This document shows, in pieces, positions 1 through 64,000 of a stretch of 64,000 nt of DNA. Below the pieces are notes generated by a model. The model ran no database searches, was not told the origin of the DNA, and saw only the letters and a list, made by a program, of their open reading frames with translations. This DNA is from a virus. The stretch is taken from positions 1 through 64,000 of the IMG/VR virus record IMGVR_UViG_3300047552_001072; one strand, given 5' to 3'. Each line of letters starts with the position of its first letter. Position 1 is the first letter of the stretch. The translations under genes were made by a program, and so were the position numbers.

Positions 1-2
1 CT

Positions 3-749
3 GTAGGTACTTACGAAGCTGTTACTAATGCTCAACAATCTATTGTACAATCATCTCATATTACAGAAGCTTATTTTTATAAGCATAATAAGTTATGGGA
101 AAATGTACTTAACTCATTAGTAGAGTGTGCACAAGAAGCATGGAAAAACTCTAGAGTTACTAAACAGTTTGTATTAGATGATTTAAGTAGACATGTACTA
201 GACTTTAATGGTTCTGAATTAAAGAATTCTGATTTTGCAATATTTGTAAGCGATAATGTTAATGACACTGAGCTATTAAATACTCTTAAACAAATGGCAT
301 TACCTATCCTTCAAAATCAAGGTAAGATTACTGATATCGTTAAGATCTACAAGTCATTATCATCTTCAGAACTTGAAAGAGAGTTTATGCAAGAAGAGAA
401 AGATAGAGAACGTAAAGAACAACAAGCTCTACAAGCTCAGCAACAAGCACAACAACAACAAATCCAAGCTCAAGCAGAAGCTGTAGATAAACAGATGAAG
501 CATGAATGGGATATGCAAACTCGTGAGTTAGAGAACGATATTTTAGGTAAAGAGATAGATGTGTTCAAATTCCAAACAGATATGGATTTGAATAATGATG
601 GTGTTCCAGATCCTCTTCAAATTGAAAAGTTAAAAGCTGATAGAGAATTTAAAACTAAAAAGCTTGAACAAGAGATGAAGCAACATAAAGATAAAATGGA
701 GCTTGAAAATAAGAAATTAAAACAAAAACCTAAAACTACTAAAAAATAA
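3..749 (+). CDS. Portal protein, C-terminal part (5'-truncated by window edge)
   Basis: The frame is open from position 3 (VGTYEAVTNAQQSIVQSSHITEAYFYKH...) through the listed 294..749 ORF. The QSSHITE motif, Q-rich coiled coil and DLNNDGVPD tail are typical of crAss-like portals. It lies directly upstream of scaffold and MCP. Confidence 0.85.
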   Translation, partial: VGTYEAVTNAQQSIVQSSHITEAYFYKHNKLWENVLNSLVECAQEAWKNSRVTKQFVLDDLSRHVLDFNGSELKNSDFAIFVSDNVNDTELLNTLKQMALPILQNQGKITDIVKIYKSLSSSELEREFMQEEKDRERKEQQALQAQQQAQQQQIQAQAEAVDKQMKHEWDMQTRELENDILGKEIDVFKFQTDMDLNNDGVPDPLQIEKLKADREFKTKKLEQEMKQHKDKMELENKKLKQKPKTTKK

Positions 750-808
750 GCTATAATTTTAGCTTTAATTAAAATTGAATAAGTTTCACAATTATAAAAA
801 TAACGTAA

Positions 809-818
809 TAAATTTGCA
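809..818 (+). promoter_or_regulatory. Bacteroidota sigma-A type -7 element TAnnTTTG (TAAATTTGCA)
   Basis: Exact TAnnTTTG match at 809-816 in the intergenic gap, 8 nt before the ATG at 825. No clean -33 TTTG seen. Confidence 0.5.
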
Positions 819-824
819 GCGAAA

Positions 825-1928
825 ATGGAATACACACCAAGTTTAGAAGATTTTCTACAATGGGAAGACAACGATGATACTGTTGTTGTAGAAGGAGCAG
901 ACCCTACTATTGAAGAAAATAATGAAGATGTAACCGAAGAGGCTACAGAGACAGAAGATACTGTACAAGAAGAAAGTACTACAACTACAGAGGAAAATAC
1001 TACTGAAGAGCAACCTAGTACTGAAGAGAGTGAAGGAGAAGAGCCTTCACAGATAAGTATGGTATTTGATGTAATGAGTAAATCAGGAATTCTCAATTTA
1101 CCTGATGATTTTAAGTTTGATGGCTCTGTAGAAAAATTAGCAGAAGCATTAGAACTTACTGAGCAAAATATGCAAATAAAAGTAGCTCAGAATTTATGGG
1201 AAAGATTACCAGAAAATTTTAGAACTCTATTAGAGTATGGATTATCTGGTGGTACAGACATTAATAGTTTTAAGGAAGTAGTAAATAATCAAGTAGATCT
1301 TAGCAAAGTTAATCTAGAAAAAGAAGAAGATCAAAGAGCTATTGTTGAGGCATACTTAAAGAAAACTACCAAACTAACTCAAGATAAAATTAATAAAAGA
1401 GTAAGGGTTTTATACGAATCTGATCTATTGGAAGATGAAGCATCTGAGAATCTAAAAGAACTTCAAGCTATTCAAGAAGAAGAAAAGAAAAACCTAGTTC
1501 AACAAGAGTTAGAAAGAAAGAAACTAGAACAAGAAGAAATAGAGAGAGCCTATACTGTTTTTTCTGATGTTACATCTAAGTTAGATGTTAATGAAGAAAG
1601 GAAAAAACAAATTATGAAAGCTGTATGGGAAACCTCTAACAAATACGATGGTAAAAATAAAATATCATACGTAGAACATATAGACGAACAAATAAGAAAC
1701 AATCCAGAACATTTTGCACAATTAGTAAACATTTATTTAGATTACGATCCTAAAGTAGGATTTAAGAATGTAGGTAAAGGTAATAAGAGTGCTGCTACAG
1801 CTGCAGCTAAAAATTTAAGAGACACACTTCAAGATCTATTAAATGGTAACAAAGTAGTACAAGCTGTTAGTAATCCTACCAAAGGTAGTTCAGGGTTCGA
1901 TTTTGAACAATTTATTAAATATAGTTAA
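825..1928 (+). CDS. Putative capsid scaffolding/assembly protein
   Basis: Very acidic, E/T-rich disordered N-terminus followed by a helical/coiled-coil body. Conserved position between portal and MCP in crAss-like phages. Confidence 0.65.
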   Translation: MEYTPSLEDFLQWEDNDDTVVVEGADPTIEENNEDVTEEATETEDTVQEESTTTTEENTTEEQPSTEESEGEEPSQISMVFDVMSKSGILNLPDDFKFDGSVEKLAEALELTEQNMQIKVAQNLWERLPENFRTLLEYGLSGGTDINSFKEVVNNQVDLSKVNLEKEEDQRAIVEAYLKKTTKLTQDKINKRVRVLYESDLLEDEASENLKELQAIQEEEKKNLVQQELERKKLEQEEIERAYTVFSDVTSKLDVNEERKKQIMKAVWETSNKYDGKNKISYVEHIDEQIRNNPEHFAQLVNIYLDYDPKVGFKNVGKGNKSAATAAAKNLRDTLQDLLNGNKVVQAVSNPTKGSSGFDFEQFIKYS

Positions 1929-1944
1929 TCAATTAATTTAAATT

Positions 1945-3414
1945 ATGGCAACAGCTAGAAGTCAATTTAAAATTCAACAATGGGAAGGATTTGGCGGTAA
2001 CTTTGTCGATTCTCAATACTTAGGCGCCTCTTATGATACAGGCAAACCTTATGTTTTCGAGAACACTTTGACAAAGATTTTTACAAGCTCAGATCGCTTT
2101 ACAGGTAAACCCTTTATGGGTATGACTGCTGCTAAAGGTAACGTGAAAGAAATCGATAATGAAGTATATCGTTGGTACCTACAAGGAGCAGAATACAAAT
2201 GTGCTAGAGTACTAGAGAACTTGGAATCATCAAATACAACTCCAGGTATCAATAGAACCACATTTAGACTAAAATTAGATTTGGACTATTTTATGGCTCC
2301 AGACGTATTGATGGGTGAAGATCCTGATTATGCTTTGGAAATCCTTGAAGGACCAATCGAAGATGGTATTGGGTATATCTATACAGTACGTCTTCAAACA
2401 GATGACAACACTAAATTCTTTGATCCTGCTTTGTTAGAAGTTGGTAAAGAATTCTCTAAAGTTTGGACAACTGTAGCATCTGAGTATAATGATGAATTCG
2501 GTACTCAACAATACAACTCAAGCTTTATGCTTGAATCTCAAATTTCTGCTTTTGCACAAAAATTTGAGTTAACTGATAAAGCATTACGTCAACAAGGTCG
2601 TATCTCTATCGATTTTGGTTATACCAATCCAATGACAGGTAAATTTAGTAAAGTAACTAAATTCTTGCCTATGGCTGAAGCTAAAATGCATGACGAATTG
2701 TTCATGGGTATGGAAGCTCAAGCTTGGTATGGAGAAAGATCTACAAGTGAATCTAATGTAAATCGTTACTGGAAAAAAACAGGTCCTGGTGTACGTCAAA
2801 TCATGCGTGATGGTCATACAGAAACTTATTCTGGTGGTTTGAGTGAGCAAATGATTATTGATTACTTGATGGACATTTTCTTTTCTAGAGTAGCTGAAGA
2901 AAACCGTAAAACAGTAGCCATCACAGGTACTGGGGGTTCAATCTCTTTCCATGAAATGTTGGCATCTAGTGCTCGTGCATTCTTGCAACAAGATACTTTG
3001 TGGACTGCAGAATTGTCTAAAAATCCACGTCATTTGTCTTTCGGTGCTCAATTTACACACTATCAAGGTCCAGAAGGAATTGAACTTTCACTAGTTAAAA
3101 ATCCTTTGTACGATTCTGCTCGTTACTGTAAACGTATGCACCCAGACTATAGCTCTCGTCCAATTGATTCATGGAGAATGACTTTCATGGATTTCGGTTC
3201 TACTGAAGGTGAGGCTAATGTACAAATGCTTAAAGAAAAAGATACTTATCGTTATGGTTACCAACCAGGTACTGTAGGTCCAATGGGTCCAGTAAAAGGA
3301 GGTGCAGTTAGCTCTTTGAAAGCTGCTTGTACTTGGTTTACTGAAGGTACTATGGGTGTATGGATGAAAGATCCAACCAAAGGTGGTGAGTTGATCTTAG
3401 ATTTCGAAGTATAA
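1945..3414 (+). CDS. Major capsid protein (crAss-like, HK97 fold)
   Basis: 489 aa with segments typical of crAss-like MCPs (YRWYLQG, YIYTVRLQ, TGPGVRQ, TGTGG..FH, FGAQFTHY, NPLYD, GVWMKDPT). Codon bias suggests high expression (cgt, ttg, ttc). Synteny agrees. Confidence 0.9.
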   Translation: MATARSQFKIQQWEGFGGNFVDSQYLGASYDTGKPYVFENTLTKIFTSSDRFTGKPFMGMTAAKGNVKEIDNEVYRWYLQGAEYKCARVLENLESSNTTPGINRTTFRLKLDLDYFMAPDVLMGEDPDYALEILEGPIEDGIGYIYTVRLQTDDNTKFFDPALLEVGKEFSKVWTTVASEYNDEFGTQQYNSSFMLESQISAFAQKFELTDKALRQQGRISIDFGYTNPMTGKFSKVTKFLPMAEAKMHDELFMGMEAQAWYGERSTSESNVNRYWKKTGPGVRQIMRDGHTETYSGGLSEQMIIDYLMDIFFSRVAEENRKTVAITGTGGSISFHEMLASSARAFLQQDTLWTAELSKNPRHLSFGAQFTHYQGPEGIELSLVKNPLYDSARYCKRMHPDYSSRPIDSWRMTFMDFGSTEGEANVQMLKEKDTYRYGYQPGTVGPMGPVKGGAVSSLKAACTWFTEGTMGVWMKDPTKGGELILDFEV

Positions 3415-3432
3415 TAATTTTTTTTTAAAATA

Positions 3433-3485
3433 TAGTAGTTAAGCTACTAGAAGATCGGAGGGTTACTTATAGGCCCTCCGACTTC
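3433..3485 (+). promoter_or_regulatory. Tandem stem-loops immediately 3' of MCP (stabilizer/attenuator)
   Basis: TAGTAG-TTAAG-CTACTA (3433-3449), then TCGGAGGG...CCCTCCGA extended by GAAG/CTTC (3450-3485). No U-tract after the second stem. Confidence 0.55.
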
Positions 3486-3504
3486 ATAAACAAAATGAAG
3501 TAAA

Positions 3505-4473
3505 ATGGGAACATTAGTTGTAGTTAAATCTATACCTAGAACTACAGTAAGTATGGTTTCTGAATTTAGAAACTTAGGCAAAGCTGGAGTAAAAGGTAAG
3601 AAATTAAACAAAAATAAGATTTTTGATCATTGTAAAGATGGTAGACGTGCTTTATTCTCTATGAGTATTGGTGGTTTAAAAACAGGTCTTTACAAAGAAC
3701 ATCATAGAAAAGAAGATGGTACAATAGTTACTATACAAGAATGGGCAGAAAATAATTGGGCGTTGCCTAAAAACTTTTTGACTAACAAACCTTTTAGAAA
3801 AGGTGATTCTGCTAAACATGATGATATGACATATTATCAAAAGAAAGTATGGTATTTTAATGATGGTACTACTATTTTAGATCTAGATAATTTAGATGAT
3901 TTTTGTTGTTATCATATGATGTTAGAAAGTAAATACTTTGCTAACTCAGAAAAAGAATGGAAACAACATAAATGGCCAAAAGCAGAATTTTATATTTCTC
4001 TTGAGAATGAATCTGAAGAAATTAAATATAAAAAGAATAGAGATAAAACTAAAGCTTTTGCTAAATTAGAGGAGAATGATTTTACTCTTCCATGGAAACG
4101 CAAGTTTGTAGTATTGTTAGGATTGGCTACACCAAGAATAACACTTACTGAAGAGCAGATTCAAAACTCTTTATATGATTTTATTGATCAGAATCAGACA
4201 AGAACTGGCAAGCCTAAATCAGATGTACTACGCTTCTTAGATTTATATGAAAAAATGAGCACTGCTGATGGTAGAGAAAGAATTGAAAAACAATATCTAT
4301 TAGAAGAGTTGGTTGATTATAACATTGTATCTGAAAAGGCATCTACATATAAGAGAATTTCTAAAGGAACAGAGATAGGTTATTCTTATGAGGAAGCAGT
4401 TGATTTCTTGTTACATCCTAAAAAACAAGCTCAGGTAGATGAGATGTTAGCTGAATTAAAACTAAAAAAATAA
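3505..4473 (+). CDS. Conserved crAss-like protein downstream of MCP (function unknown)
   Basis: 322-aa ORF at the conserved post-MCP position, with a GTTILDLDNLDD...Y motif and Lys-rich helical content. Confidence 0.6.
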   Translation: MGTLVVVKSIPRTTVSMVSEFRNLGKAGVKGKKLNKNKIFDHCKDGRRALFSMSIGGLKTGLYKEHHRKEDGTIVTIQEWAENNWALPKNFLTNKPFRKGDSAKHDDMTYYQKKVWYFNDGTTILDLDNLDDFCCYHMMLESKYFANSEKEWKQHKWPKAEFYISLENESEEIKYKKNRDKTKAFAKLEENDFTLPWKRKFVVLLGLATPRITLTEEQIQNSLYDFIDQNQTRTGKPKSDVLRFLDLYEKMSTADGRERIEKQYLLEELVDYNIVSEKASTYKRISKGTEIGYSYEEAVDFLLHPKKQAQVDEMLAELKLKK

Positions 4474-4482
4474 TAATAAACC

Positions 4483-5289
4483 ATGTTACCTACAATCCAA
4501 GAAATGCATTTTGATTTTGATATCAAAGCAGACAAAGTTGATTCTTTGCAGAAGAGATCATTTAATACAGCACAAAAAGATTGGTTATTAAATGAGGCTC
4601 AGTGGGTTTGGTTAAAAAATAATTATGGTATTACTCAAATAAATAGAGGTGCTTTCGAGGTTACAGAACATAGGATACAAGATTTAAAAAATTTACATAT
4701 TAAATCTCCTAGTCCACAACCAGGTATTGCTACTACAGTACTTAGTACCTCTGTATATGAAGTACCCTTGAACCTATTAGACTATGAATTTTTATTCACA
4801 ACAAGAATAAGAGCTCTAATAACCAAAGGAAATTGTAGTAAAGAAGTACCTGTTTCTCAAGTTCAAACAGATGACTTGAATGATGCTTTAACTGATCCAT
4901 TTAACAGACCTAATTTTATTACAGGAGATGTATTATGTGTGTTTGGTAAATCAACTACTAATACAGCAACTGATTTAAATCCACAAGGTACTGGGTCATT
5001 ATTTCTTTATACTGATGGTACTTTTACAGTAGATACTGTTTATATTGAATACATTAAATATCCAAATCGTATGTGGTTTGGTAATTACGATATTACTAGT
5101 GACTTACGTCCAAAAACAATTAGCAATAGTTATGTGTATCAGGCAGGTGTAGATCCTCCAGTGAATTGTGAATTAAATTCGCATGTTCATAATGAGATCG
5201 TAGATTTGGCTGTTCATATTGCTTCACAACTTATTGAGGATCCTAATTTAATAGGACAAAAATTTCAAAAATATATACAAAATAAATAA
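4483..5289 (+). CDS. Tail ring/connector protein (crAss-like)
   Basis: N-terminal EMH.DF...DK.DS....F...KD.LLNEAQ and C-terminal Y.KYP...CEL..H.H.EIVDLAV pattern typical of crAss-like ring proteins. Synteny agrees. Confidence 0.75.
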   Translation: MLPTIQEMHFDFDIKADKVDSLQKRSFNTAQKDWLLNEAQWVWLKNNYGITQINRGAFEVTEHRIQDLKNLHIKSPSPQPGIATTVLSTSVYEVPLNLLDYEFLFTTRIRALITKGNCSKEVPVSQVQTDDLNDALTDPFNRPNFITGDVLCVFGKSTTNTATDLNPQGTGSLFLYTDGTFTVDTVYIEYIKYPNRMWFGNYDITSDLRPKTISNSYVYQAGVDPPVNCELNSHVHNEIVDLAVHIASQLIEDPNLIGQKFQKYIQNK

Positions 5290-5294
5290 CAATT

Positions 5295-6722
5295 ATGGCA
5301 GCTTTTGGAAACGTTAAACGTGCTGTAGAAAGCATTTTAGTAGCTAGTGGTGATTACGCTCTAGTAAACGAAACAGCTAATGGCGCTGCACTTCCTGGTG
5401 GAGGTACTCGCGCTGGTGCTACTGCAGATATTCCTTTGTCAAGTACCGTCAATACAGGTCATATTAACCTTTATGAAGGTCAACTTGGTATCTTTGCCGC
5501 AGGCCCTGCTGGTGCTCGCAACCCAAATGTAGCTCTATTAAGCACAGATACATTTAATACTGCACCTGCAATTTATATTGCACAAGGTACTGCAAATGCA
5601 CAAAATCCTGCTAGAGGAAACTATCCTTTGGTAGATAATCGTCCATACGAAACAAGTGGTATTATTTATGGTCACAACCCTGTTATCTTAACTGGTAAAG
5701 GTGCTGCATACCATGCTTATTCTATTTGGTCTATTGGACAACCTTCTGGTGGTGTAGGTAGCATCACTCCATTTGAATTGACTGAATTTGCTATTCATAT
5801 GGGATTCCGTGGTTATGCACTTGATGTTGAAAATAGTCAACATTCAGTATTAGCTACTACATATAGATATACAACTCCAGATTATACTGCTATTGCATTG
5901 ACAGATGATTTGGATCACTTTGTACAAAACTATGTGAGTCAAATTAATAAAAACTCACGTGCATTCCGTTCATATACTGCTAGTTATGGTGGTAACGATC
6001 CTTTGATTGCACTTGCAGTAGGTTTAGTTGCTAATGGTGCTCAAAACATCGATGCAGCTGGTTTTGATAATGGTGGTGTAATTAATGTACAAACACGTAA
6101 TGGTATTCAAATTACATATACTCTTAGCGCTGAACAAGTAGCTTCTTTGAGGGCAGCTCTTCCAGCTAACTATGGTATTTTGAATGTAGATCTTACTACT
6201 GCTGGTGGTTCAGCAGATGCTGAATGGTTCCTTGTAATGGCATTGGATCGTGATTTGGCGTACGATGACAGAGTACCTCAAGTAAAAATTAGATTGAGCC
6301 CAGGTTTGTTGAGAGGCTTTGACTCTACTGTAGCTTTAACTGAATTAGTTAGTGCGTACGAGGGTGAGGGTGTAGCTCGCATGTGGCAGATCTATTACAC
6401 TAATACTCATGGACAACGTAAATACTACCAATTCCAACGTCAACATTACCCATTTATTGAAGTTCCTTCAAGTATCGATCCTGATGCTTACTATAATGCT
6501 ATTATTCTAGAGCACAGAAACAATGTACAAATTAGCCCAGCTGAATTGGTTGTTTCTCCTAAGAAAACAATTATCTTAGTTCCTGCTTGTGATGATACCA
6601 CAATGACTTCAATTTTAACGTACTTGAATACTTGGGTACTTTCTACTCCACAACACTTTGTTGTAGGAGCCGTAAACTCTTCAGGAGAGCTTACAATTGC
6701 GACACCTTCTTTGTGTTCTTAA
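5295..6722 (+). CDS. Auxiliary capsid (decoration) protein
   Basis: 475 aa, Ala/Gly-rich, with MCP-like high-expression codon usage. Followed by a strong terminator. C-terminal YEGEG...Y..IIL.H...TIILVP pattern and position match the crAss-like auxiliary capsid gene. Confidence 0.6.
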   Translation: MAAFGNVKRAVESILVASGDYALVNETANGAALPGGGTRAGATADIPLSSTVNTGHINLYEGQLGIFAAGPAGARNPNVALLSTDTFNTAPAIYIAQGTANAQNPARGNYPLVDNRPYETSGIIYGHNPVILTGKGAAYHAYSIWSIGQPSGGVGSITPFELTEFAIHMGFRGYALDVENSQHSVLATTYRYTTPDYTAIALTDDLDHFVQNYVSQINKNSRAFRSYTASYGGNDPLIALAVGLVANGAQNIDAAGFDNGGVINVQTRNGIQITYTLSAEQVASLRAALPANYGILNVDLTTAGGSADAEWFLVMALDRDLAYDDRVPQVKIRLSPGLLRGFDSTVALTELVSAYEGEGVARMWQIYYTNTHGQRKYYQFQRQHYPFIEVPSSIDPDAYYNAIILEHRNNVQISPAELVVSPKKTIILVPACDDTTMTSILTYLNTWVLSTPQHFVVGAVNSSGELTIATPSLCS

Positions 6723-6731
6723 TATTTCTCT

Positions 6732-6757
6732 AGGGGTAGCTAAAAACTACCCCTTTT
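6732..6757 (+). terminator. Rho-independent terminator
   Basis: AGGGGTAG-CTAAAAA-CTACCCCT followed by TTT, 10 nt after the stop at 6722. Confidence 0.75.
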
Positions 6758-6770
6758 AAACCTTTTAACA

Positions 6771-7655
6771 ATGATTCTAAGCGTAAATAATGATTGTACA
6801 GTAATAACTGTAACATCAGAAGAAGGTATAATTGCAGATATTACAGCACCAGAAACAACTGATTGTTGTACAGTCTTAGAATTAGGAACAAATTGTTGCA
6901 CACCAACCATAGAAATTCCTATATTTCACTTATATACTTTAAACTATAATGTTACAGGATGTGGTGTAAATACTTCTCTAGATCCTGATGGATACTATTT
7001 AGATATTACCTTAACAGGTATAGATGCTGGATGTGTATCTAGTTTAACTTACCCTAGTACTAATAGTGATAGTACTACTACCGAGACAAATCCTACAGAT
7101 CTTACTTTTAGATATAACTTTAATCAAATAGGCCCTTCTGGGGATTTAGATTTTGAAGTAAGCTTTACTACTTGTAATGAATTAGAATATAGTCTAGAAT
7201 TTACAGTTAGTATTGGAAACTTAAGTGATGTATGTAATACAATATCAGAAGGTTCTCCAACAGTGACATTTCCAGATTCTCCAGTAGGAGTTAGTATTAT
7301 AAATTCTACTACAATGGAATTACTTCCTGAAGCCTTTGGATTTACATCCGATACATTCCCAGATGGAATATACTATGTAGGATTAACACAAACTAATACA
7401 ACAGGTAATATTAGTGAGAGTGATACAATTTTTGTTGATTGTAATACAACATGTAGAATTATAGATGTACTAGCAAATGATCTTTGCAGTGATATATACT
7501 TGTTATGGAATGCGTTACAATACTCATTTGATTGTGATACAATTACGTATGAACAACAATGTGATCTATGGTTTGTAATAGGTAAACAATTAGGTTATTT
7601 TGTGAATACACCTTGTACTGAACCTAAAACTTCTTGTGGAACTTGTAATAAATAA
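6771..7655 (+). CDS. Cys-rich virion structural protein (putative tail hub/fibre adaptor)
   Basis: 294 aa, Thr-rich beta content, 17 Cys, FPDGIY motif, C-terminal CGTC. Lies between the auxiliary capsid and fibre genes. Confidence 0.45.
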   Translation: MILSVNNDCTVITVTSEEGIIADITAPETTDCCTVLELGTNCCTPTIEIPIFHLYTLNYNVTGCGVNTSLDPDGYYLDITLTGIDAGCVSSLTYPSTNSDSTTTETNPTDLTFRYNFNQIGPSGDLDFEVSFTTCNELEYSLEFTVSIGNLSDVCNTISEGSPTVTFPDSPVGVSIINSTTMELLPEAFGFTSDTFPDGIYYVGLTQTNTTGNISESDTIFVDCNTTCRIIDVLANDLCSDIYLLWNALQYSFDCDTITYEQQCDLWFVIGKQLGYFVNTPCTEPKTSCGTCNK

Positions 7656-7658
7656 ATT

Positions 7659-7898
7659 ATGAATGTAGATATACTAAAGTGTGAATTAGCTAGAATAATA
7701 GTGCTATACGCACAAAGGTTAGCCTACGGAATTGAATGTGACTTAGAAGCATTACTAATATTAGCAAGAAGATTAAGAAATCAGATAGCAATACTTGAAA
7801 GCAATTGTCAAGTCAATTCTCAAGTGTTAACAGAAATAAGAAAAACGATAAACAAAATTCAAAAAAATACAAGTATTAACTTTTGTTTTACTTGTTAA
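7659..7898 (+). CDS. Small structural protein (putative hub partner)
   Basis: 79-aa helical protein with a YGIEC motif, ending in CFTC. Tightly coupled to the upstream gene. Confidence 0.4.
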   Translation: MNVDILKCELARIIVLYAQRLAYGIECDLEALLILARRLRNQIAILESNCQVNSQVLTEIRKTINKIQKNTSINFCFTC

Positions 7899-7912
7899 AT
7901 ATAATATAAAAT

Positions 7913-9088
7913 ATGGCAAAAAAATATTACGTAGACGGAAAGGTATTTAAAGATGCGCCAGGTAGAAATACCTCGTTTATTGGTCAGGCTAATCCAATCT
8001 ATTTAAATGAAATAATTGAGGAAGTAGTAGGAATTACGCTTCCTGTTGTTCCTGCCACAACTACAGTACAAGGTATTGTTGAACTAGCTACTAACGCAGA
8101 AGCTATTGCTGGTGTTAGTACTACAGTAGTTATTACTCCAGCATCTTTAGCTGCTGCTATGGCAACTATAGGAGATTTGGAAAGTGTATTAACAAACGGT
8201 AATAGCACAGGAGCTAATGATATTGAAATTACATTAGGACAAACAATTAAATCTAGTGCAGGAGACGCATCATTAAACTTACATTACGGTGCTCCAAATA
8301 ACTTTATGTTAAGTAGTGATAATGCTGGAGGAGCTGAATCATATGTACAAGGTAATCCAACATACGCTTCTTTAGGTTATGGACCAGATAATGCTGTAAA
8401 TGTTAATGATTCACATGCTAGATTCTTAACTTCTATTACTACTTGTGCTTCCTATATGGATGTTGCTAGTGCAGGAGTTTATGACCTAACAGGACCTGCA
8501 GTAAATTCTACTATATTAGTTACAAGTGATAATGCTAGTAATGTGAGTAACAACTGTGGTGGAAATGTTGCAGTATTTATTAATACTGGAAACTCAGTAG
8601 ATTCACAAATTAATCAAAACGTAAATAACTCTGTTATTGTTGGTGGTGATGGTATTACTGCTAAAACAGATAATACTGCTTATGTAAATCAAGTTGGATT
8701 TAACAACAATGGAGAATCTTTTGAAGGTTTAATGTATGCTGAAACATTGACAGCAGATAGAACATATGAATTACCTAATGCTAGTGGTAATGTATGTATC
8801 TTGAGAACTGTTTTTACAGCAATTAATCATAATGCACAAGATGGAGAAGTTGTTTTAGCTACTAGTGGTGGTGCAGGTATTACAGTTACTTTACCAGACC
8901 CTACAACTAAAGATAATATGAAGATTACTGTTAAAAAAGTAGATGCTGGTGTAGGAGCTTTAAACGTTGCCTCTCCTGCAGGAACTTTTGATGGTGTTGC
9001 TTCCCCTTATGTAGGTTTGATAGGTCAGAATAATTCTGTTACTGTAGTTAGTGCTGGCGGTAATTGGTTTATTTTAGCAGCAGTGTAA
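7913..9088 (+). CDS. Fibre/spike-like structural protein
   Basis: GIVELATNAEAIAG..VVITPASL fibre motif, LESVLTNGNST repeat unit, TADRTYELPNASG, and a C-terminal ITVTLP...ITVKKVD...SVTVVS.GGNW domain common in phage fibres. Confidence 0.7.
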   Translation: MAKKYYVDGKVFKDAPGRNTSFIGQANPIYLNEIIEEVVGITLPVVPATTTVQGIVELATNAEAIAGVSTTVVITPASLAAAMATIGDLESVLTNGNSTGANDIEITLGQTIKSSAGDASLNLHYGAPNNFMLSSDNAGGAESYVQGNPTYASLGYGPDNAVNVNDSHARFLTSITTCASYMDVASAGVYDLTGPAVNSTILVTSDNASNVSNNCGGNVAVFINTGNSVDSQINQNVNNSVIVGGDGITAKTDNTAYVNQVGFNNNGESFEGLMYAETLTADRTYELPNASGNVCILRTVFTAINHNAQDGEVVLATSGGAGITVTLPDPTTKDNMKITVKKVDAGVGALNVASPAGTFDGVASPYVGLIGQNNSVTVVSAGGNWFILAAV

Positions 9089-9112
9089 TAATTTATAAAA
9101 ATACAGAGAAAT

Positions 9113-9358
9113 ATGAATACTTTTAAAAAAATACAAGAAGGAGATAAATTATACCTATGTGTTCAAACACACGATAATGTAGGTAATATTAATATAACAT
9201 ATAGATTATGTAAAGATAATGAGGAGTTTCTAAAGTTACAAAATGACTTGGTAAGTTCTATTTCTAATAAAATAAAAGAAATAGAAAATAATCTTAATCA
9301 GTTACCTATAGTATTAGAGAATCTCAAATCTGAGCTAGAATCTATCAAAAGTATTTAA
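9113..9358 (+). CDS. Hypothetical protein (C-terminal coiled coil; possible fibre chaperone)
   Basis: 81-aa ORF in the operon directly after a fibre gene. Confidence 0.45.
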   Translation: MNTFKKIQEGDKLYLCVQTHDNVGNINITYRLCKDNEEFLKLQNDLVSSISNKIKEIENNLNQLPIVLENLKSELESIKSI

Positions 9359-9360
9359 CT

Positions 9361-9861
9361 ATGACACAACCAAAGAGTGGGTTTAAATACTCTAGTGAAA
9401 AAGATAATTTAGAAATTATACGTAGATTAGTTAATGCTATTAAAGAAAGCATAACTTCTACACCTCCAGGTACTGGGGCAACATTGTCTGAACAACAAGC
9501 ACAAACAGCTTTATTACAACAAATAGAGAATAATACTGATGGATTAGAAGTTCAATTAGTATTATCTAAAGATTCTGGTGTAGTAGATGCAGATACATTA
9601 AGAGTTGTGTTAGAAGATCTTACAAGAGATAATATTTCTAATATACTAGCATATACACAGCAAATAGCTAGTCATGTTGAGTTTGGCAATTGGGAGTCTA
9701 TACCAGGAAATAGATTAGAGTATACATATATTAATGGTACTCTTAACCCTGCAGATTTACTTGTTGAAACTATATCTTATTATAAAGCAGCAAGTTTAAC
9801 TGCCATAAAAACATTTACATATAATCCAGACGATACACTTAGTAGTGTAGAAATGAACTAA
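9361..9861 (+). CDS. Hypothetical structural protein
   Basis: 166-aa ORF in the fibre region, with an N-terminal helical part and C-terminal beta strands. Confidence 0.5.
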   Translation: MTQPKSGFKYSSEKDNLEIIRRLVNAIKESITSTPPGTGATLSEQQAQTALLQQIENNTDGLEVQLVLSKDSGVVDADTLRVVLEDLTRDNISNILAYTQQIASHVEFGNWESIPGNRLEYTYINGTLNPADLLVETISYYKAASLTAIKTFTYNPDDTLSSVEMN

Positions 9862-9874
9862 AACTTAATCAAAA

Positions 9875-11281
9875 ATGATAGAACAAATACTAAACTCTAT
9901 TAAAGTAAGGGGGGTAGCTCAGGATTCTACATTGCAATCATTATTAACTGAACTTCAATTAAAAGCTAAATTAACAGATATTCAACCTGTAGATATTAAT
10001 TCTTTGCCTTTAGCAACTGATGCAGCTACAGAGACTAAACAAGATGATATATTAACTGCTTTAGGTCTTTTAGCAAAATTAACAGATACACAGCCAGTAA
10101 AATTTAAATCGGATATGTATGATGCTGGTGGTGGTTTTGTAGTTTCTAATAAAACTACATTAGGAGCATACTTAATGGATTCCAATAATATATCTACACA
10201 ATTATCAAGACAAGGTACAGGAACTCAAGTTTATTCAAATGGTGTTAGTACAATGTCTGTAACATCTGGTCAATATGCAGTATGTCAATCAAGACAAATA
10301 CATCCGTATCTAACTGGTAAAGCTCAAGAATGTGAGATTACTTGTGATAGATTTAATTTACAAACCAACGTAGTTAAAAAGATTGGTTTATTTACTTCGG
10401 CTAGAACAGCTCCATACAATACCTCATATGACGGTTTTTATTTTGAAGCTGATGGAATTAACGGAGTTTATAATTTAGTAATAGCTAATGGTAATACTGG
10501 ATTAGAAACTAAAATACCTTCCTCTTCTTGGGATAATCCTAATATAACTAACTTTGGAGCTAATTTTAATATATTAAAAATTGATTTTTTATACTTAGGA
10601 GGATCACAAGTTAGATTTTGGATATTTAATAATGGTACATTTGAATTGTTACATACATATAAACATGCTAATAACTTCAGTGGAACAATTTGTAAATCTC
10701 CTAATCTTCCAGTAAGATGGGAAATTAGAAGTACAACGGGTTCAGGAACATTTGGCCAAATATGCGCAACTGTAACAACAGGAGGTTCGTTAAATAAAGT
10801 AGGTAGACAAATAGCCGTACCTCCAACTATAACAACAACTACTGCTAATACTGCAGGCACATCTTATTTACTTAAAGCAATAAGACTTTCTAATACAACT
10901 GGTATTAATAAAACAATTTTAGATTTTATAATTTCAGCTGTTAGTTCTGCCGGGGATGATCTTTGGATTGAAGTTAGATTTAATCCTACAATAGCAGGTG
11001 GAGCACTTACTTGGAATGATATTAATGATGAAAATTCTGTAGCTACTGGAATACAATATGCTAATGGATCTGGCAATATTATAACAGGAGGAACAGTTAT
11101 TTATGGCGATTACATTGGAGCAGTTAATAGAACAGTTAGTACTATAAGTACATTAGATTTAATTAGAAAAGCGGGATTTGATTTGAATGGTGTAGCTGAT
11201 ATACTAACTCTATGTGTAATACCATTAAACACTGGTACAAATGCTAATGTTTATGGTAATTTTACAGTAACAATAAATTAA
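9875..11281 (+). CDS. Beta-rich virion protein / putative receptor-binding protein
   Basis: 468 aa, with repeated N-terminal AKLTD.QPV units followed by a beta-sandwich-like domain (PYLTGKAQ, DGFYFE, YLGGSQVRF, HTYKHANN, NLPVRWEI, FGQICATV). Confidence 0.5.
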   Translation: MIEQILNSIKVRGVAQDSTLQSLLTELQLKAKLTDIQPVDINSLPLATDAATETKQDDILTALGLLAKLTDTQPVKFKSDMYDAGGGFVVSNKTTLGAYLMDSNNISTQLSRQGTGTQVYSNGVSTMSVTSGQYAVCQSRQIHPYLTGKAQECEITCDRFNLQTNVVKKIGLFTSARTAPYNTSYDGFYFEADGINGVYNLVIANGNTGLETKIPSSSWDNPNITNFGANFNILKIDFLYLGGSQVRFWIFNNGTFELLHTYKHANNFSGTICKSPNLPVRWEIRSTTGSGTFGQICATVTTGGSLNKVGRQIAVPPTITTTTANTAGTSYLLKAIRLSNTTGINKTILDFIISAVSSAGDDLWIEVRFNPTIAGGALTWNDINDENSVATGIQYANGSGNIITGGTVIYGDYIGAVNRTVSTISTLDLIRKAGFDLNGVADILTLCVIPLNTGTNANVYGNFTVTIN

Positions 11282-11286
11282 TAATT

Positions 11287-11586
11287 ATGTTAGGAACATT
11301 AGAATTAACCGCAAATGGTAAAGCCATTCATTTAAAGAGTAATGCTTTACCTATTAATACACATGACTTTATAGTTGCAATAGATGCTATTTCACATATT
11401 ATAGTAGATAAAGATATTGTTTCTGGAACAGTATCTCCATATGTTATAATAAGCTTAAGAAATGGATTAAAAAGAAGTTTCACACCTAGCAATATATCAA
11501 AGATAGGTACTACAGATTATTCTCCTGGAGTATGTCCAGATGCAGAAACTCTTAGAGATGAATTATTATTACTACTAGGATGGTAG
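11287..11586 (+). CDS. Hypothetical protein
   Basis: 99-aa ORF in the operon with a good A-rich start context. Confidence 0.5.
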   Translation: MLGTLELTANGKAIHLKSNALPINTHDFIVAIDAISHIIVDKDIVSGTVSPYVIISLRNGLKRSFTPSNISKIGTTDYSPGVCPDAETLRDELLLLLGW

Positions 11587-11611
11587 ATAAACCAATAAAC
11601 ATTATAAATAG

Positions 11612-11959
11612 ATGGATACAGGCTACGTAGATGCAATAGCTGGGGGATCTTTTCTTTTATTAACAGGAACAGAAGTAATGGCATCAGATACAATAATTGA
11701 ACTTATAAGTAAGTTTGGTGTTATAGCTGTACTATGGTTTTGGTTAAAAGATATGAAAGATCAAGTAAAAGCATTAACAAAGATATACGAGAAAGAAAAT
11801 AATGAGGCTAGGGAACATTCTGAAAAAATGCTTACTAGTATTAAAGAAGAGTATAAAGACTATAAAGATAGGTCTGATAAACAATTAGAACAAGCATCTC
11901 GAGAAAGAGATGAGTTACATAAACGAATACAAGAATTAACAGTTAATAAAAAGAGTTAA
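11612..11959 (+). CDS. Holin-like membrane protein
   Basis: Hydrophobic segment IIELISKFGVIAVLWFWL followed by a charged coiled coil. Last gene before a terminator. Confidence 0.45.
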   Translation: MDTGYVDAIAGGSFLLLTGTEVMASDTIIELISKFGVIAVLWFWLKDMKDQVKALTKIYEKENNEAREHSEKMLTSIKEEYKDYKDRSDKQLEQASRERDELHKRIQELTVNKKS

Positions 11960-11966
11960 TTTACCT

Positions 11967-11995
11967 AAAGGCGGAGATACACTCTGCCTTTTTTT
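11967..11995 (+). terminator. Rho-independent terminator
   Basis: AAAGGCGGAG-ATACA-CTCTGCCTTT plus T-run. Confidence 0.8.
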
Positions 11996-12012
11996 ATATC
12001 TAAAATTAAGCT

Positions 12013-12696
12013 ATGGCAACAGTAAATGAACATATCTATGCAATACAAAATCTTTCTAATAAAGGAATGAAGTCTGATGATGCTCCTTTTAGTAATAGAT
12101 TTATTTTGCATTTAATGAATACTACAAGAATACTGCTTCTTAAAAGAAAAGCAGATAAAAAACAAACATTTGATCCATCTGACTTTCAATCATTCTGTAT
12201 GTCTTTATGTGAGTCGAGCTGGATTGATTGTCCATGTTTACCTAATGTTGATTGTCCAATATTAAAAAGTAAATTTAAAATTCCTAAAGCCCTTACATCA
12301 CGTTCAGGACTATATATAACAGTAAGATTTTTCTCAGGACGAGAGATAGGTATGACTACTCCATCTGCTGTAAGATATCGACAATTATCAATAACTAAAG
12401 CTAAAAAACCAGCTTGGTTTATTGATAATAACTATTTATACATTACAGGAGTACCAAACAATTTACTTAAGGCGGTGTATATAACAGGTATTTTTATAGA
12501 TCCTACTGATCTAGTTGAGATTACATCTTGTAATGATGAAGTTCCATGTTATGATATAATGGAAGACGAGTATCCAATATCAGGAGAATTAGTAGATCCT
12601 ATGTACAAAATGGTTATGGAGTATATAGGTATGGGATATAAGTTTCCTGATGATTTAGTTAATGACGCTAAAGACACAGGAAGAGCAGATGAGTAA
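12013..12696 (+). CDS. Tail ring protein (crAss-like)
   Basis: SDD..FSNRFIL, Cys cluster, ILKSKFKIPK, NNYLY, GIFIDP, YPI and D..ND tail pattern. Positioned before the IHF-like and tubular genes. Confidence 0.7.
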   Translation: MATVNEHIYAIQNLSNKGMKSDDAPFSNRFILHLMNTTRILLLKRKADKKQTFDPSDFQSFCMSLCESSWIDCPCLPNVDCPILKSKFKIPKALTSRSGLYITVRFFSGREIGMTTPSAVRYRQLSITKAKKPAWFIDNNYLYITGVPNNLLKAVYITGIFIDPTDLVEITSCNDEVPCYDIMEDEYPISGELVDPMYKMVMEYIGMGYKFPDDLVNDAKDTGRADE

Positions 12697-13126
12697 AGAA
12701 GAAATTAAGACACAAAGTTTAACTATTGGTGGAATACATTCTATGAGTAATAATCCACCCTGTACCTATAAGGAATACAAATTAATACTAGATACATTTC
12801 ATAAACTTGTATCTAAAAATATTATCGAATTAGGTACTCGGTATACACTGCCGCACAAATTAGGAGTATTATCTATTCGTAGAAAGAAAAATAAACCTAA
12901 GAAAGTAATTGACTTTCATAAAACTAAATTATATGGAGAGACTATCTACCATAATAATTATCATTCAGAAGGTCAATATTGTTTTTATCACTGGGAAAAA
13001 GAATTTCCTTACGCGATATTTACTTATAAACAACTCTATGAGTTTGAACCCACAAGATTTAATAAAAGAACATTGGCAAAAGGTATTAAAGAAAAAAATA
13101 CTTTAAATAAATACGTAGAAATATGA
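12689..13126 (+). CDS. IHF/HU-like DNA-binding protein
   Basis: Basic protein with YTLPHKLGVLSIRRKK, IDFHKTK, YHNNYHS.G and FEPTR.NKR.LAK, typical of crAss-like IHF homologs. Start placed at the second ATG (12689); the ORF track uses 12662. Confidence 0.75.
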   Translation: MSKEEIKTQSLTIGGIHSMSNNPPCTYKEYKLILDTFHKLVSKNIIELGTRYTLPHKLGVLSIRRKKNKPKKVIDFHKTKLYGETIYHNNYHSEGQYCFYHWEKEFPYAIFTYKQLYEFEPTRFNKRTLAKGIKEKNTLNKYVEI

Positions 13127-13974
13127 TAACAGAAAAACCACTAAAATATATCTCAATAGAAGCCGTATTAGACGACATTCATTCTATGGTTGATGATATA
13201 GATTGGGATGAAGATAGAATGCTAGAATGGGCCGTTAAAGGTTTTAGAAAGCTTAATTTACCTGCCAAGTATGAAGAACAAGTTGTCTTCTTAAATGTAG
13301 TAGATCATACCGCAGAGTTACCCTATGATTTAATCAATATCAATCAAATATTCTTTAGAGAAACATCTGAAGATTTAACAACTGAAGAAGATGGAGTTAT
13401 TGCTCAAGTAACAGGTATTACTACAGATAAACCTTTCTATAGATTAATAAATAATAGAGAAGATTTCTTTCAAAGAATACTAGATACTAATAGTAACTTC
13501 TACAATTACTTTAAACCATTAAGAAGATACTCAGGACATTTTGGGTTTGTACCTTGTACTCAAGATATTAATCGTGTTAATTGTGAACATCAATATACAA
13601 TAGAATCTAATAACTTTATTAGAACTTCTTTTAGACAAGGTTGTGTAATATTATCATATGATGCTAGAATACAGGAAAATTGTTTAGACATGATTCCAGA
13701 TAATGAGAATCTTAAAGATGCTTTGTTTCACTTCTGTATGTACAGATTTTGGATGTCAAGATTACATATGAAAGAAGAAGGAACTCAGAATTTAATGCAA
13801 TTTCATTTAAGACAGTATTCGGCAATAGGCAAGAAAGCTGTTGGTGAAATTAATAAACCAGATGTTGATCAAATGGAAAACATCAAGAACTTTACTCAAA
13901 GACTTGTTCCTAGAGCTAACTTCTATGATAAAGCATTTTCACAATTAAATAATAGAGAAAATTTAACTTACTAA
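13123..13974 (+). CDS. Tail tubular / ring protein (P22 gp4-like)
   Basis: AELPYDL, YTI..N.IRTSF..G.V.LSY and MIPDNE...DAL..F motifs. Directly upstream of the stabilization protein. Confidence 0.75.
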   Translation: MITEKPLKYISIEAVLDDIHSMVDDIDWDEDRMLEWAVKGFRKLNLPAKYEEQVVFLNVVDHTAELPYDLININQIFFRETSEDLTTEEDGVIAQVTGITTDKPFYRLINNREDFFQRILDTNSNFYNYFKPLRRYSGHFGFVPCTQDINRVNCEHQYTIESNNFIRTSFRQGCVILSYDARIQENCLDMIPDNENLKDALFHFCMYRFWMSRLHMKEEGTQNLMQFHLRQYSAIGKKAVGEINKPDVDQMENIKNFTQRLVPRANFYDKAFSQLNNRENLTY

Positions 13975-13975
13975 T

Positions 13976-16900
13976 ATGGGACAAATAAGAGAAATAGATG
14001 ATATTAAGAAGCCATTAAAAGGTATGGTTACTGATGTTGCACCTATTAACCAAGTACCTAATTCGTATAGGTTTGCTCTTAATATGTGTGCAGAATCAAG
14101 AGAAGGAGATTACTCAGCATTAGTAAATGAAGAAGGTAACACTGAATGTTTTCAAATAGAAGATAATGAAAAGATTATTGGTACTATATTAATAAGTAAT
14201 GGTGATACGGTTATATTTATAGCTGATGAGGATCAAACTTATTCAAAGATATCTATAGTAGATAAGAATTGTAATCTAACTAATAGAATAACATCCTCAT
14301 GTTTAAATTTTAATAAAGCTTATCCTATACATGGTACTTTCAAAATACATAATGGATGTAATAGAATTATATATTTTACAGATAATTATAACCCTATTAG
14401 ATCAATTAATTTAGATGGGTTAGGCCAATATACACCACAAATAGGAACTAGTGAAGAGGACTGGATAAATGATGCAAACTTAAATGATTCTTGGTTATGT
14501 GAATTATTTAAACTAAATGGAGATTCTATAGTACCTAATATTAATTTTTTAAGTATAGATGATTATGGTGGAGTATTACCAGTAGGAAGTTATCAATTTG
14601 CTATAAGATATGTAACAGAAGATTTAAATCCTACAAATTGGTTTTATATAACTAATCCAGTAAATTTAGGAGAAACTCCTAAAGGTGACTCAGGATTTCA
14701 CTTATTAAATAGTAATGGTGGTGTAGTGGGAACAGATCCTGATGCACCTTCAGGAAGAACTATAAATTTAGAAATTACTAATCTAGACACAAGATATAAA
14801 TATTACCAATTAGCTTCAATAGAACATAGAGAAGGTACTGGGCAAGTAACAGATGTTTTTGAATTACCTAGACAATTAATAGAGAGTACCTCAGATATTT
14901 TTGTATTTAAAGGCACAGAAGAAACAATAGAAGTTACTTTAGAGAGTGTTTCTGTTCCTTCTTTAACTTTTAATAAAGTAGGATCAATAGCTCAAACAGA
15001 TAATAGATTAATCTTAGCTAATACAGAAGATGTACTTAAAGATTATACTGAGTTACAAAAAATAGCAAGTAAGATAAAAACTTCTTGGGGAGTTAACTAT
15101 ATGAAAAAAATGCATATAGGAAATTATGATCTAGATTCTTTTCAAACAGATTCTTCTACAGGTAAATTTTCTTTTGATTATTTAACATATGCACGAGATG
15201 AAGTTTATGCTTTAGGTATAGTTTTTGTATTTAATGATGGATCAGAATCACCTGTATTTCATATTCCAGGGAGACCTGCAAATACAGGAGTTATTAATAA
15301 TAATGTGTATAGTAATGCAGCAATATCTATAATAGGAAATGCAAATACTCATACTAGAAACCAAGTACCATTTGGGGAGCCTTGGGATAGACAATTATTA
15401 ACAGTTATTGATTCTTCTCTTGTACCTAATGGAACTACAGAAGTAAGAGAAAGTAATGTTAAGCATATTCCTTTAGTAGAATTTACTAATCCAAGTGATC
15501 CTAGAATTGGTAATACAATTGAGAGATGGAAAGTATTTAATACAGCTACACATGGACCTGCAGGAACTATTAATAGGTATAGTGGTGCTTCAAGTGGGTG
15601 TTTAGGTTTTTATGAGGCAGATGAAATATATAAAGATATATTAGATTGTAATGGAGATTCTATATGGGGGGTTGATTTTAATGGAGACTCTTTAGTTGGA
15701 GAAAAAATTAGACACCATAGAATGCCTGATTCAATATTATACCCAATAGACGATGACTTAGAAATAGATAATTATGTTGCTTTAGCAGAAATGTTTCCTA
15801 TAAAGTTAAATATTTCTAATGTTGATATTCCTGTAAATTTATTAAATGATATACAAGGATTTTATATAGTAAAAGGAGTAAGATCAGATAGTAATGCTAC
15901 AGTTTTAGACGCAGGATTATTTGTGGGTACTCAATATTTACCTGCGTATACTAATACTGAAACGGGAGAATCTTTTCCAGCTACAAGTCAAGTATATTCT
16001 TATATAACTAATATTGCTGGACCCTATTTAAATAGTGAATTAAATATAGGTGTATTTATATCTCCAAGAGCTCAATTTAGAAAAGATATAAAACCTAGTA
16101 CTTATTTTAAGTTTGATGAAAGATTAACTGCTAATTTAATTACAGATTTATCACAAAAAGAAATAAGAGATGTAACAGAAGAAGATTGTCAATTTAGAAT
16201 AATCACTGATTATGCTTATGTTAATCATGATTCAATTCAAGGAGCTTTAGGTACATTTCCTTATGCTTTACAAAATCTTAATAGTAATATAGATACATTA
16301 TTTATTAGAATAGAAGATCCATATAATACTTTATACATAACTCCTGCAGATGAATTTGTTCAACACTATTATGTGACTTTGAAACAGTGGATAAAACCAT
16401 ATGGAGAATTGGGAGATATTGAATATGAAAGAACTAATAATATCAAAATAGAACCTGTTAATTCTTCCACAATATTTAGAATAGGAGGTGGAGATACTTA
16501 TCTAGGTGAGATGAGTTTTAGAACAATAGGTACTGGAGGAGAACGTGTAAATAGTAATTTTTATTTTGAAAGTATAGTAAATCCTGAATTAAGAAAATCT
16601 GGTGAAGAAGACTCAGAAAATCATTGGAGAAATTATGGGGGAACTGCAACAGACTTTGTAAATACTGGTGGATTAGAATTCTTTGTAGAAAATAGAGACA
16701 TGTCATTAAGAAATGATGTTAGATTATATTTTCCTTTACCCATTGATTACGATTTCTGTTCTGAGTGTCAGAATAGATTTCCTACACGTATTTGGTATTC
16801 AAAAAGATCCTATCAAGAATCTATATATGATAATTATAGAGTATTCTTAGCTAATGATTACAGGGACTTACTTTCTAATGGCGGTGAAATAACTAATTTA

Positions 16901-18238
16901 TTTGTTTATAAAGATCAATTATATGCACAGACTCCAGAGACTTCTTGGTTCGTAGCAACTAGACCACAAGAACTTCAAACAAATGAAGGAACAATCTCTG
17001 TAGGTACTGGGGATTTGTTATCAATACCACCAAGAAAACTTGAAACAGTTGATAGAGGTTATGCAGGTAATCAACATAAATTTTCTGCAGTAATATCAGA
17101 ATTTGGTACAACTTGGGTAGATGCAGATGCTGGTAAAGTATTTAATTTTAATGGACAGTTAAATGAACTCTCTGCTTTAGGAATGCGTAATTGGTTTGCT
17201 GAAAACCTTAAATTCTCAGGTGGAGTAAATGATCAAATATCAGGATTCAACATAGAATCAACAGTACATAAAAATGGTATTGGATTTATTTCTACATTTG
17301 ATCCTAGACATAATAGATATATACTCAGAAAGAAGTATTATAAAATTATAGACCTTGAATGGTTAGGTAGTTTAATTATCACAGATGAATATGAGGCTGA
17401 TATTGAGAATGGTTATAATTCAACCACAGGAGAATTTTATACATGGCCTATAGGATTTTCTTTAACTATAGTTAACATACATGAAGATCCAACTTTAGTA
17501 GAAGATCTATCTTGGACTATATCATTTTCATATCCACATAATGCATGGATGTCTTATCATTCATATAGACCTAATTGGATGTGGCATGATAGAAATAATT
17601 ATTATACATATAATAATGTAACAGAAGGAAGTAACAATAGATATGCTTGGTTGCATAATCAAAGAAACTATGGTGAATACTATAACTTAGTTCACCCTAG
17701 TACCATTTACGGAATATTTAATGTTAATGGTTATTTAACAAAAGTATTTAATCATCTTGAGTTAGTTACTTCATCTTACTCTTGGTTGGGAGATCAATTA
17801 GTTAAGAACGAAGATGATTCTATTTATGAGGCATTCTTTCATACAGATAGACAAAGTTCTTCATTACTTAGTGTACAAGTAAAAAATAGTTTAGACACTA
17901 CAGATCCATTTGTATCAATAGAATATGATTTATCTAAAGCAGAAATTCAAAATAATGAAGATACTTGGAATCTTAGTAAGTTTTATGATTTAACTTTTGA
18001 CTATACTTTACCTATCTTTACAAATGATTGGAGCAATTCAACTTATCAAAATAAGAGAATTACAGATGGTTATATTTATTATCCCAATGATCTAAGAGAT
18101 GATGCAACTAAATTTCAATTTGATCTTAATCCATTAAGAGGAAAATATTTAGGTGTATTCTTAAACTATGATAATACATTAGCAAATAAATTTGTAATAG
18201 ACTTCTTAAATACGTCACAAAATATATCATTTAAATAA
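13976..18238 (+). CDS. Tail stabilization / muzzle protein (P22 gp10-like)
   Basis: 1420 aa with KGMVTD, YRFALN, NEEGN, IYFTDNYNPIRSIN, RDEVYALGI.F.F.DG.ESPVFHIPGR, IRHHRMPD, LS..GM.NWF and WTISFS....WMSYHSY.P, all hallmark crAss-like muzzle motifs. Confidence 0.88.
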   Translation: MGQIREIDDIKKPLKGMVTDVAPINQVPNSYRFALNMCAESREGDYSALVNEEGNTECFQIEDNEKIIGTILISNGDTVIFIADEDQTYSKISIVDKNCNLTNRITSSCLNFNKAYPIHGTFKIHNGCNRIIYFTDNYNPIRSINLDGLGQYTPQIGTSEEDWINDANLNDSWLCELFKLNGDSIVPNINFLSIDDYGGVLPVGSYQFAIRYVTEDLNPTNWFYITNPVNLGETPKGDSGFHLLNSNGGVVGTDPDAPSGRTINLEITNLDTRYKYYQLASIEHREGTGQVTDVFELPRQLIESTSDIFVFKGTEETIEVTLESVSVPSLTFNKVGSIAQTDNRLILANTEDVLKDYTELQKIASKIKTSWGVNYMKKMHIGNYDLDSFQTDSSTGKFSFDYLTYARDEVYALGIVFVFNDGSESPVFHIPGRPANTGVINNNVYSNAAISIIGNANTHTRNQVPFGEPWDRQLLTVIDSSLVPNGTTEVRESNVKHIPLVEFTNPSDPRIGNTIERWKVFNTATHGPAGTINRYSGASSGCLGFYEADEIYKDILDCNGDSIWGVDFNGDSLVGEKIRHHRMPDSILYPIDDDLEIDNYVALAEMFPIKLNISNVDIPVNLLNDIQGFYIVKGVRSDSNATVLDAGLFVGTQYLPAYTNTETGESFPATSQVYSYITNIAGPYLNSELNIGVFISPRAQFRKDIKPSTYFKFDERLTANLITDLSQKEIRDVTEEDCQFRIITDYAYVNHDSIQGALGTFPYALQNLNSNIDTLFIRIEDPYNTLYITPADEFVQHYYVTLKQWIKPYGELGDIEYERTNNIKIEPVNSSTIFRIGGGDTYLGEMSFRTIGTGGERVNSNFYFESIVNPELRKSGEEDSENHWRNYGGTATDFVNTGGLEFFVENRDMSLRNDVRLYFPLPIDYDFCSECQNRFPTRIWYSKRSYQESIYDNYRVFLANDYRDLLSNGGEITNLFVYKDQLYAQTPETSWFVATRPQELQTNEGTISVGTGDLLSIPPRKLETVDRGYAGNQHKFSAVISEFGTTWVDADAGKVFNFNGQLNELSALGMRNWFAENLKFSGGVNDQISGFNIESTVHKNGIGFISTFDPRHNRYILRKKYYKIIDLEWLGSLIITDEYEADIENGYNSTTGEFYTWPIGFSLTIVNIHEDPTLVEDLSWTISFSYPHNAWMSYHSYRPNWMWHDRNNYYTYNNVTEGSNNRYAWLHNQRNYGEYYNLVHPSTIYGIFNVNGYLTKVFNHLELVTSSYSWLGDQLVKNEDDSIYEAFFHTDRQSSSLLSVQVKNSLDTTDPFVSIEYDLSKAEIQNNEDTWNLSKFYDLTFDYTLPIFTNDWSNSTYQNKRITDGYIYYPNDLRDDATKFQFDLNPLRGKYLGVFLNYDNTLANKFVIDFLNTSQNISFK

Positions 18239-18239
18239 C

Positions 18240-20696
18240 ATGAATAAAAAGAAAAAAATAAATTTTAAACAGTGGCTTGCATGTGGAGGTAAAATGAAGT
18301 ATAACAGAGGAGGAGAATCTGGTACTGGGGTAATAGCTAACACAAATGCTACTAGTGGATACGTAGAACCAGAAAGATATGTATACGATGAAAACGCAAA
18401 TACACAAAGAACTATTGGTTCGGTTATCTCTGGTGTAGGTGGAGTTGCTGCTGCCGCTAATCCTATTGTAGGTGCTATATTAGGTGCAGTAGGTGGTATT
18501 GTTTCAAGTACAGCACAACCACAAATTGTGGAAAAGCAAAGACAAAATACTAATCCTTATGGGTATAAGTTAGGAGGATTAATGCAAAACTTAGATGATC
18601 CTATTAGAGATCCTGTTACAGGAAAAATAATTGGATATACATCTAGAGCTAAAAGATCTGAAGTTACTCCTACAGTAGATAACAGTACTACTAAATACTA
18701 CGAAGAGATATATGAAGAAAAGAATGAACATCAAAGAATGTATGAGTTAGGATTAACAGGAAATAGATCTAATAGTACAGACGTAAAAGAAACTATATCT
18801 AAAGAAGAACGTGCCAGAAGAGATGCAGAAGTTGCTGCAGAAATATCTAAAATAAATAAAAAAGAATATGTTAATGGTGGTGATCTTGAAGCAATAAGTA
18901 ATGATTCAATTCAAGTAGATGCTGATAATCCTTCATTAACAGATTCTGTAGAAACAGATAAGGCTTTTTTAGATCATAATGAAGTTGTTACTGGATCTAG
19001 AGTTTATAGTGATTCTTTGATTAATCCAAATACTGGAAATAGTTTTGCTAAAGATGAATCAAGATTACAGAAAATATTAGGTAAGATTCAAAAGAATAAA
19101 GAAAGATCTGGGGATACAGAATATAAAGACGAAGAATACTTGAATAGAAATTCTAAAGCTTTATTTGAAACTCAAGAACAAGTTGCACAAATGATGGGAT
19201 TACGTAATGAAGATGGTACACCTAAACAAGAAGGTGGTATGAAGTTTGGTGGAAAGATGGATCCTCCAAAAGGTAATCCTATAGAAGAGATGATTCTTAA
19301 TAAAATTATGTTACTTAAGAATCAAGATAAGCCTATGGTAAAAAGATTGTTAAGTTCTGATCCACAAGTTATAAATAATGATACAGGAGAATCAATGAAA
19401 GCTTCTGAAGCTCGTGGAGCAAAAAGTATTTCTACACATGTTATGACAGATAGTTATAACGATGGAAGTTATACACAAGTATTTCCAACAGTATCAGAAG
19501 ATTCTAAAGGTAAGTTATCTCATAATGAAGATGTATTTAAAGCTTTGGACTCAGGGGATTATATGAATGTTCCAGCTAATATGGCAGAAAAATTTGCAAA
19601 GACAGGTTATAAACAAGGAGCAAAAGGACTCAATGAAGATGTGGGGTATAAATTTAAATTTGGAGGAATGATTGGTAAGAAGAAACCTAAGTATATTGGT
19701 GGTGGACCTATTAAAGATCCTACTAATTTATTTGGACAAGAAGTAGAACTAGGTTCTGGTGAGAACTTATTTGGAAATACAACTTATCCAGATTTTGTTT
19801 CTCCTGGATTACGTACTCAATTAAATACAGATAATCTTACGACACTACCATCAGGACAACTAACACTACCTGAATCAGAATATGATACATTTACAGGTGT
19901 TAAGAAATCTTTACTAGGATTAAATAATTATAATCCAGGCACTACATCAAGTTCAGTAATAGAACCTAATGTTAGTGAAAATGCTAGTACTAATAATACT
20001 GTAGGAGCAGGTAAAACTTTAATGGATAGATTAGGTGGAGCTACAGCAAGTGAAACTACAGGAGCTAAGAAGTTTAATGAATTTCCATTTGGCGAAGTAG
20101 GTACTGGGGTAGGTTTAGTATCAAACATAATCAATAAACTTACTAATAAACCTACTAATGTAGATTATGCTGATATTGGTAAACCTGAATTAGATATGCA
20201 AGAGAAAGCATTACAAGGTTTACGTAGAGGAGAATCTACAGCACTTGCGGATGCAACTATGGAAGGTAAAGTGGCTAAAGAAAATCTTGATGCAAGATCT
20301 TTACAAACACGTAATGCTAACTTAAGAAATATTGCTACAGGGATAGCTAAAGCCAAAGCAGGAATCAGAGATAACTTTGCTAATAGAATGGCAGGAGCTT
20401 TAGGACAATTTGGAGCAAGACGCAGTGCATTAGAAGAAGCTAACAGACAAAAGAATATGAATGTTGATGTAATCAATACTCAAGAAGCAGATGCTGTTAG
20501 AACTGAGGCTATGAAGATGGATGAGAATGTTCGTAAGTTATTAATTGAATATCAACTATCACAGAATAATAGAAAGACTAATGACCAATTGTCTAAGTTA
20601 TTAAGAACTCAAAACTTTAAATTTGATCCTAATTCAGAAGAAGGAATTCAATTTATTAAAGTATTAAGTAGACTTCAAAATACTAAAACAGAATAA
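18240..20696 (+). CDS. Internal virion (cargo/ejection) protein 1 with GG repeats and TM segment
   Basis: Located right after the muzzle gene. Gly/Ala-rich hydrophobic hairpin (18414-18509), repeated aromatic-x-x-GG motifs, an NEVV...VYSDSL.NP.TG.SFA domain and a C-terminal coiled coil. Confidence 0.7.
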   Translation: MNKKKKINFKQWLACGGKMKYNRGGESGTGVIANTNATSGYVEPERYVYDENANTQRTIGSVISGVGGVAAAANPIVGAILGAVGGIVSSTAQPQIVEKQRQNTNPYGYKLGGLMQNLDDPIRDPVTGKIIGYTSRAKRSEVTPTVDNSTTKYYEEIYEEKNEHQRMYELGLTGNRSNSTDVKETISKEERARRDAEVAAEISKINKKEYVNGGDLEAISNDSIQVDADNPSLTDSVETDKAFLDHNEVVTGSRVYSDSLINPNTGNSFAKDESRLQKILGKIQKNKERSGDTEYKDEEYLNRNSKALFETQEQVAQMMGLRNEDGTPKQEGGMKFGGKMDPPKGNPIEEMILNKIMLLKNQDKPMVKRLLSSDPQVINNDTGESMKASEARGAKSISTHVMTDSYNDGSYTQVFPTVSEDSKGKLSHNEDVFKALDSGDYMNVPANMAEKFAKTGYKQGAKGLNEDVGYKFKFGGMIGKKKPKYIGGGPIKDPTNLFGQEVELGSGENLFGNTTYPDFVSPGLRTQLNTDNLTTLPSGQLTLPESEYDTFTGVKKSLLGLNNYNPGTTSSSVIEPNVSENASTNNTVGAGKTLMDRLGGATASETTGAKKFNEFPFGEVGTGVGLVSNIINKLTNKPTNVDYADIGKPELDMQEKALQGLRRGESTALADATMEGKVAKENLDARSLQTRNANLRNIATGIAKAKAGIRDNFANRMAGALGQFGARRSALEEANRQKNMNVDVINTQEADAVRTEAMKMDENVRKLLIEYQLSQNNRKTNDQLSKLLRTQNFKFDPNSEEGIQFIKVLSRLQNTKTE

Positions 20697-20698
20697 AT

Positions 20699-23296
20699 AT
20701 GGCTAGATTTTTTCAGGCTCCCATAGTTCAACCAATGGACTATGGGTTTAAATTACCCTTCAATGAAATTATGGGAGCCCTTAGAATGAAACAACAAGAG
20801 CAAGATACTGCAGTAGCTGAATTAGGTAAAATATATGATGATACAGCAAATAGTCTTGCAGTAGACTACCCTTTGAGAGATGCTTACTTAGCTGATAAAC
20901 AAAGACGTATAGATAGTATAATGTATGATGCACAAGGTAACTTACAAGACTTAACAGGTAAGACCAGAGAGATACAGGCAGAGGCTAGACGTCAAATATC
21001 AGAAAAGAAATCAGGAGGTATTCATTGGGGAGTAGAAGGATCTTTAGATAATAGAACTAAGTATAATGAATCAGTAGAAAAAAATGAAAAGATTACTGCA
21101 GATCAAAAAATATATCTTACTGAAAGATCTGATTATGAGTATAATATTAAAGGTGGTTTAGGTAAACCACAAGGACCTAATGGATTATATAGTGAACAAC
21201 AATTATATCAAGGTATTAAACCTGCTAACTATGTTGATATTGAGAAAGTAGGTGATGGTTATGGTAAAGACGCTGGTGATAGTCAAATACAAATATCTGG
21301 TGTTCAGATAGACCCTAAAACATCTCAAGTACTAGGTGGAGAAGATGGATTATTTAAAGATGTACATAACGGTATGTTTGTACAAACAGGTACTCTTTTA
21401 ACAAAAACATATGATCAAATATTTAATGCTACTGCTAATGGTTTAACAACTAATAAAGAAGCCTTAGAGTATATGGAACAAGAAGCTAGAACTATTGCAT
21501 GGAAAGCAGGAAATAAAAATCCTACCCAAGAACAAATACAGCAACATATTGATACTCGTATACTAGAAGAGTCTGATAGGATAGCACATAAGTATATGTC
21601 TGCTAAATTTCAACCAATGGTATATCAACATTGGAGAAATGCTAAAGCTGCTGATCATAGATATAAGATGGCTCAGATTGATTATGAGAAAGCAAAAGAT
21701 CTTAAACCTATTGAAACTCCAATCAATACTGTTCAAAACGTAATTAATACTAAAGACTTATTTACTAAAAGAACAACCACGGAAGAATCATTAAAAGCTG
21801 CTAAAGAGAAAGTAGCATCTATGACAGGACCTGATGGAAAGTTATTACCAATGTTTGCTTCTGATCCAAGTAGAGTACAAGAGTTTAAAGCTGCACAAAA
21901 TCAAGCAAGACTTGCACAATTACAATTAGATGGGTTAAAGAATACTGAAGATCTTATCTTAAAAAAACAAGGATATAATGATGCTAATATTGCAATAGCT
22001 ACAGTAGAACAAGTACTAGGTAGTTATCTACAAGGTAATGAGGAAAGAGATAAAGTAGTTAAGGAACATTCTAATAGTTTAATATCCTATATTGTTACTG
22101 GAAAGTATAATCTTGCTACTCTTAATCCAGATGATTTAAAAAAGGTTAAAAACTTTAATGATCAAATACAACATTACGCAGGTAATTTTGAAGAAATTGA
22201 AAGAGTATATGATAAGGGAATGAGAGATAGAGCAATCAATCTTATGTCAGGAAACCATCCTAAGGAATTAGAGAAGTTGCTAGGGTCTAGAAACTATGGT
22301 GATGCAAATAATCCTGGAGTATTTATGATGAATCAATTACAATCTTCGTTTAAGAAAAGAAGAGAAGATGCTATTGTTAATGCTTCTAATAATATAAATG
22401 CTACTGGTGGATTAAACTTTACAGCTGAAGGAACAACTTTAACAAGTACTGATAGTCCAACTGCATCCTATTTAACTGCTGTTAACACTTCTGCTACAGA
22501 AGAGTTTAAAAAGAATAACTATGCAGGATTAGTAGTATCTCAAGGGCTATACGCAGGAGAAGAATTCACTCCAGCTACTTTACTTAAAGGTGTTTCTGGA
22601 TATGAAGGTGGACAAGTTAAGTCTATTAAAATAGATGTAATGCCTCAAAATACTTCAGGTATTGGTAGAGGTGGAAAACCTCAATGGAGAATTTCTGGTG
22701 AAATTTTAAACTCTGATGGAAAAAAACCTAAAATTATTGAAATAGTAACTACACTAGATCCTAAGAAAGCATCTTCATTAGTAGCAGCAAGAGATGAAGC
22801 AGCTATGCAAATGTTGGAGAATGTTGCAGATAAGAGATCAGAACAATACGCACAAGAAGTATGGTCATCAGCTACACAGATGTTAGGAGGTAGTACAGAC
22901 TTAATGTATAATATGTTTGATCAATTAGACACTGCAGCAAGTGAAGGGGCAGAACAAGTTATTAAAGATTCTGATGGAAGACCTTTGATAGGTGTAAGAA
23001 AAAACTATGGGGGAACTTGGTCTTTCTTTGAACCGTTTAAAGATTCTAAAGGAGATTGGAAAGTAGAATTTAATCCAGATAGAATTATAAAAGATACAAG
23101 AGCAAATCATTATAATACAGGTAAAACAGAATTTCAACATATTACAGATTTACAAGAACTTGTTGGTGAAAAAGTATATGATATTAAACGTAATAGAAAA
23201 AGCTTAGATTCTCATAGAGCTTTATTTAATTTACCTAGATACGTAGGTGACTCTTCAAGTATGGGGGAAGATCCTAATGCACAAGGAATGAGATAA
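20699..23296 (+). CDS. Internal virion (cargo/ejection) protein 2
   Basis: 865 aa with an N-terminal MARFFQ....DY..KLPF.EI pattern. Positioned between cargo protein 1 and the virion RNAP gene. Confidence 0.6.
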   Translation: MARFFQAPIVQPMDYGFKLPFNEIMGALRMKQQEQDTAVAELGKIYDDTANSLAVDYPLRDAYLADKQRRIDSIMYDAQGNLQDLTGKTREIQAEARRQISEKKSGGIHWGVEGSLDNRTKYNESVEKNEKITADQKIYLTERSDYEYNIKGGLGKPQGPNGLYSEQQLYQGIKPANYVDIEKVGDGYGKDAGDSQIQISGVQIDPKTSQVLGGEDGLFKDVHNGMFVQTGTLLTKTYDQIFNATANGLTTNKEALEYMEQEARTIAWKAGNKNPTQEQIQQHIDTRILEESDRIAHKYMSAKFQPMVYQHWRNAKAADHRYKMAQIDYEKAKDLKPIETPINTVQNVINTKDLFTKRTTTEESLKAAKEKVASMTGPDGKLLPMFASDPSRVQEFKAAQNQARLAQLQLDGLKNTEDLILKKQGYNDANIAIATVEQVLGSYLQGNEERDKVVKEHSNSLISYIVTGKYNLATLNPDDLKKVKNFNDQIQHYAGNFEEIERVYDKGMRDRAINLMSGNHPKELEKLLGSRNYGDANNPGVFMMNQLQSSFKKRREDAIVNASNNINATGGLNFTAEGTTLTSTDSPTASYLTAVNTSATEEFKKNNYAGLVVSQGLYAGEEFTPATLLKGVSGYEGGQVKSIKIDVMPQNTSGIGRGGKPQWRISGEILNSDGKKPKIIEIVTTLDPKKASSLVAARDEAAMQMLENVADKRSEQYAQEVWSSATQMLGGSTDLMYNMFDQLDTAASEGAEQVIKDSDGRPLIGVRKNYGGTWSFFEPFKDSKGDWKVEFNPDRIIKDTRANHYNTGKTEFQHITDLQELVGEKVYDIKRNRKSLDSHRALFNLPRYVGDSSSMGEDPNAQGMR

Positions 23297-23322
23297 TTTT
23301 TTAAACATAAAACAAAAATAAA

Positions 23323-26300
23323 ATGGCAGGACCAAACAAACCACTTCCAAAACCAGAGCCCTACTTAAAAGGTAGAACCTGGATAGTGCCAAGATCAAGA
23401 GTAGTTCTTGATATGATGGAAGAGCATGGTACAAAAGACCCTAATGATGCGGAAAGATGGTCGAATCTGTTGCAAAGAGACCCAGCATACGAAAGTGATG
23501 TTGCGCCTACTATGCGAGAGGGTAATGAGTATACAGCGGAAGATTTCTCCGATCTTCTTACAACAGAACAAAAAGCTTATGGCTTTAGAGGAGATAGAAG
23601 TTACTTAGAAGAGCAAAGAGCTCAAGATCAAAGTAACATAGGCAGATTAATGAGTGGAGTAGGTAGATTTATTCCAGGTACTCTTATTAAAACTGCACAA
23701 GGTATTAATACATCAGCATCATGGTTATATGATTCCTATAATTATTATTTAGGTTCAGGGGAAGACACTAAAACTAGATTTACTGGAACAAGTACACAAG
23801 CATTAGATGATGCTCAAAAAGCAGTTAATGAATTCTTTCCTGTATTTCAAAGACAGTCTTATAAAGATTCTGGATTGTTAGGAACATTAACTAGTTCAGA
23901 ATTTTGGGCTGAAGATATGAATGAAGGAGTTCAATTCTTAGCTTCAATGGGGCTGACTGGAAATGTACTTACAAAAGTACTGGGTGCAGGTAAACTTGGA
24001 ACAACAGGTGCAGCTGTATTGCCAGCAATAGCAGAGGCAGGAGTAGAATCTAAAGGTACATATGAAGCAATTAAGGCTTCATTGCCTGGTGAGAAAAACC
24101 CTCGTACTGGAAAAGAGTTTACTGGTGAGGAAATTGAACAGTTGGCAACAGAGGCAGCTAATAGAGTATTTAATGCTAACGTTGCATTGCATTCAGTTAC
24201 TAATGGTATTCAATTATTTACCTTATCTAACTCTGCTTTTACAAAGAACATAGATAGAATAAGAAAAGATATTGTTGCAGGTAAGACAAGTGCAGAAACA
24301 ATTAAAGCAGGTAGAAGTGCCTTAGCTAATGGTTCTCTTGCTGCTATATCTGAGGGTTTTGGTGAGGAAAATATTCAAACATCTATAAGTATGTTTGAGG
24401 AAGATCTAGCTAAAGAAGGTATATCTGAATTTGATGGTACAGGTTATTTTAATAAATGGCTTGATGGTGTAGTAGGATTTGGTAAAGCAGCTTTAGGTCA
24501 AGATATATCTCAAGATCAAAAAGAACAAATGAAAGCTATCTTAGCAGGTAGTTTAATTGGTGGTGCTCCAGGTGCTGTATCAGGATATAAAGAAGCAGGA
24601 AAACAAAAGGTATTATACGAAACATTAAATGAAGACTTTAAGCGTTTTGTAAAAGATCATGATATTGCAGGAAAGAATTTCTTTGGGGATAGAAACTCAG
24701 TCTATAAACAATTTGAAACAGAAGTAGATGAACTAGATTCTGAAGGTAAACCTACAGGAAAGAAAGTTATTAAGAAAGGAATTATCAATCCAATTACAAA
24801 TGAACCTGAAATAGATTTGGATGTAGCTAGAAAAATGTGGTATCAAACTGTCTGGGATAAGAAAGTATTTGATAGACAAATAGCTCTTACAATGGATGGT
24901 GATTCTCGTCTAGGTACATTTAATAAACATATTGCATTAGCTGGATTAGCTTATCAATATGATAAATTATATACCTCTGATGGTTGGAGTAAAGTAGGTG
25001 AAAAGGCTTTAGAAGAAAGATTAAACAAAGAACCTAATCAAGAGTTAACTGAAGATGAAAGAAAAGAACTTACTCAAATGAAGAGTCAAGTTAAATCTTA
25101 TCAAGATCTTTGGAAAACAATTAACTCTAAATACACATCTAAAGACGAGTTGTCTACTGATAAAGAAGTGGCTGGATTTGCTAAACATTTTAAAGATGTA
25201 ATGTTTTATGAGCATGTTAAATTACGTGCTTATGAAGATATGAAGACTAATCAAAATTTGAGTAAGAAAGATCTAGAATCATTAGATACTATGATTGAGG
25301 ATACTCAAAACTTTATTGAGAAGTTAGAAAATGAGAGAAGTTCTTTTAAAGAGTTTTACACCCAACAATTGAATCCAGTACTAGGTCAAGTTGAAAAGAT
25401 TCAAGCATTACAATCTCAAATAGATAAATCAGAAGATCCTCAAAGAACTGTAGAGTTAATGAATGAGAAACTTAATGAAGAATTTATCTTAGGCGAGACT
25501 CAATATATTAATAGTGAATTTAATACAGCAACAACCTCTACAGCTAGACAAGATGCTTCTAAATTAAAGTTTGGTTCAAGAGATAATGTTCTTTATGAGA
25601 TGGGAATGTCTTATAAGACAGAACTTGATATTAAAGAAAGAGTAGAAGATTTACAAAGCTTAAAAGAAACTTTAGATAAATCAAAAGCAGAGAATGGTTA
25701 TGATCAACAGTTAGAAGATGACTATAGTAAGAAACAAGCAGACTTATTAAACTTCTTTTCATCTAAGAAAGGAGTTGTTAATGAAGAGACTGCTAACTTA
25801 GTTCAACAAGTTATTGAGGAAATCAATTCAGATAATAAATTATTATCAGAACAAATTAATGAATTAAAAAATAACTATCAAAATTCTATTAATGAAATAG
25901 CTAGAATTGAAGAAACTAGTGACGTTGATAAAGGAGCAGCAGATAGAATCAACGATACATTAGATTCATTATATGATACCCTAGCACCTATAGCTGATCA
26001 GAATGAAGAAGTATCTAGAATATTAGAACTTAATTCGGATGCTACTCAAAGGAATAAGCAAGATATGCTTAGTGCATTAGCACAGGCTATTCAAGATAAC
26101 GGAGAAACTAATCCAGATGAATTAGAGAATGCATTAGATAGTGCTATTGATAGAGCAGGTGGAGAGTATATCCAAGATTCATTAGACAAAAAATTTGAAT
26201 ATTTATCTCAACTATTAGAACAAGAAGCTACTATTGATCCTGAAACTAATAGACAAATACAAGTTGAAGTTGCTAAACAAAATACTTTAGATCAAGAAAT

Positions 26301-29300
26301 TCAATCTAAAGAAAAACAGTTACAAGCTAAACAAGCTTTGACTAAAGATTCTATTAATAGAGCTTATACTAATTTAGATAAAGGAGTTAATAATAGAGAT
26401 AATATTATACGTGATAAAGTTAGTAGCCGTTTACATAAAAATAATTCTTATGGTAGAATTGATCATTCTTTACGAATAGAATATACTGAGAATTATTTAG
26501 ATCAAGTAGATGCACAACAGCAAGCATACGAAGCTGATAAAAGTTTTTATAATGAATTAGATACATTAAATAAACTTAAATCAACTTTATTATCTGCAGA
26601 GGCTGTATGGGTTAGTAGAGCAGAAGTTGTATGGAGCAGTCCAGAAAATAATTCTATAGTTAAATCTATAGAAGAAGCATTAGATAAATTAGATCAACTA
26701 ATTGCAGTATCTAAAGAGAATGCAGGTACTAGAGAAAAGATGCTTAAAGAATTTGAGACTAAAGAAGCTGATCAACTATTGGATTCTATAGGATTAAATC
26801 CTGATAGTAGTGTTAAAGATGATTTAATGTTTTCAATGATATTAGAAGTAGTACCAAATGCTACAGAGATTATTGATGCAGCCAAATCAAACATAGAAAA
26901 ATCAGCAGCAGTTAGAGTTGTTATTGATTTATTTAAAATGAATTCTTCTGATGTTCAAAAGGAAAGAATAAAGGAGAAATTAGAAAACGATAGAAAAGTA
27001 AAAGTTGCACAGATTGAGAAAGAACTATCTATTCAAGAAGTACTTTCTAGTCAAGCATATTACACAACACCTGTAGGTTTATTTAGAGATGTATTAATGG
27101 CTAAGGCTATTGAGATTCTTAAAGTAAAGTATACAGGAGAAAAAGAAGGTAAGAATCCTTTATTTATATTTGCAGAAACAGCAGACTTAAATGAATTAGA
27201 AAAAAATATATCTAATTCTAAAGAACTAAATAATTCTGATAAAGATCAAATTAACACATTAATTAGATTACATAAAGAATACTTATCAATATTTAATACA
27301 GTTACTTTATTTAACTCATCTGACTTGTTTTATAAAAATCATGAACAAGAAACAAAGATATTAAATGAATTATCTGATAAAAAAATATTTGAGGTTCCTA
27401 CAAGTGAACAATTACCAATCATTAGAACATTATTAAGATTTCTTAAAATACCTGTAAGTGGACAAGATAGAGGATCACTTAGTTCTATGTGGTCATTCTT
27501 AGCTGGACCAGCAGGTGCAGGTAAAACAAGAATTGTACTTAGTTGGTTAAGTAAGCTTTATGGAGTACCTAAAGAAAAGATTTATGCTTTCTCACATAAT
27601 GATAGTACTAGTCAAGGTATTGCAGACTCTATTAATGGTAAGAAAGGTTCTGCTTCAGAATTTATGACTACTCTAGAATTAGATAAGTTTGATCTTATAG
27701 TAATAGATGAGTTACCATTCTTTATGAATCCTCAAATAAAAGAATTTGAACAAAGAGTATTTGAACATAACAAAACAAGAAAAGATAATCCACTTAGAGT
27801 AGTTGCTTTAGGTGACCCAGGACAAATTAGAAAAGATAGAGGAGCTACAATATCTACTCACTCTGTTCTAACTAATATGAATTATTCTGATCCATTGGTA
27901 TTAACCTTTAGATCTAATGTTCCTTCTATTGTAAACTTGATGAATCAATTTAGAAGAAGAACATCAATAGTTAGTGGATTAAAAGTACAGTCTAATGTAA
28001 TATTTGGTACCAAATTTGATACGAAAGAGCCTACGATAGGTGTACATGCAGGTAAAGTAAAAGATGAGCTTATTGCCGCTTTAAATGCGAATAAAGATTC
28101 AGGTAGATCTAAGGTTATTGTTGTTAATACACAAGAAGATAAACTTAAATATACAAGTGCAGTTGAGAAAACCCCAGTACTAACATATGATGAAGTACAA
28201 GGTATGACATTTGATGAAGTATATGTAGACCTTCAAAGAACAGGAAAAGATCTTAGAGGAGAGGTATTCTCTAATAAGAAAAATGATTTAGAATTTAATA
28301 CAGCCATGTATACAGCAGTATCACGTGCGAGAAACTATGTATTCGTATTAGATCCTACAATGGAAAACTTATTTCCTGATAAAGCTTTAGCAGTTGATAC
28401 TAATAAATTATCTGAACAAAGTAGAGATAACTTTGAGAAGTTAGGTCATAGATTAGATACTGAAAGACAATTAATATCTAAATATATTAAAGAATACAAA
28501 CCTGAAGATATTAAGAAAGAGAAACCTAAAGATGAAAAACATTTAGATACTGGAGATAATATTGAAATAGAAGAAGATCCAGATGGAGAAATTACTCCTG
28601 AATTAGGTGTTGATCCAGTAGAAACTATTGGAGTAAAACAATCTGATACAGATCCAGATTCTGACTTAATGACTCAAGAAGAAGAAATTAGAGACATTAA
28701 AGAAGAGGCTAAAGGAGATAATGTTAAAGGTACTATTATTACTCCACCTATATTAGATGATACTGTTATTGATAAGGACGGTAATTTCTTTTATAAGATA
28801 TTATACCCAACTAATTCTCAACTTAAAAAGAATCCTAAAACTAAAGTACCTGATGTATTGCCTCAAGGTGTAACATTATCAAATGGGGTTATTACAGATT
28901 CAAGTCCAGTAGTGATGGCTGTTACCTATGATGGATCTATACTGGTACTAGGTCAAGTACAACAAAATGGTGTATTCACTAATAGATGGAAACAACTAGG
29001 AGTAATATCTGAAAAAGATAAAGAAAGTACATTCTATCAAAAGTTTGCTAGAGATAATGAATATAAAGCTACTAAAAATGGAGATTATATTAGATATAAT
29101 GAAGATACTGGAGAGCTAATGAATATTAGTCCTGTGTATGATTCTAATGGAAGATACGTATCTAATGGAGGAAATAATGCTTTTATACTCTCTGGTACAA
29201 TTATTGAATCTAATCCTGTAACTTATACATTCAAGGAAGAACCTACACATAAAGGTTTTATTAATGAAGTATTAGATAAATTTAGAAAAGGATTTAATGT

Positions 29301-32300
29301 TAAAGGAGTTAAGTATTCTATTAAAATATATGATAGAAAAACTTTAGCAGATGATACTGAAGTTCAAGCTTCAGGATTTAGACCTAAACCAGGTGTTCCT
29401 TATTTAGTTATAAGTAATCCTAAAGGCGATGGTCAAGTAGAAACAAGAACTCAATTTATTAGATTAACTCCTAGAAAACTAAATAAAGGAGATATATCTG
29501 AGAATGGATTCTTACATCCTCTAAGAAAGTTATATGAAGCTGTAAGAGAGTTAGGTACTCAAATATATCCTGATAATCCGAATAAGGTACTAGGTAATAC
29601 TGTAGTCAATAGCTTAATCATGAAAATGGCTAATGCTAAAGATAATAAGGGTGAAAGAGCATTTCAATTAAATGAAGATGGTAAAGTAATTCTTAATAGA
29701 CATATTTACACTTATAAAGATTATTTAGATGGAGTATCTAAGGGTTATAAAGAATTTGTAGGAGAAGGAGCTGATAAGATATCTGAAGAACAATTTGATA
29801 AAATTAAATTAGCTGCAGAAAAAATTATTCCTTTATACTATGGCAAACGATATAAGAAAGTTGAATTAACATTTGATACAATAGAAGAAGCTACTCAGTA
29901 CGCAGAGTCAATTAAAGACTCAGGTAAAATATTGTTTAAAGCTAAAATAGATGAAGACAGTAAACATCCTGACAATCTCTATTATGTTAAACATGTTAAA
30001 CAAAGTAAGAATGATAAAGATGTATTTGATGTAGAAATGTATCTTGCTGCTGGTGCTGGAGAAGCTCAGAAAGTAATGAATCAACTAGCTCAAGCAAATA
30101 CACAATTTAAGTTTAGAAAGATTGTAACTAAGGATAAGAAGAAGATTGCTACTTCAAAATCTATTATGTCTACTTCATTATCTAAAGAAGCCTATAGAAA
30201 TTCATTAGCTAAAATTCTTGAAGATGTTTATAAAGATAAACAAACTAAGAATGGGGAAGCTATTGATCAAAAAGTAATAAACAAACTTAGAGGAGGTAGT
30301 TTAAAATATCTTGAGAATTATATTCAAAAGAGGGGAATAGACAGAGCTTCATTAGATGTTTTAATGAATGAAGAAGCAATTCATCCTATTACTTTAGCAG
30401 ACTTAGAGACTGTAGTAGGAGATACAGCATTTAAAGATAATGAACATAGATTTGTAGAAGGAGGATATCTCGCTTTACCTTTAGGTATGATTTCAGTTAA
30501 CTATCATGGAGCTAACTTAGATAAACAAGAAAGTGTAGATAAGATAGAATCGATGATGGGTTCTAAATTAGATGAAGTTAAAGGTGGTACTGTTGTTATT
30601 GGTAAGATAGGTGACACCATTAGTACTAAAAAAGAAATAGTAGAAGAAAAACCTTTACAAGAAACATCTTTTAGATCTTCAGAAAGAGAAATTACAGAAT
30701 ATGATAATTCAATAGAAAGATTAACTAATAATATTAATGAAGTTAATTCTACAGAAGATGAAGGAGAATTAAGTAATAAGTTTAGTCAATATGAAAAAGA
30801 ATTAAATGAATTAAGAGATATTGATACTATTACTTATAATGAAATACTTGAATTACAAAACCAAGGAAAAAATAAAGAAGCTTTAGATCAATTACTTAAT
30901 TCTATTAAGAATCTTAGAGAAAATGAAGTTGTAGTTGATTTAGAACCTGAAGTTATTCAAGAGTCAGAATTAACTCAAGAAGAGTTTGTATATGATGATA
31001 ATAAATACTTTATAAAAGATAATAAATTTTATAGAGAAGATAGTCTATTGGATTCTATTGAAGAGATTACAGAAGAAGAATATAATGCTGCTAAGATAGA
31101 TAAAGATCGTAGATACTTTACTGTAGAAGATACTCAAGATCTAGGAAAAGAATTAACAATAGATGAAGCTGTTAAAGTAGCTAAGAAGATACTACCTAAA
31201 TTAAAAATAGGTAACCAAAGCTGGTTAAAGGCTAAGTTATTCTCATTCTTAAATATACCAATATCTAATGAAGTTGAATTAAAATTCTTAGATAAATTAG
31301 AATTCGAAGCTATATCAGGAAGAAAAGATTCACTTGGTATTTATATTGATGGCACTATCTATTTATTAAAAGATAATAAAGGTGGTATTAGAGAAGGTGT
31401 GTTACGACATGAGTTAATGCATAAAGTATACTGGGAATATCTAACAGCTAGAGATAGATCTGCTATTAGACGTTCTGCTCGTAGATCTGACCCTAGTACT
31501 GAGAAAATGAGTACCGTCGAGTTTGAAGAATGGTTATCGAATAGATTTATGTCTTACAAAGATAATCAATTCAATGAACAAGGTAGAATAAAACAATTCT
31601 TTTCAAATATATATAGACTTCTTAAATTCATTACAGGAAATGTAACTGAAATTAATGATTTATTTAACTTAGTTGATAAAGGATACTATAGAAAAAATAT
31701 GGCTGACTTCTCAAGAAGTATCAGACGTAATTATGTAGATATAAAAAATAACTTTGAAAGTGCTGCAATATTTAAAGAATCAGTATTTGCTGTTCAATCA
31801 CACTTCTCTTCTTTACTAGACATTAATCCAAAAGATCCTAATAAGAAAGTATATACGTATAATGAAGCGTATCATGCTACCAAGGATTCTATGCTTAACT
31901 TAAAGAATAGAAAAGAAAAAGACTTGGTTAAATATAACGAAGCTCTTCAAAAAGCTATTACAGATAATGATGCAGATAAACAACAAAAAATCTTAGCAGC
32001 TATTGAAAAGCTTGAAAAAGATTTAGTTGTATTTAGAACTCTATTTGATGGAAAAAGTAATAAGAACTATGACATAGTAACTTTATATTTATTCCCTGAT
32101 GGATTTACTAAACAACATTATTCATCTATCAAAAGAAAAATATCTGAAGAAGATATTAATGATATAATAGAACTTGACTCAGAAACATTATCAGATGATT
32201 TAGAGATTGTTAACTTAAATGATGTTATTGCAGAATCTAAGCATATAGATAATGAGGCTAAACAAAGTAGTGCAGTTAAATTATTACTATCTAATATCAA

Positions 32301-35300
32301 AGATCCTGCAACAGGAGAATGGATTATTCCCCGTGTAGCTTTTGCTAAATGTTTGAAATTTATGGAATCTATTTCTTTTGAAGTAGAAGTTATTAAAGAC
32401 AAAACAGGAGCAATTAGAAAAGTAGGATTCTTACAAAGATTTAAAGAGTCTATTGCTAAGTCAGCAGGATTAGATAGTAAAGCAGATATTTCTGGAGCAG
32501 GAGCTATATATTTAGTTTATAAAAAAATTAAAGAATACTATGAGTCAGCTTTAATGCCAGAGTATAATGATTATAATGGAACTACATTTACTCAAAAAAG
32601 AAGATTGCCAAAAGGTATATTCTTTTTAAATCCTGATGTACTTATAGTAGCAAGAGATTTTACTGAAGATGTAGATTATAAAGGATTAACATATGATCAA
32701 CTAAATGCCAAAGTAGTACAAGGTAAGGTATTTGTTTTCCATAGAAAAGATGCTGAACAATTACTTATTAAAAACTCTCTTGAAGCAGATAAGAAAAAAG
32801 TAAATGTAAGTACTGAAAAAGTTGTAGAAGCTTTTGAAGCCATTATAAGAAGTAAAATTAACCAAGGATTAATTAAAGGATTTCCAGAGAATGCTAATAA
32901 CTTAGCTAGAATTTCTATGATTAGAGAAGCTTGGAGATCTGAACAATCTAAAAATGCTTTAGCAGAATTCTACAGTTTATTCTCATCTATGATGGAAGAC
33001 CACATGATGTTAGCTAAGTATGATGTATTTGAAAATAGAACAACGTATATAAGAGCAGGTGCTAATTCAAATTCATTATCTGTTAAATCAGATATTGAAC
33101 AAGGTATTATCAGTAAGATAACTTTGATAGCTGAGGGGTTAAAAGGAGATTATCAGAAAGCATATAAAGCTTTTATTGGAGGCACACCTGGAAAAGGTCA
33201 CATGACTTGGAGTGAGATAGAATCTAAATTAAGTAGTACTTCATCTAGTGATGCTGTTCAAGGAATAAAAGATTTTCTTAACTTTATTGGTATTGTTATT
33301 AACGCTAATGAATTAAGTCTAAAAGATCCATTTAAAACAGCTGAAGACATTAAGTTTTTTGTAGAAGAACATATGTCAACTGTAGGTACATTTAAACCTG
33401 CACCGATAAACTCTATTCCTAAAGAAGAGAAAGATGCGCTGTCTGATGATGAGATTGCAGAATTATCTGTTCAACAAGAGATAACTATTTATGATGTCAT
33501 AGAAGAACAAGGTTCTTTGATAGGAAGATTAGCAACTGACATCTCATCTAGTACTCGGTGGGTTAGACCAAATTCTGTAAAAGATAGTTCTAAAAATACA
33601 GTATTCTTATTTCATAACTCTACTCAAGCTAATGATACTTTAATAGCTGTAGCTAAAGTATTTAAAGAAAGATTTAAAGGCGGTGGTGGAACATTGCGTA
33701 ATGTTAAGTTACCTGAATATCTAAAACATAAAATCTATACTAAAGGTAATATCTTTGCTAAAGGCATTAACCATATTCACGATACCTATGAACATGATGG
33801 TACAATAGATGTAGTAAATGATAAGGCTACCTCTTACATGAGAGAATCTAAATCTAAGTTTTTCTCAAGAGTACTTAATGCTAGTATGGCATTTATGATT
33901 AACGGTTCTAGAGAAGGTAATCCAAGATATATTCAATGGGTATACACTATTTCTAATAAACCAAGGATTACAGGTGCGGGAGTTGATTTTCTTTCTCCTA
34001 AACAAATTAAAGAAGCCTTAGGTACATATTTAATAAAAGTAAGTTTAAGACCTGATTTAAGTAATTTAATTAAAAATCATAAGAAGTATAAAAATACTAA
34101 TTTTGAAATATTAGATACTGTACTAGGTGGAAACTCTAATATGGCAGATGCTATATCGAAAGCGGTTATTAATGAAACACTAACTAAATATGGGGAGGAG
34201 TTAGTTAATGAAATGTACGATGAATTAACAAAACTATCTAGAGAATTTGCAGAAGAATTAGCTTATGATCAATTTAAGTTTGATGCTAGGTTTATGAAAG
34301 CACATAAAAAACTTAAAGCAGAAGGTAAGTTGGATTCTAATATACCTGGTACATTAAAAGTGGACCATAAAGATGAGGTTAAGAATTTTGATGCATCAAG
34401 AAAATATAATCACACTGTAGATGAGATTCATGGTACAGTAGATATGATGTTTAAGAATATGTATGTTAACTCATACTTTTTAGTAGATTTATTAGCAGGT
34501 GATGCAAGTTTCTTTAGTAATGCTTTAGATTTGGTTAAACGTATGTCAGGGGTATTTGCTCCAGGTATGAAAGGTTTAGTACACCCAGAACTTGGTATGA
34601 AGAAAAAATATCGTACTGCATGTATATCTGATATAGTAGAAGGTAAAGATTCAATAGCTGAATCAGTATCTATGATGCTTCTTAATAAACCATATACTGA
34701 ACTTAATTCAGATCAATTAAAAGAAGTTGATAAAATATTAGCTTTATTTGGTAGTAGTTATAAACCTACAGATGGTCAGGCATTTATGTTACCTGAAATG
34801 GCTGCTGAAATTGAAAAAGGTTTTGGTAGAGCATTTAAAGCAGGACATATCTTTAAAGCAGCTCATTATGAGAATGCTACAAAGAAAATAACTGATCCTG
34901 ACGGTAATGAAATAGAAGTTCTTATTCCAGTAATGGATAAATATTCTATTGTAAATTTATCTGATGATCTTTGTAATAGATTTCCTTTATTAGGAAATTT
35001 AAGAAGAAATATGCGAATGAATGGTAAAGGTCAAGAGCCTATATATTTAGTAACATTTGCTTCTGCTAGAAAAGTTGGAGGACCAGTTAAACCTACTGAT
35101 AGTAAACAATTACTACAAGATAATGGAACATTTACTAAAGATTCAATTATAGAATTGAGTTTTGAGAATCTTCGTATGCAATCTAATCCTGATCATATCA
35201 CTTTTGATAGTGAGAAAGGAGTAGCTAATCCATCTCAGTTGGGTTATATGATTTTGTTACAACAACATCTATTAGCAGAAGGAGATAGAACAGCAAAAGT

Positions 35301-38300
35301 AATTCATGAGTATACTGCAAAATTAATTGAAAAAGGTTTAGGTAAATTTAAAAGAAGAATAACTGATGAAGATGGTAAGCTATCTTTAACTAAGTTATCT
35401 AAATATATATTTGAAGCAATGTCTGGAAAAGGTAATGAACGTTATCAAGAACTTCTTGGTGAAGGTGTTTCATTCCAAGCTCCTTATATTGTTAATAAAG
35501 CATTAACACAAATAGCTGCAGACGTAACTAAATCTTCTGTAGGATTCAGATTACCTGGTGAAAAGCTTATTTTACAAACAGACTTTGGTATTGAAGTAAA
35601 TAAAAAGAATAAAGCTCTTAGAGAAAAATTAAAGTTTAACCAAAGTGAAGATAAAGGTCACTTAGAAGCTGAAGTAATTTTCCCTGAAGGAGTTTTACCA
35701 AGAGAAGTAGAAGACTCTATTAAAGAGATGCTTAAAACTGGAAAGAGATTCTTCACCACTTCTGATATGTTAGGTTTCCGTATTCCTTCTACAGAGTTAC
35801 ACTCTGCTGTAGCAATTAAGATTGCAGGATTCTATGACTCTCGAGGTACAAATGCTATTATCGCACCTAAAGAACTTGTAGTATTACATGGATCTGACTT
35901 TGACGTTGACTCCTTGTTTATGCTTGTTAGATCTTTCTATAAACCAGAAGAAGCAGAATTATTTGGGTACGAGGCAAGTTCACCAATAGGCTATGAGTTA
36001 GTTAATAAAGAATATCATCCAATAGCTAAGGATAAATTTGAAAAGATCATATCTGAATTAAAAGAACAATATAAAGAGGATAAAAAGAAATTAAAGCTTA
36101 TAGATAAAGTAGAAGATAAATATTATACCAATGTTATTACTCAAGGTTTTATAGATATGATTCTTAAACCTGAGAATAGATCTCGTATGGTCGAACCTAT
36201 TAGTATGGAAATATTTAATGGTGATGGTGAAGATACTATGTTTACTATGTTAAAAGATCTTCAACAAAGACGTTATAAACATATTCATGGTGATAAAGCT
36301 ACCAAAGAAGGAATAGAAGAAGCAGGTGAGGTACAACAAAGACCTGATTTAAGTAATCCTTCAGGTAATTATAAAGTATTTAAGTCGTCTATGGACGGAG
36401 CTGCACTTGTAGGTGTATTTGCTAATGGTTTTAAATCATTAGCTTATATGTTAAACTCTGGTGATTATGGTAATAATACTGTAGCAGTTAAAAAAGAACT
36501 TAAGAAATTAAAAGAAGCTAAAAAAGTACAGGAGACTTTACTGTCAAATGTTAATGAAGAACTTCGTAAACTTGACCCTAGTACTAATCCTGAATCGGTT
36601 AAACAACGTGAGAAAAAACGTGACGAGTTATTAAGTATTCTTAAAGAAACTGAAAGAACTATAGAAGAACTTACTGCTAAATCTAAAACTTCTAAAGATG
36701 AAAAATCAACTACTCCTTTCTTAAATGTACCCGCTATTAAATTAGGTGGTAAGATATTTGATAGAATTAGAGAATTTGAAGTAGGTAAAGACGGGTGGCC
36801 AGTATGGAGAACACTAGATGCTTTAGTTAACTCAGCGATAGATAACGTTAAAGAACAAATTCTTCCAACTATTAATGCCTCTGGATTAACCTCTAATGCT
36901 TATGTAGCTTTAATAGGACTTGGTGTTCCTTTAAGAACAACTGTACTATTAATGAGACAACCTGCAATAGAACAAATGAGTTCTACTGGATTTAAGACTT
37001 CTGAAATCAATAAGAAAAAAGAAGCTTTAGAAGAAATGTTTAAAGCTATTTCTCAAGAAGATTTAGAATTATTACCTATATATGCTCAACAAGAACAATT
37101 AACAGATCTTGATTTAGAAGATGCTTTTATAAAAGATTTAATCGATTTTAGAGCATACGATAATGGTGATATGGATAAAGCATTTAAAGATGTTATTGAT
37201 CCTGAACATTCTATTGTAAGACAGTACGCAATATTATTAGAAGTAGAAAAAGCTATGAATATTGGAGAAGATATTTCTACAATGAGTTCTGCTTTAAATA
37301 TCATTAGACAATTTCCAAGTAATAAAGCAGACATGTCTACTACCCAAGAAAAATGGGAAGAGATGTTTGATTTTAAGGAAGACGAAGTAAAAATGAGAGA
37401 TTCATTCTCTTTTGATATTCCTGCATTGTTTAATAATAATCCACACATTAAATTAGCATATGAAGCATTTAAGTACTTGGTAGATTCTATTGAAACAATG
37501 TTTCTTAAACACGATAAGGCTTTAACTAAATTAGCTACTGAAATAGTTAAGACTTCTAATATGTCTATTGGTACTAAGAATGAAACAATAGAAACAGTTA
37601 AAAGTGACTTTGTTAAATTTATAGCTTCTGGTATTCCATTAATGGAAAAAATTAATTTAAGATTAACTAAAGAATATAGAACTGCTACAGGAGTAAAAGA
37701 TTATACTACTGGAGCTGAAGCTTGGTCACAAGCATTCTTAGATAAGTTAGAAGATGTTAAATTATTTTTAAAAGCACATAACATTTCTAATGGATTTATA
37801 GAAAATATTGCTATTAGACCAGGAAGATTTGATACAAGGTACGCACAATTTACTGCAGGTAATAATTTGAAGTTAGAAGATTTCTTATTATTCCAAGAGG
37901 ATTTTGTAAAATTAAATAGAGTAAATATAGATGATAAAGGTAATATTACATATAGTTATACGCCTAATGTTGGTTATACAGAATTTCAACAAGACTTTGT
38001 AAGATATGCAATCTTAAACTTTGGTTTACAATTTGGATCTACAAACTATTCTACTTCTTTACCTCCAGATATTGTTAAACCTTATATGGATGAGTTAGAT
38101 GCAGAATTAAAAGAAGCATTAACTAAATTAGATGTATATAAAGAATTATTTGAAGTTCAAGAGGTAATTGAAAGAGGTAATAATGTTGGAGAAACTCGTA
38201 AGAAACCAACAAGAGTTGAAGTAGCTCAAGGTACTTGGAGAAGTGCAGCATATGATAAAGCTTATGGTATATATTATAATTTAAGATTTGATCTTAAAGG

Positions 38301-41300
38301 TAAAGACACTATGGGTGACTTCTTAAAATTTGGTAAGAATGTATTTAAGAAAATAAAAATAGCTGTAGAATCTGACGAGCAATCTAACTTTCCTGTATTC
38401 TATACTAAGATAGGTACTTTAAAAAGAAGAATAGGATTATTCTTTAGAAAAGAGTTAGCAGAGAAATACTCTACTGCATTAGCTTTTGATAGTTCAATAT
38501 TATCTAGAGCAGTAGCTGATCCTGACAATACAACTAAAGTATCTATTTCTGATAACTACTATAATGATATTAAGACAAAAGACGAACATGGTACTGGGTC
38601 TATCATAATGCTATATCCTACAAATGATGGAGCAAGAATGTATAGAAAGTATTATATGGTAACTAAGAAATTAACTGATCCTAAAGTTAATGAGTATGGT
38701 ATTAATGAAATGGAATTCGAGATAACTCCATTAGAAAATAAAGATTATGAACAATACATTGACTCTAAAGGAGAAGATTATAAATTAGTTAAAAAAGTAT
38801 CTAAGGTAGAATTAAATTATAAAGGTACTAAATCTTCTATTACAACTGCAGATAGAAATAAATTCTTATCTCTTGAGAATGTATTAAAAGATATACAAGT
38901 TAATGGATCTACTGCAGGTAAATTAATGGCTAATTTATTCTTAAGTCCAGAATTCTCTTCAGCTGTAAAAGGATTAACAGTTAGAACTATTAATGTAAAA
39001 GAGACTGATAAAGGAAATGTAATTGGACATTGGGTTAATAATTATCCTAAAGAAATTTCTATTGCTGTGCAATACCCAGATGGAACAAGAGTTTCACCAG
39101 AAATAATTGAATCAACTATAATACATGAATTAACTCATGCTTTAACTTGGTTTAATTTACATACTCCTGATAATAAATTATCAAGAGATCAAGTAAGAGC
39201 TAAAGCTAACTTACATAAACTATTCAAAGTAGCTTCAGAAGCTATGAAGAAAAAATATAAAGATGAGTTTAAAGCTGGTGCAGGTAAATTCTATGGATTT
39301 ACAAATATTGATGAATTTGTTGCAGAAACATTTAGTAATCCTGAGTTCCAGGCTGAATTAGATTCATTTAAAATTGATACAGGTAAGAAATATTCTTTAT
39401 TAACTAAATTTGTAGAGTTCTTCAAAAGATTGCTAGGAGTTGTAGAAAATGATTCTTTACTATCACAGGTATTAAATAACTCATTCTACTTAATAGATAA
39501 TCCTATTAATAAAGGTTCTGTAGTTATAGATACTAATGAGATATTCTATAAGATAGGTAATTCTAAACCTGCAGAAGTTTCTGGAATAACTAAGAATGTA
39601 CTAGAACAAAGTAAGTATATAAATGTAGCTACAGACTCTAATGGAGAACAATTAGACCATTATATTTATTCTATTACAAACAAAGCTTGGAATCGTGTAA
39701 CTGATAACTATACTGGATTTATTTCTAAGTTTGTTAGTACTACTCCTAAGGAAAAGGGATTAACTAGTTCTCAATTAAAAGCTGAAGGAGTATTTAAAGG
39801 TGTACCTAAAGGAACAGCTATTCCAATTGATGGTATTAAAAAAGATCTTACTAAAGAAGAATATATACAATATTTAGATGACTTAAATGCTGTAGGTATT
39901 GCTAAAGGTAAAGTAATGCATAAGTGGCTAGAGTTATTATCTTGGAATAAATACTCTAATAAATCTAAAGAAGATTTAGAAGATGAGTTAGAGGAAGCTT
40001 TAGAGAATGCTCCTGTACCAGATGCTGAAACATCTTATGGATGGATTGAACAAGTTTATGATAAGTTATTAGATAAACTTCAATTAAACTCACATAAGGA
40101 TAATGTGCCAGAGGATCAAAAAGATAAAATATTCTCTGAGGTAACTATAGGTAGTCCACTACTTAAATACGCAGGTACTATGGATATGTTAGTAGAGCAT
40201 AGTGATGGATCTTACTCTATCATAGATTGGAAGACTGGTAGAAGTATTGAAAAAGAAACACATGATGTTCTTATGAAATACGGTAATCAGTTTAATCATA
40301 TGTTTGCTGATCCTAAAACCAAGAACCAATTGCAGGTAATGTTTTATGCATTCATGATGAAAGTAGAAAATCCAGATGCAATTTTTAGAAATTTAGATAT
40401 CATGTGGATTCCTAATAAGTATGAGGCTTTAGCATATGATCCTTATAATAAAGCAAATCATGCTAATTTCTTACGTATGATTGAGCAATACTATAAGTCT
40501 GAAGAACCTAGAATATATGAACAAATACTAGAGAAAAGTCCTAACGCATTTAATCCTAAACATTATAATGCAACAGACCCTACTTTAGCTGGTAGAATGT
40601 TAGCTGAGAATAAAACAGCTGAACAAGTTATTATAGCAACTCAAAATGAATTAAAATGGAAAATCCAAGCTAAATTGGATAAAAGATTATTAACTCATGA
40701 TGATATGCAAGAGATTAAGAAATTAACCCTTGAACTAGTTGCATTTGCTAAACAAGAAGGATATAATATTCAAAACTGGTCAGATGATATCTCTTATGGT
40801 TCTAGATGGTTTGGTATTAATGCAGATGTTAATCATCCTATTGTTAACTTATACCAAGCTAGATTAAATGAAGGATTAGATAAAGCTAATTCTGAGTTTA
40901 CTAGAGATATGGCTAAGTTTAATAGATTAGTTAAAAAAATATCAGAAGATTACGTAGCTAGTAAAATGCCTGGTAAAGGATTCTTACGTAAAGCAACACT
41001 TAAAAAATATGATCCGTTGACTAATGAATTATATGAACCATTCTATACAACATTTACAGAAGATGGTGTAACTTTGGAGAGATTCTTACATAAAAATGAG
41101 AAAGATCCTGAAAAGAAAAAAGCTTATGAGGCTTTAACAAAGAATCAAAAAGAGTTTATAGATTTTGTTAATGAAAGATTTGCATCACCATTTAAAGGAG
41201 ACTCAGCATTCTTAAATAGAACTGCAGTTAAAGATAAACCTAATATGGTTGGTGGTATTGAGATGGGAGTTAAGAATTATTCTGACTTAGAGTTATTTAA

Positions 41301-43266
41301 TCTTAATAAAGATCTAAGAGATAAATTTAATTATTATGAAGGTTTTATTCCTGTTGTAGCTCCTACAAATCAAGACTTAAAAGAAAGGTTTAAAGGAAGA
41401 CCAATGGAGTATATTAGAAATTTATTAAATAAATATTTAACTTTCTCTACTGAATATGACTACGAACAATGGGGAAATAGAGATGAAGCTCTCCCTATCA
41501 AGTATTTAGGTACTAGGTCTCTTCGATCAAATAAAGTATATTCTCGTAATATTGAGAATATGTTTGATAAGTACATGAGATCAATGTACCATAAAAAATA
41601 TTTAGATGATGTACATGCTTTAGCTAAAGGTTTACAATACACTATTCAAATGGCTTCTTATAAAGGAGAGGCTAGTAGAATAAATAAGTATTTAGATGAA
41701 CATATTTCTATGGAGCTATATCATAAAGGAGAAGAACCATTTGATTTAACTTCTAACCCAACATTATCTCCTTTTACTGTAACAGATAAAAGAAACCCAA
41801 ATAGAAAATATGTTAAGAAGATTTCCCCGTTAAAATTATTACAAGCAGCTAGATCTTCTGCAGGTGCGGTATTTATGTGGGTAAAACCTCATAAAGCAGC
41901 CCAAAATGCTGCGATCGCTAGTATGTTTACTATTAAGGAAGGTTTGATGGGAGACTTCATTAAAATGGGTTTAAAAGAGAAAGTTATAGGTACTAATGCT
42001 AGTGTAGTAGATTTTACTACTAAAGATTTAATTAAAGCTTCTGGTATTGTTGCTTCATTTATTGGAGAACAAGTTAAAGGTAATTATCATAACAATAAGT
42101 TATGGAGACTATCTCAAGAGTTCAGATTTGATTCTAACGCTTATGATTTAGCTACTAATTCAAGATACTTAGAAACGTTAAAAACTCAGTTACTATCTCC
42201 TGATGTAGCTTATATGTTACATACTTTACCTGAAGAATATATTTCTAAAGTAACAATGGTAGCTCAAATGCTTAATATGAAGTTTACTACAAAAGAAATG
42301 AACGGTAAATCTATGTGGGATGCGTATGAGATGAAGGTAAATCCTATTACAGGAGAAAGTGAATTAACTTATATAGGACCAACTAGAGGATATCTTAAAG
42401 TAGGAGATAAGCTTGAAAAGATTGGAGGAATAACATCTAAAGAAGCAGCTAGTATGAGACATGTTTATACTAGAATTCAAGGTGGGTATCGTCCAGGAGA
42501 AAGAACTTCTTTTGAATTCTATGCTATTGGACAAGCTATTATTCAGTTTAAAAAACATTTACCACAATTACTTAAAACAAACTTTGGAACATTAAGTTAT
42601 TCAAATGTACTTGGTAGGTATAAACCAGTACCAGGTAATGATGGTAAAATTGTTACAGTTAAAGATGAAAAAGGAAATGATATAACTGTACTTGAATGGC
42701 AACAACGAATAACAGAGGGTAGATGGATTACTTTAGCTGGTTTTATTGGAGAATGGTTAAGACTAAATAGCTTAGTTAAGGGAACTAGATTAGGAAGTTA
42801 TTTATTAAATAATGAGTCCTATGCTTGGGATAATCTTTCCCCAGAACAGAAAAAGAATATACTAGAGGCTGGAGCAGTATTATCTTCTCTTATGTCATTC
42901 TGGTTATTATATGGGTGGGCCTTTGGAGAAGAAGAAGAAAAAAATTCTTTAAAACGTATGGGAGCTTATATTTTAGATACATATTCTCAAAATTATAATC
43001 CAGTAGACATGGTTAAGAACATAACTTCTTTCCCATCATCTGCAGCAGGTACTAGGTTGTATAAAACACTAGATGCTGGTAATGACATGGCGTGGTCTTT
43101 ATGGGCCTCTACAGGGTATTCACCATTTAATGCACCAGACGATGCTTGGACAACTGAGGGAGATTTAAAAGGTTGGAATGAAATTCAAAGAGGTATAAGA
43201 GGATTATCTTCTTATTATGAAACAAAAAAATGGTTAGATGATTTAGACTTAGAAGATTCTGAGTAA
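23323..43266 (+). CDS. Giant multidomain virion RNA polymerase polyprotein (SF1 helicase + zincin + double-psi-barrel RNAP + zincin + PD-(D/E)xK nuclease)
   Basis: Single open frame of 6647 aa. RNAP: GSDFDVD (DFDVD at 35896-35910), FRIPS, TDGQ, KRMSG, AIDNVK. Helicase: GPAGAGKT (27505-27528), IVIDE, LGDPGQ, VQGMTFD, YTAVSRAR. Zincins: HELMH (31408-31422) and HELTH (39124-39138)...EFVAE. Nuclease: AGTMD...IIDWKTG...QLQVMFY (about 40171-40350). Confidence 0.88.
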   Translation: MAGPNKPLPKPEPYLKGRTWIVPRSRVVLDMMEEHGTKDPNDAERWSNLLQRDPAYESDVAPTMREGNEYTAEDFSDLLTTEQKAYGFRGDRSYLEEQRAQDQSNIGRLMSGVGRFIPGTLIKTAQGINTSASWLYDSYNYYLGSGEDTKTRFTGTSTQALDDAQKAVNEFFPVFQRQSYKDSGLLGTLTSSEFWAEDMNEGVQFLASMGLTGNVLTKVLGAGKLGTTGAAVLPAIAEAGVESKGTYEAIKASLPGEKNPRTGKEFTGEEIEQLATEAANRVFNANVALHSVTNGIQLFTLSNSAFTKNIDRIRKDIVAGKTSAETIKAGRSALANGSLAAISEGFGEENIQTSISMFEEDLAKEGISEFDGTGYFNKWLDGVVGFGKAALGQDISQDQKEQMKAILAGSLIGGAPGAVSGYKEAGKQKVLYETLNEDFKRFVKDHDIAGKNFFGDRNSVYKQFETEVDELDSEGKPTGKKVIKKGIINPITNEPEIDLDVARKMWYQTVWDKKVFDRQIALTMDGDSRLGTFNKHIALAGLAYQYDKLYTSDGWSKVGEKALEERLNKEPNQELTEDERKELTQMKSQVKSYQDLWKTINSKYTSKDELSTDKEVAGFAKHFKDVMFYEHVKLRAYEDMKTNQNLSKKDLESLDTMIEDTQNFIEKLENERSSFKEFYTQQLNPVLGQVEKIQALQSQIDKSEDPQRTVELMNEKLNEEFILGETQYINSEFNTATTSTARQDASKLKFGSRDNVLYEMGMSYKTELDIKERVEDLQSLKETLDKSKAENGYDQQLEDDYSKKQADLLNFFSSKKGVVNEETANLVQQVIEEINSDNKLLSEQINELKNNYQNSINEIARIEETSDVDKGAADRINDTLDSLYDTLAPIADQNEEVSRILELNSDATQRNKQDMLSALAQAIQDNGETNPDELENALDSAIDRAGGEYIQDSLDKKFEYLSQLLEQEATIDPETNRQIQVEVAKQNTLDQEIQSKEKQLQAKQALTKDSINRAYTNLDKGVNNRDNIIRDKVSSRLHKNNSYGRIDHSLRIEYTENYLDQVDAQQQAYEADKSFYNELDTLNKLKSTLLSAEAVWVSRAEVVWSSPENNSIVKSIEEALDKLDQLIAVSKENAGTREKMLKEFETKEADQLLDSIGLNPDSSVKDDLMFSMILEVVPNATEIIDAAKSNIEKSAAVRVVIDLFKMNSSDVQKERIKEKLENDRKVKVAQIEKELSIQEVLSSQAYYTTPVGLFRDVLMAKAIEILKVKYTGEKEGKNPLFIFAETADLNELEKNISNSKELNNSDKDQINTLIRLHKEYLSIFNTVTLFNSSDLFYKNHEQETKILNELSDKKIFEVPTSEQLPIIRTLLRFLKIPVSGQDRGSLSSMWSFLAGPAGAGKTRIVLSWLSKLYGVPKEKIYAFSHNDSTSQGIADSINGKKGSASEFMTTLELDKFDLIVIDELPFFMNPQIKEFEQRVFEHNKTRKDNPLRVVALGDPGQIRKDRGATISTHSVLTNMNYSDPLVLTFRSNVPSIVNLMNQFRRRTSIVSGLKVQSNVIFGTKFDTKEPTIGVHAGKVKDELIAALNANKDSGRSKVIVVNTQEDKLKYTSAVEKTPVLTYDEVQGMTFDEVYVDLQRTGKDLRGEVFSNKKNDLEFNTAMYTAVSRARNYVFVLDPTMENLFPDKALAVDTNKLSEQSRDNFEKLGHRLDTERQLISKYIKEYKPEDIKKEKPKDEKHLDTGDNIEIEEDPDGEITPELGVDPVETIGVKQSDTDPDSDLMTQEEEIRDIKEEAKGDNVKGTIITPPILDDTVIDKDGNFFYKILYPTNSQLKKNPKTKVPDVLPQGVTLSNGVITDSSPVVMAVTYDGSILVLGQVQQNGVFTNRWKQLGVISEKDKESTFYQKFARDNEYKATKNGDYIRYNEDTGELMNISPVYDSNGRYVSNGGNNAFILSGTIIESNPVTYTFKEEPTHKGFINEVLDKFRKGFNVKGVKYSIKIYDRKTLADDTEVQASGFRPKPGVPYLVISNPKGDGQVETRTQFIRLTPRKLNKGDISENGFLHPLRKLYEAVRELGTQIYPDNPNKVLGNTVVNSLIMKMANAKDNKGERAFQLNEDGKVILNRHIYTYKDYLDGVSKGYKEFVGEGADKISEEQFDKIKLAAEKIIPLYYGKRYKKVELTFDTIEEATQYAESIKDSGKILFKAKIDEDSKHPDNLYYVKHVKQSKNDKDVFDVEMYLAAGAGEAQKVMNQLAQANTQFKFRKIVTKDKKKIATSKSIMSTSLSKEAYRNSLAKILEDVYKDKQTKNGEAIDQKVINKLRGGSLKYLENYIQKRGIDRASLDVLMNEEAIHPITLADLETVVGDTAFKDNEHRFVEGGYLALPLGMISVNYHGANLDKQESVDKIESMMGSKLDEVKGGTVVIGKIGDTISTKKEIVEEKPLQETSFRSSEREITEYDNSIERLTNNINEVNSTEDEGELSNKFSQYEKELNELRDIDTITYNEILELQNQGKNKEALDQLLNSIKNLRENEVVVDLEPEVIQESELTQEEFVYDDNKYFIKDNKFYREDSLLDSIEEITEEEYNAAKIDKDRRYFTVEDTQDLGKELTIDEAVKVAKKILPKLKIGNQSWLKAKLFSFLNIPISNEVELKFLDKLEFEAISGRKDSLGIYIDGTIYLLKDNKGGIREGVLRHELMHKVYWEYLTARDRSAIRRSARRSDPSTEKMSTVEFEEWLSNRFMSYKDNQFNEQGRIKQFFSNIYRLLKFITGNVTEINDLFNLVDKGYYRKNMADFSRSIRRNYVDIKNNFESAAIFKESVFAVQSHFSSLLDINPKDPNKKVYTYNEAYHATKDSMLNLKNRKEKDLVKYNEALQKAITDNDADKQQKILAAIEKLEKDLVVFRTLFDGKSNKNYDIVTLYLFPDGFTKQHYSSIKRKISEEDINDIIELDSETLSDDLEIVNLNDVIAESKHIDNEAKQSSAVKLLLSNIKDPATGEWIIPRVAFAKCLKFMESISFEVEVIKDKTGAIRKVGFLQRFKESIAKSAGLDSKADISGAGAIYLVYKKIKEYYESALMPEYNDYNGTTFTQKRRLPKGIFFLNPDVLIVARDFTEDVDYKGLTYDQLNAKVVQGKVFVFHRKDAEQLLIKNSLEADKKKVNVSTEKVVEAFEAIIRSKINQGLIKGFPENANNLARISMIREAWRSEQSKNALAEFYSLFSSMMEDHMMLAKYDVFENRTTYIRAGANSNSLSVKSDIEQGIISKITLIAEGLKGDYQKAYKAFIGGTPGKGHMTWSEIESKLSSTSSSDAVQGIKDFLNFIGIVINANELSLKDPFKTAEDIKFFVEEHMSTVGTFKPAPINSIPKEEKDALSDDEIAELSVQQEITIYDVIEEQGSLIGRLATDISSSTRWVRPNSVKDSSKNTVFLFHNSTQANDTLIAVAKVFKERFKGGGGTLRNVKLPEYLKHKIYTKGNIFAKGINHIHDTYEHDGTIDVVNDKATSYMRESKSKFFSRVLNASMAFMINGSREGNPRYIQWVYTISNKPRITGAGVDFLSPKQIKEALGTYLIKVSLRPDLSNLIKNHKKYKNTNFEILDTVLGGNSNMADAISKAVINETLTKYGEELVNEMYDELTKLSREFAEELAYDQFKFDARFMKAHKKLKAEGKLDSNIPGTLKVDHKDEVKNFDASRKYNHTVDEIHGTVDMMFKNMYVNSYFLVDLLAGDASFFSNALDLVKRMSGVFAPGMKGLVHPELGMKKKYRTACISDIVEGKDSIAESVSMMLLNKPYTELNSDQLKEVDKILALFGSSYKPTDGQAFMLPEMAAEIEKGFGRAFKAGHIFKAAHYENATKKITDPDGNEIEVLIPVMDKYSIVNLSDDLCNRFPLLGNLRRNMRMNGKGQEPIYLVTFASARKVGGPVKPTDSKQLLQDNGTFTKDSIIELSFENLRMQSNPDHITFDSEKGVANPSQLGYMILLQQHLLAEGDRTAKVIHEYTAKLIEKGLGKFKRRITDEDGKLSLTKLSKYIFEAMSGKGNERYQELLGEGVSFQAPYIVNKALTQIAADVTKSSVGFRLPGEKLILQTDFGIEVNKKNKALREKLKFNQSEDKGHLEAEVIFPEGVLPREVEDSIKEMLKTGKRFFTTSDMLGFRIPSTELHSAVAIKIAGFYDSRGTNAIIAPKELVVLHGSDFDVDSLFMLVRSFYKPEEAELFGYEASSPIGYELVNKEYHPIAKDKFEKIISELKEQYKEDKKKLKLIDKVEDKYYTNVITQGFIDMILKPENRSRMVEPISMEIFNGDGEDTMFTMLKDLQQRRYKHIHGDKATKEGIEEAGEVQQRPDLSNPSGNYKVFKSSMDGAALVGVFANGFKSLAYMLNSGDYGNNTVAVKKELKKLKEAKKVQETLLSNVNEELRKLDPSTNPESVKQREKKRDELLSILKETERTIEELTAKSKTSKDEKSTTPFLNVPAIKLGGKIFDRIREFEVGKDGWPVWRTLDALVNSAIDNVKEQILPTINASGLTSNAYVALIGLGVPLRTTVLLMRQPAIEQMSSTGFKTSEINKKKEALEEMFKAISQEDLELLPIYAQQEQLTDLDLEDAFIKDLIDFRAYDNGDMDKAFKDVIDPEHSIVRQYAILLEVEKAMNIGEDISTMSSALNIIRQFPSNKADMSTTQEKWEEMFDFKEDEVKMRDSFSFDIPALFNNNPHIKLAYEAFKYLVDSIETMFLKHDKALTKLATEIVKTSNMSIGTKNETIETVKSDFVKFIASGIPLMEKINLRLTKEYRTATGVKDYTTGAEAWSQAFLDKLEDVKLFLKAHNISNGFIENIAIRPGRFDTRYAQFTAGNNLKLEDFLLFQEDFVKLNRVNIDDKGNITYSYTPNVGYTEFQQDFVRYAILNFGLQFGSTNYSTSLPPDIVKPYMDELDAELKEALTKLDVYKELFEVQEVIERGNNVGETRKKPTRVEVAQGTWRSAAYDKAYGIYYNLRFDLKGKDTMGDFLKFGKNVFKKIKIAVESDEQSNFPVFYTKIGTLKRRIGLFFRKELAEKYSTALAFDSSILSRAVADPDNTTKVSISDNYYNDIKTKDEHGTGSIIMLYPTNDGARMYRKYYMVTKKLTDPKVNEYGINEMEFEITPLENKDYEQYIDSKGEDYKLVKKVSKVELNYKGTKSSITTADRNKFLSLENVLKDIQVNGSTAGKLMANLFLSPEFSSAVKGLTVRTINVKETDKGNVIGHWVNNYPKEISIAVQYPDGTRVSPEIIESTIIHELTHALTWFNLHTPDNKLSRDQVRAKANLHKLFKVASEAMKKKYKDEFKAGAGKFYGFTNIDEFVAETFSNPEFQAELDSFKIDTGKKYSLLTKFVEFFKRLLGVVENDSLLSQVLNNSFYLIDNPINKGSVVIDTNEIFYKIGNSKPAEVSGITKNVLEQSKYINVATDSNGEQLDHYIYSITNKAWNRVTDNYTGFISKFVSTTPKEKGLTSSQLKAEGVFKGVPKGTAIPIDGIKKDLTKEEYIQYLDDLNAVGIAKGKVMHKWLELLSWNKYSNKSKEDLEDELEEALENAPVPDAETSYGWIEQVYDKLLDKLQLNSHKDNVPEDQKDKIFSEVTIGSPLLKYAGTMDMLVEHSDGSYSIIDWKTGRSIEKETHDVLMKYGNQFNHMFADPKTKNQLQVMFYAFMMKVENPDAIFRNLDIMWIPNKYEALAYDPYNKANHANFLRMIEQYYKSEEPRIYEQILEKSPNAFNPKHYNATDPTLAGRMLAENKTAEQVIIATQNELKWKIQAKLDKRLLTHDDMQEIKKLTLELVAFAKQEGYNIQNWSDDISYGSRWFGINADVNHPIVNLYQARLNEGLDKANSEFTRDMAKFNRLVKKISEDYVASKMPGKGFLRKATLKKYDPLTNELYEPFYTTFTEDGVTLERFLHKNEKDPEKKKAYEALTKNQKEFIDFVNERFASPFKGDSAFLNRTAVKDKPNMVGGIEMGVKNYSDLELFNLNKDLRDKFNYYEGFIPVVAPTNQDLKERFKGRPMEYIRNLLNKYLTFSTEYDYEQWGNRDEALPIKYLGTRSLRSNKVYSRNIENMFDKYMRSMYHKKYLDDVHALAKGLQYTIQMASYKGEASRINKYLDEHISMELYHKGEEPFDLTSNPTLSPFTVTDKRNPNRKYVKKISPLKLLQAARSSAGAVFMWVKPHKAAQNAAIASMFTIKEGLMGDFIKMGLKEKVIGTNASVVDFTTKDLIKASGIVASFIGEQVKGNYHNNKLWRLSQEFRFDSNAYDLATNSRYLETLKTQLLSPDVAYMLHTLPEEYISKVTMVAQMLNMKFTTKEMNGKSMWDAYEMKVNPITGESELTYIGPTRGYLKVGDKLEKIGGITSKEAASMRHVYTRIQGGYRPGERTSFEFYAIGQAIIQFKKHLPQLLKTNFGTLSYSNVLGRYKPVPGNDGKIVTVKDEKGNDITVLEWQQRITEGRWITLAGFIGEWLRLNSLVKGTRLGSYLLNNESYAWDNLSPEQKKNILEAGAVLSSLMSFWLLYGWAFGEEEEKNSLKRMGAYILDTYSQNYNPVDMVKNITSFPSSAAGTRLYKTLDAGNDMAWSLWASTGYSPFNAPDDAWTTEGDLKGWNEIQRGIRGLSSYYETKKWLDDLDLEDSE

Positions 43267-43272
43267 TAATCC

Positions 43273-43322
43273 AAAAGGAAAAAGGGGGTAGATCACAAGA
43301 TCTTATCCCCTCTTTTCTTTTT
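43273..43322. terminator. Bidirectional intrinsic terminator between convergent modules
   Basis: AAAAGGAAAAAGGGGGTAGATC-ACAA-GATCTTATCCCCTCTTTTCTTTTT, an imperfect hairpin with an A-run before and a T-run after, at the +/- strand junction. Confidence 0.8.
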
Positions 43323-43323
43323 A

Positions 43324-43454
43324 CTATTTACCTAGAATTTCCATAAACTTTGCATAGGTATTAGGCCAAAAGTCTTTAATCATTTCGTGAAATGAAGTTG
43401 GACTATTAGCATCACAAAGTCTATCGATTACTTTTTTTCTTGTTCTTCTTGCAT
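43324..43454 (-). CDS. Small frameshifted ORF (43 aa if a -1 shift occurs at A_AAA_AAG)
   Basis: ATG CAA GAA GAA CAA GAA AAA AAG TAA. The -1 frame continues VIDRLCDANSPTSFHEMIKDFWPNTYAKFMEILGK to TAG at 43324-43326. Not in the ORF track. Confidence 0.35.
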
Positions 43455-43459
43455 AATTT

Positions 43460-43627
43460 TTAGTCTAAAAATTCGTAAACTTTATTTTTTCCGTAAAACA
43501 ATCCTTTTCTATACCACTTAGGAACTTCATTTTCAAACTGTACCTTATAAAAACCAGGAATATCCGCAATAATTTTCATATTAAGAATAAATCCTGTTCT
43601 AATTACTCTAACTCTTACGTGTTTCAT
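43460..43627 (-). CDS. Small hypothetical protein (55 aa)
   Basis: MKHVRVRVIRTGFILNMKIIADIPGFYKVQFENEVPKWYRKGLFYGKNKVYEFLD*. The start overlaps the end of the upstream gene. Below the ORF-track cutoff. Confidence 0.5.
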   Translation of the reverse strand: MKHVRVRVIRTGFILNMKIIADIPGFYKVQFENEVPKWYRKGLFYGKNKVYEFLD

Positions 43628-44372
43628 CTAGAATAGGCCTTATAATACTATCAGCTTCTTCAGAAGTAAGAGCTCTGAATTTGTTAGGATCTGTAATATA
43701 ATTAACAGTTCTATTATAAATTCCTTTTCCAATAGGATCCAAACAAACCATAGGGTACTGTAGTGCTATTGGGTGAGTACTTGAGGCACTGGTCACAAAT
43801 ACATTACTAGTATTATAAGAATTAGTAACATTAGTACTACGTTCTCCAGTATTAGTTAATTTAGTATAGTATATAATTTCATCTACAGCATATCTTACTT
43901 GTGAATGAGTAATATTAAGATGCTGTATTGGACAATCCCTACCAGTAGATAACATAAAAAGTTTTTCTGCGTTTTGGTTTGGATACGAAATAATACTTAT
44001 AAAACAATTAAATATTGCGTTTATATATAATTTCTTTTCTATTCTACAAAACTTTTTTACTTTTTGTGGACCATACTGACTAGAGTAAGAATCTTCATAA
44101 CACATAAATATATGTCCTTTAGAGTCTTCTTCTACATTTTCAATTCTCTTTAAAATAAGAGCATACATATGTTTGAAAAATTCTTTACAGCATTCTAAAA
44201 GTAATGGAGAAGCTGATAATTCTTTGCTAAATATTGTATATTTACCATTATGTAAACTTTTAGTAGAAGCAAAAATAGCTTTATAATCATTCTTGATAGT
44301 TTCTATTTTATCAATAAGAGCTTCTTCACTAAGATTATAAAGTTCTTGTATTTCTTTATTTTTTATTTCCAT
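43608..44372 (-). CDS. Hypothetical protein
   Basis: 254-aa ORF overlapping its neighbours in operon fashion; no recognisable motif. Confidence 0.6.
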   Translation of the reverse strand: MEIKNKEIQELYNLSEEALIDKIETIKNDYKAIFASTKSLHNGKYTIFSKELSASPLLLECCKEFFKHMYALILKRIENVEEDSKGHIFMCYEDSYSSQYGPQKVKKFCRIEKKLYINAIFNCFISIISYPNQNAEKLFMLSTGRDCPIQHLNITHSQVRYAVDEIIYYTKLTNTGERSTNVTNSYNTSNVFVTSASSTHPIALQYPMVCLDPIGKGIYNRTVNYITDPNKFRALTSEEADSIIRPILDETRKS

Positions 44373-44691
44373 TTTCTTTTAGTGTGGGAATTATACGCAA
44401 GTCCATCTGGTCTAATCTTAGCGTATCGCCAAGTCCAAATACTGTATTTGTACCAATCCACACCCCACTTTTAATAAGATACATAAATTTATATGTACCA
44501 TTATCTGGCAAATACTTTCCCATCATAACTACAGTACTTCCGTTTGTGTAGTTAAAATCTATAATCTCTTCCTCAGGCATAGCTGAGTATTCAAGTGTTT
44601 CAACAGTTCTAATCGAGTCTTTGTTGAAAGGATTTTTGTTGCAAGATACTACTAACAACAAAAAAATCATACTAAATAATTTCCAGTACAT
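44356..44691 (-). CDS. Putative lipoprotein
   Basis: Signal peptide MYWKLFSMIFLLLVVS followed by Cys17 (lipobox VVS-C). Confidence 0.6.
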   Translation of the reverse strand: MYWKLFSMIFLLLVVSCNKNPFNKDSIRTVETLEYSAMPEEEIIDFNYTNGSTVVMMGKYLPDNGTYKFMYLIKSGVWIGTNTVFGLGDTLRLDQMDLRIIPTLKENGNKK

Positions 44692-46519
44692 TATCTACTT
44701 TATTTTTTGAAATTCTTTTTCTTTTTACTTCTGGCTGTCTTTCTACTTCTTTAATAATTGTTTTCGTACTAGAAGTAGTAGAATTGAATATATCTAAAAC
44801 TGGGATCTCTATTTTCTCATCTTTTTCCCTTTTGAGTTTTATAGTATGAGAAGCATCACTAGCACCATCAACAATAAATTTTCCAAAGTTTACTCCTCCA
44901 ATATAGAGGTTAACATATTTGTCTAAATAAATGTTTTCTTTTGCTTCCTCATAAAAACCTGAACTATATAGTTCTATGCTTCCATTTAAAGCTCCTTTTA
45001 TAGCTACTATACTATTTTTACCTACGAACTCCCAAGTAGTAATTCCGTTAGATACATACTCATCTCTAAAATAAACTTGAGATAAAGTTTCTCCTTCTAC
45101 TTCTAATTCAAGTACTGACAAAGATTTTTTTATATCAATTACCTCTTTAAGATTTTTGGTAAAATCTTTATCGTTACTTGTATATGGATAAATGGTTACA
45201 ATTTTGTCTTCAGAAGTTCTAGCCATATGACTATTCATACATGCACCTAGAAACTTTCTAGTAACAGAGTCATATACAAAAAAGGAACCTCCATTAGGAT
45301 ATTTTAGTAAGTAAGCTCTTAGAAGCTTTAACCCACTAATGCCAAACTTATCATCTTTAGCTTGTATTTCTGTATCTACATCTACATACAAAATATTTTT
45401 TTGTAAATAGTTTGCTGTTTTTTTAAATCTTGCTGTTTGATTAGGATAATTATAAGAAATTTCATAATTACCTAAGAATTTTCCAACTTCACCTTCATAG
45501 TTTGATTCAAAGATATCAACTACAAACTCTTTGTTAGTAATTAATGAAAATTCTCTTTCATCTACTTTTACTACTGTAGGAGTTTCAAAACTTTCAGGAA
45601 AGATTGTATCAGATTTTGAAAATTCTTTATCCAATAAAAATTGCCTTTTAACTAGTCCGTTGGCAGAAATAAATAGATAATATCTTAAATCTTTACTTTT
45701 TTCAGAGTTTATTTGTACCACTTGTTGTTGTTCATTTTTAATATTTTCATTATCTGTTTCTACTTTATTCTGAATAGCTATGAAATACATGGCAGCTAAC
45801 AATTCCATTGCTTTTTCTATTTCTTCTGCTGTATAGTTAAACATAGCATATTTACCTGATTTGTGTAAATTATCTACTCTAGATATAAGTTTAGTTACTA
45901 ATGACATATACTGATCAGAATCTTCCGCAGTATACTCCATATGATCTTCACTTCCTGCATAAATTTTATGCATAAGATCTACAAACTCTACTCTTAGGTT
46001 TGAGTTACTTCCTTTACTTGAAAATACTTTTTCTTTAATTGTGTCCAAAGAATACTTTGATAGACCTAACCTATCTAAAATAATAGAGTTTTTTTGCATT
46101 ATATCATTAACTTGTGAAAGTTTTTGAGCAAAGAACAATTCAGAAGGAGATAATTTGAACATCTTCATCAATACTGTTCTAGGTCTAGCTGCAAATTCTT
46201 CTATGTTTTTATTAGGAAGAATATCTCTTATTGTGCAAAAAGTTTTATAATTACTTAAGAAATCTTCTAAATCACTAGGTTCTATCTTTAATAACCAACA
46301 AGCTAGATCTGTATATAGATCACCTGTTAAAGTTGTATTACTTTCTTTTTTGAATTCCTCTATTATATCTAATAAAGGTGATTTTTCAACTTTCATTTCT
46401 GGAATATATTCTTTCTCAATAGGTTTAGATAAACCCTCCTCCAATACAGGAGGAGAGTCTATTTTAGTGAGTGTATATCCAAATAATGAAATTATCCAAA
46501 GTATAAACTTATTCAGCAT
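44672..46519 (-). CDS. Hypothetical protein (615 aa)
   Basis: Long ORF with a short hydrophobic N-terminus, helical N-half and beta-rich C-half; no motif recognised. Confidence 0.6.
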   Translation of the reverse strand: MLNKFILWIISLFGYTLTKIDSPPVLEEGLSKPIEKEYIPEMKVEKSPLLDIIEEFKKESNTTLTGDLYTDLACWLLKIEPSDLEDFLSNYKTFCTIRDILPNKNIEEFAARPRTVLMKMFKLSPSELFFAQKLSQVNDIMQKNSIILDRLGLSKYSLDTIKEKVFSSKGSNSNLRVEFVDLMHKIYAGSEDHMEYTAEDSDQYMSLVTKLISRVDNLHKSGKYAMFNYTAEEIEKAMELLAAMYFIAIQNKVETDNENIKNEQQQVVQINSEKSKDLRYYLFISANGLVKRQFLLDKEFSKSDTIFPESFETPTVVKVDEREFSLITNKEFVVDIFESNYEGEVGKFLGNYEISYNYPNQTARFKKTANYLQKNILYVDVDTEIQAKDDKFGISGLKLLRAYLLKYPNGGSFFVYDSVTRKFLGACMNSHMARTSEDKIVTIYPYTSNDKDFTKNLKEVIDIKKSLSVLELEVEGETLSQVYFRDEYVSNGITTWEFVGKNSIVAIKGALNGSIELYSSGFYEEAKENIYLDKYVNLYIGGVNFGKFIVDGASDASHTIKLKREKDEKIEIPVLDIFNSTTSSTKTIIKEVERQPEVKRKRISKNKVDNVLEII

Positions 46520-46537
46520 TTACTTTATTTATTTCTA

Positions 46538-47098
46538 TTATCCTATTCTGTATACTTCTTCATCCATGTCTAGCTTGGAACATACCTCGTACTCATCCTT
46601 AAAGGATAAATTCAATCTCTCTTCCCACCGCTTCTTCAGTTCTGGAGACTTAGTCAATATTTGATAATTAACTGAATCTTTATACAGATATTCTCCATAT
46701 ATTGATTCTCCCACAATAACTTTAGGATTGAAGTATTTTTTAACATATTCTCTGTCTATAAGAGAGTATTTACTTGTAAGTAATTGTTCTTTTATATGCT
46801 TCCACTCATCACTTAATTTAAATCTAACCATAATAAATCCATCACAAGGATCATATTCATCTAAGAAATTTTCATGTTTTCTTAAAGAAGAAGATAAATC
46901 TTCATAATTAATATTAGAAGGATTATATTCAAATAATAAAAAGATGTCTACATTATTATCATTAATTGTTTTATTATAATTACTATCGTCTAAATAGGCA
47001 TTTATAAACCCATATTCTAACAGTATTGCGACATCTAAGCCGCAAGCAGGGACTAAAAACGAAGATGTCTTAGTCCATCTATTCTTTGTTTCTTGCAC
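46538..47098 (-). CDS. Hypothetical protein associated with replication nucleases
   Basis: 186 aa, GTG start; FINAYLDD, IFLLF and SKYS segments. Follows the exonuclease gene. Confidence 0.55.
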   Translation of the reverse strand: MQETKNRWTKTSSFLVPACGLDVAILLEYGFINAYLDDSNYNKTINDNNVDIFLLFEYNPSNINYEDLSSSLRKHENFLDEYDPCDGFIMVRFKLSDEWKHIKEQLLTSKYSLIDREYVKKYFNPKVIVGESIYGEYLYKDSVNYQILTKSPELKKRWEERLNLSFKDEYEVCSKLDMDEEVYRIG

Positions 47099-47100
47099 TA

Positions 47101-48120
47101 TTATTGTTTAAAAACATTTAGTTCAATATGAAAATTATTCTGAAGTAGATCTTTAGGCATTTCCCAATAATCAGTTGTTTTATGCCATTTATACTCATCT
47201 AATAATTGAACATATCCTTTGACAAATTCATTACTAGATTTTAAGTATCCACCTAGTTTACCAACTTTCAAATCATTGTCAGTAACTGGATAGAATACTG
47301 GCAAGTTATAACAAGATTTCTCTTGTACTAAAAATTTGAAATTTAATATTCTATATTCAGAAATATCTCCATATTCTTTACATTCTTTTTTCCAACTTTC
47401 CATTGCCCTAGTATAAAAGGCAGCCTGTATATAATAGTAAAAAGTAATAAAAGAATGCTTAAACTGGTAAACAGACTTAGCAGTTGTTTTTAAGTCAATA
47501 ATTTGAATAGTCTTATTATTGTGATCAATAACAACAATGTCTAACAAACCTTTACATGGTACTAGGTCAACTTCAAAAAAGATTGCAACTTGAAATAAGA
47601 TATTAATCCCTTCAGGTGCTTCTTTAAATAGCCATCCACAATGCTCAGACTCTGTTAGAAGTTTGTACATTCTCCTTACCAAAATAGCATCTTCTCTTTT
47701 TAATACTAACTTAGTATCCTTTTCTAATAAAAACTTTACATAGGTTTGACACTCAGTATCATTAAATACCCTTTTGATTTTGTCTAAGGATATTTTGTAA
47801 CCAGATTGAATATGTGCCAATTCGTACGCTAAATCATCATCGCATTTATTGACATATTTCTGACGAACAAATTCTTCGCAGAAGATTTTCATCATCTTAG
47901 TTAACTTATAATCAGGTTCTTCTATATAAATATTGTGATACTCTTCTTTATTAGTAAGTAGAGTATCTAATGCTCCACCTACTACAAAGTAGTCTTTAAC
48001 TTCCTCTTCTTCCTTTTTAGTAAACATTTTATGTCTAAAAAACTTAGGATGAGTAGAAAGATATCCTAAACTAGATTGAGATATGCTGGGATCTGCCCTG
48101 TATTCTTTCTCAGTTTTCAT
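47101..48120 (-). CDS. PD-(D/E)xK exonuclease (RecE/ExoVIII-like)
   Basis: ISQSSL, GGALD.LL, KGLLD...IIDLKTT and YYIQAAFY motifs. Confidence 0.8.
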   Translation of the reverse strand: MKTEKEYRADPSISQSSLGYLSTHPKFFRHKMFTKKEEEEVKDYFVVGGALDTLLTNKEEYHNIYIEEPDYKLTKMMKIFCEEFVRQKYVNKCDDDLAYELAHIQSGYKISLDKIKRVFNDTECQTYVKFLLEKDTKLVLKREDAILVRRMYKLLTESEHCGWLFKEAPEGINILFQVAIFFEVDLVPCKGLLDIVVIDHNNKTIQIIDLKTTAKSVYQFKHSFITFYYYIQAAFYTRAMESWKKECKEYGDISEYRILNFKFLVQEKSCYNLPVFYPVTDNDLKVGKLGGYLKSSNEFVKGYVQLLDEYKWHKTTDYWEMPKDLLQNNFHIELNVFKQ

Positions 48121-48694
48121 TTAGAATTTTGTTTTTTACAAACTCATCTAACTTCTTATTAACCTCATAAGATAACTCAATATCATAATCAGCAACATGA
48201 AGTCTCTCTTCAATTACTTTAATTTTTAATTCTTTAGCTACAGTGGATTGTTGGAAATTTTCCAATTTAGCTCTTTTATCTTGTAATACCCATGCAGATT
48301 TTTGCATCAAACATAAAGCAGGTCTATGGAAATAACTACCATAAAAATTGCAATTGTGATACTTGAAGAAGTTAAATAATTTATCTTGTTCAAATTCAGC
48401 ATTGTAAGCAATTAGTTGGAATTTATCCTTTGGGTTATACTTATCCACAAATAACTCAAGCTCTTTACAAAACTTAGCAAACCCTTCTTTTTGGGTAAGC
48501 ACATTTTTACTCTTGTTAATAACATGAAAATCCTTATTTACCTTGATTTTTTGACCATGGTCTGGTTTCATATTAATAACGAATCTTCTTTTAATACTAC
48601 CTCCAGTAACAACAATTCCTGCAATCTGAATGATCGCATTATTGTTAGTTAGTCCAGTGGTTTCTATGTCGATATAAACCTGTTTTAAGGCCAT
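48110..48694 (-). CDS. DEDDh 3'-5' exonuclease (DnaQ-like)
   Basis: YIDIETTG (ExoI), AYNAEFE (ExoII), HVADYD (ExoIII). Confidence 0.85.
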   Translation of the reverse strand: MALKQVYIDIETTGLTNNNAIIQIAGIVVTGGSIKRRFVINMKPDHGQKIKVNKDFHVINKSKNVLTQKEGFAKFCKELELFVDKYNPKDKFQLIAYNAEFEQDKLFNFFKYHNCNFYGSYFHRPALCLMQKSAWVLQDKRAKLENFQQSTVAKELKIKVIEERLHVADYDIELSYEVNKKLDEFVKNKILNEN

Positions 48695-49086
48695 TATTCG
48701 TTGTTTTTTCGAATGATCTCTCCTATTACATACATTACTTCCTTTTGGGTTGTAGGCATGTATAAATCCAATTTAATTGAGTTTTCTGCTAGGTACTTTT
48801 TGAATAATTTCCACTTCAATCTTGCTGTTGTAGTAAAATGACCTTTGCACTCAATAAGCCACCCAGTACCAGTAAAGTCTGGGGTGTAAGTAATCGCGGC
48901 TTGTCCTTGACGTTGTTGTATAAATGATTTTCCTATACGCTCTAAAGAAACTCCCTCGTACTTAAAGGAAGGTGTTATTACATACTTTACCTTTTCATAC
49001 TCAAAAGGAAGTTTATTTAGAGTTAATTGTTCAGCACAAAAGCTTTCCAACTTAGATCTGAACTTTCCTGTCTTTTTTGCTCTCAT
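48694..49086 (-). CDS. T7 endonuclease I-like Holliday junction resolvase
   Basis: FRSKLE, FEYE, YTPDF and IECKG motifs. Confidence 0.8.
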   Translation of the reverse strand: MRAKKTGKFRSKLESFCAEQLTLNKLPFEYEKVKYVITPSFKYEGVSLERIGKSFIQQRQGQAAITYTPDFTGTGWLIECKGHFTTTARLKWKLFKKYLAENSIKLDLYMPTTQKEVMYVIGEIIRKNNE

Positions 49087-49098
49087 CTTATAAAGATT

Positions 49099-50664
49099 TT
49101 AGTATAATTCTTCTGTAAAAGAAGTAGAATCATTCTTAAACTCTTCCATAGCATTGTTTACATGCTCAGAGTTTACAGAAGTTCTACCATTTAAAGCTCT
49201 ATGTACAGCTTTTACATTATCATTTTTGTTCTTATCTCTAATAATATTCATATAACGTATGATACTATCAGTTACTTCTTTGTAAATATCCAACACTTTA
49301 GTTGGAGCATCTTCTCCAAAATTATCATATAACTGGCATATTACATCAGTTAATTTGATTTTATCCTTTCCTTCCAAAATTTTCTTAGAATACACATCTG
49401 CATAACGTACAATGGTATTACAAATTAATAACCACATAAGAGTTTTGTGGAAGTTAACTGTAGGACCATGTAGTCTAAATTCAACGGTACCACTAGAAAA
49501 GAAATAATTAACCAAATTCATGGCATAGTAACGAGTAGGACAATCCCACTGTCTATTCCATGGAGTGTATTTAGTTTGCTTATATATTTTTGGATTATTT
49601 TTTTTGTCTGGTTTTGCTCCACAAGTAATAAACGAGAATATCTCATTATAATGTCTCATAAGCTCTTTTTCATATTCTTCCTTACTCTTAGCTTTATACA
49701 AACTATTATCACCAATTCCTAAGTCAATTAATCTCTCTGAGTATTCTTTTTGTTTACCCATAATAGCTTGTTCATGACGTTTATAGAAAGGAACAAGATT
49801 AAATAATTCATCCTGAAGTCTATAAAATAATTGGTACAAGGCAAGGATAAACTCTTTTCTTTTAGGTAAAGATCCAATATGTACATGCATAGCACAAGAA
49901 TGGTCAACTCTACATTGACTCATTAATCTTTTGCATACTTTCTTCAAAGATTCTAAACCTTTAGCACCTTTTAGAATAACTGTAGCATACTCGTACTGAT
50001 CTCTACTACTTAGGGAGCCATCAACAACAGGAACAATACCACCAGGACCCAAAAAGCTTGTTTGTAAAGTTCCTTGACTAGTTTCAAATTCAACTCCAAA
50101 AGTAAGGTTACCTAATAATCTGGCAATGGTTCTTGACCTGAATGTACTCTTATATTTTGTTTCTTCGTAGATTTTTTGTATATCTACAAAAGCTTTATTG
50201 GCATCATCTGCATGATGCGTAGTTCTAATGTTGATTGCAAAAGTTCTTATAGAAGCTAACTTAGATAAAAATTCAGCAGGCTCTTTAGTTGGATGATAGA
50301 AATAATTACTTGATTTAGACGGCAAATATCCTAAAGAATATGCAATATCTTCATTCATAATAAATAATTCTTCATCTTCTTTCTTTTTTACAGCCGAAAT
50401 GACTTGAACTGTCTTAAAATTGTTAAATAACATAGTACCTCGTTCTCCTTGAGAATTTATGATTCCGTATCTAACATTTTTAGAATTTTCATATTTTTGT
50501 GTTTCATCACAAAAGAGCACTTCTTCTCCAATAATAAAAGGTTGATCTTCTATATAAACTATAGCACCTTTTACTGCATTCTTTTCTTTGATTTTAACTT
50601 TAGGTAAGTTAGTTATAACTAACCTACCGTAAATTATGTCTGTTTTTAAATAGGTTCCACTCAT
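49099..50664 (-). CDS. Putative amidoligase (glutamine synthetase-like COOH-NH2 ligase, Amidoligase_2 type)
   Basis: FGVEFET, DGSL, YEYAT, CAMHVHIG, RYYAMN and TVEFRLHGPT motifs in the expected order. Confidence 0.8.
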   Translation of the reverse strand: MSGTYLKTDIIYGRLVITNLPKVKIKEKNAVKGAIVYIEDQPFIIGEEVLFCDETQKYENSKNVRYGIINSQGERGTMLFNNFKTVQVISAVKKKEDEELFIMNEDIAYSLGYLPSKSSNYFYHPTKEPAEFLSKLASIRTFAINIRTTHHADDANKAFVDIQKIYEETKYKSTFRSRTIARLLGNLTFGVEFETSQGTLQTSFLGPGGIVPVVDGSLSSRDQYEYATVILKGAKGLESLKKVCKRLMSQCRVDHSCAMHVHIGSLPKRKEFILALYQLFYRLQDELFNLVPFYKRHEQAIMGKQKEYSERLIDLGIGDNSLYKAKSKEEYEKELMRHYNEIFSFITCGAKPDKKNNPKIYKQTKYTPWNRQWDCPTRYYAMNLVNYFFSSGTVEFRLHGPTVNFHKTLMWLLICNTIVRYADVYSKKILEGKDKIKLTDVICQLYDNFGEDAPTKVLDIYKEVTDSIIRYMNIIRDKNKNDNVKAVHRALNGRTSVNSEHVNNAMEEFKNDSTSFTEELY

Positions 50665-52583
50665 TACTTAATGAAGAAAGCTTTTATTTTAGATGTTTCC
50701 TCATCTTCTAATTCCTCTATGTTAATAGAAGAACATGTATCACATCTCTCTAAATGATTTTGAGTTGTTACTGATCCACAATCATCACAAACTACAATAT
50801 ATTCTTTATCCTTAAAATCTTCTTGCTCTTCTTCTAAATATCTATTTATCTCGTCAATGTTATCAAGAACTTTTTGGAAAGCATTAGTACTGCATTTGTC
50901 ATCACACATAGGACAATCACTTACAACAGTTCCTTTACATTTTAGACAATATTTTATATTATCAAAAGTAGCATAGGTTTCTTTAAAATGTTCTGTTCTT
51001 TCTTTAGTTAATACCTCAACTATCATTGACTCTTTAAAGATATATCCTCTGTTTACATAAGGCCAAATAACTAATCCATCTATTGGATCAGAATGGTTTA
51101 AAAGAGTAGTTGGTTTTATAAAAGTAAGGCAATCTTTTTTATCTTCTTTTCTGTTAAATAATCCTGACCAAATAGGAAAATTAGTAGAACTACGAAGTAT
51201 TGTACCAGATACTGAACCTTCGTTTTTTATTTCGAAGATGTGTAAATCTTTTAAAGATCTTATGTTATTAATAAGTATTCCGCGATAGAAGTATAATTCT
51301 TTTGTTGCAACATTTACTGCAGGAGTCATATCTTCTACATCATAATAAGCATGCTTATCTTCTGATATAAAAATACCTCTTCCAGTTGTGTCAAAAGTAG
51401 TTATTCTATCCACTATTTCTACATCATTATAAGTAGATTTTTCTACACTGACATTTTCTCTAAGTTTTACTTTAGTATGTGCAATGTTACCATTATAATA
51501 ATATAGTCCTTTACTAAAAACTAGCCTACCCTCTTGAATACTTCTAAACAACTCTTGTTGACTTAAACCATCAGAATTTAGAACTCCAGCGGAAAGAGTT
51601 TTAATTGTTTCTAATTCACTTTTTTTTATTTCGCTTGCTGAGCTGCCTACGCATCCGCTTCTGTTCTTTTTTGATAATCTATTATAAAAGTCTGAATCTT
51701 CTTCATGACCCAAGTATCTTGGAGCTGGTAAAGAAAATGAGTTAGTACTTTTAGTAGGATTTCTATCTACTTTGATAACTTCTACTATTTCTCCATCTTC
51801 TATTACAGTAATAGCATCCATAGCAAAATGATACGAATCAATCGTATTACTTTCTAGATATTTCTTTCTGTTAGGAAGAGTTAAAAATGCCTCGTCTAAA
51901 GGTTTATGTTCAGAAGAAATGTATATTCCTGCCTTAGTTTGTACATAGTGTAAAGGTCTTTCAGGAGTATTAACTTTTGAGTAAGTTTCTTTTCCTGCCC
52001 ATACATAAACCTTGTTTGGTTCTTCTTTTATGTGCCATACCAAAGCTGCGCTACCCCTGTACATAGAAAGGAATTCTAAAGTTTCCTTTTCTCCTTGTGC
52101 AAAAATATTGAAGATAAGTACTGAGTCTGATGACCCATAGTCGAGAGACAATCCAAAATGTCTTTCTATTTCTGTTTCGTTAGTAATTGTTCCGTTATGA
52201 ACTCCAATCACAGTTCGAGTAGGATTTTCTTCACTATTTTTTGCTATAATTGGGTGGGCATCAGATAATGTAACACCTCCACGAGAAGAAGATCTTGAGT
52301 GACCAATTACTATACATGGATTATAAAATTTTGGTTTTTTGCCTGCCCAAAATTTTCCTTCTTTTTCATAATGTTTATGAAAAGAAGATATATCAGTTCC
52401 TTTACCATCTACATTTTTAGCCCCTCTATGTACATATAGTAGTCTCTGATTATTTTCTCGTGTGGTATAAAAGACTCCAAAGTTATCTTTTCCTCTGGAG
52501 TCTTGTGCTAATAGTAGATAATTAAGAATTATTTCATTAAAAATTTCTCCTTTCTTACCTATAAAACCTGCGATTCCGCACAT
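50664..52583 (-). CDS. Class II (Ntn) glutamine amidotransferase with C-terminal Zn-ribbon-like extension
   Basis: MCGIAG N-terminal nucleophile, RGKD.FG, GHSR, AHP, HNGTI, SDS and ERPL motifs. C-terminal CxxC pairs (CLKC, CPMC, CDDC, CDTC). Confidence 0.88.
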   Translation of the reverse strand: MCGIAGFIGKKGEIFNEIILNYLLLAQDSRGKDNFGVFYTTRENNQRLLYVHRGAKNVDGKGTDISSFHKHYEKEGKFWAGKKPKFYNPCIVIGHSRSSSRGGVTLSDAHPIIAKNSEENPTRTVIGVHNGTITNETEIERHFGLSLDYGSSDSVLIFNIFAQGEKETLEFLSMYRGSAALVWHIKEEPNKVYVWAGKETYSKVNTPERPLHYVQTKAGIYISSEHKPLDEAFLTLPNRKKYLESNTIDSYHFAMDAITVIEDGEIVEVIKVDRNPTKSTNSFSLPAPRYLGHEEDSDFYNRLSKKNRSGCVGSSASEIKKSELETIKTLSAGVLNSDGLSQQELFRSIQEGRLVFSKGLYYYNGNIAHTKVKLRENVSVEKSTYNDVEIVDRITTFDTTGRGIFISEDKHAYYDVEDMTPAVNVATKELYFYRGILINNIRSLKDLHIFEIKNEGSVSGTILRSSTNFPIWSGLFNRKEDKKDCLTFIKPTTLLNHSDPIDGLVIWPYVNRGYIFKESMIVEVLTKERTEHFKETYATFDNIKYCLKCKGTVVSDCPMCDDKCSTNAFQKVLDNIDEINRYLEEEQEDFKDKEYIVVCDDCGSVTTQNHLERCDTCSSINIEELEDEETSKIKAFFIK

Positions 52584-52592
52584 AGTTTATTA

Positions 52593-53558
52593 TTAAATTT
52601 CTTTTCTCTTTTCTAAAATCATCTGTCTAAATGCTTTTTTCCATCTACTGAAAGATAAAACAGCATTTTCATCTCCCATTGATGGGGCAGTATTTATTTC
52701 TAGAATTGTCCAAGATCCAGATTCAGAATCCCACAACATATCTACAGCACCAAAATCAAGATTACAAGCCATACAAGCATCTAAGGCTAAACTAACAGCT
52801 TTGTCAACAGAACAAGATTTTCCTTTACGTGAAAATGTTCTTTCGAAATTTGCAGTAAAGTAGCTATTTCCCAAGGCAATATTTCTTCCAAAACTACCTG
52901 CATCTACAGCCTCTTGTTTCATTAATTTTCTTAGTACTATAATTTCTCCTTTGTAATTTATTTCTGAGACACCATTACTTTGAGGAGGATAATCAACTCT
53001 TTTCATCAAAAGCAGAGGAGACACTGACACACGATACTCGTAAGATTTGCTCATATCTGGTTGAAATACTTCTTCAATGAAATAAGTATTTAATTCTTCA
53101 GATTTTTTAGAAGAAATAAAAGTTGCCAATTCCTTAATATCGTTGATTACTGTCATTCCTTTTCCACCACTACCATAAATAAGTTTTGCAACACAAGGAA
53201 AGGCCAGTCTGAAGTTTTGAACTCCTGCAGCGCTTAATTTCAATTCTGCAAACATTTGGTACTTCGGTGTAGGCAAACCAGCATCAACTAAGAACTGTTT
53301 ACATCTTACTTTATTTGATGCATTTTTAATTACATCAGGGTGATTTAAGATTACCCCACCATCTTTACGAACTAAGGCTACTTTTTCATAGCAGTTTTCT
53401 GTTCTACTACCTAAATTGATTAGAGTTTTATATGGAAATTTTCCTATAGGAAATCTTTCTTCTGGCTTCTCTTTATCTTTTTGAATTCGGAACTTATCTG
53501 CTGATGGGTTCTTGCTGATTACGTGAGGAGAAAATTGTTCGTTTAATTCAGTACTCAT
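52593..53558 (-). CDS. ATP-grasp ligase (RimK/GshB-like)
   Basis: NASNK, GLPTP, FPCVAK..GSGGKGM, FIEE, EYRV, DFGAVD and ILEINTAPS motifs. Confidence 0.85.
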   Translation of the reverse strand: MSTELNEQFSPHVISKNPSADKFRIQKDKEKPEERFPIGKFPYKTLINLGSRTENCYEKVALVRKDGGVILNHPDVIKNASNKVRCKQFLVDAGLPTPKYQMFAELKLSAAGVQNFRLAFPCVAKLIYGSGGKGMTVINDIKELATFISSKKSEELNTYFIEEVFQPDMSKSYEYRVSVSPLLLMKRVDYPPQSNGVSEINYKGEIIVLRKLMKQEAVDAGSFGRNIALGNSYFTANFERTFSRKGKSCSVDKAVSLALDACMACNLDFGAVDMLWDSESGSWTILEINTAPSMGDENAVLSFSRWKKAFRQMILEKRKEI

Positions 53559-54148
53559 TATTCAGTTATTTTTTCTTGTTCAACCTCTTCTTTAAAATAA
53601 TACTCATACGCTTTTGGAGCCTCTTGTTTTAGTCTTTCTTTCAAATCACTTGAGTATGTTTTGTAAACATTACCTACATAATCTCCCTTAGGATTTTTTG
53701 CTGCTTTTTGTTCAGCACTTGACCAAGGTGCTTCATAGAATTTAGCAATGATTGGCCCATCTTCTAGATTAATTCTAACTGCACAAGCTCTATATGCATC
53801 ATATTTTACTCCTTCAAGAGCATCTGTCTCTGCATTAATTCTATCAAATTCATCTGTTACTTGAAATAAATCAAATACAGTAACGTGACTTGTATCTCCT
53901 GTAAATTCACAAGAAATTCCACGACTTTTTAGAAATCCAGGAAGTTCTAATGTAGCGATATGTTTTGTTCTTTTATTGAAACACCATGCCCAATTACCCA
54001 TTCCAAGTCTTAATGTTCCATACACTAAGAAATAATTAGTTAAAAAGCTTTCTCCACTTTTCATTCTCAATATTCCTACTCTCTCCAATTCTTGTTTTTG
54101 ATCCTTTGTAAGATCAGAAAAGTTCAATAGTTTTTGCATTTTCTTCAA
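53558..54148 (-). CDS. Gamma-glutamylcyclotransferase (AIG2/GGCT-like)
   Basis: LVYGTLRLG.GN signature, DALEG (catalytic Glu), Y.R. Confidence 0.8.
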   Translation of the reverse strand: MKKMQKLLNFSDLTKDQKQELERVGILRMKSGESFLTNYFLVYGTLRLGMGNWAWCFNKRTKHIATLELPGFLKSRGISCEFTGDTSHVTVFDLFQVTDEFDRINAETDALEGVKYDAYRACAVRINLEDGPIIAKFYEAPWSSAEQKAAKNPKGDYVGNVYKTYSSDLKERLKQEAPKAYEYYFKEEVEQEKITE

Positions 54149-55055
54149 AGATTAATCTAAAATCAATTACTTTTTCTACTCCTTTTGTAGCAGTAATTTG
54201 TTCATTAATTATAGATGTTAGAAAAAATTTTTTACTTGATGTAAGTTCGTCTGGATCTGGGTAAGTAATGACTAAATGCTTTTCATCGTTAACCAGATTT
54301 TTAATTATTTCATTAGGCCTTTCTTGAAAAGATAAAAATATTAAATTATCTAATTTATCTGAAATATTATGAATAACCATTTCAGTAAAATCTTTCCAAG
54401 TATTTCTGTGTGCCTGTATCATATCTCGTCTACCAGTAGATAATGTTGGTATAACATTCATAAGTAATACACCTTGAGAAGCTAAATGTTCAAGAGGATA
54501 TTGCCATGAAGAATTTGGACTATACCACTCAATATCTAATTTTTCTCTCTCTGAGTCAATCTCTTGGAGAGTCTTGAAATATTCAGCAGCAGAATATGAA
54601 TCTAATTCTATTTCTTCACTGCTTTTTAAATTTCTTGCTTCGTCTAATAATCTAGTAAGATACCTGTATTTTTTATTATACAAATCTGAACATACTCCGT
54701 GAAATTCACAGTATCTTATATGACTTATAAAATGATTTACTTCAGTAGGTAAAGCTAGTCCTCTTCTATAACTCATTCCTAAGCCATTATTTGCGTCTGA
54801 TTGATCTATGTCTGGCATGTCAGTCAGTATTACCATCTTAAGATGCGGAGGCCCAAATAAATCAAATGGTGCAAATATATTATTGTATTCTGGAGTAACA
54901 TTAGGATAAAGTTTTAATGCTTCAAATATCTTATACATCTCCTTAGAGGAAAGATAATTGTAAAAGAAGTCAAACCAATTTCTTAGTAATAACTTACCAT
55001 AAACTCTATCCCAAAGCAACTCTTTTACTTTATTTTCTGCTTGTTTGTTCATCAA
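54114..55055 (-). CDS. Uracil-DNA glycosylase family 1-like protein, catalytically degenerate
   Basis: Scaffold motifs retained (VTP..NNIFAPF, KMVIL, GLGMS, LEHLASQGVLLMN, H..TW..FT..VI..IS, LIFL, HLVI), but GQDPY is replaced by TDMPD and HPSP by DPDE. Confidence 0.7.
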   Translation of the reverse strand: MMNKQAENKVKELLWDRVYGKLLLRNWFDFFYNYLSSKEMYKIFEALKLYPNVTPEYNNIFAPFDLFGPPHLKMVILTDMPDIDQSDANNGLGMSYRRGLALPTEVNHFISHIRYCEFHGVCSDLYNKKYRYLTRLLDEARNLKSSEEIELDSYSAAEYFKTLQEIDSEREKLDIEWYSPNSSWQYPLEHLASQGVLLMNVIPTLSTGRRDMIQAHRNTWKDFTEMVIHNISDKLDNLIFLSFQERPNEIIKNLVNDEKHLVITYPDPDELTSSKKFFLTSIINEQITATKGVEKVIDFRLIFEENAKTIELF

Positions 55056-56016
55056 GCATTTGTTTTAATTTTTCTAACCCATTCTCTCTAACAAAATCAG
55101 AAGGATCTTTTGATTTGTCATCTATTACTTTTAATTTAATTACATCAGGAATTAATTTTAAAATCATCTCTGCGTAATTTTCTCCTGCTGAATCGTTATC
55201 GTATAATATATACTTTCTTTTATATCTCCCCATTATATCTAGTACTCGGTTGTTTGGACGAGCTCCTTCAGAATTTAAAGCAATAGCCTCGTATCCTAAT
55301 AACCCTAGTACCATAATATCTTTCAAAGAAGAGGTTAAGATAATAGAGTCTGACTCATATCTTAATTGATCTTCTCCGTGAATATCATCTCTATTAGAAT
55401 TTCCTATCCACTTGTTTTTCTTAAATCTAGTTAATGGACGATATATTTTTATATGATCTGACTTAGGAAAGTGATACCCAAAGATTGGATCTTCACCTAA
55501 ATAAGTAGCATACAATTGTTTATCTATCCATACTTCTCGTATAGAGAATATATTAAATCTTTTTAACTCCTTTTCAGTAATTAAGAATTTGCTCCAGTAC
55601 TGGAGGTCTTCTTTAGTATACTTTTGTATTTTTACCTGAATTAGCTTTTCCTTACGTTTTTTAGTTGTAGTATCTTTAACTTTAACAGGTTCTTGTGAAT
55701 CTTTAAGATTCAAATTAAAGTCATTATTAAGCATTATTAATGCTTCTTTAAATGACATATTATATAATGAACAAACAAAATCAAAACAGTCTCCAGACTT
55801 TCCTGTAGAAAAATCATGAAACTTTAATTTTGAGTTTCCCTCAAAAAATACAAAAGAAGGATTCCTATCTTCTCTAAAAGGAGAGTTGTACTTCCTGCCT
55901 AGTACTATTTGTTGTCCAAAGTACTTTTCAAAAATAGAAAGGGGAGACACCCTTTCAAGTATCTCCCTCTTATCTAGATTCTTTTCTTCGTAATTCTTAG
56001 AATGGTAAATCATCAT
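55030..56016 (-). CDS. dnaG: DNA primase (DnaG-like, crAss type)
   Basis: SPFREDRNPSF, DFSTG.SGDCFDFV, KIYRPL, KW..N, and TOPRIM ILTSSLKD...YDNDSAG...KDPSD. Start uncertain (56016 or 56013 preferred; the ORF track uses 56055). Confidence 0.85.
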   Translation of the reverse strand: MMIYHSKNYEEKNLDKREILERVSPLSIFEKYFGQQIVLGRKYNSPFREDRNPSFVFFEGNSKLKFHDFSTGKSGDCFDFVCSLYNMSFKEALIMLNNDFNLNLKDSQEPVKVKDTTTKKRKEKLIQVKIQKYTKEDLQYWSKFLITEKELKRFNIFSIREVWIDKQLYATYLGEDPIFGYHFPKSDHIKIYRPLTRFKKNKWIGNSNRDDIHGEDQLRYESDSIILTSSLKDIMVLGLLGYEAIALNSEGARPNNRVLDIMGRYKRKYILYDNDSAGENYAEMILKLIPDVIKLKVIDDKSKDPSDFVRENGLEKLKQMLDEQTSRK

Positions 56017-56608
56017 CCTCTGCATTGATAGTTCCGCTTCCTTTAGGAGCTTCATTTATTTTTGCTGGAGTACAACGATTTTCCAATTCCCACGCAGACA
56101 TTTTAATTCTACACTCCTGTCCCTCAACTTGTTTTTGAATATAGTTAGGAAAAGTAGGAAATTGAGTAAATACACCATCTTTATCATAAATTACTTTAAG
56201 ATAAACTGGTTGATTTTTAAAGTTTGTTTTCTCAATTCTTGCTTTCGCAATTGAACAAAATTCTCCAAATGAATTAGCATTGATCTCGGCATCTTTCTCA
56301 GATACAAAAGTTTTCAATATTTTCACTACATGAGATAACTTACTTTTAATCTCTCTTTCCAATGCTTGTTCAGGAGTTTCTCCATCAAATGGTTTTGGAT
56401 TCGGATTAGGAAACCAAATTCTTTGATTCATAAAGGTATTATCCTCTTTTTTAACAAAAATAAATTCCATGTAATCTACATTAGCCTTTGTTTTTGCAAT
56501 TTCAATTGATTCTAAGTTACAATTTGAGTGAATTCCAACTCCCATTTTGCTTCTTTTTGTAGAATCTTCTATAAGATCATTAACTGATTTAGTATTATAA
56601 ATACTCAT
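55997..56608 (-). CDS. ssb: Single-stranded DNA-binding protein (putative)
   Basis: Ends in an acidic DDDLPF tail, has a beta-rich N-terminus, and lies between the recombinase-like ATPase and primase. Confidence 0.7.
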   Translation of the reverse strand: MSIYNTKSVNDLIEDSTKRSKMGVGIHSNCNLESIEIAKTKANVDYMEFIFVKKEDNTFMNQRIWFPNPNPKPFDGETPEQALEREIKSKLSHVVKILKTFVSEKDAEINANSFGEFCSIAKARIEKTNFKNQPVYLKVIYDKDGVFTQFPTFPNYIQKQVEGQECRIKMSAWELENRCTPAKINEAPKGSGTINAEDDDLPF

Positions 56609-56644
56609 TTTTTAAAAATTTTTTAAAAATTATAAAATTATAAA

Positions 56645-57514
56645 TTATCTAGGTCTGTTTCTGAGGAATTCCTCAAATCTATCTCTATTTGTAACTGCTT
56701 CTGTATTTAAAACTTCTCTAACTCCTGGATTTAATACTTCAACAGCATCAGGTTCATTCTCAGGTAAATCATCTATGATATCAGAAAAACTAGGAGGAAT
56801 AGTAAAACTTGCTGCTACTTTTTCTTTTGAGTATCCTTTATCAATCATTTGATTAGGTGGTAACATAATCTTATGACCAAAAGTAAATGAAAGTCTATCT
56901 GATTTTACTACTGTAGGAGTTTTACTTACTTCCATAGATATTTCTTCTATTTCAGTATTTCTTATTACTCCTGATTCAAATAAAACTTCATCAATTACTT
57001 TTGAATACTCTGGATCCAAAAGAATAGCGCCAGTTTCTGTAATAGAAAATGGAATATCTGTTTCTTCTTCTGAAATAACTGCAAGTAAAAATAATCCTCT
57101 ACTTTCAATTAATCTGAGTCTTGTGATTGCAATAGCTTCAGGATCAATACTAAGTAAATCCAATACATTTGGACTTAGGTAATATCTACCTTTCTTTTTG
57201 TTCAATTCTATCTTTCCTTTTACTCTCATACAGAATTCTACTGGAAAAGTATATCTATATAAAGAATTTGCTCCTCCTGTTGGTAATAGTACAGCATCTG
57301 CAGAATTTATTTTTACATCTGCTCCTAAAAACTTATGAGACATCTTTTCTTCCATAGAAAGATTACAGATATTACTATCAAATCCTACTACAGTACATAA
57401 TAAAACTCTAGGATCTCGTATATCCTTAACTCTTAAAATTGTCCCTGCTGGTAATCCATTGTTAGTAGCTTTCTCCAATAATATTTGAATACTAGCTAAA
57501 ATTCGATCTAACAT
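56645..57514 (-). CDS. Hypothetical protein
   Basis: 289-aa ORF coupled (1-nt overlap) to the ATPase gene. Confidence 0.55.
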   Translation of the reverse strand: MLDRILASIQILLEKATNNGLPAGTILRVKDIRDPRVLLCTVVGFDSNICNLSMEEKMSHKFLGADVKINSADAVLLPTGGANSLYRYTFPVEFCMRVKGKIELNKKKGRYYLSPNVLDLLSIDPEAIAITRLRLIESRGLFLLAVISEEETDIPFSITETGAILLDPEYSKVIDEVLFESGVIRNTEIEEISMEVSKTPTVVKSDRLSFTFGHKIMLPPNQMIDKGYSKEKVAASFTIPPSFSDIIDDLPENEPDAVEVLNPGVREVLNTEAVTNRDRFEEFLRNRPR

Positions 57515-58221
57515 TAATTATTGTTTTTAAAAATTTCATCTGGTTCTTTAGAGTGTTCAAACTCATCAATTCTCTTAATTACATAACCAAGATCATTAGG
57601 AATTTTTCTCTCAAAACATCCAAAAGGAGACCTTGCTGTCGTAGTTCCATCACTTTGAGTAATGAAATAATACTCAGGTTTCCCTTCATTAAACTCAATT
57701 TCAGTGTATAAAGTATATGTTAGTTTACCTTCTACATTTAAATTGGTTAATTTTGCTCCTCCACTTTTCATGCGATGTTTTACCACATGATTATCCTTCC
57801 ACTCTTCTGTATGACCCAAGAACACTATGTACAAGTCTTCTCTTAATACTTCAGATTGAGTTAATTTGAATAACTCATAAATGTCTGCAGCATAGTCAAT
57901 CCATTTATCATAAGCTTTTTTCTTAATCTCTGCCATCTCTTTATCACTCATAATAGAAGAAATAGTATCAATTAAGATTACTTTAACATGTGGTGCCTTA
58001 TCACTAATTACTTGAATATATTTTGCAATATCCAAAGCATTAGAAGACACAATGTAATTTTTATTTTCAGCATTATACACCTCTCTCCAACCTTTAAACG
58101 GCATACTCTTTTTGTCAGAGTTGATGTAAACCGTAGATTTTGGATTTAAAGTTCCAGCTGAAAAAGTTTTACCTGAACCACAAGGACCCAGTACTAAGAT
58201 ACCTACTGCCATATAAGACAA
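57514..58221 (-). CDS. AAA_24/Sak4-like P-loop ATPase (ssDNA-annealing recombinase)
   Basis: GPCGSGKT Walker A, ILIDTIS Walker B, FLGH, TARSP.G and IPNDL motifs. Near SSB. Start is TTG 58221 or ATG 58212. Confidence 0.75.
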   Translation of the reverse strand: MSYMAVGILVLGPCGSGKTFSAGTLNPKSTVYINSDKKSMPFKGWREVYNAENKNYIVSSNALDIAKYIQVISDKAPHVKVILIDTISSIMSDKEMAEIKKKAYDKWIDYAADIYELFKLTQSEVLREDLYIVFLGHTEEWKDNHVVKHRMKSGGAKLTNLNVEGKLTYTLYTEIEFNEGKPEYYFITQSDGTTTARSPFGCFERKIPNDLGYVIKRIDEFEHSKEPDEIFKNNN

Positions 58222-58225
58222 ATTT

Positions 58226-59047
58226 TTAAACAGTTACTAAATTTAATTTATAATCTTTAATCAACATCTCCACAATCTCCATATCACGGCCATCAATAGC
58301 CATTTTTACTTTGCGGAAATCAATAGGTTCATTGCTATTAAAGTGTTCTGCAGCTCTTTGAACAGAATCCCATACCCAAGCAATTAATTTAGGTTCGAAT
58401 ACCCAGAAATTTGATAATACACGATACTCACAGCCATAAGGCTTATAACGGAAAGAACCAGATTTGCCGTACAATTTTCTACGTTCTACGTCTTTATCTA
58501 GTACTAGGGAAGGGACACCAAGATACAAGTCCAGTAATTTAATGAATTTTCTCATCAATAATTTAGGCATATCTTTACCTCCCTCGATACCAATATGAAC
58601 ATGGCCTCCACAAGTACGGAAGTTAGTGGTTTTCGCAGAATCACTAATTTCATTTAATTTACCTGTGTAAGCATCAACATCAGGATCACATCCAAAGGTA
58701 CGTGCTTGTTCAGTATCAAGATACTTAGGATCAAAGTAAGCTGAGGCAGCTTTACTCAAGGATAATTCATACTCTTTTGGAAATGCTTTTGGCAAGTACT
58801 CTATACTATTTGTAATATTATTTACAAACATTTCTTTGCTAGTACAAGGTGCAGTTGTAATTTCTACTGCAACGTTATCTTCTTGAATCGATAGTCCTTC
58901 TATTCCTGATTCTTTTAAAGGTTTTGGAACCTCTTTTGTTCCTCCAATAATTCCACAAGATGGGTAGAATATACCATCACGAGTAATAAAGAACTCAGGA
59001 TCAGACCCTAAGCTTAAAATGTTGATTTTAAAATCTTTTTTTTCCAT
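58226..59047 (-). CDS. phiEco32-like COOH-NH2 ligase type 2
   Basis: LGSDPEFF, GGTKE.P, EDNVAVE, FGCDPD, RTCGGHVHIG and RRKLYGKSG.FR.KPYG.EYRVLSNFW motifs. Confidence 0.88.
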   Translation of the reverse strand: MEKKDFKINILSLGSDPEFFITRDGIFYPSCGIIGGTKEVPKPLKESGIEGLSIQEDNVAVEITTAPCTSKEMFVNNITNSIEYLPKAFPKEYELSLSKAASAYFDPKYLDTEQARTFGCDPDVDAYTGKLNEISDSAKTTNFRTCGGHVHIGIEGGKDMPKLLMRKFIKLLDLYLGVPSLVLDKDVERRKLYGKSGSFRYKPYGCEYRVLSNFWVFEPKLIAWVWDSVQRAAEHFNSNEPIDFRKVKMAIDGRDMEIVEMLIKDYKLNLVTV

Positions 59048-60099
59048 TAGATTTCTAGAAATTTCATGCTTCTGATTACCTCATCTAGTTTTCCTTCCTT
59101 ATCTTTTTTGTTAAAGTAAAGTACTATTTGATCACCATATAGTACATTATCATTATCCAATGGTATTCCTTCAATGTGATCTTTCTTTATCTCTACCATT
59201 TTCTTCCACATAAAATCAGAAATATTAGCACTGAACATTTTGTTAAATTCCTCTCTGGTAATCTTTTTTGAGATTATAGGAACACTAACAATTTGTGTCC
59301 AAACTGCGTTAAGATTTTTACCTTGAACATAATCATTATGAAGGCTAGAATAAGATTTTATGCCACACAATTCTGTAACATTAGAATAAGATATTTCTTC
59401 TCCATCATCATCCTCTTCAAAGCTATCACAATCATTTTGTCTAAATATGTTGGGAACTACATAAAATCCATAGTATGGATCATATGCTTTACCTGCACCA
59501 AACATGTGTCCTGCCCAAAACAACTCAAGAGGCCTCAATTTTGGATACTTATTCGCCAATTCAACAGTCTTCATGTAAATTGAATTACTTAAAGGACTAT
59601 AAAAATAACGAATAAATGAAAGTGTTCCTAATCCATGTTTAGGAGAGACTAAATCTCTAGTATCCCAACTAACAACAAAACAATCTGTAATGTTTTTAGT
59701 CCATGAAGGAAGATTTTTTAAGTTCTTTTCTTTATAGAAGTTTGTGGGAGTAAATACTCCTAAAAACTCTGTTCTAATTCCAATAGTTTTTCCAAATTGT
59801 ATCCAAGCTTTTAAATCTTCTTGAATTTTACTTACTTCTTCTTTTGTTGGATTATCATTTTTCTTTCCCCAAAAGTCAGTTGGGATAAACATGAAAGCAA
59901 TGTCCTCAGCTATAATATTAGAAGAGGAATAAGTACTATCCTGACTACATCCAGCCTCTCTTCTCGTTCTGGAATGTCCAGAATACACATTGTTTCTAAA
60001 TTGAATGATATCAAAATTCCCATTGTTGGAATTTATCATCTTATCATTAATACTTTTGTATTCTTTCGATATTGGTTTAATCTTAGTTTGATTCATCAA
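59047..60099 (-). CDS. Hypothetical protein coupled to COOH-NH2 ligase
   Basis: 350-aa ORF whose stop overlaps the ligase start (TAATG). Confidence 0.6.
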   Translation of the reverse strand: MMNQTKIKPISKEYKSINDKMINSNNGNFDIIQFRNNVYSGHSRTRREAGCSQDSTYSSSNIIAEDIAFMFIPTDFWGKKNDNPTKEEVSKIQEDLKAWIQFGKTIGIRTEFLGVFTPTNFYKEKNLKNLPSWTKNITDCFVVSWDTRDLVSPKHGLGTLSFIRYFYSPLSNSIYMKTVELANKYPKLRPLELFWAGHMFGAGKAYDPYYGFYVVPNIFRQNDCDSFEEDDDGEEISYSNVTELCGIKSYSSLHNDYVQGKNLNAVWTQIVSVPIISKKITREEFNKMFSANISDFMWKKMVEIKKDHIEGIPLDNDNVLYGDQIVLYFNKKDKEGKLDEVIRSMKFLEI

Positions 60100-61084
60100 T
60101 AGACGAATTTTTAAAGTTATCCAACATCATAAGTACTTTTGGTATACCAGTTCTTTGTTTTAATAAATGAAAATATATCATTGCCTGAGTCTTATCCTTA
60201 GGATTCCATACAGGAAATCCCTTTGGATAATCTGGTAATGGCTTTCCATAATTAACCAAACCTAATAAGGCTGGTTTATGAATAACCAAAACATAATCAG
60301 AACACATAAATATATCACTTGATCCAAACAAATCATTTCGTGTAGGGAAATGTAAATCAGAATTTAAGATTCTCTCAGGAGTTTCTATATTTCTGTTTAA
60401 CTGAGACAACAATATTATAAGAATGGGAATACCCATTTTTATAAACTGCTTCTTTAAATCTACCATCGTACGATATAATATTGCAACTATATTCCTCTCG
60501 TCTTGTCCTGTCTTACCTTTTGTAAGAAGAACGTGATCAATTGTTATAATTAATCCCCTTTTTCTTTTTTGAATTTCTTGTTTGTCTACAAAAGATAAAA
60601 TTGTATTAACAATTTGTTCTATTGTACCTGTGTTCTCTACATTGTAAATAGGATATTTACGCATGGAATTAGCCGCTATTTCAGCAAATTTTAGATGTTT
60701 CTCCGAAATTTGTTCTTTTGATGAGAGTAAATCGGATACTGACATCTTAGTTTTACCAGAAATATTCCGTAAAACTTGCTCTGAACTTGGCATTTCAAAC
60801 TCAAAAGATAGTATATCAAACTCTTGTTCAGGGTTTAAATCTATTAACTCTCGTTTAAGCTGCTCACAATACGTTGATTTACCAGAACCTGACATAGCTG
60901 CAATAGTAAATATTCTATTCCATTCAATCCCGTTTAAGAGACTATTGTTAACCTTTTTAGATCCAGTTAATAAACTCTTAATCTCTCCCTCTCGCCTACC
61001 TTTTATATAGGCGAGAGCTGAGTTAATCGCAGAATTTATATGACTATATTCTAAAGTATTATTCGAAGACTGTTCTGTCATCAT
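60083..61084 (-). CDS. dnaB: Replicative DNA helicase (DnaB-like, C-terminal domain only)
   Basis: AAMSGSGKST (H1), FEFEMP (H1a), ITIDH (H2), LLSQLNR (H3), DLFGS..I...SD (H4), LKQRTG. Confidence 0.9.
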   Translation of the reverse strand: MMTEQSSNNTLEYSHINSAINSALAYIKGRREGEIKSLLTGSKKVNNSLLNGIEWNRIFTIAAMSGSGKSTYCEQLKRELIDLNPEQEFDILSFEFEMPSSEQVLRNISGKTKMSVSDLLSSKEQISEKHLKFAEIAANSMRKYPIYNVENTGTIEQIVNTILSFVDKQEIQKRKRGLIITIDHVLLTKGKTGQDERNIVAILYRTMVDLKKQFIKMGIPILIILLSQLNRNIETPERILNSDLHFPTRNDLFGSSDIFMCSDYVLVIHKPALLGLVNYGKPLPDYPKGFPVWNPKDKTQAMIYFHLLKQRTGIPKVLMMLDNFKNSSIDESN

Positions 61085-61661
61085 CTAAATTATTAGATTC
61101 ATTCTTTAATTCACTAATATATCCCTCATAAATACCTTTACTTAACCATGAAGTAATTGCTTGCATATACTTAAACTGATTTTCCAATATAGACGAATCT
61201 TGTTTGGCTTTTATATCAGCTAATAACGCTTGCTTGAGATCATAGTAAGTAATTTCTCCTCTTTCAAGAATTTCCTTAAATAATTTAAAAGACTTAATCT
61301 TGTTTACTCGTAGAGAACGAGTTCTTTCCCAATGTCTAAATTTATCAGATGCTGGGTATAAATTCCAAAATTCAGTAAACCACTTGTACCACTCCTCAAG
61401 TTTCTCTTGTGAGTTCAAAGGTTTCTTAACTGTTTTTGGTAAAAGCTTTTGATTTAGGAGTTTTAATCCTAATTCTGTAATTTTATAATCTGAGGTTATA
61501 AACCCTCTTCTAATTAAGAACTGAAAAGTAACAGTTCTATCTTCTTTTAAATCCCTATACCATTGTTCTTTATCATTATCTAAACAAAAAAGAACAAAAT
61601 ATTGTGTTAGGGAAACATTATTCTTTTTTAAAGAATCTATAATTGATTCGTTAATCTCCAT
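61059..61661 (-). CDS. Putative replication initiator / helicase loader
   Basis: N-terminal winged-helix-like segment (LIRRGFI...ITELG), FTEFWNLYP and YMQAI.SWL...YE motifs. Directly upstream of DnaB. Confidence 0.6.
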   Translation of the reverse strand: MEINESIIDSLKKNNVSLTQYFVLFCLDNDKEQWYRDLKEDRTVTFQFLIRRGFITSDYKITELGLKLLNQKLLPKTVKKPLNSQEKLEEWYKWFTEFWNLYPASDKFRHWERTRSLRVNKIKSFKLFKEILERGEITYYDLKQALLADIKAKQDSSILENQFKYMQAITSWLSKGIYEGYISELKNESNNLDDDRTVFE

Positions 61662-61873
61662 ATAATTTCATACAGTTTTAAGTACGCAAAATTATAACTA
61701 TATTCCTTCACTTCTCCTCCTTCAACTAAAGTATTAGTTTTCTTATCATACACTTGTACAAAGATTTCCTTTTCTTTGGTGCTTATTATATTACCCTCGT
61801 ACTCATCTGTTTCATATATTGTTTTAATATTACCAAACAGATCAGGTATGGTCGCAATTTTAGAAATCTTCAT
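61637..61873 (-). CDS. Hypothetical protein
   Basis: 78-aa ORF overlapping its neighbours in the operon. Confidence 0.5.
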   Translation of the reverse strand: MKISKIATIPDLFGNIKTIYETDEYEGNIISTKEKEIFVQVYDKKTNTLVEGGEVKEYSYNFAYLKLYEIIWRLTNQL

Positions 61874-62099
61874 GCATGTATGAGATTACTTTTTCCAATC
61901 CTTCACAGTATAAATTAATGTATGATTCAGATTGTTTTGCAAATAGTGCTCCTTCTTTTCTAGCTATTTCATATAATTCTAAAACCCAAGTATCATTTTC
62001 AAAAGATTTTCTATAAAAGAACAACAAATATCTTCTGGATACTAAGAAACTTTTAGACATCCAAATATCATTGATTTCTTCTACATTCATATGTATCAT
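61860..62099 (-). CDS. Hypothetical protein
   Basis: 79-aa ORF overlapping its neighbours. Confidence 0.5.
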   Translation of the reverse strand: MIHMNVEEINDIWMSKSFLVSRRYLLFFYRKSFENDTWVLELYEIARKEGALFAKQSESYINLYCEGLEKVISYMHEDF

Positions 62100-62322
62100 T
62101 TTCTTCTTGCAATGATAATACTTTTAAATAAGCGTAAAGAAACGCCTCATTTCTAGAATCGTATAAAACTTCATGCTCTTTACAATCATACGTATAATGT
62201 AGGTCAGAATAATAAATTGTATAGGTCCAACCAAATAGACCAACTTCACTAGTTTCTCCAAAGATTAAGTTTATTTCGCAGTTATAATTAATCCCATTTT
62301 CACCTTTAGTTAGTCTTATCAT
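62068..62322 (-). CDS. Hypothetical protein
   Basis: 84-aa Tyr-rich ORF with an A-rich start context. Confidence 0.5.
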   Translation of the reverse strand: MIRLTKGENGINYNCEINLIFGETSEVGLFGWTYTIYYSDLHYTYDCKEHEVLYDSRNEAFLYAYLKVLSLQEENDTYECRRNQ

Positions 62323-62328
62323 TTTTAA

Positions 62329-63501
62329 TTAGCTCTTTCTAGGTTGTAATCCCATAGCTTTTAACTGTGCCTCTACCTTTTTCATTTCTTCCTCTACTTT
62401 CCCCATGATTGTAATCCTTTTATTTAAATCCTCTTCTTGAGCTTTATTTTTGTATAAAGTTCTTATAGCTGACATAGAACTTGAAAGCACTGGACCAATT
62501 TCTTTCTCAAATTTCTGTTGGTTTGCTGATTTAATAGCTTTCGCAATTTTTTCCTTATCTAATCCTCTGTTATTAAATAATACTCCATAGAATTCATCTA
62601 CATCAGTAATATCATAGATAGCCTTTCCAGAAGAGCTTTTTGGAACATCTTTTCCTGGTTGTGCAGGATTAGAAGCTGGATTGTTAGTAGAGTTATTAGA
62701 GTTATTACTGTTAGTGTTATTACTTCCAGAAGGTACTGTACCATCCTTTTTAAGTTTATTTAAATCAGCTTCATTCTTTTTAAGAATATTTGCTTTTTCT
62801 TGATTTACCCTTGCTTCCTCTAATAATTTTTCACGAGTTTCTAACTGTGCTTTTTCCATCTTATTGTAGCTTTCAGCATCCTTAAGCATCTGTAAATCTC
62901 TTGAATTATCAGGCTTATAAGAATCCAAATCTACTTGTGCATTGGTAAATACACCTAACAAGATATCTAAGAAAAAACATGATCCTGTAACAACTACACA
63001 AAAAGCAATACTTACATCCTCCATACCCTTCATACTTAATGACTTAAGCACTTCAGGATTTTGGAATGCAATAGTACAGAAAAATAAAGTAAGTCCATGT
63101 GTAAGAATAGAAGTAGAAATACATAATATCCAAATGGCTAAATGTTTATTTCTTCCTCCTTCTAAATTAGATAAGTAATCTTTTTGAAAATTACCTAGTA
63201 ATATTGGACTTGCTTTTACTGTTGCTATTTCTTTTCTCAGTTGTCTCCACCATACAAAATTTGGTGCAAACATAATACCAGCACCTAAAGCGATACCAGT
63301 ATATAATAGAGCCTTATAATAACTCCCCTCAATTCTAGGAATAACTTGTGATACAAGAGAAGCCTCTTGAAAACAAGCTAAAATATTGAAACATAAAAGC
63401 ATCAATGGCACAAAACCTAAGAAACCTGCTTCAACAAACATTGATAGAGTATTACCGAACTTGAATATGTCCGTACTCTTGTTACTTTTTAATGTTGACA
63501 T
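62329..63501 (-). CDS. Multi-pass membrane protein with coiled-coil cytoplasmic tail
   Basis: About four hydrophobic segments in the first 190 aa, then a coiled coil, an N/S/P-rich linker and a helical C-terminal domain. Confidence 0.65.
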   Translation of the reverse strand: MSTLKSNKSTDIFKFGNTLSMFVEAGFLGFVPLMLLCFNILACFQEASLVSQVIPRIEGSYYKALLYTGIALGAGIMFAPNFVWWRQLRKEIATVKASPILLGNFQKDYLSNLEGGRNKHLAIWILCISTSILTHGLTLFFCTIAFQNPEVLKSLSMKGMEDVSIAFCVVVTGSCFFLDILLGVFTNAQVDLDSYKPDNSRDLQMLKDAESYNKMEKAQLETREKLLEEARVNQEKANILKKNEADLNKLKKDGTVPSGSNNTNSNNSNNSTNNPASNPAQPGKDVPKSSSGKAIYDITDVDEFYGVLFNNRGLDKEKIAKAIKSANQQKFEKEIGPVLSSSMSAIRTLYKNKAQEEDLNKRITIMGKVEEEMKKVEAQLKAMGLQPRKS

Positions 63502-63527
63502 AATAGTATATTTTTAATGATCCTTAT

Positions 63528-63833
63528 TTAATTAGGTTTTCCTTTCTTAAATATTTCTCTTGCTTTATCTAAGTTTCTTTCTTCTATTATCTCTATAAAT
63601 TGACTTTCTAAAATAAATTCAGAATTCCTGTATAAAAAATAAGACTCTTCTTCTAGCTTAAGAGCTATTATTTTATTAAAGAGTTCAACTTCTTTTTGAC
63701 TTAACTCTTCTAAAGAAGCTAGATAAAGTTGGTCAAATTCTTCTTCTAAGTCTTCTAAATAGAAATTATTAGCAGTTAATATACCTTCTTCTATTAATCT
63801 TAGTACTTTTTCATTTTCTATTTCAACAAACAT
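63528..63833 (-). CDS. Acidic hypothetical protein
   Basis: 101-aa Glu-rich ORF directly downstream of the polymerase. Confidence 0.5.
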   Translation of the reverse strand: MFVEIENEKVLRLIEEGILTANNFYLEDLEEEFDQLYLASLEELSQKEVELFNKIIALKLEEESYFLYRNSEFILESQFIEIIEERNLDKAREIFKKGKPN

Positions 63834-63839
63834 ATTATT

Positions 63840-63998
63840 TTAATGATCCCAAACAGTACAAGGTCCACCTGACACTTCCATAGGAATTCTTTTGCAGAAT
63901 ACTTTCCCTGCTTTAAGCATACAATCGGTTAAGACTTTGTCTATTCTTTCAACTTCCTCGTCTTTTGCCATCACAACTATCTCATCATGTAGTACTAA
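63840..63998 (-). CDS. polA: Family A DNA polymerase, C-terminal end (truncated by window edge)
   Basis: The reverse strand reads LVLHDEIVVMAKDEEVERIDKVLTDCMLKAGKVFCKRIPMEVSGGPCTVWDH*, showing motif C (HDE) and the terminal W. Not in the ORF track. Confidence 0.8.
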   Translation of the reverse strand, partial: LVLHDEIVVMAKDEEVERIDKVLTDCMLKAGKVFCKRIPMEVSGGPCTVWDH

Positions 63999-64000
63999 TA

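Follow-up and report, generated by a model that had tools for sequence, protein, structure and literature searches.

The amide- and gamma-glutamyl-forming enzymes encoded in the replication region of this phage very probably represent a dispersed copy of the amidoligase cassette of phiEco32-type phages, also called the 'peptidoglycan modification cassette', an assignment that includes the general chemistry of the set and no single target. The initial annotation had read the genes as a write-and-erase system of five enzymes. Its gene calls are right, but the system itself is already known and is not new. The phiEco32-type cassette was reportedly first described by Iyer et al. in 2009, and Hardies et al. 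(2013) and Duhaime et al. (2017) are also said to belong to its literature. The link to phiEco32 that had been drawn was borne out by profile searches, in which the phiEco32 products gp77-gp86 were recognised by the cassette-family profiles with E-values of 1e-25 to 1e-77.

Judged from its sequence, the phage is a crAss-like phage (Crassvirales) of distant relationship. The MCP matches phrog_11589 (E 2e-69) and shares 27% identity across 99% of its length with that of Flavobacterium phages of the FpV4 group, with further matches in Bacteroides, Cellulophaga and Azobacteroides phages and in IAS virus. The genome has a structural arm opposed to a replication arm. Table 1 lists the six ORFs of interest in the window, i.e., the whole 64,000-nt stretch that was analysed, all of which were found on the minus strand at exactly the positions given for them earlier.

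Table 1. Cassette genes and the associated 350-aa gene in the window.
Product	Length (aa)	Position	Strand	Basis of assignment
Amidoligase_2 (glutamine-synthetase-fold ligase), N-terminal extension of ~200 aa	521	49099..50664	-	Pfam PF12224, phrog_2443
Class II (Ntn) glutamine amidotransferase (GATase)	639	50664..52583	-	Pfam GATase_6, MCGIAG start, AF2/Foldseek
ATP-grasp ligase (RimK-like)	321	52593..53558	-	Pfam RimK, phrog_2599
Gamma-glutamyl cyclotransferase-like (AIG2/GGACT) protein (GGCT)	196	53558..54148	-	Pfam PF06094, phrog_2520
Type-2 COOH-NH2 ligase (phiEco32-like, PF14395)	273	58226..59047	-	Pfam, phrog_3815
Protein of a small unnamed family recurring beside the COOH-NH2 ligase	350	59047..60099	-	

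The tight coupling reported for these genes is real, with junctions that are 1-nt overlaps or gaps of at most 9 nt, but it is not specific to the enzyme genes because the replisome genes of the same array are equally tight. The count of five enzymes was too low. The genome encodes seven such enzymes, two of them 11 kb past the window end, where the genes of a second Amidoligase_2 (Pfam E 1e-19) and a peptidase C26/class I GATase with intact GxCxG and HPE motifs overlap by 4 nt. This brings the ATP-dependent carboxylate-amine ligases to four (the COOH-NH2 ligase, two Amidoligase_2 proteins and one RimK-like ATP-grasp enzyme), next to two amidotransferase-type enzymes (class II Ntn and class I/peptidase C26) and one GGCT. 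A gene for a SleB-like hydrolase, probably just the endolysin, adjoins this third block and was not found near cassettes in other sources.

Instead of one contiguous block, the cassette genes form three co-directional blocks with replisome and unknown genes in between, all located in the early/replication arm, on the strand of the replication genes. The interleaving with the replisome noted earlier was seen again, with DnaB, Sak4, primase and UDG genes among the enzyme genes; the UDG homologue is encoded by the 313-aa ORF that separates primase from GGCT and heads the four-gene block. Between the COOH-NH2 ligase block and the four-gene block there is a terminator-like hairpin, and with this hairpin and the three-block layout the enzyme genes are not necessarily expressed together. 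None of the cassette enzymes read, which were all except the COOH-NH2 ligase, has a hydrophobic signal-like N-terminal segment.

Pfam and PHROG confirm all five enzyme folds, and that of the GATase is additionally confirmed by a structure model. Pfam E-values were 5e-12 for Amidoligase_2, 4e-9 for GATase_6, 7e-9 for the RimK-like ATP-grasp ligase and 2e-11 for the COOH-NH2 ligase, and the PHROG matches of the COOH-NH2 ligase (E 3e-68), amidoligase (E 2e-16) and ATP-grasp ligase (E 7e-19) agree with these. The weakest of the five calls is the GGCT (E 6e-5; 23.9 bits, the cut-off being 22.8). It scores 18 bits with a leave-one-out profile built from cassette GGCTs, in which its YGTL motif and the catalytic glutamate of LEG are aligned, and its gene is placed upstream of the ATP-grasp gene, as in Cellulophaga phage phi14:2. 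Since the listed TTG start of this ORF runs 35 nt into the UDG gene, the actual start codon may be an ATG further downstream.

The catalytic motifs, described earlier as intact, are so in the family alignments: columns with 100% conservation are retained in the window proteins, except for one invariant Gly column of the GGCT alignment that is a gap here. For the COOH-NH2 ligase, 18 of 18 invariant columns in a 45-sequence alignment are retained (G14, D16, E18, K38, D57, E62, G119, C120, R144, H149, H151, D173, R189, Y193, G194, R200, E207 and R209). The amidoligase keeps E192, E194, D215, S217, E225, H260, H262, E395 and R397, and the GGCT keeps P70 and E112 as well as the YGTL motif, which is 90-95% conserved. 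In the ATP-grasp ligase K83, E174, R176 and N289 are retained, as are K211, D273 and E287 (98% conserved), and it has kept both the E-x-N Mg site and the ATP-binding Lys. Its RimK match spans only the first 86 of 188 profile positions, the PDB sequences that it matches best are Ddl and biotin carboxylases, with weak E-values, and the description 'S6 glutaminyl transferase' attached to it is a database label only.

The GATase begins with MCGIAG, which provides the N-terminal Cys nucleophile (C2), and it retains the invariant G36, H95 and R97; C2 and N130, more than 90% conserved in the other members, are retained as well. Its glutaminase domain comprises residues 1-278, modeled by AF2 with pLDDT above 90 and matched by Foldseek to the glutaminase domains of PurF and GlmS (E 2e-12). 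For the C-terminal 360 aa the model gave no fold (pLDDT <50); this part contains two CxxC pairs and could be the acceptor-binding part.

The closest arrangement is that of phi14:2 (Crassvirales, Steigviridae; NC_021806), in which g037-g041 encode the same five enzyme families in the replication module, flanked by primase and UDG. Its GATase (638 aa) and amidoligase (515 aa) have unusual lengths similar to those found here. The phi14:2 genes form a single block in the order primase, GGCT, ATP-grasp, ligase, GATase, amidoligase, UDG. Here, the COOH-NH2 ligase gene lies 4 kb upstream instead of inside the block, past UDG, primase, two unknown ORFs and Sak4, and UDG precedes the four-gene block instead of following it. 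The proteins are only 26-30% identical to those of phi14:2 (the ATP-grasp ligase 26.5% to g038 across 98% of its length), and a homologue of the 350-aa protein, a C26 enzyme and a second amidoligase were not seen in the phi14:2 stretch examined. The amidoligase is 25-33% identical to those of phi14:2, cr108_1 and Lbo-JY46.

Escherichia phage phiEco32, an E. coli podophage, likewise carries GGCT, ATP-grasp ligase, class II GATase, Amidoligase_2 and PF14395 ligase (within gp77-gp88) beside primase and helicase, but contiguously and without the second amidoligase; no relation of gp87 and gp88, upstream of its ligase, to the 350-aa protein was detectable. In the gut crAss-like phage cr108_1 (NC_055878) and similar contigs of 75-110 kb, the ATP-grasp ligase, C26/class I GATase, COOH-NH2 ligase, class II GATase and amidoligase lie between primase and UDG. 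The GGCT profile found no GGCT in this type, and its two paralogous unknown proteins of ~300-335 aa match the 350-aa protein with an hhalign probability of 3%, which is not significant.

A homologue of the COOH-NH2 ligase was found in 315 phage records. In the co-occurrence survey the set held together: the ligase-bearing sources also carried the amidoligase (80 of 84), the class II GATase (82 of 84) and the ATP-grasp ligase (73 of 84). The GGCT was recovered in 22 of 84 by its own profile, which has low sensitivity, and 60 ORFs of the surveyed loci were C26 homologues. Because split layouts occur in five other loci, contiguity of the cassette is usual and not universal. The earlier remark that these are not core crAss-like genes needs correction insofar as the set is not unusual there; phi14:2, cr108_1 and many IMG/VR contigs of 75-110 kb carry it, in phi14:2 and cr108_1 at the corresponding position of the replication module. 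The cassette of Leptolyngbya phage Lbo-JY46 adjoins the metabolic genes PncB and PrsA.

Gene linkage suggests that the cassette enzymes would act as one pathway in the cytoplasm of the infected cell. The ligases may form amide or gamma-glutamyl bonds one after another on an acceptor that offers a carboxylate or an amine. The GATases may either use glutamine as the ammonia source for amidating a carboxylate or act as hydrolases of gamma-glutamyl amides. The GGCT would release a gamma-glutamyl group as 5-oxoproline, as a true eraser or in a deprotection step such as that of BtrG in butirosin synthesis. Write-and-erase is a plausible description of such a scheme, but the GATases and GGCT might just as well serve a pathway, as ammonia donor and in deprotection. 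The three targets proposed along with it, i.e., the host envelope, host proteins and phage nucleotides or DNA, are likewise conjectural. The best biochemical precedents for the enzyme pairings are PuuA/PuuD and butirosin BtrJ/BtrG, in which a GS-fold or ATP-grasp ligase adds a gamma-glutamyl group that a C26 hydrolase or GGCT-type enzyme removes. These belong to bacterial catabolic and antibiotic pathways with known substrates, whereas the likeness here is one of fold families alone.

As the acceptor, a precursor of the peptidoglycan stem peptide or of another part of the envelope is a tentative candidate, and so, to the same degree, is another small Glu- or amine-containing metabolite, e.g., a polyamine or a cofactor polyglutamate tail; a protein is rather unlikely, and a nucleotide or DNA improbable. 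Peptidoglycan metabolism offers precedents in Ddl and D-Asp ligase (ATP-grasp), AsnB/LtsA (class II GATase, mDAP amidation) and GatD with MurT (class I GATase). The host genera named in the tally of the 315 records are all Gram-negative, which fits an envelope or mDAP-type peptidoglycan target. That no product had been established agrees with the papers of 2017 (PMC5498523) and 2023 (PMC10580990), which offer only the conjecture of a cell-wall modification blocking superinfection.

The best-surviving alternative, although a doubtful one, is a pathway that forms or recycles gamma-glutamyl amines or peptides, in the manner of PuuA and PuuD with putrescine. Its products might include glutathione-like peptides or cofactor polyglutamate tails, and it would serve to divert nitrogen, polyamines or folate-type cofactors of the host while the phage replicates. 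The overlapping amidoligase and C26 genes of the third block match the PuuA/PuuD pairing of a GS-fold ligase with a C26-type enzyme, free gamma-glutamyl compounds are normal GGCT substrates, and metabolic genes do adjoin the Lbo-JY46 cassette. On the other hand, four distinct ligases exceed the needs of a simple salvage step, no transporter or other metabolic gene was found linked to the cassette in this genome, and the cassette has never been tied to any metabolite.

It is less probable that a protein of host or phage (replisome, ribosomal or defence) receives tails of glutamate or short peptides from the RimK-like and GS-fold ligases, with C26 and GGCT trimming a reversible mark and the 350-aa protein serving as adaptor or substrate. 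RimK is the nearest family of the ATP-grasp ligase in Pfam and PHROG, but the partial match is silent on substrate. The enzyme genes do lie amid replisome genes, and the 350-aa protein and its closest relatives have an acidic disordered insert and are kept beside the ligase; more distant family members lack the insert, and no conserved substrate-like protein was found to accompany the cassette across the lineages of the surveyed loci. To our knowledge, the substrates of GGCT-type enzymes are small gamma-glutamyl compounds or epsilon-(gamma-glutamyl)-lysine and do not include polyglutamate tails, which also argues against protein tails. Aravind's group has proposed protein targets for other phage ATP-grasp ligases (PMC4431377).

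Addition of an amino-acid-type group to a base or to the nucleotide pool, evading restriction, would explain the placement amid primase, UDG, helicase and polymerase genes, but we consider it improbable. The cassette lies between primase and UDG in phi14:2 and cr108_1, by primase/helicase in phiEco32 and amid replisome genes here, and the UDG homologue heading the four-gene block has no Pfam UDG match. Position is weak evidence, however, because early/replication modules hold most phage accessory genes. A ThyA/ThyX homologue, a possible pyrimidine hydroxymethylase, is absent from the 77-kb record (~76% complete), and the neighbouring genes yielded no kinase, glycosylase-type transferase or other enzyme known from base hypermodification.

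The gene of the 350-aa protein abuts that of the COOH-NH2 ligase, as had been stated. The protein has no match in Pfam or PHROG and no fold was assigned to it; a search of 1.8 billion proteins returned only 20 representatives of its family. Homologues lie directly beside the COOH-NH2 ligase in three distantly related phage contigs and three genes from it in another phage locus. Its most probable role is that of a lineage-specific partner to the ligase. There is a slim chance that the family is a dedicated subunit or substrate of the ligase in a DNA-polymerase-A-encoding crAss-like clade and that the pathway is linked to replication and not to the cell wall, in which case the repeated dispersal of the cassette amid genes for helicase, Sak4, primase, UDG and polymerase would point to a replisome protein, nucleotide or DNA as target.

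The assignment to the phiEco32-type cassette places the set in a deep crAss-like lineage, although this copy alone adds little on the product. Its genes are scattered over three blocks yet all intact, which argues for selection on the whole set, and a new small protein family is flagged as a recurrent neighbour of the COOH-NH2 ligase. With a range covering E. coli, Pseudomonas, Vibrio, marine Bacteroidota, cyanobacterial and gut crAss-like phages, the cassette is among the most widespread phage enzyme sets still without a known product. Cultured carriers suited to finding it are phi14:2 (Cellulophaga baltica), phiEco32 (E. coli) and LUZ24 (P. aeruginosa), and its identification would explain a conserved early-infection function.

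The gene set in this phage is the known phiEco32-type amidoligase cassette, carried here by a new and distant crAss-like lineage. The initial annotation had pointed to similar sets in phiEco32-like phages, and the same families indeed lie beside the primase/helicase in phiEco32 (gp77-gp86), whose cassette proteins are recognised by the cassette profiles with E values of 1e-25 to 1e-77. The cultured Cellulophaga phage phi14:2 (Crassvirales, Steigviridae) has the same set annotated as a single block of primase, GGCT, ATP-grasp, COOH-NH2 ligase, 638-aa GATase, 515-aa amidoligase and uracil-DNA-glycosylase (UDG), and the gut phage cr108_1 carries a variant of it. Homologues of the type-2 COOH-NH2 ligase (hereafter the ligase) occur in 315 of 50,697 phage records, and all host genera named in this tally are Gram-negative. 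We retrieved 80 ligase-bearing IMG/VR loci, built iterative profiles and counted co-occurrence in 84 sources, including several loci cut by contig ends. The proposed set does co-occur: the ligase was accompanied by an amidoligase in 80/84 sources, a class II GATase in 82/84 and an ATP-grasp protein in 73/84, while GGCT was detected in 22/84 with a profile of low sensitivity. In four loci (L012, L034, L042, L048) the amidoligase is followed by another class II GATase-like gene (GATase, amidoligase, GATase), and DNA polymerase A or a helicase is often adjacent.

In the open literature the set goes by the name 'peptidoglycan modification cassette', with a conjectured role in blocking superinfection (PMC5498523, citing Iyer et al., 2009; Hardies et al., 2013), and a 2023 paper describes its function as still to be explored (PMC10580990). 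Our searches of the open literature found no report of a cassette product, no paper containing both 'Crassvirales' and 'amidoligase', and nothing relevant on a tested function, whether in glutamylation, in anti-defence or in crAss-like phages.

The parent IMG/VR record, whose bases 1-64000 are the window, is 76,953 bp long, with a completeness of about 76% estimated by CheckV. Plus-strand structural genes occupy window positions 1-43266 and minus-strand replication genes form a single array from 43608 to the record end, which places the enzyme genes in the early/replication arm. The major capsid protein encoded in the structural arm is of crAss type (phrog_11589, E 2e-69) and shares 27% identity along its whole length with those of Flavobacterium FpV4-group phages; crAss-like phages of Bacteroides, Cellulophaga and Azobacteroides are among the other matching records. 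With megablast, the 11-kb region matched none of the 50,697 phage records, which leaves the phage without a near relative among sequenced phages. The capsid match and the opposed arms thus uphold the earlier label 'crAss-like', though only in a distant sense. One plus-strand ORF of 6647 aa fills 31% of the window, far exceeding the virion RNA polymerase of phi14:2 (~2200 aa).

All five enzyme calls are confirmed by Pfam and PHROGs. The weakest is GGCT, with 23.9 bits against a Pfam cut-off of 22.8; in a cassette GGCT profile built without the window protein, the YGTL motif and catalytic glutamate still align. Catalytic motifs had appeared intact, and this is confirmed: the window proteins retain all fully (100%) conserved columns of the family alignments, except that one invariant Gly column of the GGCT alignment is a gap in the window protein. 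For the class II GATase, which begins with MCGIAG, structure prediction agrees with the call: the N-terminal 278 residues gave a confident fold from a 56-sequence alignment, and the model matches the glutaminase domains of PurF and GlmS (E 2e-12). The C-terminal 360 aa have a pLDDT below 50 and gave no usable model or recognisable fold even with 56 sequences. Two CxxC pairs stand at their end, and CxxC...CxxC is also C-terminal in the 56-sequence consensus. Cassette GATases are typically 400-500 aa long, reaching 630-710 aa in phi14:2-type loci and a few others. An IMG/VR search with the window GATase did not find close relatives.

Enzyme genes and associated features of the viral record (L002, the same record past the window end)
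Feature	Position	Strand	Remarks
C26/class I GATase	L002:8091-9017		308 aa; Pfam E 4e-21; GxCxG and HPE present
Second Amidoligase_2	L002:7141-8094		317 aa; E 1e-19; with C26, record 71141-73017
SleB-like protein	L002:6519-7121 (record 70519-71121)	-	200 aa; hydrophobic N-terminus
DnaB	60083-61084	-	
p350	59047-60099	-	350 aa
COOH-NH2 ligase	58226-59047	-	PF14395
Sak4-like AAA_24 ATPase	57514-58221	-	
Two ORFs without assignment	between Sak4-like ATPase and primase	-	
Terminator-like hairpin	55967-55942	-	11 pairs, then T-run
Primase	55030-56055	-	
UDG homologue	54114-55055	-	313 aa; matches phi14:2 g042, E 2e-9
GGCT	53558-54148	-	
ATP-grasp	52593-53558	-	
Class II GATase	50664-52583	-	
GATase C-terminal region	50664-51750	-	residues ~280-639
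Amidoligase	49099-50664	-	
Endonuclease, exonuclease, PD-(D/E)XK nuclease	after amidoligase	-	
6647-aa ORF	23323-43266	+	

The proposed interleaving with the replisome is evident from the gene order, with DnaB, the Sak4-like ATPase, primase and the UDG homologue among the enzyme genes. The latter has no Pfam UDG match, and at its 3' end it runs 35 nt into the listed start of GGCT. It precedes the four-gene block from GGCT to amidoligase, whereas in phi14:2 and cr108_1 UDG follows the cassette. The strongest terminator-like hairpin of the region lies just past the stop of a 203-aa ORF and within the 5' end of the listed primase ORF. Judged from this position, the primase may start further downstream than listed, and the four-gene block may be transcribed separately from the ligase block.

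The system had been described as one of five enzymes. Those five calls stand, but its size does not: the cassette-associated family profiles, applied to the entire record, recovered a peptidase C26/class I GATase and a second Amidoligase_2 past the window end. Their genes, which overlap by 4 nt, make up the third block of this system; C26 homologues (60 ORFs in the compared loci) are regular cassette members. This brings the genome total to four ligases, two GATase-type enzymes and one GGCT, seven enzymes in three blocks across ~24 kb. The split layout is not unique to this phage, as the ligase also lies apart from other cassette genes in L026, L036, L028, L044 and L048.

The 200-aa protein encoded 19 nt downstream of the second amidoligase groups with SleB/CwlJ-type cell wall hydrolases in the ESM Atlas (score 0.92, TM 0.58-0.65) and is probably an endolysin. 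Pfam and PDB sequence searches with it were empty, and no homologues were found near cassettes in other loci. Because its support came only from the Atlas and no homologue lies near other cassettes, we rejected it as evidence of a peptidoglycan link.

Going by family functions, the ligases would form amide or gamma-glutamyl bonds at the expense of ATP, the GATases would act either as ammonia donors in amidation or as hydrolases of gamma-glutamyl amides, and GGCT would release 5-oxoproline from a gamma-glutamyl compound. A glutamine-synthetase-fold ligase is paired with a C26 enzyme in PuuA/PuuD, and an ATP-grasp ligase with a GGCT in BtrJ/BtrG; both pathways first attach a gamma-glutamyl group and subsequently take it off. 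By analogy with these precedents, 'write-and-erase' is a reasonable description of the chemistry, and the removal step could be biosynthetic deprotection instead of regulation. A peptidoglycan or envelope precursor can be named tentatively as the target, and another small metabolite is an equally possible one; a protein seems rather doubtful. Modification of a nucleotide or DNA is improbable; against modified DNA, the record, itself incomplete, lacks ThyA and ThyX homologues as well as any other base-modification enzyme that could be recognised.

The family of the 350-aa protein p350 is small: 1.8 billion proteins include 20 representatives of it. Its three closest relatives (ENA/Logan) are 41-43% identical, two of them on contigs of ~102 kb; searches for relatives in IMG/VR and JGI metagenomes came back empty. 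PDB profile searches were empty, Pfam gave no match for 25 family members, PHROG gave none for p350, and the ESM Atlas placed it in no named family. AF2, given 4 sequences, produced a poor model (pLDDT 57). Foldseek returned nothing at E 0.001 or better, and the best VIA-align Z score was 5.1, the alignments to PafA, Dop and GshF being long but only weak. Comparing the p350 family by hhalign with the ligase, amidoligase, ATP-grasp, GGCT, C26 and four uncharacterised cassette families gave no significant similarity; a 'GC-x-x-D' motif common to p350 and the ligase spans just 14 columns (probability 0.6%). Complex prediction for ligase and p350 scored 0.00, which speaks neither for nor against binding.

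Several lineages encode an uncharacterised protein of ~300-400 aa directly upstream of the ligase (L003:6445-8364; L086:31130-33311; L029/L030). Among them are gp87/gp88 of phiEco32, a pair of paralogues in phages of the cr108_1 type and, in L029/L030, an ORF of 334 aa. Similarity to p350 was not detectable for the proteins of phiEco32 and of the cr108_1 type, gp87 and gp88 being rejected as relatives, and the p350 family profile did not pick up the 334-aa ORF. The position upstream of the ligase looks like a variable 'partner slot'.

The coupling of p350 to the ligase, noted initially and here a 1-nt overlap, recurs elsewhere. Among 80 loci, four carry a p350 homologue: immediately upstream of the ligase in L042 and L048 (with a 4-nt overlap in L048), immediately downstream in L062, and three genes away in L044. 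DNA polymerase A of L042, L048 and L062 (not L044) is just 31-36% identical to that of the window phage, so the gene pair has been kept through deep divergence. Because the pair survives such divergence, p350 is likely a partner of the ligase, and this ligase-linked family is the sole piece of new biology here.
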